Source: an uncultured delta proteobacterium (GTDB lineage: Bacteria; Desulfobacterota; Desulfobacteria; Desulfobacterales; B30-G6). Taken from it: a stretch of DNA of 64,000 nucleotides. The notes under the pieces are model-generated. The model saw only the letters and a list, made by a program, of their open reading frames with translations. It searched no databases and had not been told where the DNA came from. The stretch spans positions 1,760,001-1,824,000 of the forward strand of contig CAWGLD010000001.1 of the NCBI GenBank assembly GCA_963823335.1, read 5' to 3'. Shown in pieces: positions 1 to 64,000 of this stretch (position 1 is the stretch's first letter; each line of letters starts with the position of its first letter). The translations under genes and the position numbers were made by a program.

Positions 1-116
1 TATTCAAGCCCCCCGAAAACGTCAGGAGCGAGTATCCGGAACTGCCCGCAACGTACAATTATGACGAACTGAAAGAGGTCATGGGACCGCTTCTGGCCGA
101 GGGCACCAATGCATAA
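1..116 (+). CDS. thrH: 3' end of probable phosphoserine phosphatase/homoserine phosphotransferase (partial)
   Basis: Frame from nt 3 reads FKPPENVRSEYPELPATYNYDELKEVMGPLLAEGTNA*, resembling the ThrH C-terminus as recalled. Confidence 0.55.
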   Translation, partial: FKPPENVRSEYPELPATYNYDELKEVMGPLLAEGTNA

Positions 117-558
117 TGGTAAAGGGGATGGGAGAGTGGGAGTGTCCGTGAAATCCCATCGAACTGAATACCGTGTTATCTACGGTGACACAGACAACAT
201 GGGGGTGGCATACCATGCCAATTACCTGCGCTGGTTCGAGATCGGCAGAGCCGAACTGTTCAGGTCACTTGGCATGACCTATAAGTCCATCGAGGAGAAG
301 GGCTATTTCCTGCCGGTGTCCGAGGTTTACTGCAAGTTCGTCGATTCGGCCCGGTATGACGACCTTATTGTCATCGAAACGGCCGTGGACAGCAGTCTGC
401 GGGCAGGGATGAAATTCAATTACCGGATCCTGCGCAAAGATGATGAGACCAGGCTGGTTCAGGGTTTCACCAAGCATGCCTATGTGGATCGCAGCGGTCG
501 CGTGATCCGCCCGCCCCGGTTTATAACCGACATCCTGAAGCAGTACGATTTTTTTTAA
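109..558 (+). CDS. YbgC/FadM-family acyl-CoA thioesterase (start may be GTG 148)
   Basis: RVIYGDTDNMGVAYHANYLRWFE hot-dog thioesterase motif. Confidence 0.9.
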   Translation: MHNGKGDGRVGVSVKSHRTEYRVIYGDTDNMGVAYHANYLRWFEIGRAELFRSLGMTYKSIEEKGYFLPVSEVYCKFVDSARYDDLIVIETAVDSSLRAGMKFNYRILRKDDETRLVQGFTKHAYVDRSGRVIRPPRFITDILKQYDFF

Positions 559-738
559 CCGACCTTACCGCATCAACTGTGTTGTGGACCATTCGCGGTA
601 GAGGACTACAGCTTCATGGTCCGATGCCTTGCGGCTGCGCAAACCTCGGTTAAAAAAGGAACACATCAAATCATTTTCTATATGTGTTAAACTTTCTAAT
701 TGCTCATAGCTTTCCGTTTAAAGCTTCAAGGAGGATCC

Positions 739-1053
739 ATGTTGAAGATTGATGAAGACAAGAACGGTCTGAAATTCAACATATACGTACAACCCAGGTC
801 CAGCCGAAACCAGGTTGTGGGGCTGCACGGGGATGCCCTTAAGGTGAAAATCAAGGCGCCGCCTGTGGAAGGGGCTGCCAATAAGATGTGTATCGCTGTT
901 CTGGCAAAGACCCTGAACGTTTCCAAATCTGCCATCGAGATTGTTTCCGGGCAGACCTCAAGGACCAAGCGCGTTCAGGTTTGCAGGGAGAAAGACAGGG
1001 ATTTCCGTGAAGAAACCGAGCGCCTTAAACAGGTTGTCCAGTCGTTGGGTTAG
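739..1053 (+). CDS. DUF167/YggU-family protein
   Basis: VQPRSSRN...LKVKIKAPPVEGAAN...IVSGQTSRTK; AAGGAGG RBS before ATG 739. Confidence 0.9.
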   Translation: MLKIDEDKNGLKFNIYVQPRSSRNQVVGLHGDALKVKIKAPPVEGAANKMCIAVLAKTLNVSKSAIEIVSGQTSRTKRVQVCREKDRDFREETERLKQVVQSLG

Positions 1054-1121
1054 ATTTTTTATGATGGGAGCGACAACGTCGCAAATTTTAAAATCGAGAT
1101 AGCGATTTTATTGGAATTGCC

Positions 1122-1150
1122 TTGACACCGACATGTTTCAGTAATATATT
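1122..1150 (+). promoter_or_regulatory. sigma70-type promoter for the tRNA
   Basis: TTGACA-17 nt-TATATT just upstream of the tRNA. Confidence 0.7.
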
Positions 1151-1166
1151 CCTCTTTTACAAATGA

Positions 1167-1243
<77 letters not shown>

Positions 1244-1251
1244 ACAAAATC

Positions 1252-1286
1252 AAAGGGTTACGATCGATAAGTCGTAATCCTTTTTT
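1252..1286 (+). terminator. intrinsic terminator after tRNA
   Basis: AAAGGGTTACGA/TCGTAATCCTTT stem followed by a T run. Confidence 0.65.
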
Positions 1287-1465
1287 AGTTTGCTACCCTA
1301 TTGCTACCCAGGTGCGATTTTTTACAATTCCATACTTCCACAACTACCTAAGACAACCTGCTTATATTATAAAGAAATCAATGCTATATTGAAAATTTAC
1401 ATAATTTCGTTTAATATGAGGAAAGGAGCTTACAACCTGGAGGCTTAAACACATCAATAATGAGG

Positions 1466-1696
1466 CTAACATTTCAAATTGTCCACCACCTGGCGGACAT
1501 CACTTAAACATCATTTTCCTTTCAGGCTTTTGGTGGAACACTGACAATTTCCAAACCTTTTCTCCATTTTAATCTTTTCCATTATCGTGGACATGCCATT
1601 TTCCAGATAGTCTTTTTGGATGTCAACTAAGGAGTACTCGAAACAGTAACAAATTAAATCGTTCACAATATGGTCCTTCAAAATATGCTTTTCCAA
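1466..1696 (-). CDS. small Cys-rich (BFD-like/CopZ-associated) putative selenoprotein, UGA at 1511-1513
   Basis: LICYCF...CQC...KGK-U-CLSDVRQVV matches the CC motif of this family; hairpin GTCCGCC-AGGT-GGTGGAC 12 nt after UGA; weak TTG start. Confidence 0.6.
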
Positions 1697-1702
1697 GATG
1701 TT

Positions 1703-1872
1703 GATAGATGGAGAGAAGTCCAGTTATCAATTTTGATGTAAATTTTACCGATACCATACGGTTATGTCAATCGTGCACCGGAAAGCCCCATGAGTACAAT
1801 AAACGACCGACTGTCATTATATTCGCACATCGTTACTTTTTAGGCCACCTGATATCTACCGTTTTGTTGGAG
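1703..1872 (+). repeat. TGGAG-bounded spacer unit U1 (type A)
   Basis: GATAGATGGAGAGA...TTATCA start; TGATATCTACCGTTTTGTTGGAG end, identical in U2. Confidence 0.85.
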
Positions 1873-2037
1873 TCATCGGCAATGGCCAGTTGGAGACTTA
1901 TGCCAGTAATCTTTAAAAAATGATAGATAGCAAGACACCCATATATGGTATGATAGCCTTTTTAGAGGTTTCCCGTTTCGTTAATGTGTTGGAATCGGGA
2001 CTTCGCCCGGAGCAAAGTTCGGGTTACACCCAGCTTG

Positions 2038-3084
2038 TCATGCCGCCGGTCTTTTATCCGTAACTTTTGAGATGAAATCAACCTGCATTCTCACGACCTT
2101 ATCAAACCATTCACCCTCGTATATCTCGAAGTGGTCAATTGGTAGCGTATGGAATATGCCCAGGTTACCTGTTACCTCCGCAATTTTGACGTGAGAATTT
2201 GGTGCAACGATCTGGTCGTTCTCACATTGGAAAAAGACCATGGGACAGGTGACCCTTTTGGCAGCCTCAATGATATTTGGACCATGTGGCTCCACGATTG
2301 TGCGAGCAACGATTTCGTTGCGGAACAATTTTGAGCTTTTCACCAGTCGAGCATATCCTTCGTATGCCCCAGGCACATTGAGAATCGCTGTAGTTCCTGG
2401 AACGCCAATAGCTGGCAACATGTGGGGAGAAAGACCAAATCGAGAGCGCCCCTTATCGCGCTGAGCATGTATCAAAAGTTTGAGCATCCAAGCGATACCA
2501 ACCTGTTTAAGGACATGCTTCCCATCGACTCGATGATCCAGCGAAGAACATTGGCCGATCACACCGGCAATTCTGTGGTCCTCGGCTGCCAGCGCAATGC
2601 CGTAGTTACCCCCTGCCGATGTCCCCCAAACAACGATTTTGTCTGGGTCGATCTCTTTAAGTGAGCGCAGGTGAACTATCGCTCCACGGGCATCCTCAAT
2701 CTGCTTGCGAACAGAATAGAGTTGTCTTGGCTCCCCATCACTTTCACCGAAATGTCGATAGTCAAAGGAAAAGGCTGCAAACCCGGCCTCTACGAAGCGG
2801 AGTGCGTATTGCTCTATAATCATATCTTTCGTACCACAAAACCCCGTGTTGAGTAGGATACACGGGACTTTGACGGTGGTTTCCTCTGGAATATACAACC
2901 ACCCGCTAAGTGCAAGACCGTTAACCTCGAAAGTAACATTCCGTCGGCACGGCGGCGTGGAATACTTAGAAGTAATCTGCGGCATCGGCTGTCTCTTCAC
3001 CCGCAAGATGGGAAACATAATGATAACTATTAGATAAGTAGCGATTAACACAATTAAGGAACCAAGGATTTTTATCGCGATCAT
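2038..3084 (-). CDS. membrane-anchored alpha/beta hydrolase
   Basis: N-terminal TM segment, FDYRHFGESDGEPR, GTSAGG nucleophile elbow, C-terminal DHF. Confidence 0.88.
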   Translation of the reverse strand: MIAIKILGSLIVLIATYLIVIIMFPILRVKRQPMPQITSKYSTPPCRRNVTFEVNGLALSGWLYIPEETTVKVPCILLNTGFCGTKDMIIEQYALRFVEAGFAAFSFDYRHFGESDGEPRQLYSVRKQIEDARGAIVHLRSLKEIDPDKIVVWGTSAGGNYGIALAAEDHRIAGVIGQCSSLDHRVDGKHVLKQVGIAWMLKLLIHAQRDKGRSRFGLSPHMLPAIGVPGTTAILNVPGAYEGYARLVKSSKLFRNEIVARTIVEPHGPNIIEAAKRVTCPMVFFQCENDQIVAPNSHVKIAEVTGNLGIFHTLPIDHFEIYEGEWFDKVVRMQVDFISKVTDKRPAA

Positions 3085-3324
3085 GCGGCAGATCCTTTCT
3101 CAACAACATAGTGGAGCAAGGTTGGTTAAAGAAAATGCTTCTGTTCACTGGTGTCCGCTCATAACTATTTTAATGAAAACAATCATACATGCATAAATGT
3201 ATAAGGAAAAATGTTGATGAAGATAATCACCCGTCATACAAAATTGCTGATGCCATATCTTGGGGTCAAAGAAAATAATGCATAACTCAACATTTCGCTA
3301 ATAAGCCTTCAAACCGGAAACTGC

Positions 3325-3496
3325 GATTGATGGAGAGATGTCCAGTTATCAAGCTCAACCAAATTATTAGCGATACCATCTGGTTATCCCCACGGTATCA
3401 CGGAGGAGCCTATGAATACAAGATACAGTCTGTTGTGATAATTTTTTTGCACACCGGTAAAATTTAAGGCGCTTGATATCTACCGTTTTGTTGGAG
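3325..3496 (+). repeat. TGGAG-bounded spacer unit U2 (type A), preceded by a degenerate arm at about 3215-3324
   Basis: Colinear with U1 over about 170 bp; same start and end motifs. Confidence 0.85.
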
Positions 3497-3578
3497 CAAT
3501 CTGTAATGCACAATAAGAATGCAGGGCCATTTCAGAACTGATCGATTCCTACGGATCATCACACTCCTAAATAACAAC

Positions 3579-3635
3579 TTGACAACAAGCGTATGAAACC
3601 ATATATTAACTCTAACGTGGATATTGGTTATCCAC
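3579..3635 (+). promoter_or_regulatory. sigma70 promoter plus palindromic operator
   Basis: TTGACA(3579)-17-TATATT(3602); GTGGATA-N5-TATCCAC at 3617-3635. Confidence 0.7.
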
Positions 3636-3670
3636 ATAAGTGATATTGCATAAAATTTTGGAGGATCATT

Positions 3671-4042
3671 ATGTTTGACGAAACGTTTATGACGGTTGTT
3701 AGTAAAGAGGGTGTTGTTTCCATAGTATCATGTTCCGATAACGAAGCTCATGTAGTGAATACATGGAATTCTTACTTGGCTTTCCCTGGAGAGGACCGAA
3801 TGCTTATCCCAGTGTTTGGAATGAGAAAGACCCAGAAGAAAGTTGAGAAAAACCCCAACGTATTGCTTACTTTAGGCACTAAAGAGGTCGAAGGAAAAAT
3901 GGGGCCAGGCACCGGGTATCTTATCAAGGGAACAGCGAAATTCATGAAATTCGGCCCGGAATTTGATATGATGAAGCAAAATTTCTCTTGGGCTAATCGT
4001 GTTCTTGAAGTAACAGTTTCATCTGTAAAACAGACGATTTAG
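3671..4042 (+). CDS. FMN-binding protein (pyridoxamine 5'-phosphate oxidase-like family)
   Basis: EGVVSIV...HVVNTWNSYL...GPGTGYLIKGTA, like the Desulfovibrio FMN-binding protein; GGAGG RBS. Confidence 0.88.
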   Translation: MFDETFMTVVSKEGVVSIVSCSDNEAHVVNTWNSYLAFPGEDRMLIPVFGMRKTQKKVEKNPNVLLTLGTKEVEGKMGPGTGYLIKGTAKFMKFGPEFDMMKQNFSWANRVLEVTVSSVKQTI

Positions 4043-4266
4043 GCTTACATTTCCCTTGTCTTTACGCAGAGCGACTCCTCCTGATCATTAATGCTTGAAA
4101 AGAGGATCTAAGCAGCGTGTATTCGTAGGTAGTCGCTCTAAGCAATAATTCATGTCCGGGAAGACAACCTTTACGTTTACATTTTGTAATTACTATCCTG
4201 TTACTGAAACTGATATAAGAAATGTAAGGTAATAAGAGTCATTCCCTTTTGGTATAGGAGGGTCCA

Positions 4267-4755
4267 ATGCAGTTCAGTGTTGGAGTTGAGTACGCATTTC
4301 ATTCGTTGTTTTATATGGTTGATCTTCCTGAAGATAAGACTGTTGGTATCAAGAAAATAGCGGAATTAAATGCAATCTCAGAAACTTACCTATCAAAATC
4401 TTTCGCTAAACTGAGAAAGTTCGGTATCGTTCGGTCAATACCCGGAGTTAAAGGTGGCTATGAGTTAGCTAAACCTGCAGAGGATATTTCTTTTTGGGAT
4501 ATCATTGAAGCTATCGAAGGTCCCTCTTACTTTTTTCAGTGCGCTGAAATACGAAAAAAGAATATTTTTGTGGATGACCCTTCTGTGTTTACATCTGAGT
4601 GTCCTTGCCTGATAAAAGTGGTGATACAGGAAGCGGAGGAGTTGTTTCGTAATAGGTTAAAAACCAGGTCTCTACGTTGGTTATATGATCAAGTACACAA
4701 TGATTTTTCAGAGGAGAAAAAAAAGGCCATAACTGAATGGATTGATTCAATCTGA
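4267..4755 (+). CDS. Rrf2-family transcriptional regulator
   Basis: GVEYAFHSL, SETYLSK, GVKGGYELAKPAEDIS; C-terminal cysteines. Confidence 0.92.
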   Translation: MQFSVGVEYAFHSLFYMVDLPEDKTVGIKKIAELNAISETYLSKSFAKLRKFGIVRSIPGVKGGYELAKPAEDISFWDIIEAIEGPSYFFQCAEIRKKNIFVDDPSVFTSECPCLIKVVIQEAEELFRNRLKTRSLRWLYDQVHNDFSEEKKKAITEWIDSI

Positions 4756-4881
4756 TTTTATCCAGTAAGTGTTGAATATGAATACCTTGGGCAGTAGCCA
4801 ATTTAGTACCCACCAAGGATGCGGCTCAATTTAAGATATCATTGCTGATTCTGAAATTATCGGAGAATCCTCTGCACTGGT

Positions 4882-4909
4882 GATGAATGGAGAGAAATCA
4901 AGAATATCA
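4882..4909 (+). repeat. spacer unit U3 (left end only)
   Basis: GATGAATGGAGAGA-N8-ATATCA. Confidence 0.65.
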
Positions 4910-4964
4910 GTCTACCAGCACCAGGGCCAACGCTATCGTCAACGTCAAAGTCAAAGTCACCACC

Positions 4965-5085
4965 ATTGAACCGAAAAAGCGAGCGCATTCCCCGTAGCTT
5001 GCTGCGGGGTTAGCGAGCGAATCTAGATTAGACAGAATTCCTTACGGTCGAAGATTCCTCGTAGCTTGCTGCGAGGTTCTTCAAT
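4965..5085 (+). repeat. REP/MITE-like element of the GTAGCTTGCTGCG family
   Basis: ATTGAA...TTCAAT ends, two internal GTAGCTTGCTGCG hairpins; further copies at 23990, 42654, 54470. Confidence 0.85.
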
Positions 5086-5168
5086 AGAGGGACATTTTTA
5101 CTAGTCCAGACCACCTTACCGCTGTTATTAATCTGCGGATCTTGATCATCATAGTCGTTGTCGGTTAA

Positions 5169-6797
5169 TTATCCTAAAATGGCTTTAAGATCCTCTTCAG
5201 CTGATGAGATCGGTTTAATTTCAAAATTATCTACAAGAGTTTGCAGAACATTCGGGGTAATAAAGGCTGGTAGAGAAGGCCCTAAGCGGATATCTTTAAT
5301 GCCAAGATGAAGCAGTGCCAGTAAAACGCAAACAGCTTTTTGCTCATACCAGGAAATAATCATAGAAAGCGGCAATTCATTGACCCCAACACCAAATGCG
5401 TTTGAAAGCGCAAGGGCAATTTGAACAGCTGAATAGGCATCATTGCACTGCCCGGCATCTAAAAGACGAGGTATGCCGCCGATATCGCCTAGATCCTGGT
5501 CAAAGAAGCGGTATTTACCGCAGGCAAGGGTCAAGACAATGCAATTCTTGGGCACTTTTTCAACAAACTCAGTGTAGTAATTTCGGCCGGGTTTGGCACC
5601 ATCACAACCAGCTACCAGAAAGAAATGTTTTATATCACCTGATTTAACGGCTTCGATGATCTTGTCGGCAACGCCCAGAACGGCATTGCGGGCAAAACCG
5701 ACAGTTACCTCCTGTGTGACATGATCTTCCCCAAAACCTGGAAGCTCTAAAGCCCTATCAATAACCGGCTGAAAATTAAGGTCCGGGATATGAGGTATGC
5801 CCGGCCAGCCAACCATGCCGCTAGTAAATAGGTTTTCTTTATAGTCATTTTTAGGCCGCTGGATACAATTGGTGGTCATCAAAATGGCACCCGGAAAATC
5901 AGAAAATTCTTTCGTCTGTTTTTGCCAGGCCGTACCGAATTGACCGTAGAAATGTGGATATGCCTTTAACTTGGGGTAGCCATGCGTCGAGAGCATCTCG
6001 CCGTGGGAGTAGATGTTAATATCTTTTCCTTCTGTTTGTTTTAAAAGTGCCTCAAGATCGTTCATATCGTGTCCTGAGACAAGAATGGCTTTTCCCTTCT
6101 TATACCCCAGCGGAACCTTTGTCGGTACAGGATGACCAAATTTTTCTGTATTGCCTGCATCAAGAAGCTCCATGGCTTTATAGGCGGCCTCCCCACATCT
6201 GAGTGCCATCTGGACCCAGTCTTCAACGCTAAGGTCATCGCCCTGAATAGCGGCCAGCCCCTCATGCACATATGCGTAAACACTTTCATCTTCCTGCCCT
6301 AAAATCAGCGCATGGTCCGTGTAAGCACTAACGCCCTTAATTCCATAGAGCACTGTATGTTTTAAGGATAGGATATCCGGATTTTCACCTGGATACGATT
6401 TTATTCCGACTTGTTCCCCTTGTTTCACCAACTCTTCCAAGCCGGTTTTTGCTTGGAAAACGGCAGGTCCGTCAGGCCATCCATTATTACCGCCGGCAGC
6501 CTCAACTTGTGTTTTTAATTTTTCACGCAACCTAATGGATTGCTGGATCAAATCCACAAATCGATCAGGGTCAAAATCAACATTTGTCAGGGTGGAGAAG
6601 GCTGCCTTGACCGTGAAAACGTTTACATCACTGTCTGAGACACCAACTTTTCGCCCTTCCACGGCAACTTGTGACAGTCCCATTAATGAATAAAGAAGCA
6701 GATCCTGCAAAGCTGCGATTTCCGGTAATTTTCCACAAACGCCCTGTACGGTGCAACCTGTCCCCTTAGCGGTTTGTTCACACTGGTAACAAAACAT
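5169..6797 (-). CDS. hcp: hybrid cluster protein (hydroxylamine reductase)
   Basis: MFCYQCEQT...C...GVCGK N-terminus, SGHD, GCDG, GQCND, SWYEQKA motifs. Confidence 0.97.
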   Translation of the reverse strand: MFCYQCEQTAKGTGCTVQGVCGKLPEIAALQDLLLYSLMGLSQVAVEGRKVGVSDSDVNVFTVKAAFSTLTNVDFDPDRFVDLIQQSIRLREKLKTQVEAAGGNNGWPDGPAVFQAKTGLEELVKQGEQVGIKSYPGENPDILSLKHTVLYGIKGVSAYTDHALILGQEDESVYAYVHEGLAAIQGDDLSVEDWVQMALRCGEAAYKAMELLDAGNTEKFGHPVPTKVPLGYKKGKAILVSGHDMNDLEALLKQTEGKDINIYSHGEMLSTHGYPKLKAYPHFYGQFGTAWQKQTKEFSDFPGAILMTTNCIQRPKNDYKENLFTSGMVGWPGIPHIPDLNFQPVIDRALELPGFGEDHVTQEVTVGFARNAVLGVADKIIEAVKSGDIKHFFLVAGCDGAKPGRNYYTEFVEKVPKNCIVLTLACGKYRFFDQDLGDIGGIPRLLDAGQCNDAYSAVQIALALSNAFGVGVNELPLSMIISWYEQKAVCVLLALLHLGIKDIRLGPSLPAFITPNVLQTLVDNFEIKPISSAEEDLKAILG

Positions 6798-7102
6798 AGC
6801 GGCTCTCCTTGTTAGCTTTTTGAATATTTAAGAATTGGAACTCATTAGATTTATGATTTCTTGCATTATGGTTAAGTATTCTCGAACTCAAGAATAGTGA
6901 TGCTATTGTGAAGATCAAAAGAGAAATGATCAGACGTGTCGAGATGTGTTTGAAAATCAGAGCAGGTACAAGCCTGATTCATGATTTAAGATACAATATC
7001 AGGAAATTATTGAAACCACAAGATATGGTTATTTTAAGATCGATGCAGAAGATGTGATATGCTCGGAAATGTCGGCTGAAAACCAAATATCAACCCGGTG
7101 AT

Positions 7103-7116
7103 GATACATGGAGAGA
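7103..7116 (+). repeat. spacer unit U4 core, interrupted by IS; more unit sequence at about 7461-7480
   Basis: GATACATGGAGAGA; TGATAACACGAAAACACAAC at 7461 matches 9614 and 14241. Confidence 0.65.
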
Positions 7117-7410
7117 CTGTCGAAAAAGCTTTTATGACAAACCAGGCTATCTCTCATATTCAGATCATACCACTTTTAGCGACTTGAGCCTATCAATCTC
7201 CCAATTCAGTCTATGCGAAACCATAATTGGCCACTTTTTCTATGTTGTGGACCATACAATAAAGCAGCCACTGGATATTTACTTTCACCTTACCTCTTAA
7301 GTTAAACTTGTCCATTCGTTTTTGAGTCCGAATGTTGGCAAACACAGGTTCAACGATTGCGATCCGTCGGGGATAGATCTTACGCCCTTTTTCTGAGTCG
7401 ATCTTTTTGA
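7113..7410 (-). mobile_element. IS1182-family remnant (transposase 3' end plus one terminal IR)
   Basis: KIDSEKGRKIY.RR...VEPVFANI...FNLRGKVKVNIQWLLYCMVHNIEK; GAGACTGTCGAAAAA end. Confidence 0.8.
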
Positions 7411-7572
7411 TGTAGTCCAAATTAGGAGATCTTTTCAATTTGAGGTTAATTGCTAAGAGTTGATAACACGAAAACACAACTTTTCCAGAATAGGACTTGT
7501 ATTACGCGTAATGATGGTGCCACAGGTTTGTCTAACCCGCTGATAAGACATCGCAGGTATTAAAGCGGTATA

Positions 7573-9087
7573 TTAGTAATTTTCATAAGATTTTTTTAAT
7601 ATTTCAATAGGATGCTGAACCGGGTAGTTACTCATTTGGTTGAATTGTAGTCGGCAACTTAAGCAATCAGTGATCAGATAGTTTGGATCCAATTGTCTAA
7701 CTTTTGCCATCAATCGGCTACCCATTTGTATGGAAGTTTTATGAAAATCATGTTTGAAACCCATGATCCCTGCAATGCCGCAACAGTAAAAAGTGCTCTG
7801 GAAAGTCTCCACCGAGATATCAGGAATCTGGGCTAATAGGTCCAGATAGGGCATGCCCACACCCTGTTCCCTTAAGTGGCAAGGCGGATAATAGACCATC
7901 TGCCCAAGGACTGGTCCCAACTTGGTGTCCAATTTACCTCTACGATATAAATCTAATAGGTATTCTCCAAGGTCATAGGTGTTTTCTGCGACTTTGATTC
8001 GTTTCAACGGATCTATAACCGAGAAATATCCATTGTCTTTTAGGATTTCTCCATAGATGGATTTATCGAGTACGCGATGCTCTGCCATTTTACAAGAGCC
8101 ATTTAATGCATATTCAAAGTTCACGGTTTCCTGCGTTTTATTGTTCTTGCCGAGCGCTGCTTTACTTCCAGCGGATACTTTGGATTTATCAATACTGCTC
8201 CCTTTGAATGGTACTTTTTCTGGGATTTTCATATGCCGATCGTCGCCACCGGCAAGATCCTGGTATTCATTTGAGTAGTATGCACACTCCCGGAGTGCGT
8301 ATTTCAACATATAGCCGCAAGTGGGACAAGAGCAGACTACATCATACCCCCCTTCCACCACCTCTGCCAGTTGCGTTATCGTTCGCTCTGCAAACGTCAA
8401 TGTCAACTTTCTGTCACCTTCGAGCATACTCGGCATTCCGCAGCAATTCTGTTCCGGATAATAGACACTAATATCGTTTCTCTCGAGAATTTCGATGGCA
8501 GCTTTGGGGACGTCCGGGAATAAATACCGGGCAGTACAACCTGCAAAGTAGGCTACTTTGCGCCCCTTTTTCGATTGGGGCTTTTCATCCAACTTACGAC
8601 GTTTAGCCCATGACGGAAAATTCTCTTTCGGGAAAATCGGAAGCTTGCGTTTAGGGTTTATTCCTGCAATCCTTTTAATAAAACGACTCGTATGTTTGTT
8701 TTGAAGGAAAAAATTGGATATCTGGGGAATGGCACCACACAACTTCCCCACTCGCTCCACATCTTCAAGAGTTCGGATGTATAAATCGAGTCCATCCCTA
8801 TCTATAAAAAGAGTTTTAGCGGTGATAATATCCTCACGGATATTAGGACAAGGGCATAATGCGCAGTAGTTGCATAAATCTGCAACATGCCGCAATTCCT
8901 GGGAAGTAATCTGTTCACCAGTTTCTTTTTCCCTGTCCCACAGTTTGTATATCTCTGGAAATAATAAGCAACTGGTGTCCATAATGTGCCGGCAACAATC
9001 ACAATCCGTGCAGGCGTCAACGACCTTCCTCATCATGTGTTCCGCATTATCCATCTCACTTGTAGATAAGAACTTGCTATTTGGCAT
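7573..9087 (-). CDS. GlpC/HdrD-like Fe-S oxidoreductase with CCG domains (start uncertain)
   Basis: CTDCDCC and CNYCALC clusters, YFAGC, CCG twice, CPTC, CLSC. Confidence 0.85.
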   Translation of the reverse strand: MPNSKFLSTSEMDNAEHMMRKVVDACTDCDCCRHIMDTSCLLFPEIYKLWDREKETGEQITSQELRHVADLCNYCALCPCPNIREDIITAKTLFIDRDGLDLYIRTLEDVERVGKLCGAIPQISNFFLQNKHTSRFIKRIAGINPKRKLPIFPKENFPSWAKRRKLDEKPQSKKGRKVAYFAGCTARYLFPDVPKAAIEILERNDISVYYPEQNCCGMPSMLEGDRKLTLTFAERTITQLAEVVEGGYDVVCSCPTCGYMLKYALRECAYYSNEYQDLAGGDDRHMKIPEKVPFKGSSIDKSKVSAGSKAALGKNNKTQETVNFEYALNGSCKMAEHRVLDKSIYGEILKDNGYFSVIDPLKRIKVAENTYDLGEYLLDLYRRGKLDTKLGPVLGQMVYYPPCHLREQGVGMPYLDLLAQIPDISVETFQSTFYCCGIAGIMGFKHDFHKTSIQMGSRLMAKVRQLDPNYLITDCLSCRLQFNQMSNYPVQHPIEILKKSYENY

Positions 9088-9221
9088 GCTGTGTATCCTG
9101 AATCTCGATTTGTACACCTAACTACATACTTGATAAGAACCATTTAACCTTTCACGATTTCATGGCTCCTCAAAACATGTGCTCTATAAATGAAATCACA
9201 ACTGAAAGCCATTCAATTCCC

Positions 9222-9475
9222 TGTACAGATATAGCATTTCTGACAAAAATGCAAAAAAGGGCAAATCCATCTAAATGGTATTGCCCTTTACGATTCAAAT
9301 CACAAGAAATTATATGCTCAAAAAATATTAATATTTCTTGGATTATGTCAACTGAGTTATAAGGTAGTTACATGAATTGACGAAATGGGTCAAGAACTCA
9401 TCGATTTTATTGGTGGTGACTTTTGATACCCTGTTTGAAAGCCAAGTATCACTGTAATACCGATATATGGAGAGA
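9222..9475 (+). repeat. spacer unit U5 (type B, left end missing) in tandem with U6
   Basis: CATTTCTGACAAAAATGCAAAAAAGGGCAAA block, TGGTGGTGA, ends AATACCGATATATGGAG. Confidence 0.75.
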
Positions 9476-9705
9476 TCCTAAGGTTATCACCCCGCCAAAA
9501 AACTTGCGATAACATCACATTTTGGGCTGAAAATAGCCTGGAACGCTATTACTGATACCATTTTTCTTACAATTATGCAAAAAAGGGAAAACCGCTGAAA
9601 CGGTTCTCCCTAATGATAACATAAAAATACAAGTCGCTTAAAAACGGCTATGGTGGTGATGTGCTATAAAACCTGAAAATGTCGTTAAATACCGATGAGT
9701 TGGAG
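9462..9705 (+). repeat. spacer unit U6 (type B, complete)
   Basis: GATATATGGAGAGA...TTATCA, central A-run plus hairpin, ends AATACCGATGAGTTGGAG 7 nt from the next gene's stop. Confidence 0.85.
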
Positions 9706-9712
9706 TAATCTG

Positions 9713-11332
9713 CTATTCAAATGTCAGGCTCTCAACTACTGACGCAATTTTTTCTGGGTTTCGTCCGGTGTGGATAACAAGATAAACACATTTATTATCT
9801 CTGTATGAAGATACGACCAGCGATGTCAATTTAATATAATCGTAATATGTCCATTTGATATCTGTCCTATATGCGCGTGAGCCACAATTCAAAGTTATTT
9901 CCTTATTGGCTATAACCTCAGCATCAGAACCTATGATTTGAAGATATTCCATATAAAATTTTGGTCCGAAATCCTCTAATTTGAGCTTATCCGGAATGGC
10001 AATTACAGATGCTTCAAAATTTGCCCTGTTTGGTGTTTTCATTCTCATTATTTGTCCCGGAGAAGTGACACTTTGCTTTTCGCTCCCAATAGGATACTCA
10101 AACATAAATTTTGGAGATTTCGCTCGCCTGAATATACCGTCCTTTGCTATACCCTCTTCTCTGGATAACCAGACAAAACCATCTGAAAAAGAAGTGGACA
10201 CGCTTTTTACCAATTGATCAAGTCTTTCGGCTTCTCTCGTATTTGCTGGCAACGACTCAGAAGATACAACTGCAGGAAATATATATTTCTTCGTTAATTC
10301 AAGCGGAAGAGAAGTTTTCCCGACGGGTAAGTCAGCGGTAAATACCACAACCATATTCATCTCCGCTGCCACCATAATATACTGACCATTAGAGCCGATA
10401 GCAGAATAATTGCCGTCATCATCCACCCACCATTGATACCCGTATTGCACAGCTGGTTTAGCTTCAATATGTCCACGCGTTGATTTTTCTACCCAAGAAC
10501 TCGATACAAGTTGCTTCTTCTCCCACCTTCCCTTATTGAGGTAAAGCCATCCAATTTTGGCCATGTCATGGGGTTTTAACCACATCCGACCATATCCAAC
10601 ATCAATACCCTGCGGGCTTTTTTCCCAATCAATTTCTGAAATACCAAGGGGAGTGAATAGATTCTTTTCAGCAAATTCTCTGGTTTTCATTTTCGTTGTA
10701 GTGTTGATGATTACCGATAAAAGATGTGATAAGCCGTTGCAGTACACGTATTTACTACCTGGAGGACGGACCATCGGTAGATTAAGGACATGTTGCCCCC
10801 AATCACCGCTGCGCCTCATTTCGAATAATCCTTTCCAATTGTAATGATGAGAGTCCCTGCAATCTAAACCAGAAGCCATAATCAACAAGTGCTCAAGTGT
10901 AATTGACCTTTTATTGCCACCTAAGCTATCAATTATATTATGCGGTAATAATTCAACAATAGGTTGATCGACACTTTTTATATACCCTCTATCAATCGCT
11001 ATGCCTATCAGGATCGACATAATACTCTTTGTACAGGAACGAATGATGTGTCTCTGGCCTTTTGAAAATGGGTAAAAGTAGGCATCAAGAACCATGTAAC
11101 CATTGCGGATTATTGATATGCTATCTATGTTGTAACCTTTCATTTTTATCTCTTCAATCATATTGGCAAGCACTTGAGATTGCATGCCCTGTTCCTCAGG
11201 AGTGGAGGTCTGCCATCCATTTGCGGGGTAAGTGTTAACGGCTGCGGGCGAGAGTGAATAGGAAAATGTAGTAATCAAAAAAGCAAGAAGGGTGTAAAAT
11301 AAAATGTACCATTTATCTTGAATCAAATTCAT
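9713..11332 (-). CDS. secreted serine hydrolase (class C beta-lactamase-like) with C-terminal extension
   Basis: Signal peptide, SCTK (SxxK), YCN (YxN), YGYQWW. Confidence 0.88.
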   Translation of the reverse strand: MNLIQDKWYILFYTLLAFLITTFSYSLSPAAVNTYPANGWQTSTPEEQGMQSQVLANMIEEIKMKGYNIDSISIIRNGYMVLDAYFYPFSKGQRHIIRSCTKSIMSILIGIAIDRGYIKSVDQPIVELLPHNIIDSLGGNKRSITLEHLLIMASGLDCRDSHHYNWKGLFEMRRSGDWGQHVLNLPMVRPPGSKYVYCNGLSHLLSVIINTTTKMKTREFAEKNLFTPLGISEIDWEKSPQGIDVGYGRMWLKPHDMAKIGWLYLNKGRWEKKQLVSSSWVEKSTRGHIEAKPAVQYGYQWWVDDDGNYSAIGSNGQYIMVAAEMNMVVVFTADLPVGKTSLPLELTKKYIFPAVVSSESLPANTREAERLDQLVKSVSTSFSDGFVWLSREEGIAKDGIFRRAKSPKFMFEYPIGSEKQSVTSPGQIMRMKTPNRANFEASVIAIPDKLKLEDFGPKFYMEYLQIIGSDAEVIANKEITLNCGSRAYRTDIKWTYYDYIKLTSLVVSSYRDNKCVYLVIHTGRNPEKIASVVESLTFE

Positions 11333-11365
11333 GGTTCCCCCTTGGGCAAATATTAGACGATTGCA

Positions 11366-11564
11366 GATACATGGATTCTGCAAATATTACTTCGCCCAGA
11401 TAACTGTGTCTTTCGAGCATATCTGCAATCTGAGTCCCCCACAATTCTATTACAGATATCCCATTTCTTACAAAAATACAAAAAAGGGGAAATTCAGCTG
11501 AACCGATCTTCCCCTTGATATGATAAAAAACCTGTAAACATCAAGAAACTGTCATGTGTTGGAG
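11366..11564 (+). repeat. spacer unit U7 (type B, 4-nt deletion in left motif)
   Basis: GATACATGGA-TTCTGCAAATATTAC aligns to U8; ends GTGTTGGAG. Confidence 0.8.
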
Positions 11565-11665
11565 AGTTGTGGAGACTCCGCGAGCTACACCCTACGGGCT
11601 CGCTCGCCTCCACAACAGCTATCTATAGGAAAGGTACCAGACATCAACGGTCAAAGTCGTGTACT

Positions 11666-12502
11666 TTATTTCTCTCCAATGATAGCAATTTCTGCCGAAT
11701 CCGGAGTCAGAGGTTTACCGGCAACATCCGAGTATAACGCTTTAACTTTTAGGCCGTTTTCTTCAAATTCGTTTCTCAGCGAATCTTTGTTGAAGTACTG
11801 TAACCAATTATAAACCGTACGCTTCCGGTTTTTTTCTATCACGGTATATTTATCAAGAATCACCAGTTCGTTTTCATATTTAAACGTGTTTACAAAGCAG
11901 TAATAATCGTCAGGCGACCAGAAACCGTTTAGCTGATTTAGTTGATAAGCTGCCAATTCTTCTCTCTGCTTGAAAGCGTTTATAGAATATACATCAAGTA
12001 ACACGGAACCTTCCGGCTTCAGTAGCGACCGAAATTTTGAGAGTATCGTTTTCCTTTGTTCGGGACTCAGGGCGCAGAAATCACACATTATCATTATGAT
12101 AAGATCGAAACGGTCTGTTGTATCAAAATCAAGATAGTTCATCAGAAGGTAACTGATTTCAAGTTCTTTTCGAGTAGCCTCCTGCTTAGCATATCTGATA
12201 GAATTTTCAGAGAAATCTATACCAGTCACAGTTGCACCACGTTCTGCCAGTTTTTCTGTGTAGAGACCCGGTCCGCAGCCGAAATCTGCAATTTTAGTGC
12301 TTTCACCCACTCCGAATCGAGAGGCAATCCATTCTGCGGAACATTCAATAAAATTTCTGTTCCGGGATGACATATCAACTGATTCGTTCAGGTGATATCC
12401 GAGCATCTGTTTTGATGTGTGTTCATCTGTCCAAAGTTCATCAGCTGTATAGAACTGAAAAGGTTCGGGACGTGAATTTATTTCTTTGAGTTCCTGAAAC
12501 AT
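11666..12502 (-). CDS. class I SAM-dependent methyltransferase
   Basis: IADFGCGPGLY, VTGIDFS motifs. Confidence 0.92.
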   Translation of the reverse strand: MFQELKEINSRPEPFQFYTADELWTDEHTSKQMLGYHLNESVDMSSRNRNFIECSAEWIASRFGVGESTKIADFGCGPGLYTEKLAERGATVTGIDFSENSIRYAKQEATRKELEISYLLMNYLDFDTTDRFDLIIMIMCDFCALSPEQRKTILSKFRSLLKPEGSVLLDVYSINAFKQREELAAYQLNQLNGFWSPDDYYCFVNTFKYENELVILDKYTVIEKNRKRTVYNWLQYFNKDSLRNEFEENGLKVKALYSDVAGKPLTPDSAEIAIIGEK

Positions 12503-12631
12503 AATTAATCCTATATTGATTTCTAACACATAGCGATTTAATCCTTGGCTCGTCTTTTTGAGTGATGCTCTGTGGTGTGAACAGATGCCTTATTAAAGTC
12601 GATGCATTATTCATTTTTTAGGTTGACCTTT

Positions 12632-12766
12632 GATTGATGGAGAGATCCTGCAGATATCACCTTTGCCAGATATCTGTGTTTTCCAAGGGTATCTGCAATA
12701 GCGACCTGCCTCATTACCCTTACAGATAGCCCATTTCTTACAAAAATGCAAAAAGGGCAAATCCTG
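12632..12766 (+). repeat. spacer unit U8 (type B, right half truncated)
   Basis: GATTGATGGAGAGATCCTGCAGATATCAC...CCATTTCTTACAAAAATGCAAAAAGGGCAAA. Confidence 0.8.
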
Positions 12767-12859
12767 CAATAGAATTTAGTCTTTCCGGTAAGATCGCCGG
12801 TGTTCGGCTCCGGTTCATTAGGCTATTCAGCCCCGCCGCAGAATGAAAAATTTACATAA

Positions 12860-12899
12860 AAAAAGCCCTTCAATCTTATTTGAAAAGATTGAAGGGCTG
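12860..12899 (-). terminator. intrinsic terminator (expression platform of the riboswitch remnant)
   Basis: AGCCCTTCAATCTT/AAGATTGAAGGGCT stem with a T run on the minus strand. Confidence 0.7.
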
Positions 12900-12970
12900 C
12901 ACCCAGCTTTCTTGGCCCTTTCTATTTTTAACGATTGCTCTCTGTATCACCGCAGAGAGATGGCTATTTA

Positions 12971-13023
12971 CCAAGGCAGGTCTTCTGACTCCCGATTCAA
13001 TCTAATTTCCGCGCCTTTCCATC
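12971..13023 (-). ncRNA. 3' half of a cobalamin riboswitch (truncated)
   Basis: Minus strand GGAAAGGC...GGGAGTCAGAAGACCTGCC (B12 box); 5' half not seen. Confidence 0.55.
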
Positions 13024-13045
13024 TGGTTGTCTGTCAAGTTTTTAC

Positions 13046-13191
13046 TAGAAGCCATCTCAAAAAAAGGGTTTTGGCTCAAGTTCAAGGCGGGCCCGAACTT
13101 CAACCCGCAGGCATACTGAAGTATTCCGAGGAGTTGAAGCAAGGGACCAACACAGAAATTGGGTCAAAAAACTTTTTTGAGATAGCTTCTA
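13046..13191. mobile_element. MITE with about 19-bp terminal inverted repeats
   Basis: TAGAAGCCATCTCAAAAAA...TTTTTTGAGATAGCTTCTA; partial copy at 24190-24247. Confidence 0.8.
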
Positions 13192-13230
13192 ATCAAAAGG
13201 ATCAACCATCTGGACCCCCTTGCCTAACCT

Positions 13231-13797
13231 CTAAAACCGCAACAGTGGAACTATTTCAGGCGTTTCATCCTTATCGATAGGAAAGAACTTAAGGGATTTG
13301 CCGTGAAAAACTTCCATCTGCTCCTCATTCACCTTTTGGGATAGCGGCAAATAGTAAAAGCCCAGTTTCATGCTGTAGTTTTTTTCGTTTGTTTTCAGTT
13401 TTATCTTGACCTCATTATGATTCCACTTGTAAACGGTTTCGCCGGTTTTTGCAGAAAAACTCTTATCAGGGTTGCCGTATTTCGATTTCAAGTAATTACG
13501 AAACTCCCCGAAAACCTCTTCACTTTCCAGCGTGATATACACCGCAAAAAACTGGTCTTCGTAGAAACCATATACTACATCGGGGACCGGGATCTCATTG
13601 ATTGTGTGAACGATATTGGGCTGGGTGTAATAGACCACATTTTCTTTCTCGTACAACCGAGCCAACCTTTCCTGATGAGCCGCGGGTGAGGCCCATTGGA
13701 TTCCCATGAACCCGTCTTTCAGATCCTCGGCGCCTGCAAAGCCGACGGCAAGGCAGATAGCGACCAGGACGCAACCTCCCGCAATTAGCGTTTTCAT
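13231..13797 (-). CDS. secreted hypothetical protein
   Basis: GAGG RBS, MKT plus hydrophobic signal peptide, 188 aa ORF. Confidence 0.75.
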   Translation of the reverse strand: MKTLIAGGCVLVAICLAVGFAGAEDLKDGFMGIQWASPAAHQERLARLYEKENVVYYTQPNIVHTINEIPVPDVVYGFYEDQFFAVYITLESEEVFGEFRNYLKSKYGNPDKSFSAKTGETVYKWNHNEVKIKLKTNEKNYSMKLGFYYLPLSQKVNEEQMEVFHGKSLKFFPIDKDETPEIVPLLRF

Positions 13798-13856
13798 GTC
13801 AGTATTCCTCATCATTAAAGGTTGATGATTTCGCAAAAATCCATCGTCAAAATCAT

Positions 13857-13909
13857 ATTGAACCGAAATAGCGAGAGCTTTCCCCCCTGCTTGCGGCGGG
13901 TAGTTTCAA
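13857..13909 (+). repeat. short degenerate copy of the GTAGCTTGCTGCG-family element
   Basis: TTGAACCGAAATAGCGAG...CTTGCGGCGGG...TTCAA. Confidence 0.6.
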
Positions 13910-13918
13910 CTGATGGTT

Positions 13919-14104
13919 TTAAAACTTTTGAGGATCACAAAGATTTTCAGAGCTGTTTGCTACACGTCCACAACCACCACAAACATAGTGTCCGTTCGAT
14001 ACCAGTTTTTTCCACTCTTCAAAATTATCTTTTAACAGTCCATCACCGTGCAGAGCACATAGATGTTTATCATGTCCTTCATGTGGCATTTCTTTTTTGC
14101 TCAT
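13919..14104 (-). CDS. small Cys/His-rich putative metal-binding protein
   Basis: HDKHLC...CGGCGRVA...NLCDP; GGAGG RBS. Confidence 0.75.
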   Translation of the reverse strand: MSKKEMPHEGHDKHLCALHGDGLLKDNFEEWKKLVSNGHYVCGGCGRVANSSENLCDPQKF

Positions 14105-14239
14105 AATTACCTCCAATGCATTCTAATAAACTACTATTTAGGCAGTTTTAAATTCAGTGGTTTTTTAAGGATCTTGGTAACCTTCAAAAAATAGGTTGCT
14201 AAAGGCCACTTGTCAAATATTTTAATTAATGAGTTTGTC

Positions 14240-14330
14240 ATGATAACACAAAAACACAACATGGCTAAATTTGTCTATGGTGGTGATATTATAAAAAACC
14301 TGTAGATATCGTGGAATTGTGATATGTATG
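14240..14330 (+). repeat. spacer unit U9 (right arm fragment)
   Basis: TGATAACACAAAAACACAAC...CTATGGTGGTGAT...AAAACCTGTAGATATC aligns with U6 and U7. Confidence 0.7.
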
Positions 14331-14339
14331 ATATCGGCA

Positions 14340-14672
14340 ACTGGTATCTGACGCCGATATTGCTTCCGGAAATAGTACCAACCCAAGTTATTCTGTCGGT
14401 TTTTTCACTATAAGTATCGGCAATGAAATGAGTTGTATCCCCTTCAACAGTTGTTGTATAGGAGCCAAATCCATATTTCGCACAGTTCACTGAGGTAAAT
14501 TGGTTATTATCAAATTTAAACCAATCTTTTTCCGAAGATTATTTACCCATTTTTTTCCAGATGTTCCAGAAAAATTGTTTCCATCCAAGATTCCTGCATA
14601 GGCGCTTATAATTGCAAAAACAAAGATTACGGCGATCACAATTAAAAGGCTTGCTCTAATTGGATATTTCAT
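14340..14672 (-). pseudogene. frameshifted secreted protein gene
   Basis: Signal peptide plus LDGNNFSG in one frame continues as KDWFKF...SVNCAKYGFG...WVGTISG in another; shift at T run about 14550 plus an in-frame stop. Confidence 0.6.
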
Positions 14673-14935
14673 AATATCAATATGTGTTAACACATTGTGA
14701 TATATATCGTACAAAATATATTATATGCCACTGGTGTGAAATACATTGAAATTCCAATTCGCCACATCTCTATTTATGGTACCGCTAAAAAGGTAATGAC
14801 ACACATTTCTTTTTGTCTTTTTTGCTTGACCTGACTTGACCTGACTCGATCGCTTACTAAACTTGTCACTTCGAATTTCTCTCTGCCGCTAAACAATTAA
14901 ATATGGCCTCGGTACCAAATAAATTAAGGTAGACC

Positions 14936-15727
14936 ATGTTGTGGGGGTATATCACAAAAGAGAGCCCATACACGAAATGGGAATTTTGGCTCGATCATCA
15001 AGGTATGCAGCCGGGTCGGGCTCCCCATGGTCCTTTGCACAAGGTATTTGTAAATGATAGAGCGTTGGATTCTTCACAACCTCCCGTCCAATATGGGTCG
15101 ATTGCGGTCAAGGAAAACTATGGGAAAGACAAAGAACTCAAAGCAATTACAGTTATGTACAAAGTTACTGGTTACAATCCGGATGCAGGTGACTGGTTTT
15201 GGGCAAAATATTCACCTGAAGGAAAAGCTGATAAGTTTGGGAAACCAGAAGGGTGTGTTAAGATGAAGTTGGGGTTGGCCCTTGTTTTGGTACTTTTACT
15301 ATTTGTTGTTGTGTTTGAAAGCACCCGGCGTAACCAAGCAAATTTCTTCTTATTGCTGTTGCATTTGTTTTGCTTACTGCTGGTTATAGGAATCGGCTAT
15401 TTTGGTGGCGAGCTTGTTTTTGGGAAAAAATTGGCTGTCATTCAAACTACCGACAAAACTGTTACAGATACAAAACTGGTGATTGCTGGAGAAAAGTTAT
15501 TCGAGAAGAAATGTTCTTTTTGTCACGTTACAGATAGCACCGATACCAAAGTTGGTCCTGGGCTTAGAGGACTATTCGATAGGGAAAAGATGCCTGTCAG
15601 TGGTTGGCCTGTTTCTGCTGAAGGATTACGGCGACAACTAAAATCGCCATATAGTCAAATGCCTCCTTTCAAAGACCTTACCGAAGAGGAAATTGAGTCT
15701 TTGACAGGCTATTTACAATCTCTTTGA
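14936..15727 (+). CDS. chimeric ORF: truncated cytochrome P460-like domain + TM segments + monoheme cytochrome c
   Basis: PHG...VKENY...TVMYK...GDWFWAKY lacking its CxxCH; C-terminal CSFCH...GPGL...MP. Confidence 0.6.
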   Translation: MLWGYITKESPYTKWEFWLDHQGMQPGRAPHGPLHKVFVNDRALDSSQPPVQYGSIAVKENYGKDKELKAITVMYKVTGYNPDAGDWFWAKYSPEGKADKFGKPEGCVKMKLGLALVLVLLLFVVVFESTRRNQANFFLLLLHLFCLLLVIGIGYFGGELVFGKKLAVIQTTDKTVTDTKLVIAGEKLFEKKCSFCHVTDSTDTKVGPGLRGLFDREKMPVSGWPVSAEGLRRQLKSPYSQMPPFKDLTEEEIESLTGYLQSL

Positions 15728-15892
15728 TGCCAATAATCATTAAGCAGCAACCTGTAAGCACTCGAAAAAATTCACTAGCGCCAACGCATCGGTAGAACGA
15801 TCTTCCCTCTACACTCTGTGATATCAGAATTCCATGAAAAATTTTGTGGACCGGTCCCCATAGTGAAATACGATGGCCAACCGGAAAACAAA

Positions 15893-16567
15893 TCAAAAAC
15901 GAAATGCGACACCGAAATAGTACTGCAATCCTTCGATGTCAACATTTCCAGTTGTATCCTCAAAACTCAGTGTTGTTTCGTTAATTCGGGTTCCGATATT
16001 TAAGCCAAATTGTTCCGATAAAAAGATATCAATACCTGCTCGAGCGTATAAACCAACGCCAAACTTGATTTCTGAATTAGAGCTAAGTTCATCGGAATCT
16101 GAGTCTTTCGGTTCGGTGGACTGTATTCCCCAGATAAGCAGGGGTCCGGCACCCACATATAACCGAAGCCATTTTGATGGTTCAAGACCGAAATACCCAC
16201 CGAAAAAATAATCCATTATAAATGAGTCCACCTCCACTGCAACCGCGGCCGTGCCGCCGTTGCTTCCGGAAGATGCACGAAAATGTTGAACATCGCTGTC
16301 AACGCTGAAGATGGCGCCGGTTTCGATGCCGTACTTTAGCAGCCCCCCGCCGAATGGGCCTTGCGCATCAGCGCCGAAAATACTGGTGTCGAAGTCTTTT
16401 CCTTCAATGTCTGAATTATTGTACGAAATGGTCATCTTGCCGTAGAAAGCATGGCCGGTTGTTGGCTCTATTGCTTCTTGCGACAACACTTTGCCCATCG
16501 GTACCAGGCACATCCCTGTACAGATTATCAGAATAATTCCCAGCTTGATGCTCAGATTCACATGCAT
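15893..16567 (-). CDS. outer-membrane beta-barrel protein
   Basis: Signal peptide, amphipathic strands, terminal YYFGVAFRF. Confidence 0.75.
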   Translation of the reverse strand: MHVNLSIKLGIILIICTGMCLVPMGKVLSQEAIEPTTGHAFYGKMTISYNNSDIEGKDFDTSIFGADAQGPFGGGLLKYGIETGAIFSVDSDVQHFRASSGSNGGTAAVAVEVDSFIMDYFFGGYFGLEPSKWLRLYVGAGPLLIWGIQSTEPKDSDSDELSSNSEIKFGVGLYARAGIDIFLSEQFGLNIGTRINETTLSFEDTTGNVDIEGLQYYFGVAFRF

Positions 16568-16578
16568 TTTCGGTCTAT

Positions 16579-17349
16579 CTAAAAGCAACTAAATCCACCA
16601 TCAATGACAACGGAGTCACCAGTGTGATATGAACTGGCATCGCTTGTAAAATAAATAGCAATCGGGCCAAAATCTTTTGGTGCTCCCCAACGCCTCTGAG
16701 GAATACGTTTCATCATCTTTTCTGTAAACGTATCGTTTTCAAAGAGGGGTGCTGTCATATTGGTCTCAATCCATCCGGGTAGAATTGCATTTGCTCTAAT
16801 ATTATATCGTGCATATTCAACGGCAATTGACCTGACGATAGCTGTCACACCGGCTTTGGTGGCTGCATAGTGTTCTCCAGTAGGCATGCCAAACTTAGCT
16901 GAAAGACTACTTGTTATCACAATTGACCCACCTTTTCCTTGCTCCATCATGTGCGCCAATGTAGGCTTCAATGTGAATAGAACACCGTCTATATTGACAC
17001 CAAAAATGGTATGCCACTCTTCCAGGGTCATCTTGTGAAATGGCGTACCAAGCCATGAAGTACCGGCATTGGCGAAGCAGGCGTCTACCTTCCCGAGCAA
17101 ACTGATTGTCTGCGAAAAGCATTCTTCAACCTGCTTTTGGTTTGAGACATCGCATTCCAAGGAAAAAACCTTATGCCCATGCAGTTTGAGTTTATCGACT
17201 GCAGTTCTATTCCTTTTCTCATTTCGGCTCCAAATACAGATGTCAGCACCGGCCGCTGTAACTGCTTCAGCCATCCCAAACCCTATGCCGCTGTTGCCAC
17301 CTGTTACAAGGACTGATTTCCCGGTAAGATCAAATGTTGAATTTGTCAT
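16579..17349 (-). CDS. SDR-family oxidoreductase
   Basis: TGGNSGIG, ANAG, YAATK. Confidence 0.95.
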   Translation of the reverse strand: MTNSTFDLTGKSVLVTGGNSGIGFGMAEAVTAAGADICIWSRNEKRNRTAVDKLKLHGHKVFSLECDVSNQKQVEECFSQTISLLGKVDACFANAGTSWLGTPFHKMTLEEWHTIFGVNIDGVLFTLKPTLAHMMEQGKGGSIVITSSLSAKFGMPTGEHYAATKAGVTAIVRSIAVEYARYNIRANAILPGWIETNMTAPLFENDTFTEKMMKRIPQRRWGAPKDFGPIAIYFTSDASSYHTGDSVVIDGGFSCF

Positions 17350-17372
17350 GTGTCGACCTCCCTAATAGTGCA

Positions 17373-17648
17373 CTACCGTTTCGATCTTTCAAGTTTGATT
17401 GTTACGAGGTTCTGGTAGTCTGGACATCGCAGACTAATAGTATCCCCATCCCACCATGGCAAGGAGCCACCAAACTGGAATGTTTGGAGACTTGGGAAGA
17501 TATCATGGTAGAACCAGCCACATAAGCCTGCTGGGTTATGACAGCTTATTTCAAAGGAGTCACCTATTTTGTGCCCGGCGTCACATCTGCCTTCTGAGCC
17601 TGTAATGCTTGCAACAACTTTGTAACCTAACTTTGGATCATTTGCCAT
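17373..17648 (-). CDS. TIGR04076-family small Cys protein
   Basis: GRCDAGHKIGD...GLC...GG.LPW...CPD pattern. Confidence 0.75.
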   Translation of the reverse strand: MANDPKLGYKVVASITGSEGRCDAGHKIGDSFEISCHNPAGLCGWFYHDIFPSLQTFQFGGSLPWWDGDTISLRCPDYQNLVTIKLERSKR

Positions 17649-17908
17649 ATTGTCATCCCTCCTTCTCTTGTTGATGGTATCCGGTTTTATAAATCAGCGT
17701 CTGTTGTTTATATTCTAAGCAGATGAACATACTTATTTCATTGCCTGTATATTTTCCGGTAAATTCTTCTTTTCCGAATTGACCTGCTTGAATACGGGAA
17801 TGCTGATAAGTTCAGTGTAGATTTGAGTCTGAATGGTCTTTGCAAGATTGCCACAGAATGTGCAGATGATCTTTTCCTGCGCCATGAACCCTCTCTCTTG
17901 TCCAGCCA

Positions 17909-18205
17909 TTACAACAAAGAGAGATACAGAAAAATATATTCCCCATCGTTGATATTGATAGCGATGTCGGCGCCCCTTGATTCCGCAAATATGATCCATG
18001 GTGGCTTGTCTGATCTACCACATTCAGTCTTTGGATAATATTCGCCTGTCTTACCGCAGTACCATGACAACATCATTGGATCGTCACTCAGTTCCCTAGC
18101 CTTTCGTTTTGCAATATCCGTTGCCGATGCAATATCAAGGTCCTTATGGTTTACTGACAGTTTGATATGGTTGCCCTTGAAACCAATTAAATTATCTGGT
18201 GTCAT
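17909..18205 (-). CDS. AF1514-like protein
   Basis: DPMMLSWY...P..ECG...PW..FAESRGADI.ININDGEY.F pattern. Confidence 0.7.
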   Translation of the reverse strand: MTPDNLIGFKGNHIKLSVNHKDLDIASATDIAKRKARELSDDPMMLSWYCGKTGEYYPKTECGRSDKPPWIIFAESRGADIAININDGEYIFLYLSLL

Positions 18206-18805
18206 TTTATTTCTCCCGTATGTGTTTATTGTGATCGCGCGCCACAAACCCGTAGTCTTTGATAAAAAATCCGACACAGTTGCTGAGCAATAGCATCAAT
18301 ATCGAGAAGAAAACGATTGTTGTTCCGCGGACTTTGATTGTTGAAATATGCATAGATCAAACCAGGCTGAGAAATACTAAACAAAAGAAAATACCATCTA
18401 AGAGAGGCAATACTGATATATAACAAAGAGGCTGAGAACGTTGCAATATGTTTATAACGCCAGATTGGATGCGCTCCAAAGAGTCCAAAGGATTTGCAGG
18501 CCATTTTTTCAAGCAGGTTCCATGTCGTGCAAGCATGTTTAAGGGCATTCTTTTCAACGTTGGGCAGCGCCATTATTGGAGGGACGTCCTTGACTAATTG
18601 GATGAATCTATTTCGATCCGGAAAAGGTTTTTGATAAGGACTGATTCGTTTATCAATTTAATAAAGAACGTCCCTTATTTTGATTCTCGCAATCTTTATC
18701 GAATCTTTACACAACTCCACACAAATCGTGCTTATAATGGGTCTAAGGTATGATTCCATGAAACCGGGTGCGATTGCCGGCTATGAAAGAAAGAGGGTGA
18801 ACGGG

Positions 18806-19591
18806 ATGAAAAAAAGAGATTACGGGCGTAATGGATGGTTTTACGTCCTATTGGGTTTGGTGCTGTTTTTAGGGGCCTGTTCCCAGGCCATGGAACCCGC
18901 AACCAGCCATGAATCAACAAAAAAGGAGTTTTCCATGAGTGTTGAAAGTGACCTGCCCGCCATTGATTCTATAGCGACACCCATAGTTGAAACAGCATCT
19001 TTCGGGCTGGGGTGATTCTGGGGTATCGAATCCCGGTTCGGGATTATCGAGGGTGTCATCCGTACGCGTGTGGGGTATGCCGGCGGCGAAATGGCGGGTC
19101 CCAGCTACGGGCAAATGGGAGATCACACGGAAACCGTACAAGTGGATTTTGACCCCGGGCGTATCACCTATGCTCAGTTGCTGGAGATTTTCTGGGACAC
19201 CCACCGACCGACCAGCCGAAACGGGTCCCGGCAATACATGAACGCGATATTTTACCAGGATGATGAGCAGCGCCGGGTGGCAATGGAATCCAAAATTGCC
19301 ATGGAGCAGAAAATCGACGGAACCATACGATCACAAGTGCTACCGCTTCGATTGTTTACCATGGCAGAGGACTATCACCAGAAATATATTCTGAAACAAA
19401 ATGCCAAACTCAAAAATGAGATGTCGCGTATTTATCCGCAGCACCGTGATTTTGTAGCATCCACAGCTGTGGCGCGTTTGAATGGATATGCAGGCAGGAA
19501 TGGTACCCGTGATCAATTGTCACGGGAAGTGGAAACACTGGGACTGAGTGCCCAGGGGAAACGAATATTATCGGAGATGGTAAGGCAGTGA
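18806..19591 (+). CDS. msrA: selenocysteine-containing methionine sulfoxide reductase A, lipoprotein (UGA 19013-19015)
   Basis: ORFs 18680-19015 and 19070-19591 are in one frame; readthrough gives FGLG-U-FWG...TRVGYAGG...DHTE...AEDYHQKY; hairpin TCCCG-GTT-CGGGA after UGA; lipobox LGAC. Confidence 0.92.
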
Positions 19592-19689
19592 AACAGGGTT
19601 CGAGAGTCAGAGGGTGATACAAGAGTTGCAGGGCAGCTGACAGCTGTAAGCGGCTTCCCAGTTTCCCAGCATCATAGCTTTCCAGCATA

Positions 19690-19974
19690 TTATTTCTTTC
19701 GTCCGGTAAACACCCAGTACAACAGCCAGCCCAACAGCACCGGTCCCAGACCGGCATATAGAAAAAGGATCCAATCTTTCTGCCAGGGCTGCAAAAATGC
19801 GGCAGCGACAGCTGGATAGATCACGGAAGCGGCAATTGCCACTCGCATGCTACGCGATATCACCACAGCCAGCCGGGGTGATGTCTGTGTATCCCGTCTT
19901 TGCAGCATGCGTGGTACGAATAAGATACCCAAAAGAATAACGACAACAAGCAATATTTCCTGAAAACCCGACAT
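19690..19974 (-). CDS. small membrane protein
   Basis: AGGAGG RBS, three hydrophobic segments. Confidence 0.7.
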   Translation of the reverse strand: MSGFQEILLVVVILLGILFVPRMLQRRDTQTSPRLAVVISRSMRVAIAASVIYPAVAAAFLQPWQKDWILFLYAGLGPVLLGWLLYWVFTGRKK

Positions 19975-20061
19975 CCGCCCTCCTTGTTTAAATCTGCTGC
20001 GGGTATTTCAACTGTCGATAATTATTGTCCCCCATTTAGATCAAAACTCCGATTTGGTATC

Positions 20062-20185
20062 ATGAAAGGATGGTGGATGTAAACATCAAGGGCTTTCTTT
20101 ACTGCATTGCCTTGGATCTGCAGGGCATGCCGGATTACCACCAGGCCATATCATCCATGAATCCTCGGTGGCCGGTTACGTCGGC
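20062..20185 (+). pseudogene. SDR oxidoreductase fragment
   Basis: RMVDVNIKGFLY then, frameshifted, GHIIHESSVAGY. Confidence 0.4.
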
Positions 20186-20227
20186 AATAGAAAATACCAG
20201 GAATGATTTTGTCGAACATGACGGGGG

Positions 20228-21280
20228 TTATTGTACCTGGACGGTCACGGCGTGTTCTTGGACAGCATTGTTGCAATATCCGAGAACATTCCAGGACGCG
20301 GTATGCGGTTGCTTTTGGCCATGGATGTCGGTTGCCCGGGCAAAAATTGTATAGAGGCCTTTTTCTTTGACCTCCCACAGGTATTCCCAGTGTCTCCAGG
20401 CATAGGGGGTGTCCAGACCGATCAGTTTCGCCGGTTTCCAGGTGTTGCCTTGGTCCAGGGAGATGTCAACTCCCTGGATAGCGGTGTCACCTGCGTAGGC
20501 TGCACCTCTTATGGGGATGATACCGGCTGAGAGCCTTGCTTCATGCAGTGGTTGGGTAATAATGGCCTTGAGACCTATGTTGGTGATGGGTTCTCCGGTT
20601 TTAGGGTCATCTTCTTTCTGAAAAACCCGGTACACATTGTCCATGAAAAACCCTTCGAAAGGCGATGGAAGCAGTGTGATTTTGTGCAGCCATTTAACAC
20701 AATTTGCCCCGGTCCATCCCAGGGCCAGTGCACGCAAAGGGAAGCCGTGTTCTATGGGCAGAGGTTCTCCGTTCATTTCATAGGCCAGAAGCGTCGAGCC
20801 GATGGCTTTGTCGATGGGGATACTTCGAATGAACTTTATTTGTGCCTTGCCTTTGGGAATATCGAATCCTTCAAAACAGACATGCCTGGCATCCTCATGG
20901 AGACCTGCTTCTTCAAGAATTCCCTTGAGCCAAACCCCTCCCCATATTGCGTTGCCGACACCGCCAATGGTCCAAGGATTGCCGGAAGCTTTTTTCTGGA
21001 GAAGGGACCGGCTGTTTCCGGAGCATTCCAGGGTGTTGGCCAGTTCAACTTTTGGCATACCCAGGATATGATCGAATGTCAGATTCAATTCATTGTCAAC
21101 ACGTCCATCCACCACCAGTCTCCAGGCGTCTAAATCGATAGGTGCGTTCGGGATCTGACCCTGGTTACGTTTGAAAAATACATTGTTGTCTGTAATCCAG
21201 GTACGCAGACGTTCGACCGGTGTTTCCGCGTTGAGAGGGTTTTCTGTCATGATACGCATTGTCTTATCCATGATACGCAC
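20228..21280 (-). CDS. sulfite oxidase-family molybdopterin enzyme
   Basis: PLNAETP, LECSGN (Mo-ligand Cys), LAYEMNGEPLP..HGFPLR, VKWL. Confidence 0.93.
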   Translation of the reverse strand: MRIMDKTMRIMTENPLNAETPVERLRTWITDNNVFFKRNQGQIPNAPIDLDAWRLVVDGRVDNELNLTFDHILGMPKVELANTLECSGNSRSLLQKKASGNPWTIGGVGNAIWGGVWLKGILEEAGLHEDARHVCFEGFDIPKGKAQIKFIRSIPIDKAIGSTLLAYEMNGEPLPIEHGFPLRALALGWTGANCVKWLHKITLLPSPFEGFFMDNVYRVFQKEDDPKTGEPITNIGLKAIITQPLHEARLSAGIIPIRGAAYAGDTAIQGVDISLDQGNTWKPAKLIGLDTPYAWRHWEYLWEVKEKGLYTIFARATDIHGQKQPHTASWNVLGYCNNAVQEHAVTVQVQ

Positions 21281-21391
21281 CTCATATTATGATCGGCATA
21301 AATTTACGGACGGATATTACATTCATAGTTAGCATACATGGCAATTGAAAGCAAATTAAGCTATAATCTTTGAGCTGCTTACGCTTACAGC

Positions 21392-22582
21392 CTAACACTT
21401 TGAGCTCTTTTCTCCATGCAACACCAGTCCCAGGGCGAAGCCTGCAGAGGCCAGAAAACAGAATCCCATGACGTAGAATACAGTCTGCAGGCCAAACAGA
21501 TCGGCAAGGTGACCGCAAACTGCGGCAGCCGTGGATCCGACCCCGAAGTTGAGAATAAAGAGCGTGCCGTATCCCAGGCCCTGCCGATGTTGGGGCATAT
21601 ATTTTGAAACGATAAAGTTTTGAGCAGGCTGAGCCGCGAATGAAAAAAAAGCATAGCCGACAGATGCCAGCAGCAGAATAAATCCCCTGGAAAAAGACAT
21701 GCCAAAGACAAAAACAGTACCTATGCAGACCGTGCCGAGATATATCTTTTCTGCCGGATAATTGTCGGTAAGGCGACCGGCCACATATTGCCCAAAAGCG
21801 CCAGATACCAGAGCAAGGGATGCAAAGGTGCCGCCCATGGCTACGATGTTCATTTTCAGAAAGCTCAGCTGGATGTTTTGTCCCATGTAGATGGGAAGAA
21901 AGGTCATGATGCCCTTGTAGGACAGTCCCAGGGCGGTGGCTGACAAGAAGAAATATGTCAGGGAGAGGAAGGAACTTTTCCTTTCAGGATCAGTTCGGGG
22001 GCCTGTTTGTGGCGTTCTCACGTCTTGAATCGTTGGATGCCTGGGCAGGGTCAAGGAAAAGAATCCCAGACCGATACCGATCAAACCGAAAAAAACATGC
22101 GGCATCCGCCATCCCAGCAGCGTGCCGATCCAGGCCGACAAAGCCGGCACCACGGCCACCCCGATGCTGCCGGCGATACCATTTATTCCGAAGGCAGTTC
22201 CTTTTTCTTTGACACCCAGGGAGATCAATGTGTTGGCTGCAGGGTGATAGGTGCTGCAGAAGGCACCCATCAGTCCCATGGCGACGCCGTAGAATACCAG
22301 GGAACCGGCCGGCATAACAAGGACACCAGCAGTACCGGCACCAAACAGATAGAGGCTGATAAGGCGTCGGGGTCCTATCTTGTCGGCCAGGATTCCAGCC
22401 GGTAGGGATCCGAGCCCAAAGGCATATGAGAATACGGTAACCAGAATCCCCATGGTAAAATAGTCGGCACCGAACTCAGCCATGACCAACGGCAGGAGGG
22501 GTGGCAGAACACCTTCATACAGATGGACCAGACTGTGGGAGGTGGTTGCGAGGCCCATGATTTTTTTTTCTTCGGGGTTCAC
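21392..22582 (-). CDS. MFS transporter
   Basis: About 12 TM segments, GILADKIGPR motif A. Confidence 0.9.
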   Translation of the reverse strand: MNPEEKKIMGLATTSHSLVHLYEGVLPPLLPLVMAEFGADYFTMGILVTVFSYAFGLGSLPAGILADKIGPRRLISLYLFGAGTAGVLVMPAGSLVFYGVAMGLMGAFCSTYHPAANTLISLGVKEKGTAFGINGIAGSIGVAVVPALSAWIGTLLGWRMPHVFFGLIGIGLGFFSLTLPRHPTIQDVRTPQTGPRTDPERKSSFLSLTYFFLSATALGLSYKGIMTFLPIYMGQNIQLSFLKMNIVAMGGTFASLALVSGAFGQYVAGRLTDNYPAEKIYLGTVCIGTVFVFGMSFSRGFILLLASVGYAFFSFAAQPAQNFIVSKYMPQHRQGLGYGTLFILNFGVGSTAAAVCGHLADLFGLQTVFYVMGFCFLASAGFALGLVLHGEKSSKC

Positions 22583-22798
22583 GCAAAATCCTTTCCGGCA
22601 CTGATACAAAACAGCCTGTTTTGTATCCAAAAACCGGGTGTTATGGCAATTCGACGCATGAGCTTATACGGGCATACTCGAAGAATCAACCTAAAACGTG
22701 ACAAGCAGAACCGCAACAGCGAACGCTAACCCTGCGGGTTCTGCCGTTCGGCAGTGCTTCGCATGCTGTGAGGGTGTTCAATAAACGTATCAAAAGTT

Positions 22799-23901
<1,103 letters not shown>

Positions 23902-23989
23902 CTATTACGTCTTAAAACAAGTCTGGTTCATTAGAACTTGGAATTTTTCGATTTCATGTCATTCACCGCGAATCAGGACCAGGAGCATC

Positions 23990-24042
23990 TTGAACCGAAA
24001 AAGCGAGCGTATTCCCCGTAGCTTGCTGCGAGGTTCTTCAAT
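23990..24042 (+). repeat. internally deleted GTAGCTTGCTGCG-family element
   Basis: Both ends of the 4965 copy joined at a single hairpin. Confidence 0.8.
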
Positions 24043-24762
24043 CGCTCTTTGGCATGCAGGGCATGGGTAATGTTGGCCGGCATGGCTTGCCAGGTTGAAG
24101 GGAACGCCCTTCTGGGTATCTGTATTTTCGCTCATGATGGTCTCTTTTTATTGTTCTACAAACCGCGTGCCAAGCACACGGTTCCGTACTTGAACTGCGG
24201 GATCAACACAGAGATTGGGCCAAAAGACATTTTTGAGATGACTTCTAATAAATAGCAGTTTTAATGCTGAACCGCAACATTGAACACATTTCCAATTGCC
24301 TGCTGTGGGGAATCTTCAATCTCGAAAATTGTCACAGGAAAGTTTGGGATGAATATGAGATAATCCTGCCGGGTTTTCTCTGAAAAGGAGGGATTCATAT
24401 TTTGGTGTTGACAAAGGGCAAGGTTTTTCAGTAATGCTTGGGTCATCATGCAAACATCTCTCATGGATAATAAGGAACGGCGCTCCGAAGGCGATAGACG
24501 CCAGTTCTCCTATGCATTTCACATACCGGAACGGAGAACCGGCGAGGAACGTCGCAACAGCGCCGACCATCAGGAATCCAGATAGCGCCAACGTGCGCGG
24601 TCTTTCGGTGAACCTCCGATCAAGTCTACAGCTTTTTTATCAGTCCCACGTACTCACCGCTCTGTTTTTTTCAAGGAAAAGCCATTGAAATCGTTTGCAG
24701 TTCTGTGTTAAATAAACCCACGCATACTTCAAATTTCGAATGGCCCAACCAGTCTAATCAAA

Positions 24763-25680
24763 ATGATGACGATAAAATCGATTGATGCGAAGAAGTATTA
24801 CGGGATGGACATCGGTACCGCCACGGTTTTGAAGGAGCTTGGCCGAGGGAGTATGGCCGTGGTGTTCGAGGGATATCAGCGGACCCTGAAACGTAAGATC
24901 GCCGTGAAAATTTTACCCAAGGCACTCATGACACAGACTGCCGCCGAAAGGTTTCAACAGGAAGCCGAAGCAGCGGCCATACTTTCACACCCCAATATTA
25001 TCCCGATCTACGAAGTGGGGGAAACCGACGAGTTTCTCTTCATGAGCATGCAGCTGGTCCAGGGAAAAGACCTGCAGGTTTATATCAACAAATCCAAGAA
25101 AAATGTAATCCCGTCCAAAAGAGTGTTACCTTTGGTACCAACGTTCAATGTGGTTATCCATATCCTGGAAGCCCTTGGCTACGCGCACGGGCAGGGGATT
25201 GTTCACCGTGACATCAAACCACCCAATATCCTGATCGAGGCGCATACACGGCGACCGCTGATTTCAGATTTTGGAACAGCCAGGTTTGTCAGGGGAGATG
25301 CGCTGGGAAAGGAACTTATTCTGGGTACCCCGCTCTACATGGCGCCCGAGCAGATCGCCACGACAGAAGTGGACGGACGGGCAGATATTTATGCCGTGGG
25401 GGTGATGCTGTTTCAAATGGTCGTGGAAACACTGCCCTTCGTGCGCTATCCCTCGATGATGGCACTCATGTCTCACAAACAGAAAGATCCCAGGGGTATT
25501 TTTCTGAAAAAGCCATCACAACTCAATTTCCATCTACACGAAAGTCTGGACCGGATTATCGGCAAGGCCATGGCATATGATCCGGACAAGCGTTTTTCCA
25601 CCTGTTCCGAACTTGTTCAGGCCCTGAAGTGGTACCGCAAGAACCATCTTCATCAACGCAATCGTGAAGGAATCGAATGA
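24763..25680 (+). CDS. Hanks-type Ser/Thr protein kinase (kinase domain only)
   Basis: GRGSMA, AVK, HRDIKPPN, DFG, APE, DIYAVG. Confidence 0.95.
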   Translation: MMTIKSIDAKKYYGMDIGTATVLKELGRGSMAVVFEGYQRTLKRKIAVKILPKALMTQTAAERFQQEAEAAAILSHPNIIPIYEVGETDEFLFMSMQLVQGKDLQVYINKSKKNVIPSKRVLPLVPTFNVVIHILEALGYAHGQGIVHRDIKPPNILIEAHTRRPLISDFGTARFVRGDALGKELILGTPLYMAPEQIATTEVDGRADIYAVGVMLFQMVVETLPFVRYPSMMALMSHKQKDPRGIFLKKPSQLNFHLHESLDRIIGKAMAYDPDKRFSTCSELVQALKWYRKNHLHQRNREGIE

Positions 25681-27839
25681 TGGATAAAGCAAGCCTCCAA
25701 AAACAGCTTTCAGATACCATCGGCAGAAATGTCAATTTGGTGTTTAATCAGATTTCCATGTATAATGTTTACCACAAGTCGGTTATCGGATCGTTGGAAC
25801 GGGTCTACGAATCGTTTCTGGAGGGGTTCAAGATTTTACCCACCATTGCCCTGTCACTTCACCAGAACCAGTTGTTTGTTGAAGACGAGGCCCTTGATTC
25901 CCGCATCAACACCAACCGGCTGACAGCCCATTTCAAGAAAGCCGACATTCAGTCCCTGGCCTTTGAGACCGGCCTCACCTTGGCGGACTTGACTCAGTTC
26001 CTGGAGATTCTGACAGATCTCAATCGATATCCCAACGCGGACGCCATGAAAGAGGCCTTGCAGGAAAAGGGTTTGGATAACATTCTGATTAACTATTTTG
26101 TTTACCAGAAGATTAAAAACGATGAGCAGGTGGTTAAAAGCAGCCAGGTTGCAGGGGAGGGGGAGGGAGGTCCGACCACGGAAGACCTCCTGGCTATTAT
26201 GGCTGCCGATATCCTTTCGGAAGAGGCTCAGAAGAACATTTCGGTTCAAAACCTGATGCAGGGACCGGCCGAGTTTTCCCGGATGCTCATCGAAGAAGAC
26301 CTGGCAGCGGCTAGGAAAATTGAAGACGGGAGCGTTCAGCCTGGTACCGCCCTGGTGCAAAGCCTCAACCGTTTTCACAAGGAAGTTAACGGGGTTATAG
26401 CAAGCAAGACCGATGTCAACATCACCGAGCTCGCAGAAGACATTTTTAACCTGAAACGCCAGCTGATCCAGGGTATCGAGGCACAAAAGGCCCAGGGCGT
26501 TGTTTATCTCGACCAGCACATTATCGATCGTGAGGTGGACGAGGTCGCGGACAATGTGCTGATCCGACTGATTACCGATGAGTACAACCAGGGGGCGGTA
26601 TCCATCAAGCGCCTGGCACAGATTGTCCTGCGGATGACGACGGATACGGCAGAACTGCAGCGGATCATACCGAAACTCAAGCGGACGCTTCTGGGTGCCG
26701 GAATGCCCATGGCGGACTACCTGCAATTCGTTCAGGAATTAAAAGAGGAACTTCAGAGCGACGAACTGACGCGTGTTTTCGAACAAAGCGCCGAGGCCAT
26801 TGGTCTGGAAGGGGAGGACCTGATTCAGGAAATCCTAAAGAACCCCCAAGGGACTGCAGAGCTCATCTACCTCGCAGCCGAGATACGCAAGAGCGGTCAG
26901 GACGATCGTATTCTGTCCGATCTCCTGGTGGACTATGTCGAACGAGCCGGTACCGAGCTCTCCCTGGAAGCCATCAAAGAGACCGGTGATGCTGCCGGGG
27001 GTAAGGTCAACAGCATTTTTTCACGAATTCGGACAGAACTGGTTGACAAACTCAAGCGTAAGGATATTGACCTCGATGTTTTGAAAAAAATGGAAGAGCG
27101 CTTGAACGAACGGATGGAGGACAGCATCCGTCATCTTAAGTCCAGCATGGTTTTCAACCAGATGCGCTCGGAAGATGCCCGTCCGCCGACAAAAGCGGAC
27201 ATGTTGAAACTGCTAAAAACCCATGCAAAGGACGACGACGAATTAGCGGCGATCGTTCTGCAGGTCAAGGAAACGCTGGCGGAACGAGGTGTCCATGAGG
27301 GTATGTTTCAGGAAATCTATGATGAGATCATGACCAAACCGGTTAAAGAGGAGAAGGAAAAGTCAAAACTCACCCCACCAGGCAGTCTAAACCGGGGGAG
27401 TACTCTCTTTGTGCTGGAAAAGGAGGTTCTAAGGGCCAATCGTTACAATACCCCCTTTTCGATGCTCTCCTTTACGGTGGTAAAGGCGGTCCCAAAAGAA
27501 CTTGCGAAGCCAGGCAGTGTCACACCGGAAGACATTATCGCAGCGTTTATCGGTGTCCTGACGAATATCGTCAGGGAGACCGATCTCGTGGGGCTGCTGG
27601 GGCCCAAAATGGTGGTCGTGATTCAACCCATGACCCCAGGTGACAATGCCAAGATTGCCCTGGAGAGAATTTCAATTTTATTGAAATCCAACGAGATGAT
27701 GGTAAACGAAATCCCGTTTAATATCACCTTTGCGGCAATCGTGACCCCCTTTGATGCAGAAGAGACGGTTGATCTGAAAACGTTTGTAAAGGTGGCTCAG
27801 ACCGATCTGAAAAATCTGGCCGAGCGGACATCTATATAA
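25677..27839 (+). CDS. large helical protein with C-terminal degenerate GGDEF-like domain
   Basis: LEKEVLRANRYNTPFS...VRETDLVG lacking GGDEF; ATGA-coupled to the kinase. Confidence 0.7.
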   Translation: MMDKASLQKQLSDTIGRNVNLVFNQISMYNVYHKSVIGSLERVYESFLEGFKILPTIALSLHQNQLFVEDEALDSRINTNRLTAHFKKADIQSLAFETGLTLADLTQFLEILTDLNRYPNADAMKEALQEKGLDNILINYFVYQKIKNDEQVVKSSQVAGEGEGGPTTEDLLAIMAADILSEEAQKNISVQNLMQGPAEFSRMLIEEDLAAARKIEDGSVQPGTALVQSLNRFHKEVNGVIASKTDVNITELAEDIFNLKRQLIQGIEAQKAQGVVYLDQHIIDREVDEVADNVLIRLITDEYNQGAVSIKRLAQIVLRMTTDTAELQRIIPKLKRTLLGAGMPMADYLQFVQELKEELQSDELTRVFEQSAEAIGLEGEDLIQEILKNPQGTAELIYLAAEIRKSGQDDRILSDLLVDYVERAGTELSLEAIKETGDAAGGKVNSIFSRIRTELVDKLKRKDIDLDVLKKMEERLNERMEDSIRHLKSSMVFNQMRSEDARPPTKADMLKLLKTHAKDDDELAAIVLQVKETLAERGVHEGMFQEIYDEIMTKPVKEEKEKSKLTPPGSLNRGSTLFVLEKEVLRANRYNTPFSMLSFTVVKAVPKELAKPGSVTPEDIIAAFIGVLTNIVRETDLVGLLGPKMVVVIQPMTPGDNAKIALERISILLKSNEMMVNEIPFNITFAAIVTPFDAEETVDLKTFVKVAQTDLKNLAERTSI

Positions 27840-28055
27840 CATCGCACAGCGATGTTATTCCTGGTTTTTCTTGACATTACCAAGCAATACCCATAATTAC
27901 AGAAGACACATCATCTGAGCACAATGTTGACCTGTTTTGCTTATTTCTGCAGTAACCGGATACATGACAGGAGCTCCAAAAAATAGATTTCCTCTTTCTA
28001 TATCAATATTCGTTAATCAGCCAACATGCGAAAATAACCAAAAAGGAGGCAACCG

Positions 28056-29798
28056 ATGGACAAGATTTTACGCGTGAAAATGGGAAAGCAAGGAGGCCCC
28101 CAGGTCGTCGTTGAACCACTGGGCGATTACGCCGGATTGGGCGGTCGGGCCATGACGTCGACGGTCGTGGCAAAGGAAGTGCCACCATTATGCCATCCCC
28201 TGGGAGTCGATAACAAACTCGTGATTGCACCCGGAATGCTCAGCGGTTCTGCAGCAGCCATGTCCGGTCGTCTTTCCGTGGGGTGTAAAAGCCCGCTGAC
28301 TGGTGGTATAAAGGAGGCCAACTCGGGTGGTCAGCCGTCACAGATGCTGGCAAGACTCGGGTATGCTGCCATTATTATAGAGGGACGACCCGCAGACGAT
28401 ACGCTTTATAGAATGCTTATCAACAAAGATGGCGCAAAAATAGAGGCGGACAATAGCCTTAAAATGCTTGGCAACTACGATCTGGTTGCAAAAATGAAGG
28501 CCGCATACGGTGACAAGGTTGCCTGTATCAGCATCGGACCGGCCGGGGAGATGAAGATGTCGGCTGCGTCCATCGCCTTTACGGATATGGAACAGCGTCC
28601 GACCCGGCATGCCGGCCGGGGGGGCGTCGGCGCGGTCATGGGGTCCAAGGGACTCAAGGTGATCGTCGTTGACGACGAAGGCACAGCCAGACGTGAAGCC
28701 GCAGACCCCGATAAGTTCAAGGAAGCCAACAAGGCCTTTGTCGCCGGTTTGAAAAAACACCCGGTAACAGGGGAAGGCCTGCCGGCCTATGGCACCAATG
28801 TCCTGACCAACGTCATCAACGAAGCCGGTGGATATCCCACCAACAATTTTACCACAGGTCAGTTTGCCGGTGCATCCAAGATCAGTGGTGAGGCACAGGC
28901 GGAACTGGAAAACAGCAGAGGCGGCGAAGGCTCTGCCACCCATGGATGCCACCGGGGATGCGTCATTCGCTGTTCCGGTACCTTTTACGGCAAGAACGGC
29001 AATTTCCTGACCAAGCAGCCCGAGTATGAAACCGTCTGGGCCCATGGCGGCAATTGCGGCATCGATGATCTGGATGCCATTGCCGAAATGGACCGTATGG
29101 ATGACGATTTCGGGCTGGACACCATCGAAATGGGCGCCACCATCGGGGTTGCCATGGAAGGGGGTGTTGCCAAATTCGGTGATGCCGCGGCTGCCATCAG
29201 TCTCCTCAAGGAAGTCGGCCAGGGCACGCCTCTGGGGAGAATCCTGGGCAACGGTGCTTCCGTGACCGGCCAGGTTTTCGGTGTGGAGCGGGTTCCGGTG
29301 GTCAAGCGGCAGGCCATGCCCGCCTATGATCCCAGGGCCGTTCAGGGAATCGGTGTCACCTATGCCACAACCACCATGGGCGCCGACCATACTGCCGGTT
29401 ACTCTGTCACGGCAAACGTGCTGGGTGTGGGCGGGACTGTGGACGCCACCAAACCCGAAGGCCAGGTGGAGCTTTCCCGGAATCTTCAAATCGCCACGGC
29501 AGCCATCGATGCAACGGGCATGTGCCTGTTCATTGCTTTTGCCATCCTGGACCAGGCCGAAACGTTTCAGGCGCTCCTGGATGTGATCAGCGGATTCAGT
29601 GGACAGCCCTGTAGCGCGGACGATGTTTCGGATCTGGGTAAGTCGATTCTGAAAAAAGAGCGGGCGTTCAATGCCGCTGCCGGGTTTACATCCAAAGATG
29701 ACCGGCTGCCCGCCTTCTTCAAAACAGAATCCATCGCGCCACACAATGTGACCTTCGGCGTAAGCGATGAAGAGCTGGACAGCGTGTTCAACTTCTAA
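28056..29798 (+). CDS. aor: aldehyde:ferredoxin oxidoreductase
   Basis: KSPLTGGIKE, GRGGVGAVMGSKGLK, CxxxCxxxC, PEYET, GLDTIE, PAYDPR. Confidence 0.95.
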   Translation: MDKILRVKMGKQGGPQVVVEPLGDYAGLGGRAMTSTVVAKEVPPLCHPLGVDNKLVIAPGMLSGSAAAMSGRLSVGCKSPLTGGIKEANSGGQPSQMLARLGYAAIIIEGRPADDTLYRMLINKDGAKIEADNSLKMLGNYDLVAKMKAAYGDKVACISIGPAGEMKMSAASIAFTDMEQRPTRHAGRGGVGAVMGSKGLKVIVVDDEGTARREAADPDKFKEANKAFVAGLKKHPVTGEGLPAYGTNVLTNVINEAGGYPTNNFTTGQFAGASKISGEAQAELENSRGGEGSATHGCHRGCVIRCSGTFYGKNGNFLTKQPEYETVWAHGGNCGIDDLDAIAEMDRMDDDFGLDTIEMGATIGVAMEGGVAKFGDAAAAISLLKEVGQGTPLGRILGNGASVTGQVFGVERVPVVKRQAMPAYDPRAVQGIGVTYATTTMGADHTAGYSVTANVLGVGGTVDATKPEGQVELSRNLQIATAAIDATGMCLFIAFAILDQAETFQALLDVISGFSGQPCSADDVSDLGKSILKKERAFNAAAGFTSKDDRLPAFFKTESIAPHNVTFGVSDEELDSVFNF

Positions 29799-29830
29799 TA
29801 CCCGCTGATGAAGTGTGTGTGAAAATACGA

Positions 29831-29860
29831 AAAGGGGAGACGCAGATCGTCTCCCCTTTT
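29831..29860 (+). terminator. intrinsic terminator
   Basis: AAAGGGGAGACG/CGTCTCCCCTTTT. Confidence 0.85.
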
Positions 29861-29912
29861 AACTGTGGTTTTGCGGATCAAAAATCGGATCCCTGCCAAA
29901 AGGATGTTTCCC

Positions 29913-30569
29913 ATGAAATCAAATCAGGAGAATGCTTCCGGTGACATGCCCCAACCTGGTCTGGTCCTGATCCTTAACGTCGATGACGATTCTAAATTCG
30001 TAAGCCTGCTCAATGGGGGGTTCATGATCAAGGCCCGGATGGGGGAATCGGTGCAGGCACTCCTTTGTGATCGACTTGGTCTGGACAAATCTTATTTCGA
30101 TGAACGGATTCAAACACTTTTTCTGAACAGCAAGCCTGTGGATGACCCTGCAACGGCAGCTGTCAAAAACAACGCCGTTCTGGCGCTTTCGGCTGCCATG
30201 CCGGGTCTTGTGGGAGCGACCTTCAGGAAAGGGGGCAAGTACCGCTGGATGCGCGGCAGTATTTCCCACCCCGATGACGGTGAGATGACCACCGGAAAGA
30301 CCGGCTGGGTAACGGTGAAGCTTTTCAACCTGATCCTGAAGGAGCTGGGGCCTTTTTTTCTGGAAGCGGGCATCTGGTTAAAGGGAGATACGATTCAGGC
30401 CTTTTTCGCGGAGCGGGCCGGCAGTCTGGCTGACGTGATCCAGTCCGCCTTATGGAACGGCCGGGAAATTATCCCGTCCGCCATTTTGGAAATCGAGTGG
30501 CCTGATGCACCCATATTCATTAAGATTGTTAACTCAACTTTCAGGATTCAGCGACCGCAAAATGAATAA
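29913..30569 (+). CDS. hypothetical protein with ubiquitin/MoaD-like segment
   Basis: RIQTLFLNSKPVDD...LALSAAMPGLVGA; follows aor. Confidence 0.7.
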   Translation: MKSNQENASGDMPQPGLVLILNVDDDSKFVSLLNGGFMIKARMGESVQALLCDRLGLDKSYFDERIQTLFLNSKPVDDPATAAVKNNAVLALSAAMPGLVGATFRKGGKYRWMRGSISHPDDGEMTTGKTGWVTVKLFNLILKELGPFFLEAGIWLKGDTIQAFFAERAGSLADVIQSALWNGREIIPSAILEIEWPDAPIFIKIVNSTFRIQRPQNE

Positions 30570-30791
30570 TCCCCTGGCGCTTTGCGAACTCGCCGCAAGG
30601 GCTCCTAACATCAGCGCCGGCCATATAATTAAGCAGGAATTCTTACTAAATGACCATGTTTTCATATTGGATTGTTCATTATCATGCGCTGATGTAAGGT
30701 GCCCTAATTGGCTCAAACAGCGCAAATCGCCATTGGATCACCCATTTCGCTCTATCTATGGTGAAAACCGAAAGTTGAGTTGTTAACCCGA

Positions 30792-30828
30792 AATAAAAAA
30801 GGTTGCCGAGAAGGCAACCTTTTTTATT
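30792..30828. terminator. bidirectional terminator
   Basis: AATAAAAAAGGTTGCC-GAGAA-GGCAACCTTTTTTATT between convergent genes. Confidence 0.85.
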
Positions 30829-30872
30829 AAAAAGCGGCAACGCCGCGTCTCATAAAATTTCGGCACGAAATT

Positions 30873-32051
30873 TTATTCGCATAACTCAAACAACGCGGCA
30901 GCACCCATACCCCCGCCGATACACATGGATTCCACACCGTAGCGGGCACCTTTTTTACGCATATTGGTCAAAAGGGTCGCGCATAGTTTGGCACCGGTAC
31001 ATCCCAGGGGGTGACCCAGGGCGATGGCCCCCCCATGAATATTCACCTTGTCCATGTCGATACCGAGTTCCCGGGTGCAGTAGATAGCCTGGGAGGCGAA
31101 GGCCTCGTTGATTTCAAAAAGTCCTATGTCGCTTATTTCCAACCCAGCCAGTTTGAGCAGCTTGGGAATGGCCACCAGGGGGCCGACGCCCATCTCGTCC
31201 GGGTGACAGCCTGCGGTCGCATAGCAGAGAAATTTTGCCACCGGTTTCAGACCTAGCTCCTGGATTTTTTCCTGGCTCGCCAGAATAGTGGCTGCAGCCC
31301 CGTCTGTCATCTGCGACGAGTTGCCGGCCGTTACAGAGCCGTCAGCAGAAAAAGCAGGTCTCAATTTTGCAAGGCCCTCGGCTGTAGTGGAATCCCGAAT
31401 GCCGTCATCATGATCCTGGATAAAGGTTTCCTTGCGAAACGTGCCGTTTTTTTCCTGGACGAAGCGCGCGGCCGGGGTCGGCACGATTTCCGTAAACCAC
31501 TTGTTTGCCCGCGCTGCGGCAGCCTTCTGCTGGGAGAGGGCCGCAAATTCATCCTGCTGCTTCCTGGTGACATTGTATCGCTTGGCCACATTCTCGGCCG
31601 TCAGCCCCATGGAAATATATAGCTCTGACTGTGTTTTGGCGAATGTCGGGTGTGGCCGCGGTATGGATCCGCCCATGGGGACATAGGTCATGGACTCGAC
31701 ACCCCCGCCAATGGTCACATCCGCCCATCCCGCCTGTACTTTCAACGCGGCCAGGGCAATGGCTTCCAGACCGGATGAACAGAACCGGTTCACTGTGGCA
31801 CCGGTCACCTCGTTGGGAAAACCTGCCATCTGGGATGCAAGACGGCCGATATTGAGCCCCTGCTCCGCCTCCGGAAAAGAGCATCCGATCATGATGTCGT
31901 CAACATCCTTTTTCTCGAGGTTTTCTGTTTTGTCGACAGCGGCAGCCAGAATAAAGGAGAGAAGATCATCGGGTCTCGTGTCCTTGAAGGCGCCTTTGTT
32001 CCGTCTGCACCCGGGTGTTCTCACGGATGTCACTATATAGGAATCTTTCAT
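30873..32051 (-). CDS. acetyl-CoA acyltransferase (thiolase)
   Basis: NRFCSSG, NEAFA, GHPLG, MCIGGG. Confidence 0.96.
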   Translation of the reverse strand: MKDSYIVTSVRTPGCRRNKGAFKDTRPDDLLSFILAAAVDKTENLEKKDVDDIMIGCSFPEAEQGLNIGRLASQMAGFPNEVTGATVNRFCSSGLEAIALAALKVQAGWADVTIGGGVESMTYVPMGGSIPRPHPTFAKTQSELYISMGLTAENVAKRYNVTRKQQDEFAALSQQKAAAARANKWFTEIVPTPAARFVQEKNGTFRKETFIQDHDDGIRDSTTAEGLAKLRPAFSADGSVTAGNSSQMTDGAAATILASQEKIQELGLKPVAKFLCYATAGCHPDEMGVGPLVAIPKLLKLAGLEISDIGLFEINEAFASQAIYCTRELGIDMDKVNIHGGAIALGHPLGCTGAKLCATLLTNMRKKGARYGVESMCIGGGMGAAALFELCE

Positions 32052-32132
32052 TTTTTATCCTCCTTGAATAAAATCGCTTCTGCGATTTTATGTGCAGCGG
32101 CGTATGCCGCTGATGTTATTCTTTTAAAGGTT

Positions 32133-34541
32133 TCAATTCCTGAGAGGTTTGCCTGTTTTGAGCATGTGATCGATCCTGGCCAGGGTCTTTTCTTCTTTCA
32201 GCAGATCGATGAAGGCCTCTCTTTCCAGCGTCAGGATGACGTCTTCCTCGATGGTGCTGTTGGCACGCACGTTGCCGCCGGTCATGACATAGGCGATCCG
32301 TTTGAGAACAAAAGCATCGTATTCACTGATGTAGCCGGCTCTCTGCATGTCTGCTATCTGTGTATTGGCCATTCCCTGGGCAGCTTCTCCCAGAACTTTT
32401 ATCTTTCGTTTGACCGGGGGCGCGTACCCTGCGTCCACCATTCTCAGCACTTCCTTTTTCGATTCTCCCACCAGATAATCACGGTTGAAGATAATCCGGT
32501 CCGTGGGATTCAGAAAGCCGTTGGCCCTTGCCTCGGCAGCGGACATGGAGACTTTGGCCATGCCAATGGCCATAAAAGCCGGTATAAAAAATCGTGTCAG
32601 GTCGACCTCTCCTGCGGCTGCCTCAGGAATCGAATCCACAAAATTTCGCCACAAGGCCAGGCATCCCCCGCCGGCAGGCAGGAGGCCGACACCGAATTCA
32701 ACCAGACCCATGAAAAGATCACTATGGGCCACGACCCGGTCTGAGGCCAGGCAGATCTCACACCCACCACCCAGGGCCAGACCATAGGGTGCCGCAACAA
32801 CGGGAAAAGGCGCATAGCGGGCCTTCATGAGACCGTACTGGAGGTCCTTGATCATCTGTTCGATTTCCCCAAAGCGGTTTTCCGTCACCGCCTGTCTCAC
32901 GGCAGTCAGATCGGCCCCGGCTGAAAACGCACCCGGCATACCGCCGGCCTGGTTGCCGATCACGAGTCCGACCCCGTTATTATCGACAAAATCGATGGCT
33001 GAGTGGAGCGCCTGGATAATATCCTGGTTCAGGGAATTCATCTTGGAGTGAAACTCGAGACAGAAAACACCATTGCCCAGATCCACGAGGGATGCATGCT
33101 CATTGGATTGAGCCACTTTGCCATCCGCCTTCAAGCCTGCCAGGGAAATGATATTGGCACTCACCTGAACGGGTTTGTATTCACCGGAGGCAAAATCGTA
33201 GAAAAGACGCTGGCCCTGCTCTGTTTTATAAAATGAGGTATGACCGGCTGTTAGCATTTTGCTGATATTTTCGGGGATGAGAAATCCATCCTTTTTCATT
33301 TTCTGCACTGATTTGACAAGATCGATGGCATCCCAGGTCTCGAATGGGCCCATTTCAAAGTTGAATCCCCATTTCATGGCATTATCGATTTCGACGATGG
33401 TGTTCGAAATTTCAGGGATCCTGTTGGCCGAGTATACCAGGTTGCTGGCAACAGCCTTCCAGGCAAAGCGTGCCCCGTTATCGGTACCATACATGACGGC
33501 ATTGATCTTGTCGGATAGGGTCTTGGCTTTGCGGGCTTCTGCCAGACAGGGGAAATCAGGGGTCTCGTAAGCAGCATATTCCAGGGTTGACGGGTCGATA
33601 ACCTTGCGAATCTTCTGCCATTCCGGTGTCAAGTCTGTTTTATAAAACCCTTTCTGGGTTTTCTTACCCAACAGGTTGTTCTTGAGCATGCGGGTCGCGA
33701 ATTCAGGAATCTGAAAACTGTCCCTGTCTTCGTCGTCCGTTACCAGCTCATAGGTGTTCCCAGCCACATGACTCAGAATGTCAAGTCCTACCAGATCGGC
33801 AGTTTTGAACATAGCGGTCTTGGGGCGTCCCATGACCGGGCCGAAGAGCGCATCGACTTCCGGAATGCTCAATCCTTCTTCCAGCATCAATTTCATGGCT
33901 TTGACCATGCCGTGAATACCGATCCGGTTACCAACGAAATTGGGGGTGTCTTTGGCCCACACAATGCCTTTGCCGAGAATCCGTTCGCCAAAGTCCGCCA
34001 TAAAATCGAGGACATCCCTGTGGGTTTCTTCACCCGGAATAATCTCGAGCAGTTTCATATAGCGGACGGGGTTGAAAAAATGGGTTCCAAGAAAATGCTG
34101 TTTGAATTCCTGGGAACGCCCTTGGGACATGGCTTTCAAGGGTATACCGGAGGTGTTGGAGGAAACGATGGTTCCTGGTTTCCGGATCCCCTCGAGACGC
34201 TCGAACAGCTGATGTTTGACGGCCAGATTTTCGACGACGACTTCGATAATCCAGTCGCATGTGGATATTTGGTCAAAATCGTCTTCGAGGTTGCCGATGG
34301 TGATAAGATCCAGATCTTTCGTCTGCATGAGAAGTGCCGGTCTGGCTGCGGCAATGTTATCGAGGCCTGCCTTTGCGATTCTGTTGCGGGCTTCAGGGTT
34401 CTTTTTCTCATCGTCGTTCAGGTTGGGCGGAACGATATCCAGCAACAGCGTTTTGATGCCGGCACCTGCCAGCAGCGCGGCGATGCCCCCTCCCATGACG
34501 CCTGAGCCGATAACAACGGCTTTTCTGACTTTTCTTTGCAT
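32133..34541 (-). CDS. 3-hydroxyacyl-CoA dehydrogenase/enoyl-CoA hydratase (FadN-type)
   Basis: GSGVMG, HFFNPVRYM, FSAGADL, LGGGCE, end TGKPLRN. Confidence 0.95.
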   Translation of the reverse strand: MQRKVRKAVVIGSGVMGGGIAALLAGAGIKTLLLDIVPPNLNDDEKKNPEARNRIAKAGLDNIAAARPALLMQTKDLDLITIGNLEDDFDQISTCDWIIEVVVENLAVKHQLFERLEGIRKPGTIVSSNTSGIPLKAMSQGRSQEFKQHFLGTHFFNPVRYMKLLEIIPGEETHRDVLDFMADFGERILGKGIVWAKDTPNFVGNRIGIHGMVKAMKLMLEEGLSIPEVDALFGPVMGRPKTAMFKTADLVGLDILSHVAGNTYELVTDDEDRDSFQIPEFATRMLKNNLLGKKTQKGFYKTDLTPEWQKIRKVIDPSTLEYAAYETPDFPCLAEARKAKTLSDKINAVMYGTDNGARFAWKAVASNLVYSANRIPEISNTIVEIDNAMKWGFNFEMGPFETWDAIDLVKSVQKMKKDGFLIPENISKMLTAGHTSFYKTEQGQRLFYDFASGEYKPVQVSANIISLAGLKADGKVAQSNEHASLVDLGNGVFCLEFHSKMNSLNQDIIQALHSAIDFVDNNGVGLVIGNQAGGMPGAFSAGADLTAVRQAVTENRFGEIEQMIKDLQYGLMKARYAPFPVVAAPYGLALGGGCEICLASDRVVAHSDLFMGLVEFGVGLLPAGGGCLALWRNFVDSIPEAAAGEVDLTRFFIPAFMAIGMAKVSMSAAEARANGFLNPTDRIIFNRDYLVGESKKEVLRMVDAGYAPPVKRKIKVLGEAAQGMANTQIADMQRAGYISEYDAFVLKRIAYVMTGGNVRANSTIEEDVILTLEREAFIDLLKEEKTLARIDHMLKTGKPLRN

Positions 34542-34648
34542 GGTTTCCTCCTGGTTATGGTGGTCTGTACAGGTTTCCGATGGCGGGTCTCGGGTCCAAA
34601 TGCGTGCAAACAGATTGGTTCTGCCAAGGCGCCCCATCCATTGGAACT

Positions 34649-34670
34649 AAAATGAATGAACATTCATTTT
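34649..34670. promoter_or_regulatory. palindromic operator upstream of beta-oxidation operon
   Basis: AAAATGAAT-GAAC-ATTCATTTT; second ATGAAT-N4-ATTCAT at 34824-34839. Confidence 0.65.
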
Positions 34671-34954
34671 ACTTAACAGAGAGTCAGGGGCCGTGTCAAG
34701 GGGTATTCATAGTTATTGTGAATTAATAAAAAAATAATAATAACAAATAATTGAATTGATTTAGTCTAATTTTTCGAATATTGACAACACGCATCCGACA
34801 GCTATGATGAGGTCATAAACAGAATGAATATAAATTCATAAAAAGAACCGCAATAATCAGGGTCGAAAAGATAGGTTTGTCGAGGTGCGAGACTTTTCAG
34901 CTTATTTGAGGGTGCAGGGCAGGGAAACGGTTGCAGGCACGGCCGCCATTCCCA

Positions 34955-35003
34955 GAAAAAAAGGCAGCCGGTCTACTCGCGATAAAAGCAGATCCGGCTG
35001 CCA
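34955..35003 (-). terminator. terminator downstream of HU gene
   Basis: GGCAGCCGG/CCGGCTGCC stem with a T run on the minus strand. Confidence 0.7.
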
Positions 35004-35039
35004 TTGATGTCTGGTCTGTCAACTGTTTACAAAGGGCGT

Positions 35040-35312
35040 CTAAACAGCTTCACTCAGTTTTTTTCCGGCGGAGAATTTGACCACATTTTTACCCTTGATT
35101 TTGATGACCTCACCTGTCTGTGGATTGCGACCTTTACGGGTTTTGCGGTAGATTTTTTTAAATGTTCCAAAACCTACAAGTGTGACCTTGCCGTTTTTCT
35201 TTTTCAACGCCTTGGTGACGTTGTCCACAAATGAATTGAGTGCTACCCCGGCCGCAGCCTTGGATATGCCGGCATCCTTTGCAATGTTTTCGATGAGTTC
35301 TGCTTTTGTCAT
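35040..35312 (-). CDS. hup: HU DNA-binding protein
   Basis: MTKAELI, VTLVGFGTF, RKGRNPQTGE. Confidence 0.93.
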   Translation of the reverse strand: MTKAELIENIAKDAGISKAAAGVALNSFVDNVTKALKKKNGKVTLVGFGTFKKIYRKTRKGRNPQTGEVIKIKGKNVVKFSAGKKLSEAV

Positions 35313-35411
35313 ATTCCTCCCCCTTTTATTTACGTTAATGGATAAGCCCCTTGTTCATGGCGATTTATAGCATTCATAGGCGAAAGTCAAGGGTCAAGTG
35401 TGCGTAAGCCC

Positions 35412-38400
35412 TTAAACCAAGGGTTTTGTGTCTGCCAGACCGGCCAGAATTGCTTCACCACTTTTTTCGGCGGATTTTCCGAACAACTCGTCCATCTCCA
35501 GATGTTGCAGATAGCTGTCTTTCCAGGGGACACTGTTTTCCATGACAATGTTTTTAATATGCTCATACTTACCGCCGAGTGCCTTGATTATAATGGGCAA
35601 GGGTACATTCTCACGAAAAGAGATATTCAGAAGCAGGAGGTTTTCGATGATGTTGGGTCTGTCGGAAGATGTTGAAATAGCCGGAATTACAAGGATGCTG
35701 CGGTCGTCCTTACGCCCTTTTCCAATGTAGACGTTTCCTTTTTGAACAATGATACGCTTGGTACCCTTGAGAGCCGTATCGGTTTCAACACGGGAAGGGA
35801 TCTGTTTCAACACACCTTTTTTCTCCAGCACTTCGATGGTGGTTTCATCCGTGAGTTCGCTCAACAGGTTCAGCTTGTTGATTTGGTAAAGTATGGATCC
35901 ACCAATGTCCGCAACGATCTCCTGCAGATTTCTCAAAACGAGAACATTGTTGGGAGTGATCTGGGAGATGAGGATGTCGTGCTCGGTCAGAGAGTCGAAC
36001 AGGAGCCCCTTGATTTTTTCACTGATGCGGCTGGTTCCTACGGTCACCGTTTTTGCCTGGTGCTTGATGGCATCGATGGGCCGGGACATGGTATTGATGG
36101 AGTCACTGATGATCGTGAAAAACGTATTAATCATGTTCAATGCCGTACCCTTGACACCAAAATCGAGTTCAAAGTCGGGCAGGGGAAGCTTACCGGATAG
36201 GTATTTCAACAGGAGTGTCAGGTCAGAGGCCATGGCTATGGACACGGGAAAGCGATGCTTTTGTTTTTTATCTCGAAATTCCTGGTAAAATTTCGCGATT
36301 GTTTCCCGGAATGATTTTTCGAGGATCACCTCGTAGACATCCATTCCCTGGGCGGCCTTCTGGTCGATGGTTTCCTTGATCTGTTCACGAAAGGTGTGCA
36401 GAAACTTGGACCCTTCGTTGATGGCCAGAGCAGCATAATACCCCCAGAGATGACCCACGAGGGTGTTCAGGATAGGTGCCAGGTGCTCGCTGGTGACGGG
36501 GACGTGGAATATGTCTTCTGCATAGGGATCGAATCGTGATTCCCCTTCATCGGCGATGACGATGGGTGTCGCCTTGTGAGCCTTGAATATGGCGGTGTCT
36601 TTGATGATATCGCTGACGACCGTACTCTTGGCGCCGGCCGCACACACAATTATCAGGGGCTCTGATGAGAGGTCGATATGTTTTTTGTCCTCGACATAGT
36701 CCGAGGAGATGGTCTTGTAACAGAGTTCACTCAGCTTGATCCTGATTTCATCGGCGGAAGCCTTGTTGGGTCCGCTTCCCACGGCAGCCCAGTAGGTTTT
36801 TGTGGCTGCAAGCCTACGGGCGGAGTTTTCGATAGCCTCTGCCTGGCCGAGGATTTTTTTCATGTGGGTCGGCAGCTCGAGCAGCTTCTTGATTTCTTCA
36901 GTCACGAAAGCGATATCCCGGCGACCGGTTGCGGCAGCCATATGGAGCCCCAGCACTGCACCGGCCGCGATTTGTGAATAAAAAGCCTTTGTCGAGGCTA
37001 CCGACATCTCGATGTCGCGGCCGCTGCTGGTGTACATGACCCCCTCGACTTTAAAGGTAATATCGGAATCCCGGCGGTTGACGATGGCCAGCGTTCTGGC
37101 GCCGCGCCCTCGGACCATATCGACAGTGCGGTTGGTATCAGCGGTTGTTCCTGACTGGCTGATGGCGATTACCAGTGTATCCGACATACTGTCGGGGCGG
37201 TCGTGTTCACTCATCTTAAACCCGCTCAGTTCCGATGCTTTCAGGGCGTCAATAAAAATTCTCGAATCATTCAGGTAGTGATTCAGGATGTTGGCGCAGG
37301 CTTGCGCGGCAATCCCCGCTGTGCCCTGGCCGATAAAATAGATTCTTTGTATCTTGTTGCAGCGCAGGGCTTCGATAATTGACGCGTTCAACACGCTGCT
37401 GTCCAGTACAGTGGTGTATTGTTCGTTTCCGGTCAGTTTCCAGCGGTTGTGGAGTGTTTTTTCAATGGAGGCGGGGGATTCTGAAATTTCCTTCAAAAAA
37501 TAATGAGGGAAAGACTGCCGGTCGATATCCCTGGGCGTAATGGCGGTTCGCTTGACGTCGGATTCCCCGAGTTCTATGGCTGAGCCGTCATAGGCCATGG
37601 CTTCGATCCCGTCCAGGCCTCCGGATGAGTTCTGGTCCAGAATGAAAATCTGCCCCTGCACATCCCCATGCTTGCCCCGGATTATTTTTTCGCCGTCCAG
37701 TTTCAGGTAATGGGGTGTTTCTTCGACAAACCCGTAGACTTCCGATGACGGTATATAACGATCTTCTGAAAGACCTACAAAGATGGCCTGGCCGCTGCCC
37801 CGCTGGCCCAGAAACAGTTTGCCCGGGGCCAGGTTGGTGTGCATGGAAATGGCATGAGAGCCCTTGAAATCGTTCAAGGCCCGGCGAAACGCCTCAGCCA
37901 CCGGAGCGCCTTTCTGGAGATACTTCTGGATTTGCAGGGGGATGACCTTGGTGTCGGTCGAGATATCTTCCTGGATCACGGCACCCGATTTTAGAAGCGC
38001 TTCTTTGATTTCCAGATAATTGTCGATGTCGCCGTTGAGACAGGCATGGACAATACCCCTGGCAGCAAGATTGTTTCCCTCCGGTATATTGTCCATGGGA
38101 TGGCAGTTTGATTCAGTAATGGCGCCCACGGAAGCCCAGCGTGTGTGGGATGATATGGTGTAGTTCACAGGTTCACAGGTTACTGCCCGCTGGAAAATGG
38201 GGTCTGTTTTGATCTGGTGACGCAAATAGGAAACATTGTCTCCAAGACTACCGATTTCAGCGGCAATTTTGAAAGTGAAAGCCAGGGCGACGCAGTCACT
38301 TTGGGTCGGATCTGTCTGTATGCTTCCGTTGGACAGGATATTGCGTGAAGATCTGTCGGTAAAGGCTTCCAGCAGGCCGTCGTGATCGATAATTTTGTGC

Positions 38401-39167
38401 AGGTCTTGCCAGTCCTTTGCACCCAACAGGAGCATGACGGAGATGCCGGCCGAATCTCTTCCACGAACCTCCAAGCGGTCGATACTGTTGAAGACAGCGT
38501 TGATTTCCCGAAATATCTTGATACAAAATGGTGAGGCCATGCCCGCAGGGTAGGAGATGAGGCCCTCGATCTTATGAATATTTCCGACAATTTCGGTCTT
38601 GATGGACCAGTGAATGTCTTTCAAAATCTCGAGGGAATCCGTGATCGTCTCGACCTCACCCGGTGAAAGATGACCGATCTGTAGAGATAGTTCAACAGAT
38701 TCTCCATCAATGACGGTCTGGATCTTTTTGGCAAGTTCCAGAAGTTCCTCCAGGACATCCCTGTGAGTGAAGACATGCAGGAAAGTATCGGTCTGCTTGA
38801 GCTGTTGAACCTGGTCGTGGAGAGATGTCAGAAGCGCTTTTCCGCCCAAGTAGTGAATCTTTCCGGCAAGTTTTTCCCGGGCACACTGAACGATGGTTTT
38901 CTGTTCAAGTGACCGGATCTGATCTTTCAAACCGGGTATATCCACTCTTAGGCCCGATGTCTGCTTTGATTTAATAGAAACGATTCCTGTCAGTCCGCAG
39001 GACAGTCTGTTTGGAAAATAGGGAAAGAATACCAGGGAACCCGGGGGGACCCTGTTGGGATTTCGGCCAAAATAGACCTGTCGATGTAACATGGCACCGA
39101 GGGCGCTCTGCCGATTGTTGTGTCTGCTTTTCGTTTGGGAGCGAACGTCATGTTTCATGCTTGCCAT
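35412..39167 (-). CDS. giant GlmS-like amidotransferase/SIS protein
   Basis: CGLTG, RGRDSAG, HTRWAS, NCHP, NGDIDN, ISQSGTTADT, VASTK; 1251 aa. Confidence 0.85.
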   Translation of the reverse strand: MASMKHDVRSQTKSRHNNRQSALGAMLHRQVYFGRNPNRVPPGSLVFFPYFPNRLSCGLTGIVSIKSKQTSGLRVDIPGLKDQIRSLEQKTIVQCAREKLAGKIHYLGGKALLTSLHDQVQQLKQTDTFLHVFTHRDVLEELLELAKKIQTVIDGESVELSLQIGHLSPGEVETITDSLEILKDIHWSIKTEIVGNIHKIEGLISYPAGMASPFCIKIFREINAVFNSIDRLEVRGRDSAGISVMLLLGAKDWQDLHKIIDHDGLLEAFTDRSSRNILSNGSIQTDPTQSDCVALAFTFKIAAEIGSLGDNVSYLRHQIKTDPIFQRAVTCEPVNYTISSHTRWASVGAITESNCHPMDNIPEGNNLAARGIVHACLNGDIDNYLEIKEALLKSGAVIQEDISTDTKVIPLQIQKYLQKGAPVAEAFRRALNDFKGSHAISMHTNLAPGKLFLGQRGSGQAIFVGLSEDRYIPSSEVYGFVEETPHYLKLDGEKIIRGKHGDVQGQIFILDQNSSGGLDGIEAMAYDGSAIELGESDVKRTAITPRDIDRQSFPHYFLKEISESPASIEKTLHNRWKLTGNEQYTTVLDSSVLNASIIEALRCNKIQRIYFIGQGTAGIAAQACANILNHYLNDSRIFIDALKASELSGFKMSEHDRPDSMSDTLVIAISQSGTTADTNRTVDMVRGRGARTLAIVNRRDSDITFKVEGVMYTSSGRDIEMSVASTKAFYSQIAAGAVLGLHMAAATGRRDIAFVTEEIKKLLELPTHMKKILGQAEAIENSARRLAATKTYWAAVGSGPNKASADEIRIKLSELCYKTISSDYVEDKKHIDLSSEPLIIVCAAGAKSTVVSDIIKDTAIFKAHKATPIVIADEGESRFDPYAEDIFHVPVTSEHLAPILNTLVGHLWGYYAALAINEGSKFLHTFREQIKETIDQKAAQGMDVYEVILEKSFRETIAKFYQEFRDKKQKHRFPVSIAMASDLTLLLKYLSGKLPLPDFELDFGVKGTALNMINTFFTIISDSINTMSRPIDAIKHQAKTVTVGTSRISEKIKGLLFDSLTEHDILISQITPNNVLVLRNLQEIVADIGGSILYQINKLNLLSELTDETTIEVLEKKGVLKQIPSRVETDTALKGTKRIIVQKGNVYIGKGRKDDRSILVIPAISTSSDRPNIIENLLLLNISFRENVPLPIIIKALGGKYEHIKNIVMENSVPWKDSYLQHLEMDELFGKSAEKSGEAILAGLADTKPLV

Positions 39168-39358
39168 CCTTTGAGCGTATTTCCAAAGTCTTCTTTTTTA
39201 CAACATCGGGTCGGCCGGATTTTTGACAGCTTCCCTGTCCGGGGGTTTTATTATACCTGTCACCAGGAAATCTGCAACCTCTTTCCAGGGATTGGACGGG
39301 TGGAGAATTCTCATACGCCGTCTGACGTCTCAAACGATACAGGTGCCATGATAACGGT

Positions 39359-40711
39359 TCAACCTGATTTTAAAAAATTTGCGTAGTATTTTTGAATAGC
39401 CATGCGGGCGTAAGCCGCTGCCCGGATGCCGATAAATTCTTCGTGGGCCACAACAACGGCAATGGCCATTTTCTTGTTGCCGTTTTTCAGATCGGCGAAA
39501 CCCACGAACCAGTCGTATCGCAAATCATGTTTCTGGTTATAGATAGAACCGGTTTTGCCGCCCAGGTTGCACTTTGATAGGACAGGATCTTTTTGGAAAC
39601 CCGTGAAGGCTTTTTTGGCCGTGCCATATCGGACGGTGGCTTCCATGAGGTCGTAGAGCACGCGCGACGCCCTGGGTGTAATGACCTGTTTCACTGGGCC
39701 CGGGCGGTTCTCGTAGAGAAGTTGACCGGACCCATCGGTGATTCGCTGGACGATTGTCGGCTTCACACCCTGGCCTTGATTGAGAATGACGGCAGGCAGC
39801 AATGCAGCATGAATAGCCGAAAGTGTGGTCTGCCGGTTGAAGCCACTGGCAATTTCAGCCCTGTGATAGGGCGTGTCGGTGATGTTGAAACGACTCGCCA
39901 AGAGGGGCAGTTCGAACTCGATTTCCGTGTTGAAACCGAAAGCCTCCGCACATGCCGACAGCTGATCCTTTTCAAGACTCAAAGCGCCGAGTTTGCCAAA
40001 AACAGGGTTGATGGATTTGGCAAAAGCTTCTTGGAATGTGGTGTGGTTGGTATAGCGGTTTTTTCGATCTTTGAGCTGGGTTTTGTAGAGCGTGTGTTGA
40101 CTGCCGTTGAACCTGAGTTTCGCGTTTGAATCAAGATTTTTTTGTTCGACGACGGCGGCGGCCGTGATAATTTTAAAGATACTTGCAGCAGGATAGGTGT
40201 TGTCAAGACAGGTATTGTTGTCAGGGTCGATTTTGTCGTAACCGGCCATCATGAGGATTTCACCACTGGCAGGATCCAGAGCGACTAACGCAATGTAACG
40301 TGAATTCTTGCGATCCAGTTTTCCCAGCATGTAGTCCTGCAGAGAGGGGTCGATGCTGGTGTCGAGATGAAGGGTCTTGTTCTGTCGTGTTACCTGGAAG
40401 GCGGCTTGCTTGAGATTGAGCAAAGATATGTCTTGCAAGAGCTGTTGGGCCACCTGTTTGTCGTTTTGCCGGGGAGCCTCTTCGGGCGAGGCAGTGGCCG
40501 CTTCTTTTGAAGTGTTTTTACCACTATCGTCCAACCAGCTGAAACACTGGACCAGACCGTAGAGTCCGATAAGGAGGACCAGCGTCATTATAACCAGCCG
40601 CAAAATTTTACGGAAAAGAGTTTTGCGGTTCCGGTTTCTCTGAAACAGACTCTGGTGGGTTTGCCATCCGGGCAAGGATGGGTTCCGGTTGTGGTTCCTG
40701 AGGATTTCCAT
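39359..40711 (-). CDS. penicillin-binding transpeptidase-domain protein
   Basis: TM anchor; SIFK, SIN, KTG motifs. Confidence 0.9.
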   Translation of the reverse strand: MEILRNHNRNPSLPGWQTHQSLFQRNRNRKTLFRKILRLVIMTLVLLIGLYGLVQCFSWLDDSGKNTSKEAATASPEEAPRQNDKQVAQQLLQDISLLNLKQAAFQVTRQNKTLHLDTSIDPSLQDYMLGKLDRKNSRYIALVALDPASGEILMMAGYDKIDPDNNTCLDNTYPAASIFKIITAAAVVEQKNLDSNAKLRFNGSQHTLYKTQLKDRKNRYTNHTTFQEAFAKSINPVFGKLGALSLEKDQLSACAEAFGFNTEIEFELPLLASRFNITDTPYHRAEIASGFNRQTTLSAIHAALLPAVILNQGQGVKPTIVQRITDGSGQLLYENRPGPVKQVITPRASRVLYDLMEATVRYGTAKKAFTGFQKDPVLSKCNLGGKTGSIYNQKHDLRYDWFVGFADLKNGNKKMAIAVVVAHEEFIGIRAAAYARMAIQKYYANFLKSG

Positions 40712-40712
40712 A

Positions 40713-42635
40713 TCAGCTAACAGAGGATCCGGGAACTGTGTTTCGGTCCAGGATAACCAAGCTGTCTCCTGGATCAGTATCGGCCGCCAGCAGCATACCC
40801 TGGGAGGTGATGCCCATGAGCTTGGCCGGTTTGAGATTGGCCACCACCACCACCTGCATACCGACCATGTCCTCAGGACGATAGCTTTCTGAGATGCCGG
40901 AAACAATCGTCCTGCGTTCTCCCATATCGATTTCGATCTTGAGCAGTTTTTTCGACTTGGGGACGGTTTCGGCATGGACGATGGTGGCAACCCGCAGATC
41001 CAGCTTGTTGAAATCGTCATATGTAATCAGAGGCTTGATGTCGGGTTGAGGCGGCGGGGCCTCAGATTTTACGTAAGGGACTGCGGGCTCTGGTGTTGCT
41101 TCTATGCGTGGAAACAGGGGTTCGAATGTCGGAAGATCCGATCCCGGTAGGGTTTCACCCCAGCGCCTGAGCCTTTCAATTACGTAAAACCTAGATTCTG
41201 GATCCAGTCCCAGCTGCCGCTGCATTTTCCGGGCGGTATCCGGCATGACGGGGTATATCAACCCGGAAACAATTCTGAGTCCCTCCAGGAGGTTGTAGAT
41301 AACGGTCTTTAATTCAGCCTGATGCTTGTTGCTCTTGGCCAGATTCCAGGGGGCGGCGGTATCGATGGTCTTGTTCATCAGGCTGATGAACTCCCATATG
41401 GCCAGAATGCCTTTATGAAAGGCAAAGGCCTGCATCTGTTCGTCAAATTCGGTTACGGCGGCCCGGGCGGCAGTTTTCAGTTCCATCCAGCCGGTGTCGA
41501 CCAGACCGGTGTCGGGTTCAGGGATAACACTTCTGAAATATTTTCGGGCCATGGAGAGGATACGGCTGACGAGATTTCCCAGATCGTTGGCAAGGTCTGA
41601 ATTGATGCGCTGTACAAGGGCTTCCTCGTTGAAGTTCGCGTCGAGTCCAAAGACCATGTCACGCATGAGGAAGAACCTAAAGGCATCCAGGCCGTAAACA
41701 TTTTTCAACTGCAAAGGCTCGACCACATTGCCGAGACTTTTGGACATCTTGCTCTGATCGATGTTCCAGTAGCCATGGACGTTCAGGTGTTTATAGATGG
41801 GTATTCCGGCCGCTTTTAGCATAATGGGCCAGTAGATTCCGTGGGGCTTGAGGATGTCCTTGGCGACAATATGCTGGGCGACGGGCCAGAAGGTCTCGTA
41901 CAACTTACCTTCCGGATACCCGAGACCGGATATATAATTGAGCAGGGCATCGAACCAGACATAGGTGACATAATCTTTATCAAAGGGCAGGGTGATACCC
42001 CAGGAGATCCTGGATTTTGGTCTGGATATACAAAGATCTTCCAAAGGTTCCTTGAGAAAGGCCAGAACCTCGTTGCGGTAGCGTTCCGGGCGGATAAAAT
42101 CGGTATGCTTTTGAATATGTTCGATCAGCCAGTCCTGGTAGCGACTCATCTTGAAAAAATAATTCGATTCCTTGATGATCGTGGGTTCGACCTCATGATC
42201 CGGGCACTTGCCGTCCACGAGTTCGCGTTCCGTGTAGAAGCGCTCGCAGCCGAAACAGTAGAGGCCTTTATATTCCGAAAAATAGATGTCCCCGGAAGCG
42301 TGTATCCTGCTGAGCACCTGTTGCACAACAGCCATATGGGAAGGGTCCGTTGTACGAATAAAGTGGTCATTGCTGATATTGAGTTCCGGCCAGAGATCCC
42401 TGAACATGGCGCTGATCTTGTCAACGTATTGTTTGGGGTTGAGACCTTCTTTTTCGGCGGCCTGAAAGATCTTGTCTCCGTGTTCATCGGTTCCCGTCAG
42501 GAAAAAGGTTTCGGCCTGTCGCATGGTATGGAAGCGTGTGGCGACATCGGCGATGATCGTGGTATACGCATGCCCCAGATGCGGCCTTGCGTTGACATAA
42601 TAGATAGGTGTTGTGATGTAGAAAGGGGTGGTCAT
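40713..42635 (-). CDS. metG: methionine--tRNA ligase
   Basis: YITTPIYY, HLGH, KMSKS, C-terminal OB domain. Confidence 0.98.
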   Translation of the reverse strand: MTTPFYITTPIYYVNARPHLGHAYTTIIADVATRFHTMRQAETFFLTGTDEHGDKIFQAAEKEGLNPKQYVDKISAMFRDLWPELNISNDHFIRTTDPSHMAVVQQVLSRIHASGDIYFSEYKGLYCFGCERFYTERELVDGKCPDHEVEPTIIKESNYFFKMSRYQDWLIEHIQKHTDFIRPERYRNEVLAFLKEPLEDLCISRPKSRISWGITLPFDKDYVTYVWFDALLNYISGLGYPEGKLYETFWPVAQHIVAKDILKPHGIYWPIMLKAAGIPIYKHLNVHGYWNIDQSKMSKSLGNVVEPLQLKNVYGLDAFRFFLMRDMVFGLDANFNEEALVQRINSDLANDLGNLVSRILSMARKYFRSVIPEPDTGLVDTGWMELKTAARAAVTEFDEQMQAFAFHKGILAIWEFISLMNKTIDTAAPWNLAKSNKHQAELKTVIYNLLEGLRIVSGLIYPVMPDTARKMQRQLGLDPESRFYVIERLRRWGETLPGSDLPTFEPLFPRIEATPEPAVPYVKSEAPPPQPDIKPLITYDDFNKLDLRVATIVHAETVPKSKKLLKIEIDMGERRTIVSGISESYRPEDMVGMQVVVVANLKPAKLMGITSQGMLLAADTDPGDSLVILDRNTVPGSSVS

Positions 42636-42653
42636 GGATACTCCTGCTTATCT

Positions 42654-42820
42654 ATTGAAGAACCTCGCAGCAAGCTACGAGGAATGTTCTGCCTTACGGC
42701 AGTGCTTCGCAGCGACCGTAAGGAATTCTGTCTAATTTAGATTCGCTCGCCAACCCCGCAGCATGCGTAGCACTGCCGAACGGCAGAACCTACGGGGAAT
42801 GCGCTCGCTTTTTCGGTTCA
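42654..42820 (-). repeat. GTAGCTTGCTGCG-family element with inserted arm
   Basis: Reverse complement of the 4965 and 54470 copies. Confidence 0.85.
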
Positions 42821-42886
42821 GTATTTAGAAGATTGTTTAGCTGTAAGCAATAAGCTCTAAGCTGTTAACCGCTTATGGCTTACCGC

Positions 42887-43681
42887 TTAATTCTCGATTT
42901 CGTCGACGCCAACTTCCATTTCAGATCCATCCTCCAGACGAATGCCGATGCGCCCGCCGATGATATTGTGTCGGATCACCTTGCCGGTTTTGTCGCTGGT
43001 CTGGATAATCTTGCCCACCTTTGGAAAACTGGATTTCAATTGTTGGTAGGTCTTGTTTTCATAGGTCAGACAGCACATCAGTCGACCGCATTGGCCGGAA
43101 ATCTTGGTTGGATTCAACGACAGACCTTGCTGCTTGGCCATTTTTATGGAAACAGGCTCAAATTTTTCGATGAATGCGGAGCAGCATATTTCACGACCGC
43201 AGCGACCGATACCCCCACACATCTTTGCCTGGTTGCGGATACCGACCTGGCGCATCTCAATTCTGGTCCGGAACTCTTTTACGAGGCGTTTCACCAGTTT
43301 GCGAAAATCTACACGGCCGTCTGCCGTAAAAAAAAACGTGAGACGGCTTGCGTCGAAAGTACTTTCAACGGAGAAAAGATTCATCTTGAGTTTGTCTTCT
43401 CTGATACAATCCACGCAGAAGGTATATGCATTCTGCTCAAGGCTCAGATTGGTGTTTTTCTGCAGATGATCTTTTTCATTGGCGATTCGATAGACCTTTT
43501 TCAACGGTCGGCCTGCCCCCGGTGACTCCTGCGGAACCGGGGATACGGCAACAAAACCGAAACCGAGTCCCTTTTCTGTTTCAACGATCACTTCATCACC
43601 TTCGTTCAAGACAAAGGCTCCACAGTCAAAATGATATATTTTTCCAGCCGATTTAAATCGGATGCCTACGACTTTTTTCAT
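42887..43681 (-). CDS. PSP1/YaaT (RicT)-family protein
   Basis: GRVDFR, CGREICC, KISGQCGRLMCCL. Confidence 0.92.
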   Translation of the reverse strand: MKKVVGIRFKSAGKIYHFDCGAFVLNEGDEVIVETEKGLGFGFVAVSPVPQESPGAGRPLKKVYRIANEKDHLQKNTNLSLEQNAYTFCVDCIREDKLKMNLFSVESTFDASRLTFFFTADGRVDFRKLVKRLVKEFRTRIEMRQVGIRNQAKMCGGIGRCGREICCSAFIEKFEPVSIKMAKQQGLSLNPTKISGQCGRLMCCLTYENKTYQQLKSSFPKVGKIIQTSDKTGKVIRHNIIGGRIGIRLEDGSEMEVGVDEIEN

Positions 43682-44729
43682 GGTCGAACTCCGTGAGTTT
43701 CATCATCATGACATCGAGTGTCAATCTTGGATTTGCATTGCCGTTAATTTTTTCCTGCGCTGATTGAACGGCGTCATAAGCCCAGAGAAGATTCTGCATG
43801 GCGGTCCCTTCCGAAAACCGTTTCAACAGGGGGGATAAATCCTTGTTGACCACCAAATCGGGTGACAGCTGATAGACCATCAGATCCCTGAACCATATTT
43901 TGAGAATTTCCAGTGCATCTACAACGCGCTCTTTGTCTTGAGCCAGTTTTTCGGAAAAGGCCAGCAGGATTGCCACGCGATCCAGCGGCGATTGACTGGA
44001 CGGCTCCTTTCCAACCATTCCCAGGATCCACGCTCTGCGCTCTATCCAACCGGAGTCTACAAGCGAGAACGCTCCCGTGAGGCTGCCATTTGCCAGTGTT
44101 GCCAACAAGTCCGCTTCCCGGGCAGACATTCCCTTTTTTGTCACAAGAGCTTCCTTGATGGTGTCATGTGAAATCGGGTTGAATCGAATGTGCTGGCACC
44201 GCGAAGCGATCGTGGGAAGAAGATCATGCAGATGATAGGCGGTAAGGACCAGGACCGTTCTGTCCGGTGGTTCTTCGAGTACTTTGAGCAGGGCATTGCC
44301 GGCTTCCGGATTCAAGGTGTGTGCATCGGATATGATCACGACCCGGTATCTGGCCTCATAGGGTTTCAAGGTCAGCATACGGCAGAGATCACGAATTTGC
44401 CCTATCCGGATATGGGCCTTGTCCGGCTGTATTGAGATAACATCAGGGTGGTTCCCGGAGATGATTTTTCTGCACGACTTACAGCCACCACATGGTGATG
44501 ATGATCTACCTTCCCTTTCGTGATCAATTTCCTTGTCTGAAACCTGCTGGCCCGGGACGATAGCTGCCAGGCAGTTACAGGCCATGGCAAATGTGTTTGC
44601 AGCTTCTCTTTTCCCGACGCCCTCGATACCTGTAAAAAGCAGTGCGTGGGGAATTTTCCCTTTCTGAACAATATACGATAAAAGGCGGCCAGGTTTTTCC
44701 TGCTCGACTATGGATTCGAATCCGGGCAC
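43653..44729 (-). CDS. holB: DNA polymerase III delta' subunit
   Basis: HALLFTG..GVGK, CGGCKSC, HPDV, NALLKVLEEPP, TIASRC. Confidence 0.93.
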   Translation of the reverse strand: MPGFESIVEQEKPGRLLSYIVQKGKIPHALLFTGIEGVGKREAANTFAMACNCLAAIVPGQQVSDKEIDHEREGRSSSPCGGCKSCRKIISGNHPDVISIQPDKAHIRIGQIRDLCRMLTLKPYEARYRVVIISDAHTLNPEAGNALLKVLEEPPDRTVLVLTAYHLHDLLPTIASRCQHIRFNPISHDTIKEALVTKKGMSAREADLLATLANGSLTGAFSLVDSGWIERRAWILGMVGKEPSSQSPLDRVAILLAFSEKLAQDKERVVDALEILKIWFRDLMVYQLSPDLVVNKDLSPLLKRFSEGTAMQNLLWAYDAVQSAQEKINGNANPRLTLDVMMMKLTEFDHEKSRRHPI

Positions 44730-44733
44730 AAAT

Positions 44734-45009
44734 CTAATAATCTACCCGCTCTTTGAGCTCTTTACCGGATTTGAAAAAAGGGAGCTTCTTGGGGTTGATT
44801 AACACCTTTTCGCCGGTCTTGGGATTTCTGCCCATATAGCTTGTGTAGTTTTTTACGTAGAAACTGCACAAGCCTCGAATTTCCACCCGTTCTCCACGAG
44901 CCAAAGCCTCAGCCATATGATCAAAAAACAGCTGAACAACTTTTGCGGCTTCAGATTTGGATATATTCGCCTCTTTCTTCAAAGCGGAGATCAGTTCTAA
45001 TTTGTTCAT
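44734..45009 (-). CDS. integration host factor beta-like protein
   Basis: GERVEIRG, GRNPKTGE, PFFKSGKELKERVD. Confidence 0.9.
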   Translation of the reverse strand: MNKLELISALKKEANISKSEAAKVVQLFFDHMAEALARGERVEIRGLCSFYVKNYTSYMGRNPKTGEKVLINPKKLPFFKSGKELKERVDY

Positions 45010-45089
45010 ACACCCTCCTTCCCACATTCCCATATCATTACGATATATTGTAGAGAGTTTTAATGATGAATTGATAAAAAGTCAAGTAC

Positions 45090-45617
45090 TTATGCCAATA
45101 TTTTAGACAGCGGCTCTATGTCGTCCTCGTTGACATCCACACTGGCGGCCTGTCCAAGGGCATCCACATTGATGGTGACCCGGCCTTTTCCTCGATAGTT
45201 AGAAAAGCTACCCATGACACCGGTGAAAGGACCTTTGACCACCATGACCCTGTTCCCCCTTGTGAGGCGTTTTCCGGTGATGATGTGGCTATCGCTCTCG
45301 ACCATGATTTTCAGTGAGGCAATGGTTTCGTCCGGAACCGATACCGGGCCGCTCTTGGTGCCCACAAGACGGACGGTTCCGATTGTTTTGACAATGCTCA
45401 GGTGCTCGTGGACACTCAAATCCGTTTTGACAAAAAGGTACCCTGGAAAAACAGGCACCCGGATCATCTGTTTTCTGTCCCGACGTTTACTGGGAATCAG
45501 GACCTTGGGCAGGAACACCTCGAACGATTTTTTTAGCAGCCCATCAGATACCACGTTTTCGAACCGGCTGCGAGTGTGGATAACGTACCATTCTAGTTTC
45601 AATATGTCTTGATTCAT
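45090..45617 (-). CDS. NusG-paralog (UpxY/LoaP-like) antiterminator
   Basis: WYVIHTRSRFE, PVFPGYLFV, KOW motif VVKGPFTG. Confidence 0.88.
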   Translation of the reverse strand: MNQDILKLEWYVIHTRSRFENVVSDGLLKKSFEVFLPKVLIPSKRRDRKQMIRVPVFPGYLFVKTDLSVHEHLSIVKTIGTVRLVGTKSGPVSVPDETIASLKIMVESDSHIITGKRLTRGNRVMVVKGPFTGVMGSFSNYRGKGRVTINVDALGQAASVDVNEDDIEPLSKILA

Positions 45618-45665
45618 GTTTTTAACCTTTGATTGATAAAACAATAAGCTGTAAGCGGCTTACAG

Positions 45666-48101
45666 CTAATTAAAATCACTTTCAATTTCCCCCAGACCGC
45701 GAAAGCCGATCATGAAGTCATATCTGTCGTCTCCCTCTTCCCGGGTGTATGTCAGCTGAAAAGACCAGCACTGGGCCTTGTAGAGGGCTCCGATACTTGT
45801 GAGGAGGTGATTGTCTTGGTTCAGATCTTTTTCATACTCGGCGGTGGCTGATAAGGAATCTGTCATAGCGATCGACAGCTTGGCATAGGCAGATTTCAGA
45901 CCTACCTGGCCGATATCGGGCATATCCTGCCGATATCGGTATTCAAGGGCCAGCCGATCACCTCGACGGTCCCACAAGGAAGTAGAAAAATTACGGGATA
46001 TCAAGTCGTTCTCGTATGTCGACCACTCGGCATCCGCCTCTAAGCTGATGTAGTTTCCCGGGGTCAGCTCCAGGCGGCCGTACACCGGTGAAAAAGACTT
46101 GCGGGTTTGTTTGTTGTCTTCCCCGCTCGAAAGGTCGTCTTCACCAACCGGGCTGAAATTGTAACTCTGCTCGAGATAGAGACGCAGGAATCGCTGATAA
46201 TGGAATTCCGGGTCAATGCTCTGCTCCTCTGTAGAGTTGTTTTTCCTGAGCCTGGACCGGAAGGTGAGCAGATTTGTCAAGGAATAGGTCAGGCGGTTCT
46301 GTTTCCCGATTCTATCCTTGGCATCAAAATCGGGATAGGCCGACTGGTCTTCTTCCGGAATATAGGTGTAGACGATCCTGGGATTGAAGGTGTGACGATA
46401 GCGATCGATTTTATCACTATCGGTGTGCAAGATATTATAGGCCTCCGTGGACAGATCGAGCTGGTAATCCATGAGTTCCCTGTGAAAGGTTTTGTCGTTG
46501 TCCGGGTCCTTTAGGGAGTCTTCATGATCCACCACCTGCCAATAGGTTCCCCGAAACCCCATGGAGGGTTCCAATGTAAAATAGGTTTTCCAACGCAAGG
46601 GCAGGTAGATCCTGGGGTAGACATCAAAGCGATGATCCCGGGTGACACCATTGGTGGTATCGGTGTCTTCCCGGTAAAAGTAAGTATATTCATTTGACAT
46701 GGATCCGTAGAACAGAGACGACCCTAACTGTTGTTTGGATGCGTTGAGCTGGATGAACGGCAGTCGCTGTACCGTGGTGTCCCGGTCGTCCTGCTGTCTG
46801 CTGATGACGTTGTCATACCATCTGAATTCAGCATCGAGACTGAAGCTGGACCAGTTACGGTTGATGTTCAAACGGTTGAGTCGAATGGGGTCGTTGTAAT
46901 CATCGATCTCCCTGTTAAATTTACGATTGTAGTAATCTTTTGTATCGTCGTAACCCGTGTAGCCGCTCTGGAATTCCTTGAGGTAATCCTGATCGCTGAC
47001 AATGTCCAGGTCGGCCATGGCCGAAAAACGCCAGGGCAGTGCTTGGTCATGCTTCATTCGAAACCAGTAACGATTCCGGTTGGTGCGCAAGACATCCTCA
47101 TCCGGCTTGTCGTCATAGCCCCAGTCATGATTACCGTCCGTGTTGTCATCCACCTTTTCGTCCTCAAGGTAATCCATCATCAGCGACCCCTTGGTGAGGG
47201 GGCTCATGACATAACGAAATTCAGCACCCAGTTTATTGCCGCGACGGTCCATGTAGTGATCGTAAACGGTGGCATCCATGCTGTCGTTGATGGCCCAGAA
47301 AAGAGGCTGATTGTATTCAAGTCCTTTTCGGGAAGAGCTTCCGAATTGTGGTGGCAGGAAACCGGTCTGTCGTTTCGATTTTACCGGAAACGCGATAAAG
47401 GGCGTGTAGAATACCGGGATATCCTTGATCCAGAATACAGCGTGATTGGCATATCCGTAGCCTTCGATGGTAACATTCAGGTTCCTGCCGGTTATTTTCC
47501 AGGCCGGTTTTTCCCCATCACACGTGGTTAGCCTGGCCTCGTCGACAAAATAGGAATCCTTGCCGGTTTTGACAATCTCGTTGCCATGTATGTGGAAGTT
47601 TTCCTGGCGCAGGAAAACAGAACCGTTATGCAGAATTCCTTTTTCTGATTCGAGATCGATTTGAAGGCTGTCTGCTGTGATCATGTCCCGGCCTACGGAC
47701 ATGATTACGTGCCCCGTGGCCAGCACCTCCATTTTTTTGTGGTCGAAATGGACCCTATCGGCGGAAATTTGTTTGTCCATCTTTGAGATGACGACATCCC
47801 CGGTGGCGATGTAAACCTGATCGGTTTCATCGAAGCTGAGCTCATCGGCGGTGATATGCCAGGGAAAAGGTTCTTCCCCCGGAACCTTGCCAAGGTCTTG
47901 ACCCCAGACGGTTCCACAAAGCAGCAACAGGAGGCAGAGAACATAACCACTACGGCTAAAAGCGCCACGGACACGAGACATGAGCGCATATGTGTTGCGC
48001 CATCTGTGTTGAGCCTTTCGACGATTGAGATGCTGCATGAGCTTTTGCATGAGGGTTCTTTTCAGGGAAACAAACCTGTTGCATCTGTCAAAATTAATCA
48101 A
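45666..48101 (-). CDS. lptD: LPS assembly protein LptD (start uncertain)
   Basis: ITADEL, TTCD...PAW, RQTGFL.P, beta-barrel, QCWS. Confidence 0.9.
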   Translation of the reverse strand: MINFDRCNRFVSLKRTLMQKLMQHLNRRKAQHRWRNTYALMSRVRGAFSRSGYVLCLLLLLCGTVWGQDLGKVPGEEPFPWHITADELSFDETDQVYIATGDVVISKMDKQISADRVHFDHKKMEVLATGHVIMSVGRDMITADSLQIDLESEKGILHNGSVFLRQENFHIHGNEIVKTGKDSYFVDEARLTTCDGEKPAWKITGRNLNVTIEGYGYANHAVFWIKDIPVFYTPFIAFPVKSKRQTGFLPPQFGSSSRKGLEYNQPLFWAINDSMDATVYDHYMDRRGNKLGAEFRYVMSPLTKGSLMMDYLEDEKVDDNTDGNHDWGYDDKPDEDVLRTNRNRYWFRMKHDQALPWRFSAMADLDIVSDQDYLKEFQSGYTGYDDTKDYYNRKFNREIDDYNDPIRLNRLNINRNWSSFSLDAEFRWYDNVISRQQDDRDTTVQRLPFIQLNASKQQLGSSLFYGSMSNEYTYFYREDTDTTNGVTRDHRFDVYPRIYLPLRWKTYFTLEPSMGFRGTYWQVVDHEDSLKDPDNDKTFHRELMDYQLDLSTEAYNILHTDSDKIDRYRHTFNPRIVYTYIPEEDQSAYPDFDAKDRIGKQNRLTYSLTNLLTFRSRLRKNNSTEEQSIDPEFHYQRFLRLYLEQSYNFSPVGEDDLSSGEDNKQTRKSFSPVYGRLELTPGNYISLEADAEWSTYENDLISRNFSTSLWDRRGDRLALEYRYRQDMPDIGQVGLKSAYAKLSIAMTDSLSATAEYEKDLNQDNHLLTSIGALYKAQCWSFQLTYTREEGDDRYDFMIGFRGLGEIESDFN

Positions 48102-48180
48102 TATAAAGCCAACGTATTGAAAAAATCAAGAATAAGATCGATGCGAAGTCCTTTTCAAATCCATGCAATTGATGTATGAA

Positions 48181-48253
48181 GGCAGAACATTCCCCGCAGT
48201 TTGCTGCGGGGAATGTTCTGCCGTGCGGCTGTGCTTCGCAGTGACCGTAAAGA
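48181..48253. repeat. partial REP-like palindrome of the same family
   Basis: GGCAGAACATTCCCCGCAG-TTTG-CTGCGGGGAATGTTCTGCC. Confidence 0.7.
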
Positions 48254-48275
48254 ACCCTGAGACAAATAGGGACAG

Positions 48276-49037
48276 ATGAGAATTTTATTGTCGAATGATG
48301 ACGGGATCTATGCCGAGGGACTCAGGGCGCTTCACCGGCGCTTTTCAGAAACCTGCTCTACAATCGTGGTGGCGCCCGACCGGGAGTGCAGCGCCATCAG
48401 TCACGCCATTACCCTCGAAATGCCCATCAGGAGCCGCAACATATCCCTGAAGAATGGTGACAGGGCCTATGCCGTGAGTGGAACACCGGCGGACTGCATC
48501 AAACTGGCCATGATCGAACTTCTGGAAGAGCGGCCGGATTTGATGATTTCGGGCATCAATCCAGGAGCAAACACCGGTATCCATATCAACTATTCAGGAA
48601 CGTTCGCGGCAGCCAGGGAGGCCGCCTTTTATGGTATACCGGCCTTGGCTGTTTCCATCATGGGCAAAACCCCGGGCTATTATGACCAGGCAGCTGAATT
48701 TGTCGAGAACCTGGTTAAAAAGGTAATGATGCATGGATTGCCAGAGGGCACGCTTCTGAATGTCAATATTCCCGATCTTCCCCTGGAACGTATCCGGGGC
48801 GTCCGGATCAGCAATCAAAATCTCGAGCCGTTTCGTGAAAAGATAGAAAAGCGATTAGACCCCAGAGAGCGGCCCTATTACTGGCATGGTGTCGCAGATC
48901 AGGGATCTGTTGGAGATTCGGGCTCCGATGTAGCGACCATCGTGAAAGACTATATATCCATTACCCCCATTAAATGTGATATGACTGATTATATATCAAT
49001 TCAGAATCTTAAGTCTTGGAGTGTTCACGTCCGATGA
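48276..49037 (+). CDS. surE: 5'/3'-nucleotidase SurE
   Basis: MRILLSNDDG, GTPADC, SGIN.G.N, YSGT. Confidence 0.96.
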   Translation: MRILLSNDDGIYAEGLRALHRRFSETCSTIVVAPDRECSAISHAITLEMPIRSRNISLKNGDRAYAVSGTPADCIKLAMIELLEERPDLMISGINPGANTGIHINYSGTFAAAREAAFYGIPALAVSIMGKTPGYYDQAAEFVENLVKKVMMHGLPEGTLLNVNIPDLPLERIRGVRISNQNLEPFREKIEKRLDPRERPYYWHGVADQGSVGDSGSDVATIVKDYISITPIKCDMTDYISIQNLKSWSVHVR

Positions 49038-49987
49038 AAAAGAGATTCATCAACCAGATCCATGCCGGTGATGTTCTGGCAGATTGTTTTGTCCTGGCCG
49101 AAAAAACCATGGCCCAGAAAAAGGATGGTAACAATTACCTCAACCTGGTTCTGTCCGATCGGACCGGAAATATCAAGGGGGTGGTCTGGGACAATGCCGA
49201 GAAACTTTCTTCCCAAGTGGAGACGGGAGCGGTCGTAGCGGTCAAGGGGCACGTGGGCGAATACCGGAACAATCTTCAGGTCGTGGTCAAAGAGATGACA
49301 GGGGTTTCCTTGGAAGAAACAGATCCCGCCGATTTTATGCTTTCAACAGCACGTGATGTGGATCAGATGTTTGAACGGATTGTGGCCTTGTCGGAATCCC
49401 TGGGCGCATGGTATTTAAAGGCGCTTTTTAGTGCTTTTTGGGAGGACGAATCATTCACGGCACAATTCAAAAGGGCGCCTGCAGCCAAGAAAATGCACCA
49501 TGCCTATATCGGGGGACTCCTGGAACACACGCTTTCCATGGCGGTTCTGGCCGACAAAATCGCTGAACACTACAATGGCCTGGACCGGGATCTTCTCGTT
49601 GCGGGTGCCCTTCTTCACGATATCGGTAAAATCCGTGAGTTCAGCTATGATATGGGTATCGATTATTCCGATGAAGGCAGGATGGTGAGCCATATTGTTA
49701 TCGGTCTCCAGCTGATCGAGGACAAAATACGAACCATCGAATCCTTTCCCGAGGAATCGGCCTTGTTGTTGAAGCACATGGTGGTCAGTCACCATGGCAG
49801 CAAGGAACTTGGGTCACCGGAGCCACCCAAAACCATCGAGGCGGTGATGCTGAACTGCATCGACGAAATGGACTCCCGGATCCAGGCGGTTCGGGAATTT
49901 ATGGGAAAAGAAGATTCCAATGAAACCTGGACATCGTTTCACCGACTCCTGGGAAGGCATTTTTACCGAGGGAAACCAACAGGATAA
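49034..49987 (+). CDS. YhaM/Cbf1-family 3'-5' exoribonuclease (OB + HD)
   Basis: PAAKKMHHAY.GGLLEH, HDIGK, SHHG. Confidence 0.9.
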   Translation: MKKRFINQIHAGDVLADCFVLAEKTMAQKKDGNNYLNLVLSDRTGNIKGVVWDNAEKLSSQVETGAVVAVKGHVGEYRNNLQVVVKEMTGVSLEETDPADFMLSTARDVDQMFERIVALSESLGAWYLKALFSAFWEDESFTAQFKRAPAAKKMHHAYIGGLLEHTLSMAVLADKIAEHYNGLDRDLLVAGALLHDIGKIREFSYDMGIDYSDEGRMVSHIVIGLQLIEDKIRTIESFPEESALLLKHMVVSHHGSKELGSPEPPKTIEAVMLNCIDEMDSRIQAVREFMGKEDSNETWTSFHRLLGRHFYRGKPTG

Positions 49988-50634
49988 TGTTTATTTCATT
50001 TGAAGGCATCGAAGGTTCCGGCAAGACAACCCAGATTCAAGGTGTATATGACCATCTTTGTCAAAAAGGCCATGATGTCATCGTGACAAGAGAACCTGGC
50101 GGCTCGAATATCGGTCGACAGATACGTTCGATACTCCTGGATTCAAAAAACAAGAGATTGAATCCCTTGTCGGAACTTCTTCTCTATATGGCCGATCGGG
50201 CGCAGCACTTGGACGAAATTGTCAGACCGGGCCTGTCTTCAGGAAAAGTCATTCTCTGTGACCGCTATTATGATGCAACCATCGCCTATCAGGGGTATGC
50301 CAGAGGGTTGGACATTGACCTGATAACCCAACTTCATGGTCTTGCCTTTGCAGATTATAAACCCGATCTGACGTTTCTGCTGGATCTTGCCCCGGAAACA
50401 GGGCTTGGGCGTGCTTGGCGACAGATCGAAAACGGACAGAGAACCGGAACGGAAACCCGCTTCGAGGAGGAAGCCCTGAGCTTCCATGGACGGGTTCGTG
50501 AAGGCTATCTCGCACTGGCCCGGCTCGAACCTCAGCGCTTTAAAATCATCGATGCTTCCGAACCGCAGGAACGTGTGGAAAAGGAGATACTGGGCGTGCT
50601 GGACAGCGCTATCCGCAACCCAATAGAGACATGA
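49987..50634 (+). CDS. tmk: thymidylate kinase
   Basis: FEGIEGSGKTT, TREPGG, DRY, AYQG. Confidence 0.97.
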   Translation: MFISFEGIEGSGKTTQIQGVYDHLCQKGHDVIVTREPGGSNIGRQIRSILLDSKNKRLNPLSELLLYMADRAQHLDEIVRPGLSSGKVILCDRYYDATIAYQGYARGLDIDLITQLHGLAFADYKPDLTFLLDLAPETGLGRAWRQIENGQRTGTETRFEEEALSFHGRVREGYLALARLEPQRFKIIDASEPQERVEKEILGVLDSAIRNPIET

Positions 50635-52916
50635 TGAACAGATCGATTTTAGACAGCATCGGCAACACTCCCATGGTGGAAATCCGGGCCCTGAACCCCA
50701 ATCATAGGGTCAGAGTTTTGGCCAAGCTGGAATATTTCAATCCCGGCGGGTCCATCAAAGACAGGCCTGCCCTGCAGATGATCGAAAACGGGGAAGCGTC
50801 CGGAGAGCTCACCCGGGACAAGACCGTTATCGAAGCCACCAGCGGCAATACGGGTATCGGCCTGGCGCTTGTCTGTTCGGTCAAAGGCTACCGGCTCCTC
50901 CTGGCCATGTCGGAATCCGTCAGCGGGGAGCGGCGGAAGATCCTCAGGGCAAGGGGTGCGGAAATTTTGCTGACACCCGGTCATTTGGGGACTGATGGCG
51001 CCATCGAAGAAGCGTATCGCCTGGTGCGCGAAAATCCCCAGCGCTACTTTTTGACAGACCAGTTCAATAACGACGCCAACTGGCAGGCTCATTATGATGG
51101 CACCGCACCTGAAATATGGGAACAGACCGGCGGCCAGGTCAACAAAGTTATCATGACACTGGGAACCAGCGGTACGGCCATGGGTGTTTCCCGCAGGATG
51201 AAAGCGTATGATCCGCGCATCGAGATTATCGGTGTCGAACCGTATCTCGGTCATAAAATTCAAGGCCTGAAGAATATGAAAGAGGCCTATCGACCCGAGA
51301 TATTCGATAAAAACCGTCTGGACAGAAAGATCAATATCGAAGACGAAGTTGCTTTCGATATGGCCAGACGTCTTGTGTTGGAAGAAGGCCTTTTTGTGGG
51401 TATGAGCAGTGGCGCTGCCATGGCCATAGCACTGGAGGAAGCCGGCAACATGACAGAGGGGACGCTGGTTGTCATCTTGCCGGACGGTGGTGAACGTTAC
51501 CTGAGCACGCCGCTTTTCACCATCAGGGACAAAGTGGAATTGAAGTTGTTCAATACCATGAGCCGTAAAAAAGACCTGTTCGAACCCCTGGTGCCGGGCA
51601 AGGTTAGCATGTATTCCTGTGGATTGACGGCTCATGCCAAAATCCATCTTGCAGAGTGCCGCCGGTTTGTTTTTTCCGACCTGCTCAGTCGATATCTCGG
51701 CTATCGCGGTTATGATGTGACCCATATTATGAATATTACCGATCTTGACGACAAGACCATCGACGGGTCGGAAAAAGCCGGTATGGCGTTATCTGATTTT
51801 ACACGCCTGCATATCCATGAATTTAAAAACGACTTGAAGTTGCTGGGCATCAAACCGGCCGAAAAATATCCCAGGGCCAGCGAGCACACCGGTGATATGG
51901 TGTCGATTTCAGAGAAACTGGTCAGCAAGGGCGTTGCTTATGAAAAACTGCGTTCAATCTATTTCGATATTTCACGATTCAGGGAATATGGCCGTTTATC
52001 GGGGATCGATATCGACAAGATCCGGCTTGGGGCCACGGTGGATCTGGATGAATACGAGAAGGAGAACCCTCGGGACTTCACGCTCCTGAAACGATCCAAA
52101 TTGTCCGAGCTCAAAAGAGGGATTTACGTCAAAACCGATTGGGGAAACGTGAGGCCCTCCTGGCATCTCCAATGTGCAACCATGTCTATGAAGTACCTTG
52201 GCGACAGCTACGACATCCATACCGCCAGTCGTGAACTGACCTTCCCCCACCACGAAAATGAAATCGCCATCGCCGGAGCCCTGACCGGAAAACCACTGGC
52301 CCGTTTCTGGATTCATTGTGAACGGGTGCTCGTGGACGGAAAGAAAATGGATGAAAAGGGTGAGGGCTTGACGGTCCAGCACCTTATGGACATGGGATTC
52401 AGTGGCAGGGAAATTCGATACTGGCTGATTTCGAGTCATTACCGCAAGCCGGTCCAGTTTGCCCGGACCAAACTTGTCAACGCTAGAAATTCGCTCCAAC
52501 GAATGGATTCCTGTATCTCCAGACTTCATGAATTAGGCGATGGACCTTCCTATCCGGAACTGGATCAGCTATTGTATGATATACGGCATGGCTTTGTGGA
52601 TGCCATGGACGACGATCTCAATATCTCCGCAGCACTGGCAACCATTTTCAGTATGATCAAGAAGATCAATCGCCTGATAGCGGAACAGGCTCTCAACCTG
52701 TCGGATGCCACCAAGATCATTGATGTTTTCAAGAAGATCGATACGGTTCTTAACCTGTTTGAATTTGAAGCTCAGGACCTGGACGCGGACATCCGGGCTC
52801 TCCTGGAAAAACGTGACCAGGCCAGAAAACAGCGAAATTGGGAGCTGGCCGATCAAATAAGGGCAGAGCTCGTCTTGCGGGGTGTTGCGGTCAGGGATCG
52901 GGAAAAAATATCATGA
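50631..52916 (+). CDS. cysS: cysteine synthase (CysK/M)-cysteinyl-tRNA synthetase fusion
   Basis: N-terminal NPGGSIKDR, EATSGNTG, GTSGT; C-terminal NITDLDDK, DF.L.K, RPSWHLQC, FPHHENE, AD.IR. Confidence 0.92.
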   Translation: MMNRSILDSIGNTPMVEIRALNPNHRVRVLAKLEYFNPGGSIKDRPALQMIENGEASGELTRDKTVIEATSGNTGIGLALVCSVKGYRLLLAMSESVSGERRKILRARGAEILLTPGHLGTDGAIEEAYRLVRENPQRYFLTDQFNNDANWQAHYDGTAPEIWEQTGGQVNKVIMTLGTSGTAMGVSRRMKAYDPRIEIIGVEPYLGHKIQGLKNMKEAYRPEIFDKNRLDRKINIEDEVAFDMARRLVLEEGLFVGMSSGAAMAIALEEAGNMTEGTLVVILPDGGERYLSTPLFTIRDKVELKLFNTMSRKKDLFEPLVPGKVSMYSCGLTAHAKIHLAECRRFVFSDLLSRYLGYRGYDVTHIMNITDLDDKTIDGSEKAGMALSDFTRLHIHEFKNDLKLLGIKPAEKYPRASEHTGDMVSISEKLVSKGVAYEKLRSIYFDISRFREYGRLSGIDIDKIRLGATVDLDEYEKENPRDFTLLKRSKLSELKRGIYVKTDWGNVRPSWHLQCATMSMKYLGDSYDIHTASRELTFPHHENEIAIAGALTGKPLARFWIHCERVLVDGKKMDEKGEGLTVQHLMDMGFSGREIRYWLISSHYRKPVQFARTKLVNARNSLQRMDSCISRLHELGDGPSYPELDQLLYDIRHGFVDAMDDDLNISAALATIFSMIKKINRLIAEQALNLSDATKIIDVFKKIDTVLNLFEFEAQDLDADIRALLEKRDQARKQRNWELADQIRAELVLRGVAVRDREKIS

Positions 52917-53947
52917 AACCCTTATTCTTTCCTTATACCTATGTGATGGAACCGACCATCAAGGACTACCGCTGCTTTTTCAGCGGCATCTCGGTTCTGC
53001 AGTCCTCCATGAAACACATGCCGGAACTTATGGGGCAATGGGCGGCCCAGGGCTTGCTGGAGGTACAGCTGCCTGACCCGGCGGTTTGCCGGGTTTTTGA
53101 TAAGGTTCTGGCTGAAACTGAAAATTGGGCCCGGAACCATCGTGGTGGTGTGGCCTCCTTTATAAAGGGGTACCAGGACGATGTTCCGTTTTTCGGTCCG
53201 TCATCGGTTTCGCAGATACGGCAGGACATCCGCACGGCAGGGCGGGCTGCTTCCCCTGATACACGGCAGCAGGAGTCCCTCCTCCGGGCGCGCATATTTC
53301 TTCAGATAGCGCAGGACTTTGACGCTCATAACCAGTGGCTCTCCCAACAGCTGCAGCAGCAGGAAGTCATGCAAAGAAACCTGTACCGGGAACTCAGGGG
53401 CGATGAGCATTCCACGGGCAGCCTGACCGAACCTGTTCCACCGCGAGAGAACCAGGACCTGTTTGAGTATATGATACTGGATCGTATGAAGGCGTGGTCT
53501 CGTGTGGTGCTATCCCATGGCCACGTGAAAGGACCCCTGGTGACAACGACTGCGTCCGTCCTGAACTTGATCCAGGAGCAGATATCGGATTCTGAAAAAC
53601 CGATCCTGGTGGCGACGATCCCGGCGATTCGCGAGGATGCGCTGACTGCGAACAATGAGCGGCAGGCCCTGATGGAATATTGCCAGAAACTGCTGCATTC
53701 ACCCATGCCCCTCATCAACGATTCCGGCTTGCTGGATGTCTATCCTGCTGAAACCACAGACACCCTTTCCATGAAACTATACCTGCTGCCTGATATTGCT
53801 CCGCAACGGTTTCTTGCCCGGTTTGTCGAAGGAGAATTACCTGGCGACAGGGATGCCGCTGACGAAGTGAATACGCTGATCGGGTTTATCCACAGCATTC
53901 GCACTGACGCCTTGAGGACCAGCGCAGATCAGGGCAATGAAGCGTAA
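52913..53947 (+). CDS. hypothetical protein
   Basis: 344 aa ORF ATGA-coupled to the cysS fusion. Confidence 0.75.
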   Translation: MKPLFFPYTYVMEPTIKDYRCFFSGISVLQSSMKHMPELMGQWAAQGLLEVQLPDPAVCRVFDKVLAETENWARNHRGGVASFIKGYQDDVPFFGPSSVSQIRQDIRTAGRAASPDTRQQESLLRARIFLQIAQDFDAHNQWLSQQLQQQEVMQRNLYRELRGDEHSTGSLTEPVPPRENQDLFEYMILDRMKAWSRVVLSHGHVKGPLVTTTASVLNLIQEQISDSEKPILVATIPAIREDALTANNERQALMEYCQKLLHSPMPLINDSGLLDVYPAETTDTLSMKLYLLPDIAPQRFLARFVEGELPGDRDAADEVNTLIGFIHSIRTDALRTSADQGNEA

Positions 53948-54267
53948 CAGCGGCCGAATTCTCCGTGGCTTGCCGTGAGGAATCTTCAATTCTCCGCTTG
54001 ATAAGTTAACAGGTGCGAATATATTTCCAGAAATTATCAGAAGAAGACTTGACTCGAAAAATGAATTGGTATATTGGCATTTTCGTTGATTGTTCTACAA
54101 ATCGCGTGCTCGGCACGCGGTTCCGAACCTGAACTTACGGAGACGCGCTGTCTCCTTTGTCTTTCCCCCATTTTGGGGGAAATCCAAGCCACCCGTTTCA
54201 CGGGTGGTAGTTGATTAAAAATGGTGTTTGACACCCTGACTGAACATTACCAAAGGAGGCGTGAAAA

Positions 54268-54456
54268 ATGGCTTTTGTACCTACAGTTGATGAAGGAAAA
54301 TGCGTGGGCTGTGAAGAATGTGTCGATGTTTGTCCTACCGAAGTTTTTGAAATGGTCGATGAAAAATCATCACCCGTGAATGCGGAAGAGTGTCTGGGCT
54401 GTGAGAGTTGTGTAGAAGTATGCGAAGAAGACGCCATTACCGTTGAAGAGACGTAA
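54268..54456 (+). CDS. 2[4Fe-4S] ferredoxin
   Basis: Two CxxCxxCxxxC motifs; AAGGAGG RBS. Confidence 0.95.
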   Translation: MAFVPTVDEGKCVGCEECVDVCPTEVFEMVDEKSSPVNAEECLGCESCVEVCEEDAITVEET

Positions 54457-54469
54457 GCACTTCATATTC

Positions 54470-54612
54470 TGAACCGAAAAAGCGAGTGCTAACCCCGTAG
54501 GTTCTGCCGTTCGGCATTGCTTCGCATGCTGCAGGGTTAGCGAGCGAATCTAAAATAGACAGAATTCCTTACGGTGGAAGATTCCTCGTAGCTTGCTGCG
54601 AGGTTCTTCAAT
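54470..54612 (+). repeat. GTAGCTTGCTGCG-family element with inserted arm
   Basis: Near-identical to 4965-5085 plus a GTTCTGCCGTTCGGCA insert. Confidence 0.85.
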
Positions 54613-54969
54613 TTCCCCTGGCCGGGTCGTATCAATGGCCAGGGGAAATCGGGTATCACTCATCCTTCTGATGTCCTTTGCGCCACGCGCGTCATTTGTC
54701 CGACCGGACGGCAGTTAGCCTTCGGCTGTCATCAGCATTTCATCCGATATTTTACCCTGCGGGCGTCATTACTTACGGCTGTCATTAATTCTTCGAATGT
54801 CATTATGCCTGCGGCTGATATCTGTGATAGGCGCGATATTCATTGTTACTAATGGCTGACAGCAACAATGAATGACACGAAGTAAATGACCATAAATGAC
54901 GCGGAGCAAATGACATTCGTTTGAAATAGTAATATATTTCAAACAAATAAGCATAACACTTAAAACGAT

Positions 54970-56199
54970 TTATACCATAAAATTCTGTTTTTCCATCGGG
55001 GTGATACAGACGGTGGATGATTTCAAGGCGTTCAGCAGTGCCTGGGCCTGGTCATGCTTTTTGTCTATGGCGGCATCTGTCTGGCCGGGGTCATGGTGAA
55101 ACATGTAGAGGGTGCCTACCTTGGCACGATGTGCCAGATGGATCACTTCCGTGATGGATGAATGCCCCCAGCGCGCTTTTTGGGCGTACTCCTCCTCGTC
55201 ATAGGTGCAATCGGTGATCAATGCATCTGTGTTGCGTATGAAGGTCGTCAATTTCTTGATATAGGCGCCGTTGTAAAAACGGCTCGATTTGGGAAATAGC
55301 TCATTGTCGGTGATGTAGCAGATGGAGCGGTCCTTGTAGTCGATCCGGTACCCCAGGCAATGTCCCGGGTGATTGAGAAGAACCGTCTGAACCTTGATGC
55401 CGTCTATGGAAACAACACCTTCCTTCAGGTTCTGGAAGGATACGGTGGCACCGAATTCCTTGATTTCGATAGGGAAATAGACACCGTCCATCTGTCCGGA
55501 AATCAGTTCACGTATGGAAATATCCCCATGGGCTGGTCCCATGATCTCGAATTCATTGCCCTGCTTGTACAGGGGGGTGAAAAAAGGCAGGGCATTGATA
55601 TGGTCCCAGTGGGGATGGGAGATAAATATCTTGGCTTCGATCTGTGAACGGTTCTGGGTCTCGAGATGATCCGACAGGGATTTGATGCCTGTCCCGGCAT
55701 CGAAGATAAAGAGACCTCCTTTTGGAAACTCGAGACTTATGCAACTTGTATTGCCACCGTAGCGAATCGTTTCCTGTCCGGGCACAGGCAAGGTTCCTCT
55801 GACGCCCCAGAAAGTCATTTCGATGCGATCTTCCACGATACGCTGGATCTGTCCCGCGATTTTATCGGGAGCCACCGGTTTGACGATATAACCATCGGCG
55901 CCCATGTCAAACGCCCGTTTGCGGTCAATTTCATAAGCTTTGCCGGAGACCACCACAATTTTGGTTTTGTTCAGGTCGGGGTCGGCTCTCACCTGCATGC
56001 ATAACTCAAGACCGTCGATGTCCGGCATCATGATGTCGAGGATGAGACAATCGGGTTTGAGACGTTTGATTTCCTGGAGAGCACTGGAACTGGTGGTGCT
56101 CGATGCGATGGTCAATAAATCCGAAGCCAGGTACTTGGTCAGAAACTTGATAAAGACCCGATCATCGTCGACAATGAAATATGTTCGTTTTTCATGCAT
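54970..56199 (-). CDS. response regulator fused to MBL-fold hydrolase
   Basis: REC domain (VDDD, LDIMMP, KP) plus FWGVRG, GGNTSC, SHPHWDH, HHDP. Confidence 0.9.
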   Translation of the reverse strand: MHEKRTYFIVDDDRVFIKFLTKYLASDLLTIASSTTSSSALQEIKRLKPDCLILDIMMPDIDGLELCMQVRADPDLNKTKIVVVSGKAYEIDRKRAFDMGADGYIVKPVAPDKIAGQIQRIVEDRIEMTFWGVRGTLPVPGQETIRYGGNTSCISLEFPKGGLFIFDAGTGIKSLSDHLETQNRSQIEAKIFISHPHWDHINALPFFTPLYKQGNEFEIMGPAHGDISIRELISGQMDGVYFPIEIKEFGATVSFQNLKEGVVSIDGIKVQTVLLNHPGHCLGYRIDYKDRSICYITDNELFPKSSRFYNGAYIKKLTTFIRNTDALITDCTYDEEEYAQKARWGHSSITEVIHLAHRAKVGTLYMFHHDPGQTDAAIDKKHDQAQALLNALKSSTVCITPMEKQNFMV

Positions 56200-56212
56200 G
56201 GCAAAACCACTC

Positions 56213-56366
56213 AAATCCGAAACACGAAATTCGAAAACCTAAACAATACCCAATGACACAAATTCGAATGATCAAAACAAACCGTGTAAAGTATAATCCC
56301 ACGCTCTGTTTTGGTCATTTGGGTATTTGATATTGTTTCGGATTTAGATATTCGATATTCGGATTT
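56213..56366. repeat. long imperfect palindrome built from 7-mer units
   Basis: AAATCCGAAACACGAAATTCG.../...GATATTCGATATTCGGATTT. Confidence 0.7.
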
Positions 56367-56406
56367 CCTCGCTCTTAATAGTTGGCGGTAATCCACCTGC
56401 TTTCTT

Positions 56407-57438
56407 TTATGGATTTTCGCTGGCGATTTTCCGGAAGACCGGCAGGGATTCCATAAAAAGGTTATAAAAAAAGGGGTCGAAGTGATTTCCCCTGGCTTCA
56501 TCCATTTTTCTGAGAACCTCTTTTTCAGGCTCGGCCTTACGGTAAACCCGATCCTGGCTGAGGGCATCGTAAACATCCACCAGGGAAACGATCCTGGCCG
56601 CCTCGGGTATTTCTTCGGCTGAACGATTTTCAGGGTAACCTTTTCCTTCCCATTTCTCATGGTGATAGAGCGCGATATCGTGGGCTAGTTGCAACATGGG
56701 AAATTCAGAATCCCCCAATATTTGACCACCGATGGTCGTGTGTGACTTGATCACCTCGAACTCTTCTGTGGTAAGCGGGCCCTCTTTTTGCAGGATGGCA
56801 TCCGGAACACCTATTTTGCCGATGTCATGCATGGGAGCGGCCAAACGGATATCATCCACCTGTTGCTTGGTCCACCCTGCAGCCTCGGCCAGGTGGGCGC
56901 TGTAGAGACCGATCCGCCTGACATGCCCGCCGGTTTCTTCATCCCGCGATTCGAGTGCCGTCAAGAGCCGGATGATGGTTTCTTCCTGGGTCTGGCGGAT
57001 CATGCGGGTCTGTTTCTGGACGATTTTTTCGAGTCCTTCTCCGTACTCCCTGAGGGTTCTTTCCAGCCTGACGGTTCTTTCCCCCACTGTGAGACGGGCG
57101 CGAAGTTCATCGGGCTCAAATGGCTTAATGACATAATCGTCCACACCGACTTCGGATAACCCTTTGACCACATCTTCCTTGTCCCCCCTGGATGTCAGGA
57201 GGATCGTGTAGACATAAGGTTTTTCTCTTCCCCGGCTACGGATATGGCCCACCAGTTCCAGGCCGTCCATTTCCGGCATCATCCAGTCTGTGATTACGAT
57301 GTCGATATCCTTGGATAGGAAATGCTCCAGGGCAGCCAGCCCGTTTTCCGAGGTGATGACTTGGTGGTCCCACTTTTCAAGGAAATGCTGCAGCCTGTGC
57401 CGGGTAACCCCATCGTCTTCAGCTATCAGTATCTTCAA
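56407..57438 (-). CDS. REC-HD-GYP phosphodiesterase
   Basis: REC domain; ETGGH, HDIGK, HHEKWEGKGYP. Confidence 0.93.
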   Translation of the reverse strand: MKILIAEDDGVTRHRLQHFLEKWDHQVITSENGLAALEHFLSKDIDIVITDWMMPEMDGLELVGHIRSRGREKPYVYTILLTSRGDKEDVVKGLSEVGVDDYVIKPFEPDELRARLTVGERTVRLERTLREYGEGLEKIVQKQTRMIRQTQEETIIRLLTALESRDEETGGHVRRIGLYSAHLAEAAGWTKQQVDDIRLAAPMHDIGKIGVPDAILQKEGPLTTEEFEVIKSHTTIGGQILGDSEFPMLQLAHDIALYHHEKWEGKGYPENRSAEEIPEAARIVSLVDVYDALSQDRVYRKAEPEKEVLRKMDEARGNHFDPFFYNLFMESLPVFRKIASENP

Positions 57439-60086
57439 TTCATTGTCTCCCTGGACAAATCTAAAAACATTCTTTCGAGGCTGTCGAGTTCGCTGGAAAG
57501 TTGTGTGTAGGTGTCTGCGGCCCGTTCAAGATTTCCCTCGGCGCCCATCTTTTCGAGATTGTATGCTTTTTTAGTTGCTGTTTCAACCTGAAAATTACCC
57601 AGCATGCCCTTGAGGGCATGTGCTGTCCGCTGGAGTGCAGGTGCATCCCCGGTCTGGATGGCAGCATGAATATTTTTGAGCATTTCCGGATAATCCGCGA
57701 CAAACATGTCTAGGACCTCTTTTAGAAAATCCCAGTCATTGTCGAATGCTTTCAAAAGGGCCTCTCTATCGAATAGCGGTTGCGTGTTTTCTGCCACGGC
57801 TGATTTCTCCTTGTTGGGTCCGGAGCGTTCCGGTACGAGTGTTCTGATAGCATTCAAGAGGGCTTCGGAAGAAATGGGTTTTGGAACGTAGTCATCCATA
57901 CCCGCCGCGAGGCAACGTTCACGATCGCCTTTCATGGCATGCGCTGTCATGGCGATGACAGGGGTGTGCCCGCCTGTCTTTTCTTCGAATTCCCGTATTC
58001 GGGCGGTGGCCTCAAACCCGTCCATTTCCGGCATTTGAACATCCATGAGGATGAGGTCATAGCGATCCTCGGAAACGGCTGTAACTGCCTTGCGGCCATC
58101 CCCTACAATTACGGCCGTGTGACCCCATCTGCCGAGCAGGCGCGTAATGAACTTCTGATTGAAGGGTGTGTCTTCGGCAACGAGAATCTTGAGAGGTTGC
58201 ATCTGAGCGTTATGGGTCGGTTTTAGTGCGGGCGCTTCTTTTTCCTGATCGGATTCCGTCTGCACAACGGCATTGATGATGGCATCCAGCAGGTCCGATG
58301 GCCGTACCGGTTTAGTGATGGACGAAGATATGTTCAAATCCTGCATGTCCACCTGCCGCCGGTCCCGCAGCGAGGTGATCATCAGGATTATGTTACAATC
58401 CAGGTCTTTTTGGTCCCTGATCCATCTGGCAAGCGAAAAACCATCCGCTCCCGGCATATCGGAGTCGATCAGTACCAGCCCAAAGGGATTTCCGGATGCC
58501 TGGGCTTCGGAGAGAATCTCCTTGGCTTTTCCAGAACTGGTAATGCCGATAGGAGATAAATGCCAGCTCTCCATCATTTCCATGATGATTTCGAGATTGC
58601 TCAGGTTGTCGTCGACGACGAGTCCCTTTACACCGCTTATATCGATATCCGGTTTGTGCGTTGTGGATTCGCCGTCCGTCACTGGCTGCTCAAAATGGGC
58701 CGTGAAATGGAAAGCGCTTCCAGGCCCCACGGCATCACCCTGGGAGGGGGTCTGTCTGGACGATACGGGGCTTTCAATCCAGATGCGACCGTTCATCAAC
58801 GTCACCAGTTGTTTGGATACCGCCAGGCCCAGCCCTGTACCGCCGTACTTGCGGGTGGTGCTTCCATCTGCCTGGGCAAAAGCACCGAAAATCGATTCCT
58901 GTTTTTTCTTGGGTATCCCGATACCGGTGTCCCTCACCGAAAAAGTCAGATGATAGGGATCCTGTCCACTGGTTTCGGGGCCGACCACCAGGACGATTTC
59001 CCCTTTTTCTGTAAATTTGACGGCGTTACCGATGAGGTTGAGAACAATCTGGCGGACTCTTGACGGATCCCCCACGATCATTTCCGGCACATTGGGATCG
59101 ACCCGATAGGCCAGTTCCAGTTTTTTTTCATGGGCCTTGGATGCGACGATCCTGAGGGATTCTCCTAAAAATTCCTTGAGGTTGAAAGGGATGGCTTCGA
59201 GCTCCAGTTTGCCTGCTTCGATTTTTGAAAAATCGAGAATGTCGTTGATGAGTGAGAGGAGAGCGTAGGCAGCGGAGATGACAACGTTCAGATCTTCTCG
59301 TTGCTCGGGCTTCAGATCCGAGTCCAGAGAAAGTTCGGTAAGTCCGATAATCGAATTCAGAGGGGTGCGGATCTCGTGACTCATGTTGGCCAGGAACTCG
59401 CTCTTGGACCTGCTGGCAGCCTCGGCGGCCAGTTTTTCCTGGTACATGGCCTCGGTCAGTTTTCGTCGGGTAATGTCCCGCAGAAAGCCTCGGAATCCCG
59501 TTGTTTCGCCCTCGGCATCCTTGATCAGGGTTAGGGTGGTTTCAAAATATCCTTCAGAACCGTCCACTTTTTTAAAAGACCAGTCAAGATCATTCGACTG
59601 GACAGTCTCATCGTTTGAAATTGCCTCGAAGGTCTGCATCAGCATCCGGCCATTTTCTTGTGCCAGAATGGAATGGATATCCCTGCCTATGATGTCATGC
59701 TGAGATTGTTCGAGGATCTTCGCCAGGGAACTGTTACAGAATGTCAAGATGCCTTGTGTGTTGAATTCGTAGTAGCCGTCCTCGATACTTTCGATAATGG
59801 TTCTGTATTTTTCTTCGCTTTCGCGCATGGCGGCTTCGGCAATTTTTCGCTGGTTGATGGTGAACTGGGCGTGGGAACCAAAAATAGCGAAAAAGGACAG
59901 TACCAGGAATCGGGTGAGCAGGTCATTGACGTGGGGTCCGATGAGACGCTGGGAAAAGCTGATATCATTGGGAAGCATGGCATATACCAAGGCTTCGATG
60001 AACCAGTAGAAAATGGCTAAACCGAAACCGATGAGGGCCATATGATCCAGGAATCGTTTTCTGCTTATGTTTTTCATCGGCGCCAT
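57435..60086 (-). CDS. hybrid sensor histidine kinase (TM-PAS-HK-REC-REC-Hpt)
   Basis: [22 protein letters not shown], two REC domains, AHALKG. Confidence 0.95.
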
Positions 60087-60211
60087 TCTATGATAAAACG
60101 ATGAAAACTACAACAGTATTTTCCAGGGTCCGACCCCCACCGGTTGTTGTGGCGGTTCGTTTAAAACATATATATTGCGATCAAGACAAAACTGTGGTAG
60201 TTTCCCACATC

Positions 60212-60544
60212 ATGAAACAGTATGTCATCGATGAGATAAGAGTTGAAGATTATATACAAATCAAAGCTTTTCTCGAAAAGGAATATGGGACATCAGAACT
60301 GGGAGGAATCCACTGGATCCCGGTGGATGAGGCACTGCTGACATCGCTCCAGGCATCCCACCGGTCGTGTCAACCGTACTATGTTGCCCTGGACCTTGAA
60401 CCCGACAGGTTGTGCTGCGAACTGCTGATTCGAACCAAACAACGCGTTCGTTGCGATTGTGTGGGCTACGCCAACCAGGAACAGCGTAACTGGGTTATCA
60501 ACGGAATAGACAGGGTGTTTGAACAATTGGAGATCATTACATAA
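60212..60544 (+). CDS. hypothetical protein
   Basis: MKQYVIDE...HRSCQP...ELLIR...RCDC ORF, colinear with downstream operon. Confidence 0.7.
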   Translation: MKQYVIDEIRVEDYIQIKAFLEKEYGTSELGGIHWIPVDEALLTSLQASHRSCQPYYVALDLEPDRLCCELLIRTKQRVRCDCVGYANQEQRNWVINGIDRVFEQLEIIT

Positions 60545-60548
60545 TCAC

Positions 60549-61274
60549 ATGATACGTCAATTTCTGCAAACGGTCTTCATTCTTGTTTATATTGTTCTGG
60601 CAACGATTGTTATGGCCACCGTCGTCATCATCGTCGCTCTTTTCAGCAGGGATGGCAACGCGCCCCATTTGGTGGCCGGGGCGTGGGCGAGATCCATTTT
60701 GTTCGTCAGTGGTATTCGTGTCCATGTGAATGGTCTTGAAAACTTGAACGTCGGCGGCTCCTGTATCCTGATGCCCAACCATCAGAGCAATTTTGACATA
60801 CCGGTCCTGCTGGGGTGTCTGCCTGTCCAGTTCCGGTGGCTGGCAAAGGCCGAGTTGTTCAAAATACCGATATTCGGCCGTGGTATGCGTGGCTGCGGCT
60901 ATATCAGTATCGACAGATCCAACCGTAAGTCAGCGTTCCAGAGTCTGGCTGAGGCCGCAACCAAAATCCGGAACGGGGTATCGGTACTGATTTTCCCGGA
61001 AGGAACCCGGAGTTGGGACGGAAAGATCCTGCCGTTTAAAAAGGGCGGTTTCGTGTTGTCTGTGGATGCGGGCGTTCCCATCGTGCCGATCGTTATTTTC
61101 AATACGTGGTCCATCATGCCCAAAGGCAGGCTGCGAATCCGAACGCGATCGGTCCGAATGGATATCCTGGCACCCATACCCACGTCTACTTACACCCGTG
61201 AAACAAAGGATGACCTCATGGAGTTTGTGAGGAACACCATCTGTAACGCATATGAAGAGAACGGCCACGAATAA
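60549..61274 (+). CDS. plsC: 1-acyl-sn-glycerol-3-phosphate acyltransferase
   Basis: NHQSNFD, IDRS, FPEGTRS. Confidence 0.9.
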   Translation: MIRQFLQTVFILVYIVLATIVMATVVIIVALFSRDGNAPHLVAGAWARSILFVSGIRVHVNGLENLNVGGSCILMPNHQSNFDIPVLLGCLPVQFRWLAKAELFKIPIFGRGMRGCGYISIDRSNRKSAFQSLAEAATKIRNGVSVLIFPEGTRSWDGKILPFKKGGFVLSVDAGVPIVPIVIFNTWSIMPKGRLRIRTRSVRMDILAPIPTSTYTRETKDDLMEFVRNTICNAYEENGHE

Positions 61275-61277
61275 CAC

Positions 61278-62930
61278 ATGTCATTGAAAATCATACCCCT
61301 GGGAGGGTTGGGCGAAATCGGCCTGAACATGATGGTCTACGAATATGACGATGTCATTTTCATCGTCGATAGCGGATTGATGTTTCCGGAAGACTACATG
61401 CTGGGTGTCGATTATGTGATCCCGGACATGGAATATATCCGTACCAACAAGGCCAGGGTGCACGCCATCGTCCTGACCCATGCCCACGAAGATCACATCG
61501 GGGCACTTCCGTTTCTGCTCAGGGAGGTCCAGGTTCCTGTTTATGCGACTGCCTTCACACTCGGGATCGTCCGCAACAAACTGGAGGAGCATGACATCCT
61601 TGCGACAACGGATCTCTACGAGATTTCACCCCGGGACACGCTCAGAATCGGTCCTTTTGAACTTGAGTTCATCAGGGTTTGCCACAGCGTTGTGGATGGT
61701 GTCGGCCTGGCTGTCAAGACACCCGAGGGAACCATTATCCATACCGGTGATTTCAAGATCGACCATACCGCTCAGGACAGCCTGAAAACGGATGTGGGAC
61801 GCTTTGCCCAATGGGGTGAAACCGGTGTTCTGGCATTGTTGTCCGATTCCACAAACGTGGAAAAGGAAGGCTATACGATTTCGGCAAAACAGATCGGAGA
61901 CTCCCTTTCGCGCCTGGCGGACAACTGTTCCGGACGTATTATTGTGGCCCTGTTCGCATCGAATATTACGCGTATACAAAAGGTGGTGAATATCGCGGTA
62001 GGGCTGGACCGAAAAGTGGTTTTCAATGGCAGGAGCATCGAGTTGAGTGTCCGTATAGCCAAGGAACTGGGTTTTTTGAAAGTTCCCCTTGACATGGAGA
62101 TCGCGGTTGATGCCATCGATGACCTTCCGGACAACGAAATTGTAATGATCATGACCGGAAGCCAGGGTGAGCCCATGTCGGCCCTGGCCAGGATGGCTGC
62201 CGGTACGCATAAACAAATCGCCATCAAGCCGGAAGATACGATTTTACTGTCATCGAAATTCATTCCAGGCAACGAAAAGGCCATTACCAATATTATCAAT
62301 AATCTTTATCGTCGGGGCGCGGATGTTATTTACGAAAAAATATCCGCCATTCACGTATCGGGTCACGCATTTCAGGAAGAACTGAAACTCATGATCAATC
62401 TGGTCAAACCCAGGTTTTTTATCCCCATTCACGGCGAGTTCAGACACCTGATCTTGCACAGCCGCCTGGCGCAACAGGTCGGTATTCCCAAAAAGCGCGT
62501 ACTGGTGGCGCAGAATGGCAATGTTATCGAGTTTGCAAAGTACGGTATCTCCGTCAACGAGAACGTCCCTACGGGAAAGGTGCTTGTGGATGGCAAGGGG
62601 ATCGGGGATGTGGGCCGAAGTGTTCTCAAGGAGAGGCATTCCCTTTCAAAGGAAGGGCTGGTAGTTGTGAACATGGCTTTTGACGAGGATACGGGTATCA
62701 TCGTGTATGGGCCGGAAATCGTATCACGCGGGTTTGTTTTCGAAACAGAGACCGGGCATCTCCTGCGTGATGCCCAATGCGTGGTTCTGGAAATCGTGGA
62801 AGAGATCGGTCCGGAAGTGACCAACCGGATCGACAAGATCCGGCATGAGGTTCGAAGATCATTACGGCAATATTTTTTTTATACCATTGGGCGTCGCCCC
62901 GTCATATTGCCCTTTTTTACGGAAATTTAG
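61278..62930 (+). CDS. rnj: ribonuclease J
   Basis: PLGGLGEIG.N, THAHEDH, TGSQGEP, HVSGH. Confidence 0.96.
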   Translation: MSLKIIPLGGLGEIGLNMMVYEYDDVIFIVDSGLMFPEDYMLGVDYVIPDMEYIRTNKARVHAIVLTHAHEDHIGALPFLLREVQVPVYATAFTLGIVRNKLEEHDILATTDLYEISPRDTLRIGPFELEFIRVCHSVVDGVGLAVKTPEGTIIHTGDFKIDHTAQDSLKTDVGRFAQWGETGVLALLSDSTNVEKEGYTISAKQIGDSLSRLADNCSGRIIVALFASNITRIQKVVNIAVGLDRKVVFNGRSIELSVRIAKELGFLKVPLDMEIAVDAIDDLPDNEIVMIMTGSQGEPMSALARMAAGTHKQIAIKPEDTILLSSKFIPGNEKAITNIINNLYRRGADVIYEKISAIHVSGHAFQEELKLMINLVKPRFFIPIHGEFRHLILHSRLAQQVGIPKKRVLVAQNGNVIEFAKYGISVNENVPTGKVLVDGKGIGDVGRSVLKERHSLSKEGLVVVNMAFDEDTGIIVYGPEIVSRGFVFETETGHLLRDAQCVVLEIVEEIGPEVTNRIDKIRHEVRRSLRQYFFYTIGRRPVILPFFTEI

Positions 62931-63070
62931 CGAAAAGGGGCGTTTTGCAAAAGTCTCAATGGTTCTTCAGTGGTAAGTTTTTATTTTGGGCGGATGAACC
63001 TTTTATCCGTTGGAGCGACAAGGTCGCGTCCTATGAAATCGTGTAACGATTTTATTTTGGGTTGAGAATT

Positions 63071-64000
63071 ATGCGTAAAGAAATCATTGGTATTGTGTTG
63101 TTTTTTCTGGTTGTTTTTACCTTGATCAGCCTCTTGAGCTACAGCCCGAATGACCCCTCTATCAACACTGCCCGGGCCGGTGGTCATATCCACAATCTGT
63201 TCGGGGTATTTGGAGCCCACACGGCAGGGATTCTCATCGGTCTGTTTGGTATCGGCTCGTTCTGGTTTCCGGTGCTGCTGCTGCTCATGAGTATCCATTT
63301 TTTCGGCAAGCAGCCTAACAGAATCGTTGTCTATAAGACACTGGGTGGACTGCTTCTCATCATCACCACCGGTAGTCTGCTGGCACTCCACAATGATTCT
63401 GTGGCGATTTTCGGTGGTCGCTTTTCCAGCGGCGGGGTTGTCGGTATTCCCCTGAAATCGTTTCTGGTCAAATATACCAACCCCACCGGTGGCATCATCA
63501 TCCTATTCCTGGTGTGGCTGATCGGGTTTATTCTGACAACCGGTTTCTCGCTCATTCGTTTTGCCCAGTTTATTCACCGGAAGTGGGGGGGGCTTTTCGA
63601 GCGACTGAAAACCCTGCGGATCAAAATGAAGGAACGCAGGCAAAAAGCCAGGAAGCGCACCAAGCTTGTCAGGGAAAAGAAAATGCAACAAGCACCCGAG
63701 GTCACGATCAAGGCCCCTACGCCCAAGCCCATCAAGAAGGTGGCGGTTCCAAAGCAGGAAGTGTTTGAATTCATGCGATCAGACAAGGGATTTCAGCTGC
63801 CTTCGGTCAATTTCCTGGATGACCCGGATACAGTACCGCTTTCTGCGGACAATGAAAATCTGATAATGCAGTCCAAACTTCTCACCAAGAAACTGGAAGA
63901 TTTCGGTGTACACGGGAGCGTGGTAACAGTCACTCCGGGTCCGGTCATCACGACGTTTGAATATGCGCCCGCCCCAGGTGTTAAAATAAACAAAATTGTC
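63071..64000 (+). CDS. ftsK: DNA translocase FtsK (5' part, runs off window)
   Basis: 4TM N-terminal domain, linker, then LEDFGV...PGPVITTFEYAPAPGVKINKI. Confidence 0.92.
   Translation, partial: MRKEIIGIVLFFLVVFTLISLLSYSPNDPSINTARAGGHIHNLFGVFGAHTAGILIGLFGIGSFWFPVLLLLMSIHFFGKQPNRIVVYKTLGGLLLIITTGSLLALHNDSVAIFGGRFSSGGVVGIPLKSFLVKYTNPTGGIIILFLVWLIGFILTTGFSLIRFAQFIHRKWGGLFERLKTLRIKMKERRQKARKRTKLVREKKMQQAPEVTIKAPTPKPIKKVAVPKQEVFEFMRSDKGFQLPSVNFLDDPDTVPLSADNENLIMQSKLLTKKLEDFGVHGSVVTVTPGPVITTFEYAPAPGVKINKIV

Follow-up and report, generated by a model that had tools for sequence, protein, structure and literature searches.

Candidate recombination sites of a non-integron gene-cassette system in an uncultured Desulfobacterales bacterium

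Introduction

To our knowledge, no bacterial system other than the integron is well established as a means of stockpiling and shuffling single-gene cassettes. Integron hallmarks are insertion by IntI and folded attC sites. In a 64-kb window of an uncultured Desulfobacterales genome (the whole stretch of DNA analysed, 64,000 nucleotides of contig C1; positions below are those of the window unless a contig is named), unrelated genes alternate with a family of repeats beside a tRNA-Met gene. The initial annotation, made from this DNA alone, took the repeats for recombination sites or ends of a gene-capture system whose recombinase acts in trans or has been lost. We asked whether the repeats are recombination sites, and of what kind.

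Results

The motif GATNNATGGAGAGA had six exact matches in the window (1703, 3325, 4882, 7103, 9462 and 12632), against 0.01 expected from shuffles. As annotated, all six lie on the + strand between long ORFs, and no further exact match was found elsewhere in the 64 kb. The shortened copy reported at 11366 indeed lacks four nucleotides (GAGA) relative to that at 12632, and WTATCA follows 7-8 nt downstream in five of the six, the exception being 7103, where an IS end comes next. Together, GATNNATGGAGAGA and WTATCA form a single 26-bp imperfect palindrome, GATNNATGGA-GANAAG-TCCAGTTATC, whose inverted 10-bp arms, separated by a 6-bp spacer, agree at no fewer than 8 of 10 positions; Xer/dif-type sites have this arm arrangement. 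Judged from its sequence, this palindrome is a lox/dif-style core site. The repeats had been described as neither palindromic like attC nor dif-like; an attC-type fold is indeed absent, but the core itself is palindromic and dif/lox-like. The full 26-bp core was present in the window only at 1703 and 3325 (0 expected), that is, the canonical form occupies just two of seven window sites, and the right arms of the second repeat type (type B, below) deviate. The consensus over 70 junctions was GATa.ATGGAGA.AAGTCCAgtTATCA, with a spacer that varied between sites (GAGAAG, GAGATG, GACAAG and GATAAG).

The 170-nt unit had first been read as a spacer; it consists of a core and a long arm on one side. 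This conserved arm of 145-220 nt terminates in GTTGGAG, found at 1866, 3490, 9699 and 11558 as annotated. The two proposed subtypes were recovered as type A (170 nt) and type B (about 200-245 nt), and the window holds an internal type B fragment at 9216-9288 in addition to the units in Table 1. TGGAG does occur as a direct repeat at both unit ends; as an outer boundary it is imprecise, weak conservation (nnATC) extending a few bases past GTTGGAG without a sharp stop. Two of the annotated sites, 4882 and 7103, proved to be cores alone, not followed by a unit. Inverted termini were absent from the unit alignment, in agreement with the earlier reading, and the control searches gave, for the units, zero Rfam family matches and no matching known IS end. 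RNAalifold on 41 copies found no conserved fold on either strand (-5.4 and -4.2 kcal/mol) and no end-to-end pairing. A cassette runs from core to next core and comprises the arm, usually one opposite-strand gene, and a short left module abutting the next core.

Table 1. Mapped features of the array and its surroundings (window coordinates)
Feature	Position	Strand	Evidence
tRNA-Met gene, left edge of low-GC island	1167..1243	+	Rfam tRNA 63 bits; ARAGORN tRNA-Met at C1:1761167-1761243
Left module before first core, 61-aa ORF inside (1511-1696)	1482..1702	-	Recurs at 77-81% identity in G001, G002, G008
Type A unit 1, core 1703-1728 (GATAGATGGA-GAGAAG-TCCAGTTATC) and one-sided arm to GTTGGAG	1703..1872	+	nhmmer positions 1-170, E 2.5e-39; core 0 mismatches
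Cargo, alpha/beta hydrolase, 348 aa	2038..3084	-	Pfam Hydrolase_4, E 3.2e-13
Type A unit 2, core 3325-3350 and arm, 'cgctaataag...ctgc' left module ahead	3325..3496	+	nhmmer E 8.2e-48; core 1 mismatch
Cargo, PNPOx-like FMN-binding protein (3671-4042) and Rrf2 regulator (4267-4755)	3671..4755	+	Pfam PNPOx_N E 1.6e-6; Rrf2 E 2.7e-33
Bare core, degenerate right arm (TCAAGAATATC), no unit behind	4882..4908	+	Sequence
Cargo, hybrid-cluster protein (hcp)	5169..6797	-	Pfam Prismane, E 3e-170
Left module upstream of hcp, up to next core	6859..7102	+	89% identical to G001:C1
Core left arm (7103-7116) fused to truncated IS; transposase fragment 7211-7477 (-)	7103..7480	+	Pfam DDE_Tnp_1_6, E 6e-16
Cargo, CCG-domain Fe-S oxidoreductase	7573..9117	-	Pfam CCG, E 6.7e-25
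Complete type B unit, core-like start GATATATGGAGAGATCCTAAGGTTATC, GTTGGAG at end	9462..9705	+	nhmmer type B, E 3.3e-74
Cargo, serine hydrolase, beta-lactamase fold	9713..11383	-	Pfam Beta-lactamase, E 3e-26
Type B unit, core minus 4 nt (GAGA); probably a dead site	11365..11566	+	nhmmer type B
Cargo, SAM-dependent methyltransferase	11666..12529	-	Pfam Methyltransf_25, E 3.7e-21
Type B unit in two pieces, 5' 12632-12763 and 3' 14239-14326	12632..14326	+	nhmmer type B positions 1-132 and 151-238
Rest of variable low-GC island: cytochrome c/P460, OMP beta-barrel, SDR, DUF5619 protein	14327..18690		Pfam hits

The array lies in a genomic island of this sediment sulfate reducer. Homology to congeners stops at 1285-1449, beside the tRNA-Met gene, and resumes on the right at 18690 (genome G001) and 18333 (G005). 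The right-hand part, 14327-18690, has a GC content of 0.35-0.46 vs about 0.50 in the flanks and contains no recognisable unit. The "Sec protein" annotated as first cargo did not hold up, the sole Pfam hit of the 1511-1696 ORF being a weak BFD-like one (E 0.0067). The FMN-binding protein and Rrf2 genes make up the only window cassette with genes in the unit direction. Two high-copy repeats interrupt the array: an unrelated one at 4966-5085, after the bare core, is 95-98% identical to many genus-wide copies, and one of 150 nt (13039-13198) lies in the 1.5 kb between the halves of the split unit, alongside two - strand ORFs (13231-13836 and 13919-14116) without a Pfam match. The fusion of core and IS at 7103 is repeated at C4:535471 and C7:232947 and in G005.

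Genome-wide, we found 98 units at 20 places, 94 of them in 16 arrays (186 kb, 4.3% of the genome). Clustering of hits had been proposed as a check, and 94 of the 98 had a neighbour within 12 kb, whereas 500 random trials averaged 40.3 and never exceeded 57. All but two of the 94 clustered units shared the orientation of their own array. Median unit spacing was 1652 bp; 49 of 73 inter-unit segments held one ORF of at least 100 aa, and 92 of 112 such ORFs ran opposite to the unit. The four singletons all lacked the unit 5' end and core (model positions 30-134 of type A, 41-125 of type B, and 47-90 and 109-170 of type A), and no solitary complete unit was found. With 16 arrays across the genome, the system is not bound to tRNA-Met as originally supposed. 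The window array itself begins 460 nt after the tRNA gene and contains no recombinase gene.

Breakpoints between cassettes fell at the core. Two copies of a 1101-bp cassette, 99.7% identical, each run from GATACATGGAGA of one unit to GATACATGGAGA of the next between unrelated flanks, and another duplicated cassette was found in G007. Across G000 and G007, the same cargo end adjoins four different units. Left modules of the window likewise terminate at the core in other genomes: the G001 match to the 1482-1702 module ends within the core, after which the sequence differs, and the G001:C1 match to the 6859-7102 module stops at 7114, the final base of ATGGAGA. This second module was found too in G010, G001:C27 and G007:C26, and the module family ahead of the 3325 unit precedes at least five other units. 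The breakpoints agree to the base with the 12-nt shared core rather than lying arbitrarily within the 170-nt homology. The proposed test for breaks at TGGAG gave a positive answer, for duplicated and cross-genome cassettes alike, at the core that contains this motif. Cargo was also found elsewhere: the serine hydrolase is 92-93% identical in two other genera, a methyltransferase homologue (68-76%) occupies a cassette of G001:C9, and hcp is 95% identical to a G004 copy, with homology limits at 5161 and 6835. The 7 kb examined around the G004 copy contained neither core nor unit. Of possible recombination products, neither a circle nor an empty site was seen; metagenome contigs yielded only short-sided U1-U2 joints, which repeats can mimic.

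A search for a co-occurring recombinase, as suggested with the annotation, led to C1:163,780-164,844, on the same contig 1.6 Mb from the window array. Here the gene of a 278-aa Xer-like tyrosine recombinase lies between two unit ends (model positions 1-65 on one side and 109-170 on the other). Its frame reads through only with a shift at a nine-A run, and this assembly (94% complete) contains no unshifted read-through copy. A second, truncated copy (C9:36318-36719) adjoins a unit 3' end. The A9 run was present in 28 of 60 relatives' loci examined, down to 58% protein identity and including Desulfosarcina widdelii PP31, and the catalytic R, K, H, R, H and Y were invariant in six aligned homologues. 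By eye, 12/12 loci of the closest clade (L020-L032, L034) have a sequence resembling GATNNAT(T/G)GAGA some 120 nt ahead of the start codon; a strict version of the pattern was found at 9 of the 60 loci. The enzyme scored 102 bits against XerA_Arch (cut-off 220) and about 40 bits against XerD and XerC (cut-offs about 330), placing it outside the curated Xer families. XerA and XerD were its nearest solved relatives, the best being XerA 4A8E (E 9.6e-15). The genome's two strongest tyrosine-recombinase genes (C3:153.9 kb and C5:425.7 kb) are presumably xerC and xerD. No type-B-specific enzyme was found.

Discussion

In our view the units probably serve as composite sites for recombination in a gene-cassette system that is distinct from integrons and served by a recombinase in trans. 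Clustering, breakpoints and the co-occurring recombinase all support the initial proposal of a gene-capture system; the activity itself we infer. The 278-aa recombinase would bind the core arms and exchange strands at the spacer, so that cassettes could be cut out as circles and put back at any other core. Such excision and reinsertion would build and shuffle the 16 arrays, the enzyme acting in trans on that in the window. It may be expressed only after a slip on the A9 run, slippage then gating expression. Action of the nested enzyme on this core, the position of cleavage, circle formation and slippage gating are presumed steps. The long arm could provide accessory binding sites as in cer/psi, which have roughly 150-180 bp of conserved sequence on one core side, or act on the genes next to it as a terminator or promoter.

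The units might instead be miniature non-autonomous copies of a 1.07-kb IS-like recombinase element, each copy inserted singly at TGGAG-type targets next to existing copies, genes being passively trapped rather than mobilised. We judge this unlikely. It would account for both ends being common to the units and the recombinase-bearing element and for TGGAG at both unit ends, and many homologues of the recombinase are found, as is typical of repeated elements, on contigs 1-1.5 kb long. In G010, moreover, a type A unit takes the place of the type B unit ahead of the serine hydrolase cargo, and the break comes immediately past GTTGGAG. Short gene-less copies and a longer enzyme-encoding copy with the same ends, at high copy number, also recall MITE/IS pairs. 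Unlike such pairs, however, the family lacks terminal inverted repeats, encodes a tyrosine recombinase and not a DDE or HUH transposase, and forms oriented clustered arrays instead of scattering. Its cargo travels with the unit; the two have been duplicated together, each edge of the copied stretch falling in the core. The lack of solitary complete units, singletons without 5' end and core, the lack of a sharp stop to conservation at GTTGGAG and the failure to find an empty target site also speak against single insertion. Less probable still is a reading of the units as intergenic repeats with a regulatory or structural role (terminators, promoters or small RNA), with arrays arising by ordinary duplication and homologous recombination in islands set at tRNA genes by conventional integrases. 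A tRNA gene does lie within about 5 kb of 8 of the 16 arrays, a 398-aa integrase gene lies 4.7 kb past the C7 array, a terminator scan found a terminator-like hairpin on the cargo strand of type B units (- strand, 9611-9584, in the 9462-9705 unit), and unit 1 has a promoter-like site matching at 11 of 12 positions. Against this, promoter-like sites were not enriched (41 found vs 35.8 expected), neither a conserved fold nor an Rfam match was found, and the breakpoints match the 12-nt core to the base. Unlike in tRNA-targeted tandem islands, no tRNA 3'-end repeat bounds the island; a search of the following 28 kb for repeats of window 1151-1330 found none longer than 11 nt.

A divergent integron, or a CALIN (attC cluster without integrase), with unusually long attC sites would share the co-oriented arrays of mostly one-gene cassettes, the site on the gene 3' side, the tyrosine recombinase, cassettes duplicated and common to several genera, and hypervariable content at a fixed locus. 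The best-scoring NCBIfam model for the nested enzyme is even named 'tyrosine recombinase/integron integrase'. We nevertheless regard this as very improbable. The best match in the genome to TIGR02249 reached 88.5 bits vs a cut-off of 265, the 278-aa Xer-like enzyme scored only 34.6 bits, and solved integron integrases were unmatched at E <= 0.001, XerA being best. Inverted R''/R' and a folded attC are absent, no hairpin having been predicted; the units instead end in direct TGGAG repeats, and their palindromic core, of the double-strand type, has a 6-bp spacer and is extended on one side by a long arm. An attI/Pc platform is likewise absent, the recombinase gene sits within a site and not in the window array, and the genome has 16 arrays. 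The first cargo gene (2038-3084) is also bordered by gaps of 160-240 nt, wide enough for signals of its own, again unlike integrons.

A cassette system of composite sites, our preferred reading, has parallels in dif and cer/psi, which likewise have two inverted arms of about 10 bp and a 6-bp spacer; the nearest solved relatives of the nested enzyme are XerA and XerD. It differs from dif in having 98 sites per genome rather than one, sites that bound cargo and no indication of a dimer-resolution role, and from Xer systems in its own dedicated recombinase gene beyond the presumed xerC and xerD. The pdif modules of Acinetobacter plasmids carry cargo between Xer-type core sites in varying contexts; their flanking XerC/D and XerD/C sites are oppositely oriented and use the host XerCD, whereas here the sites are direct repeats (92/94) with a dedicated enzyme inside the site. 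Some observations sit poorly with this reading. Spacer mismatch blocks exchange in many tyrosine recombinases, so the differing spacers count against it. So do the failure to see a circle or empty site, the canonical core at only two of seven window sites, the deviating type B right arms with no matching enzyme found, and the absence from this assembly of a recombinase copy that is in frame. The G010 break at the unit 3' GTTGGAG is not explained by core-by-core exchange alone, and since hcp shares just the gene with G004, the model leaves the entry of new genes into cassettes unexplained.

We found no description of such a system in the literature searched, and it is apparently an undescribed counterpart of integrons. 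The wider proposal, to which we give about an even chance, is of an integron-independent second cassette platform common in sediment Desulfobacterota, in which a slippage-gated Xer-like recombinase inside its own site moves single-gene cassettes among arrays and across genera, the units supplying a terminator and possibly a promoter. If true, cassette platforms evolved more than once, and this one was assembled from a lox/dif-style site and an ordinary Xer-like enzyme. About 4% of this genome, and the hypervariable islands of a major group of sulfate reducers from marine sediments, would then have an explanation, and the compact recombinase with its 26-bp site would be a possible tool. The A9-type gene is carried by D. 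widdelii PP31, which is cultured and has a complete genome, making the idea directly testable.

The repeated motif is one arm of a palindromic core

The initial annotation described a motif, GATNNATGGAGAGA, recurring between genes along the left of the window. All six copies lie on the + strand and between long ORFs (Table), with 0.01 expected from shuffles, and the related copy at 11366 is indeed missing four bases. WTATCA follows the motif in five of the six copies, and complete units close with GTTGGAG at 1866, 3490, 9699 and 11558, also as described. An alignment of 70 unit starts gathered genome-wide gave the conserved stretch GATa.ATGGAGA.AAGTCCAgtTATCA, indicating that the motif and WTATCA are the two arms of one palindrome. 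The core is a 26-bp imperfect palindrome, GATNNATGGA-GANAAG-TCCAGTTATC, with 10-bp inverted arms and a 6-bp spacer that varies from site to site. Inverted arms around a short spacer are the layout of the lox, FRT and dif cores of tyrosine recombinases. The annotation, which called the units not palindromic like attC and not dif-like, needs correcting for the core. Within the window, the full core (up to 3 mismatches) was found only at 1703 and 3325, with 0 expected; other sites depart from it in several ways (Table). A unit comprises this core and a one-sided arm ending in GTTGGAG; type A units measure 170 nt and type B units are longer.

Coordinates of core sites, recombinase genes and associated elements. 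Positions without a contig label are window positions; G000 is the host assembly, G005 and G041 are compared genomes and C numbers are contigs.
Feature	Location	Observation
Motif copies	1703, 3325, 4882, 7103, 9462, 12632	
Core departure	4882	Right arm degenerate
Core departure	7103	Interrupted by insertion sequence
Core departure	Three type B units	Right arm of another sequence
Core departure	11366	Most of spacer gone
Duplicated cassette	G000 C7:213,586-214,686 and C7:226,995-228,095	99.7% identical over 1101 bp
Unit holding the nested recombinase	G000 C1:163,780-164,844	Gene enclosed by unit-model positions 1-65 and 109-170
Second recombinase copy	G000 C9:36,318-36,719	Near-identical, truncated; abuts unit 3' end
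Sequence upstream of recombinase genes, Desulfosarcina widdelii PP31	G041 C1:602709, 604693, 667541, 6438124	Two copies 2 kb apart
Core-IS junction	7103-7480	
Core-IS junction	G000 C4:535471	
Core-IS junction	G000 C7:231164-232947	
Core-IS junction	G005:C25 about 5343	
High-copy element	13039-13198	26-nt inverted ends, 88% complementary
ATTGAACCGAAAAAGCGAGCG... repeat	4966-5085 and 13857-13900	
GC-rich hairpin element	11565-11615	Directly 3' of unit's GTTGGAG
Same hairpin	G000 C1:117132, C4:170876, C9:36158	Within about 20 nt past GTTGGAG

Units form co-oriented arrays across the genome

Across the 4.37-Mb assembly there are 25 copies of the 14-mer. Profiles of type A and type B units gave 90 and 12 genomic matches, respectively, five of the latter inside the window. 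These merged into 98 units at 20 places, namely 16 arrays and four singletons, all four of which lack the unit 5' end and core. The annotation had asked whether hits cluster in arrays. They do: for 94 of the 98 units another unit lies no more than 12 kb away, whereas 500 random trials averaged 40.3 such units and never exceeded 57. Orientation matches that of the unit's own array in 92 of the 94 clustered units, and types A and B are interleaved within the same arrays. Summed, the arrays occupy 186 kb (4.3% of the genome) with a median unit spacing of 1652 bp. By mechanical ORF calling, 49 of 73 inter-unit segments contain one ORF of at least 100 aa, and 92 of the 112 ORFs of this size are encoded on the unit's complementary strand. 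The family was present in 12 of 14 other same-family genomes searched and in one of 26 from other families of the order.

A tRNA gene lies within about 5 kb of eight of the 16 arrays (Met, Leu twice, Arg, Glu, Lys, Pro and Phe). The genome carries 47 tRNA/tmRNA genes in 4.37 Mb, and this proximity looks to exceed chance; the arrays thus tend toward tRNA-linked islands. In the window, GC content is about 40% from just past tRNA-Met to about 18.3-18.7 kb, compared with about 50% around it. The flanks of this island are common to congeners, with a thioesterase, YggU and tRNA-Met on the left and msrA on the right. The stretch between them ranges from 3.8 kb in G005 to 38.6 kb in G001, with 17 kb in this genome, and no cargo is common to the three islands. 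Direct repeats of the tRNA 3' end were not found around the island.

Cassette breakpoints coincide with the core

We define a cassette as the interval from one core to the next, comprising arm, cargo gene and a left module abutting the next core. In duplicated and cross-genome comparisons, cassette edges fall at the TGGAG-containing core, bearing out the breakpoints predicted by the annotation. The clearest duplicate lies on contig C7 (Table), where identity runs from GATACATGGAGA of one unit through GATACATGGAGA of the next; beyond it lies unrelated sequence on the left and a different unit subtype on the right. The spacer at each junction of this duplicate matches the unit on its right, which fits an effective crossover at the spacer's left edge. 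Another genome, G007, carries a duplicated cassette whose copies correspond from the first base to the last, apart from a 2.35-kb difference mid-cassette. Across G000 and G007, one and the same cargo end (...acgcgacttcgtgtcgcaatacc) adjoins four different units, with divergence directly past ATGGAGA. The window's left modules at 1482-1702 and 6859-7102 also recur in other genomes, and in both compared cases the match stops inside the core, with other sequence next.

The serine-hydrolase cassette (9713-11383) has counterparts of 92-93% identity in two further genera. The G013 copy is flanked on both sides by type B units, and the G010 copy stands behind a type A unit, the break coming immediately past GTTGGAG. 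This last break indicates that the 3' TGGAG of a unit is also a junction, which simple core-by-core exchange does not explain. Neither circles nor empty sites were seen. Cargo sequences of this organism occur in metagenome contigs (four runs from four studies), in part without a single difference. Among the joints in these contigs, just 1731>3449 and 1734>3361, between the type A units U1 and U2 (at 1703 and 3325), are compatible with cassette deletion; they have sides of 21-32 nt and could be generated by repeats.

A tyrosine recombinase is nested in a unit

The annotation also asked which recombinase accompanies the units. The genome has 11 tyrosine-recombinase matches, one of which lies inside a unit, on the unit's own strand; a second copy adjoins another unit (Table). 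No type-B-specific recombinase was found. The nested enzyme is a 'simple' recombinase, made up of a core-binding and a catalytic domain; its full-length relatives have 278 aa, and six homologues, when aligned, show no variation at the catalytic residues. Among NCBIfam families it scores best with archaeal-type XerA (102 bits versus a cut-off of 220); its best solved relative is XerA 4A8E (E 9.6e-15), and it matched none of the solved integron integrases.

Relatives are widespread: 4196 of 4701 candidate proteins matched at E <= 0.001, many on 1-1.5 kb contigs, and 485 loci in the genome collection encode one, mostly in Desulfobacterales, Desulfosarcinaceae, Desulfatiglandales and Syntrophaceae. 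Within the closest clade, a core resembling GATNNAT(T/G)GAGA lies about 120 nt upstream of the start codon at 12 of 12 loci (by eye). TGA-N7-TCA stands in place of TGGA-N6-TCCA at four relatives' loci, also by eye and with an ambiguous register. The carriers include Desulfosarcina widdelii PP31, represented by a complete genome, in which the sequence found upstream of the recombinase genes occurs four times (Table). The conserved stretch reads ...ATCTTGCCAG-N6-TAACTATC, and the site has thus diverged from that of the window.

The recombinase gene reads MKVSKAGKIWLDYHRIHSKKK; past a run of nine A's it goes on in a different frame. At locus L007 (4902-5738, corresponding to G000 C1:163,902-164,738), this A9 at codon 19 forces a frame shift. 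Among the 60 of 80 recombinase loci listed and surveyed for A-runs, exactly A9 stands at nucleotide 54 in 28, which require a shift of one base; A10 was found in one, A8 in five and A7 in one. The other 25 have no run of seven or more and read straight through; a sister clade shows this run-free form. Forms with A9 extend down to 58% protein identity, indicating that the run has been conserved and is not a product of decay. Baranov et al. (2005, PMC1088944) report that nine-A runs cause transcriptional slippage, which IS elements exploit. By analogy with these elements, we infer that expression of the recombinase may be gated by slippage.

Alternative readings and a proposed mechanism

Several other identities were considered for the units and their enzyme. 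A structured RNA or folded DNA was rejected, as 41 units gave no consensus fold on either strand (RNAalifold -5.4 and -4.2 kcal/mol), and the Rfam control proposed in the annotation, run on the window at gathering thresholds, returned tRNA as its sole match. A coding role was suggested by an ORF at 1708-1923 that begins at the motif ATG and was likewise dismissed, other copies running into a stop within some 20 codons. An integron integrase is absent from the genome, the best match reaching 88.5 bits where the cut-off is 265. Identity of the nested recombinase with IntDes was ruled out, since Smyshlyaev et al. (2021, PMC8138268) describe IntDes as a group from Desulfovibrio that has an arm-binding domain.

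In the mechanism we favour, site-specific recombination at the core, the enzyme would bind the inverted arms and exchange strands at the spacer. Two direct cores would then yield a circle of arm, cargo and left module joined via one core, and this circle could re-enter at any core. The cer and psi sites carry accessory sequences, which the long one-sided arm here recalls. On the cargo strand, type B arms have a hairpin resembling a terminator, and a promoter-like site (11/12 match) in unit 1 faces across the core; we regard both only as hints. Promoter-like sites showed no enrichment in units overall, and an outward promoter in the unit is at this stage just an idea. A full-text literature search covering main texts found no description of such a cassette system, which is also absent from the portion consulted of the 2021 tyrosine-recombinase classification (PMC8138268).

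Other elements associated with the units

The hcp cargo (5161-6835, gene 5169-6797) is 95% identical to G004:C11:8726-10400 in a congener. The homology ends within about 40 nt of the gene ends, and the 7 kb fetched around the G004 copy contains no core or unit.

The high-copy element of about 150 nt at 13039-13198 represents a separate MITE-like family inside a split type B unit; among the matches listed, copies 94-99% identical occur at 19 other G000 places and in at least five congeners. The ATTGAACCGAAAAAGCGAGCG repeat, of about 120 nt, is 92-98% identical to many genus-wide copies, and metagenome contig depth on it was 265-924 compared with less than 100 in adjacent bins. The hairpin element GTTGTGGAGACTCCGCGAGC...GCTCGCTCGCCTCCACAAC follows four of 66 unit ends. 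Finally, an IS with a DDE_Tnp_1_6 transposase and terminal repeat CTGTCGAAAAAG is fused to the core at one same position at three G000 loci and one G005 locus (Table). This IS either targets the core or is carried along as a cassette.
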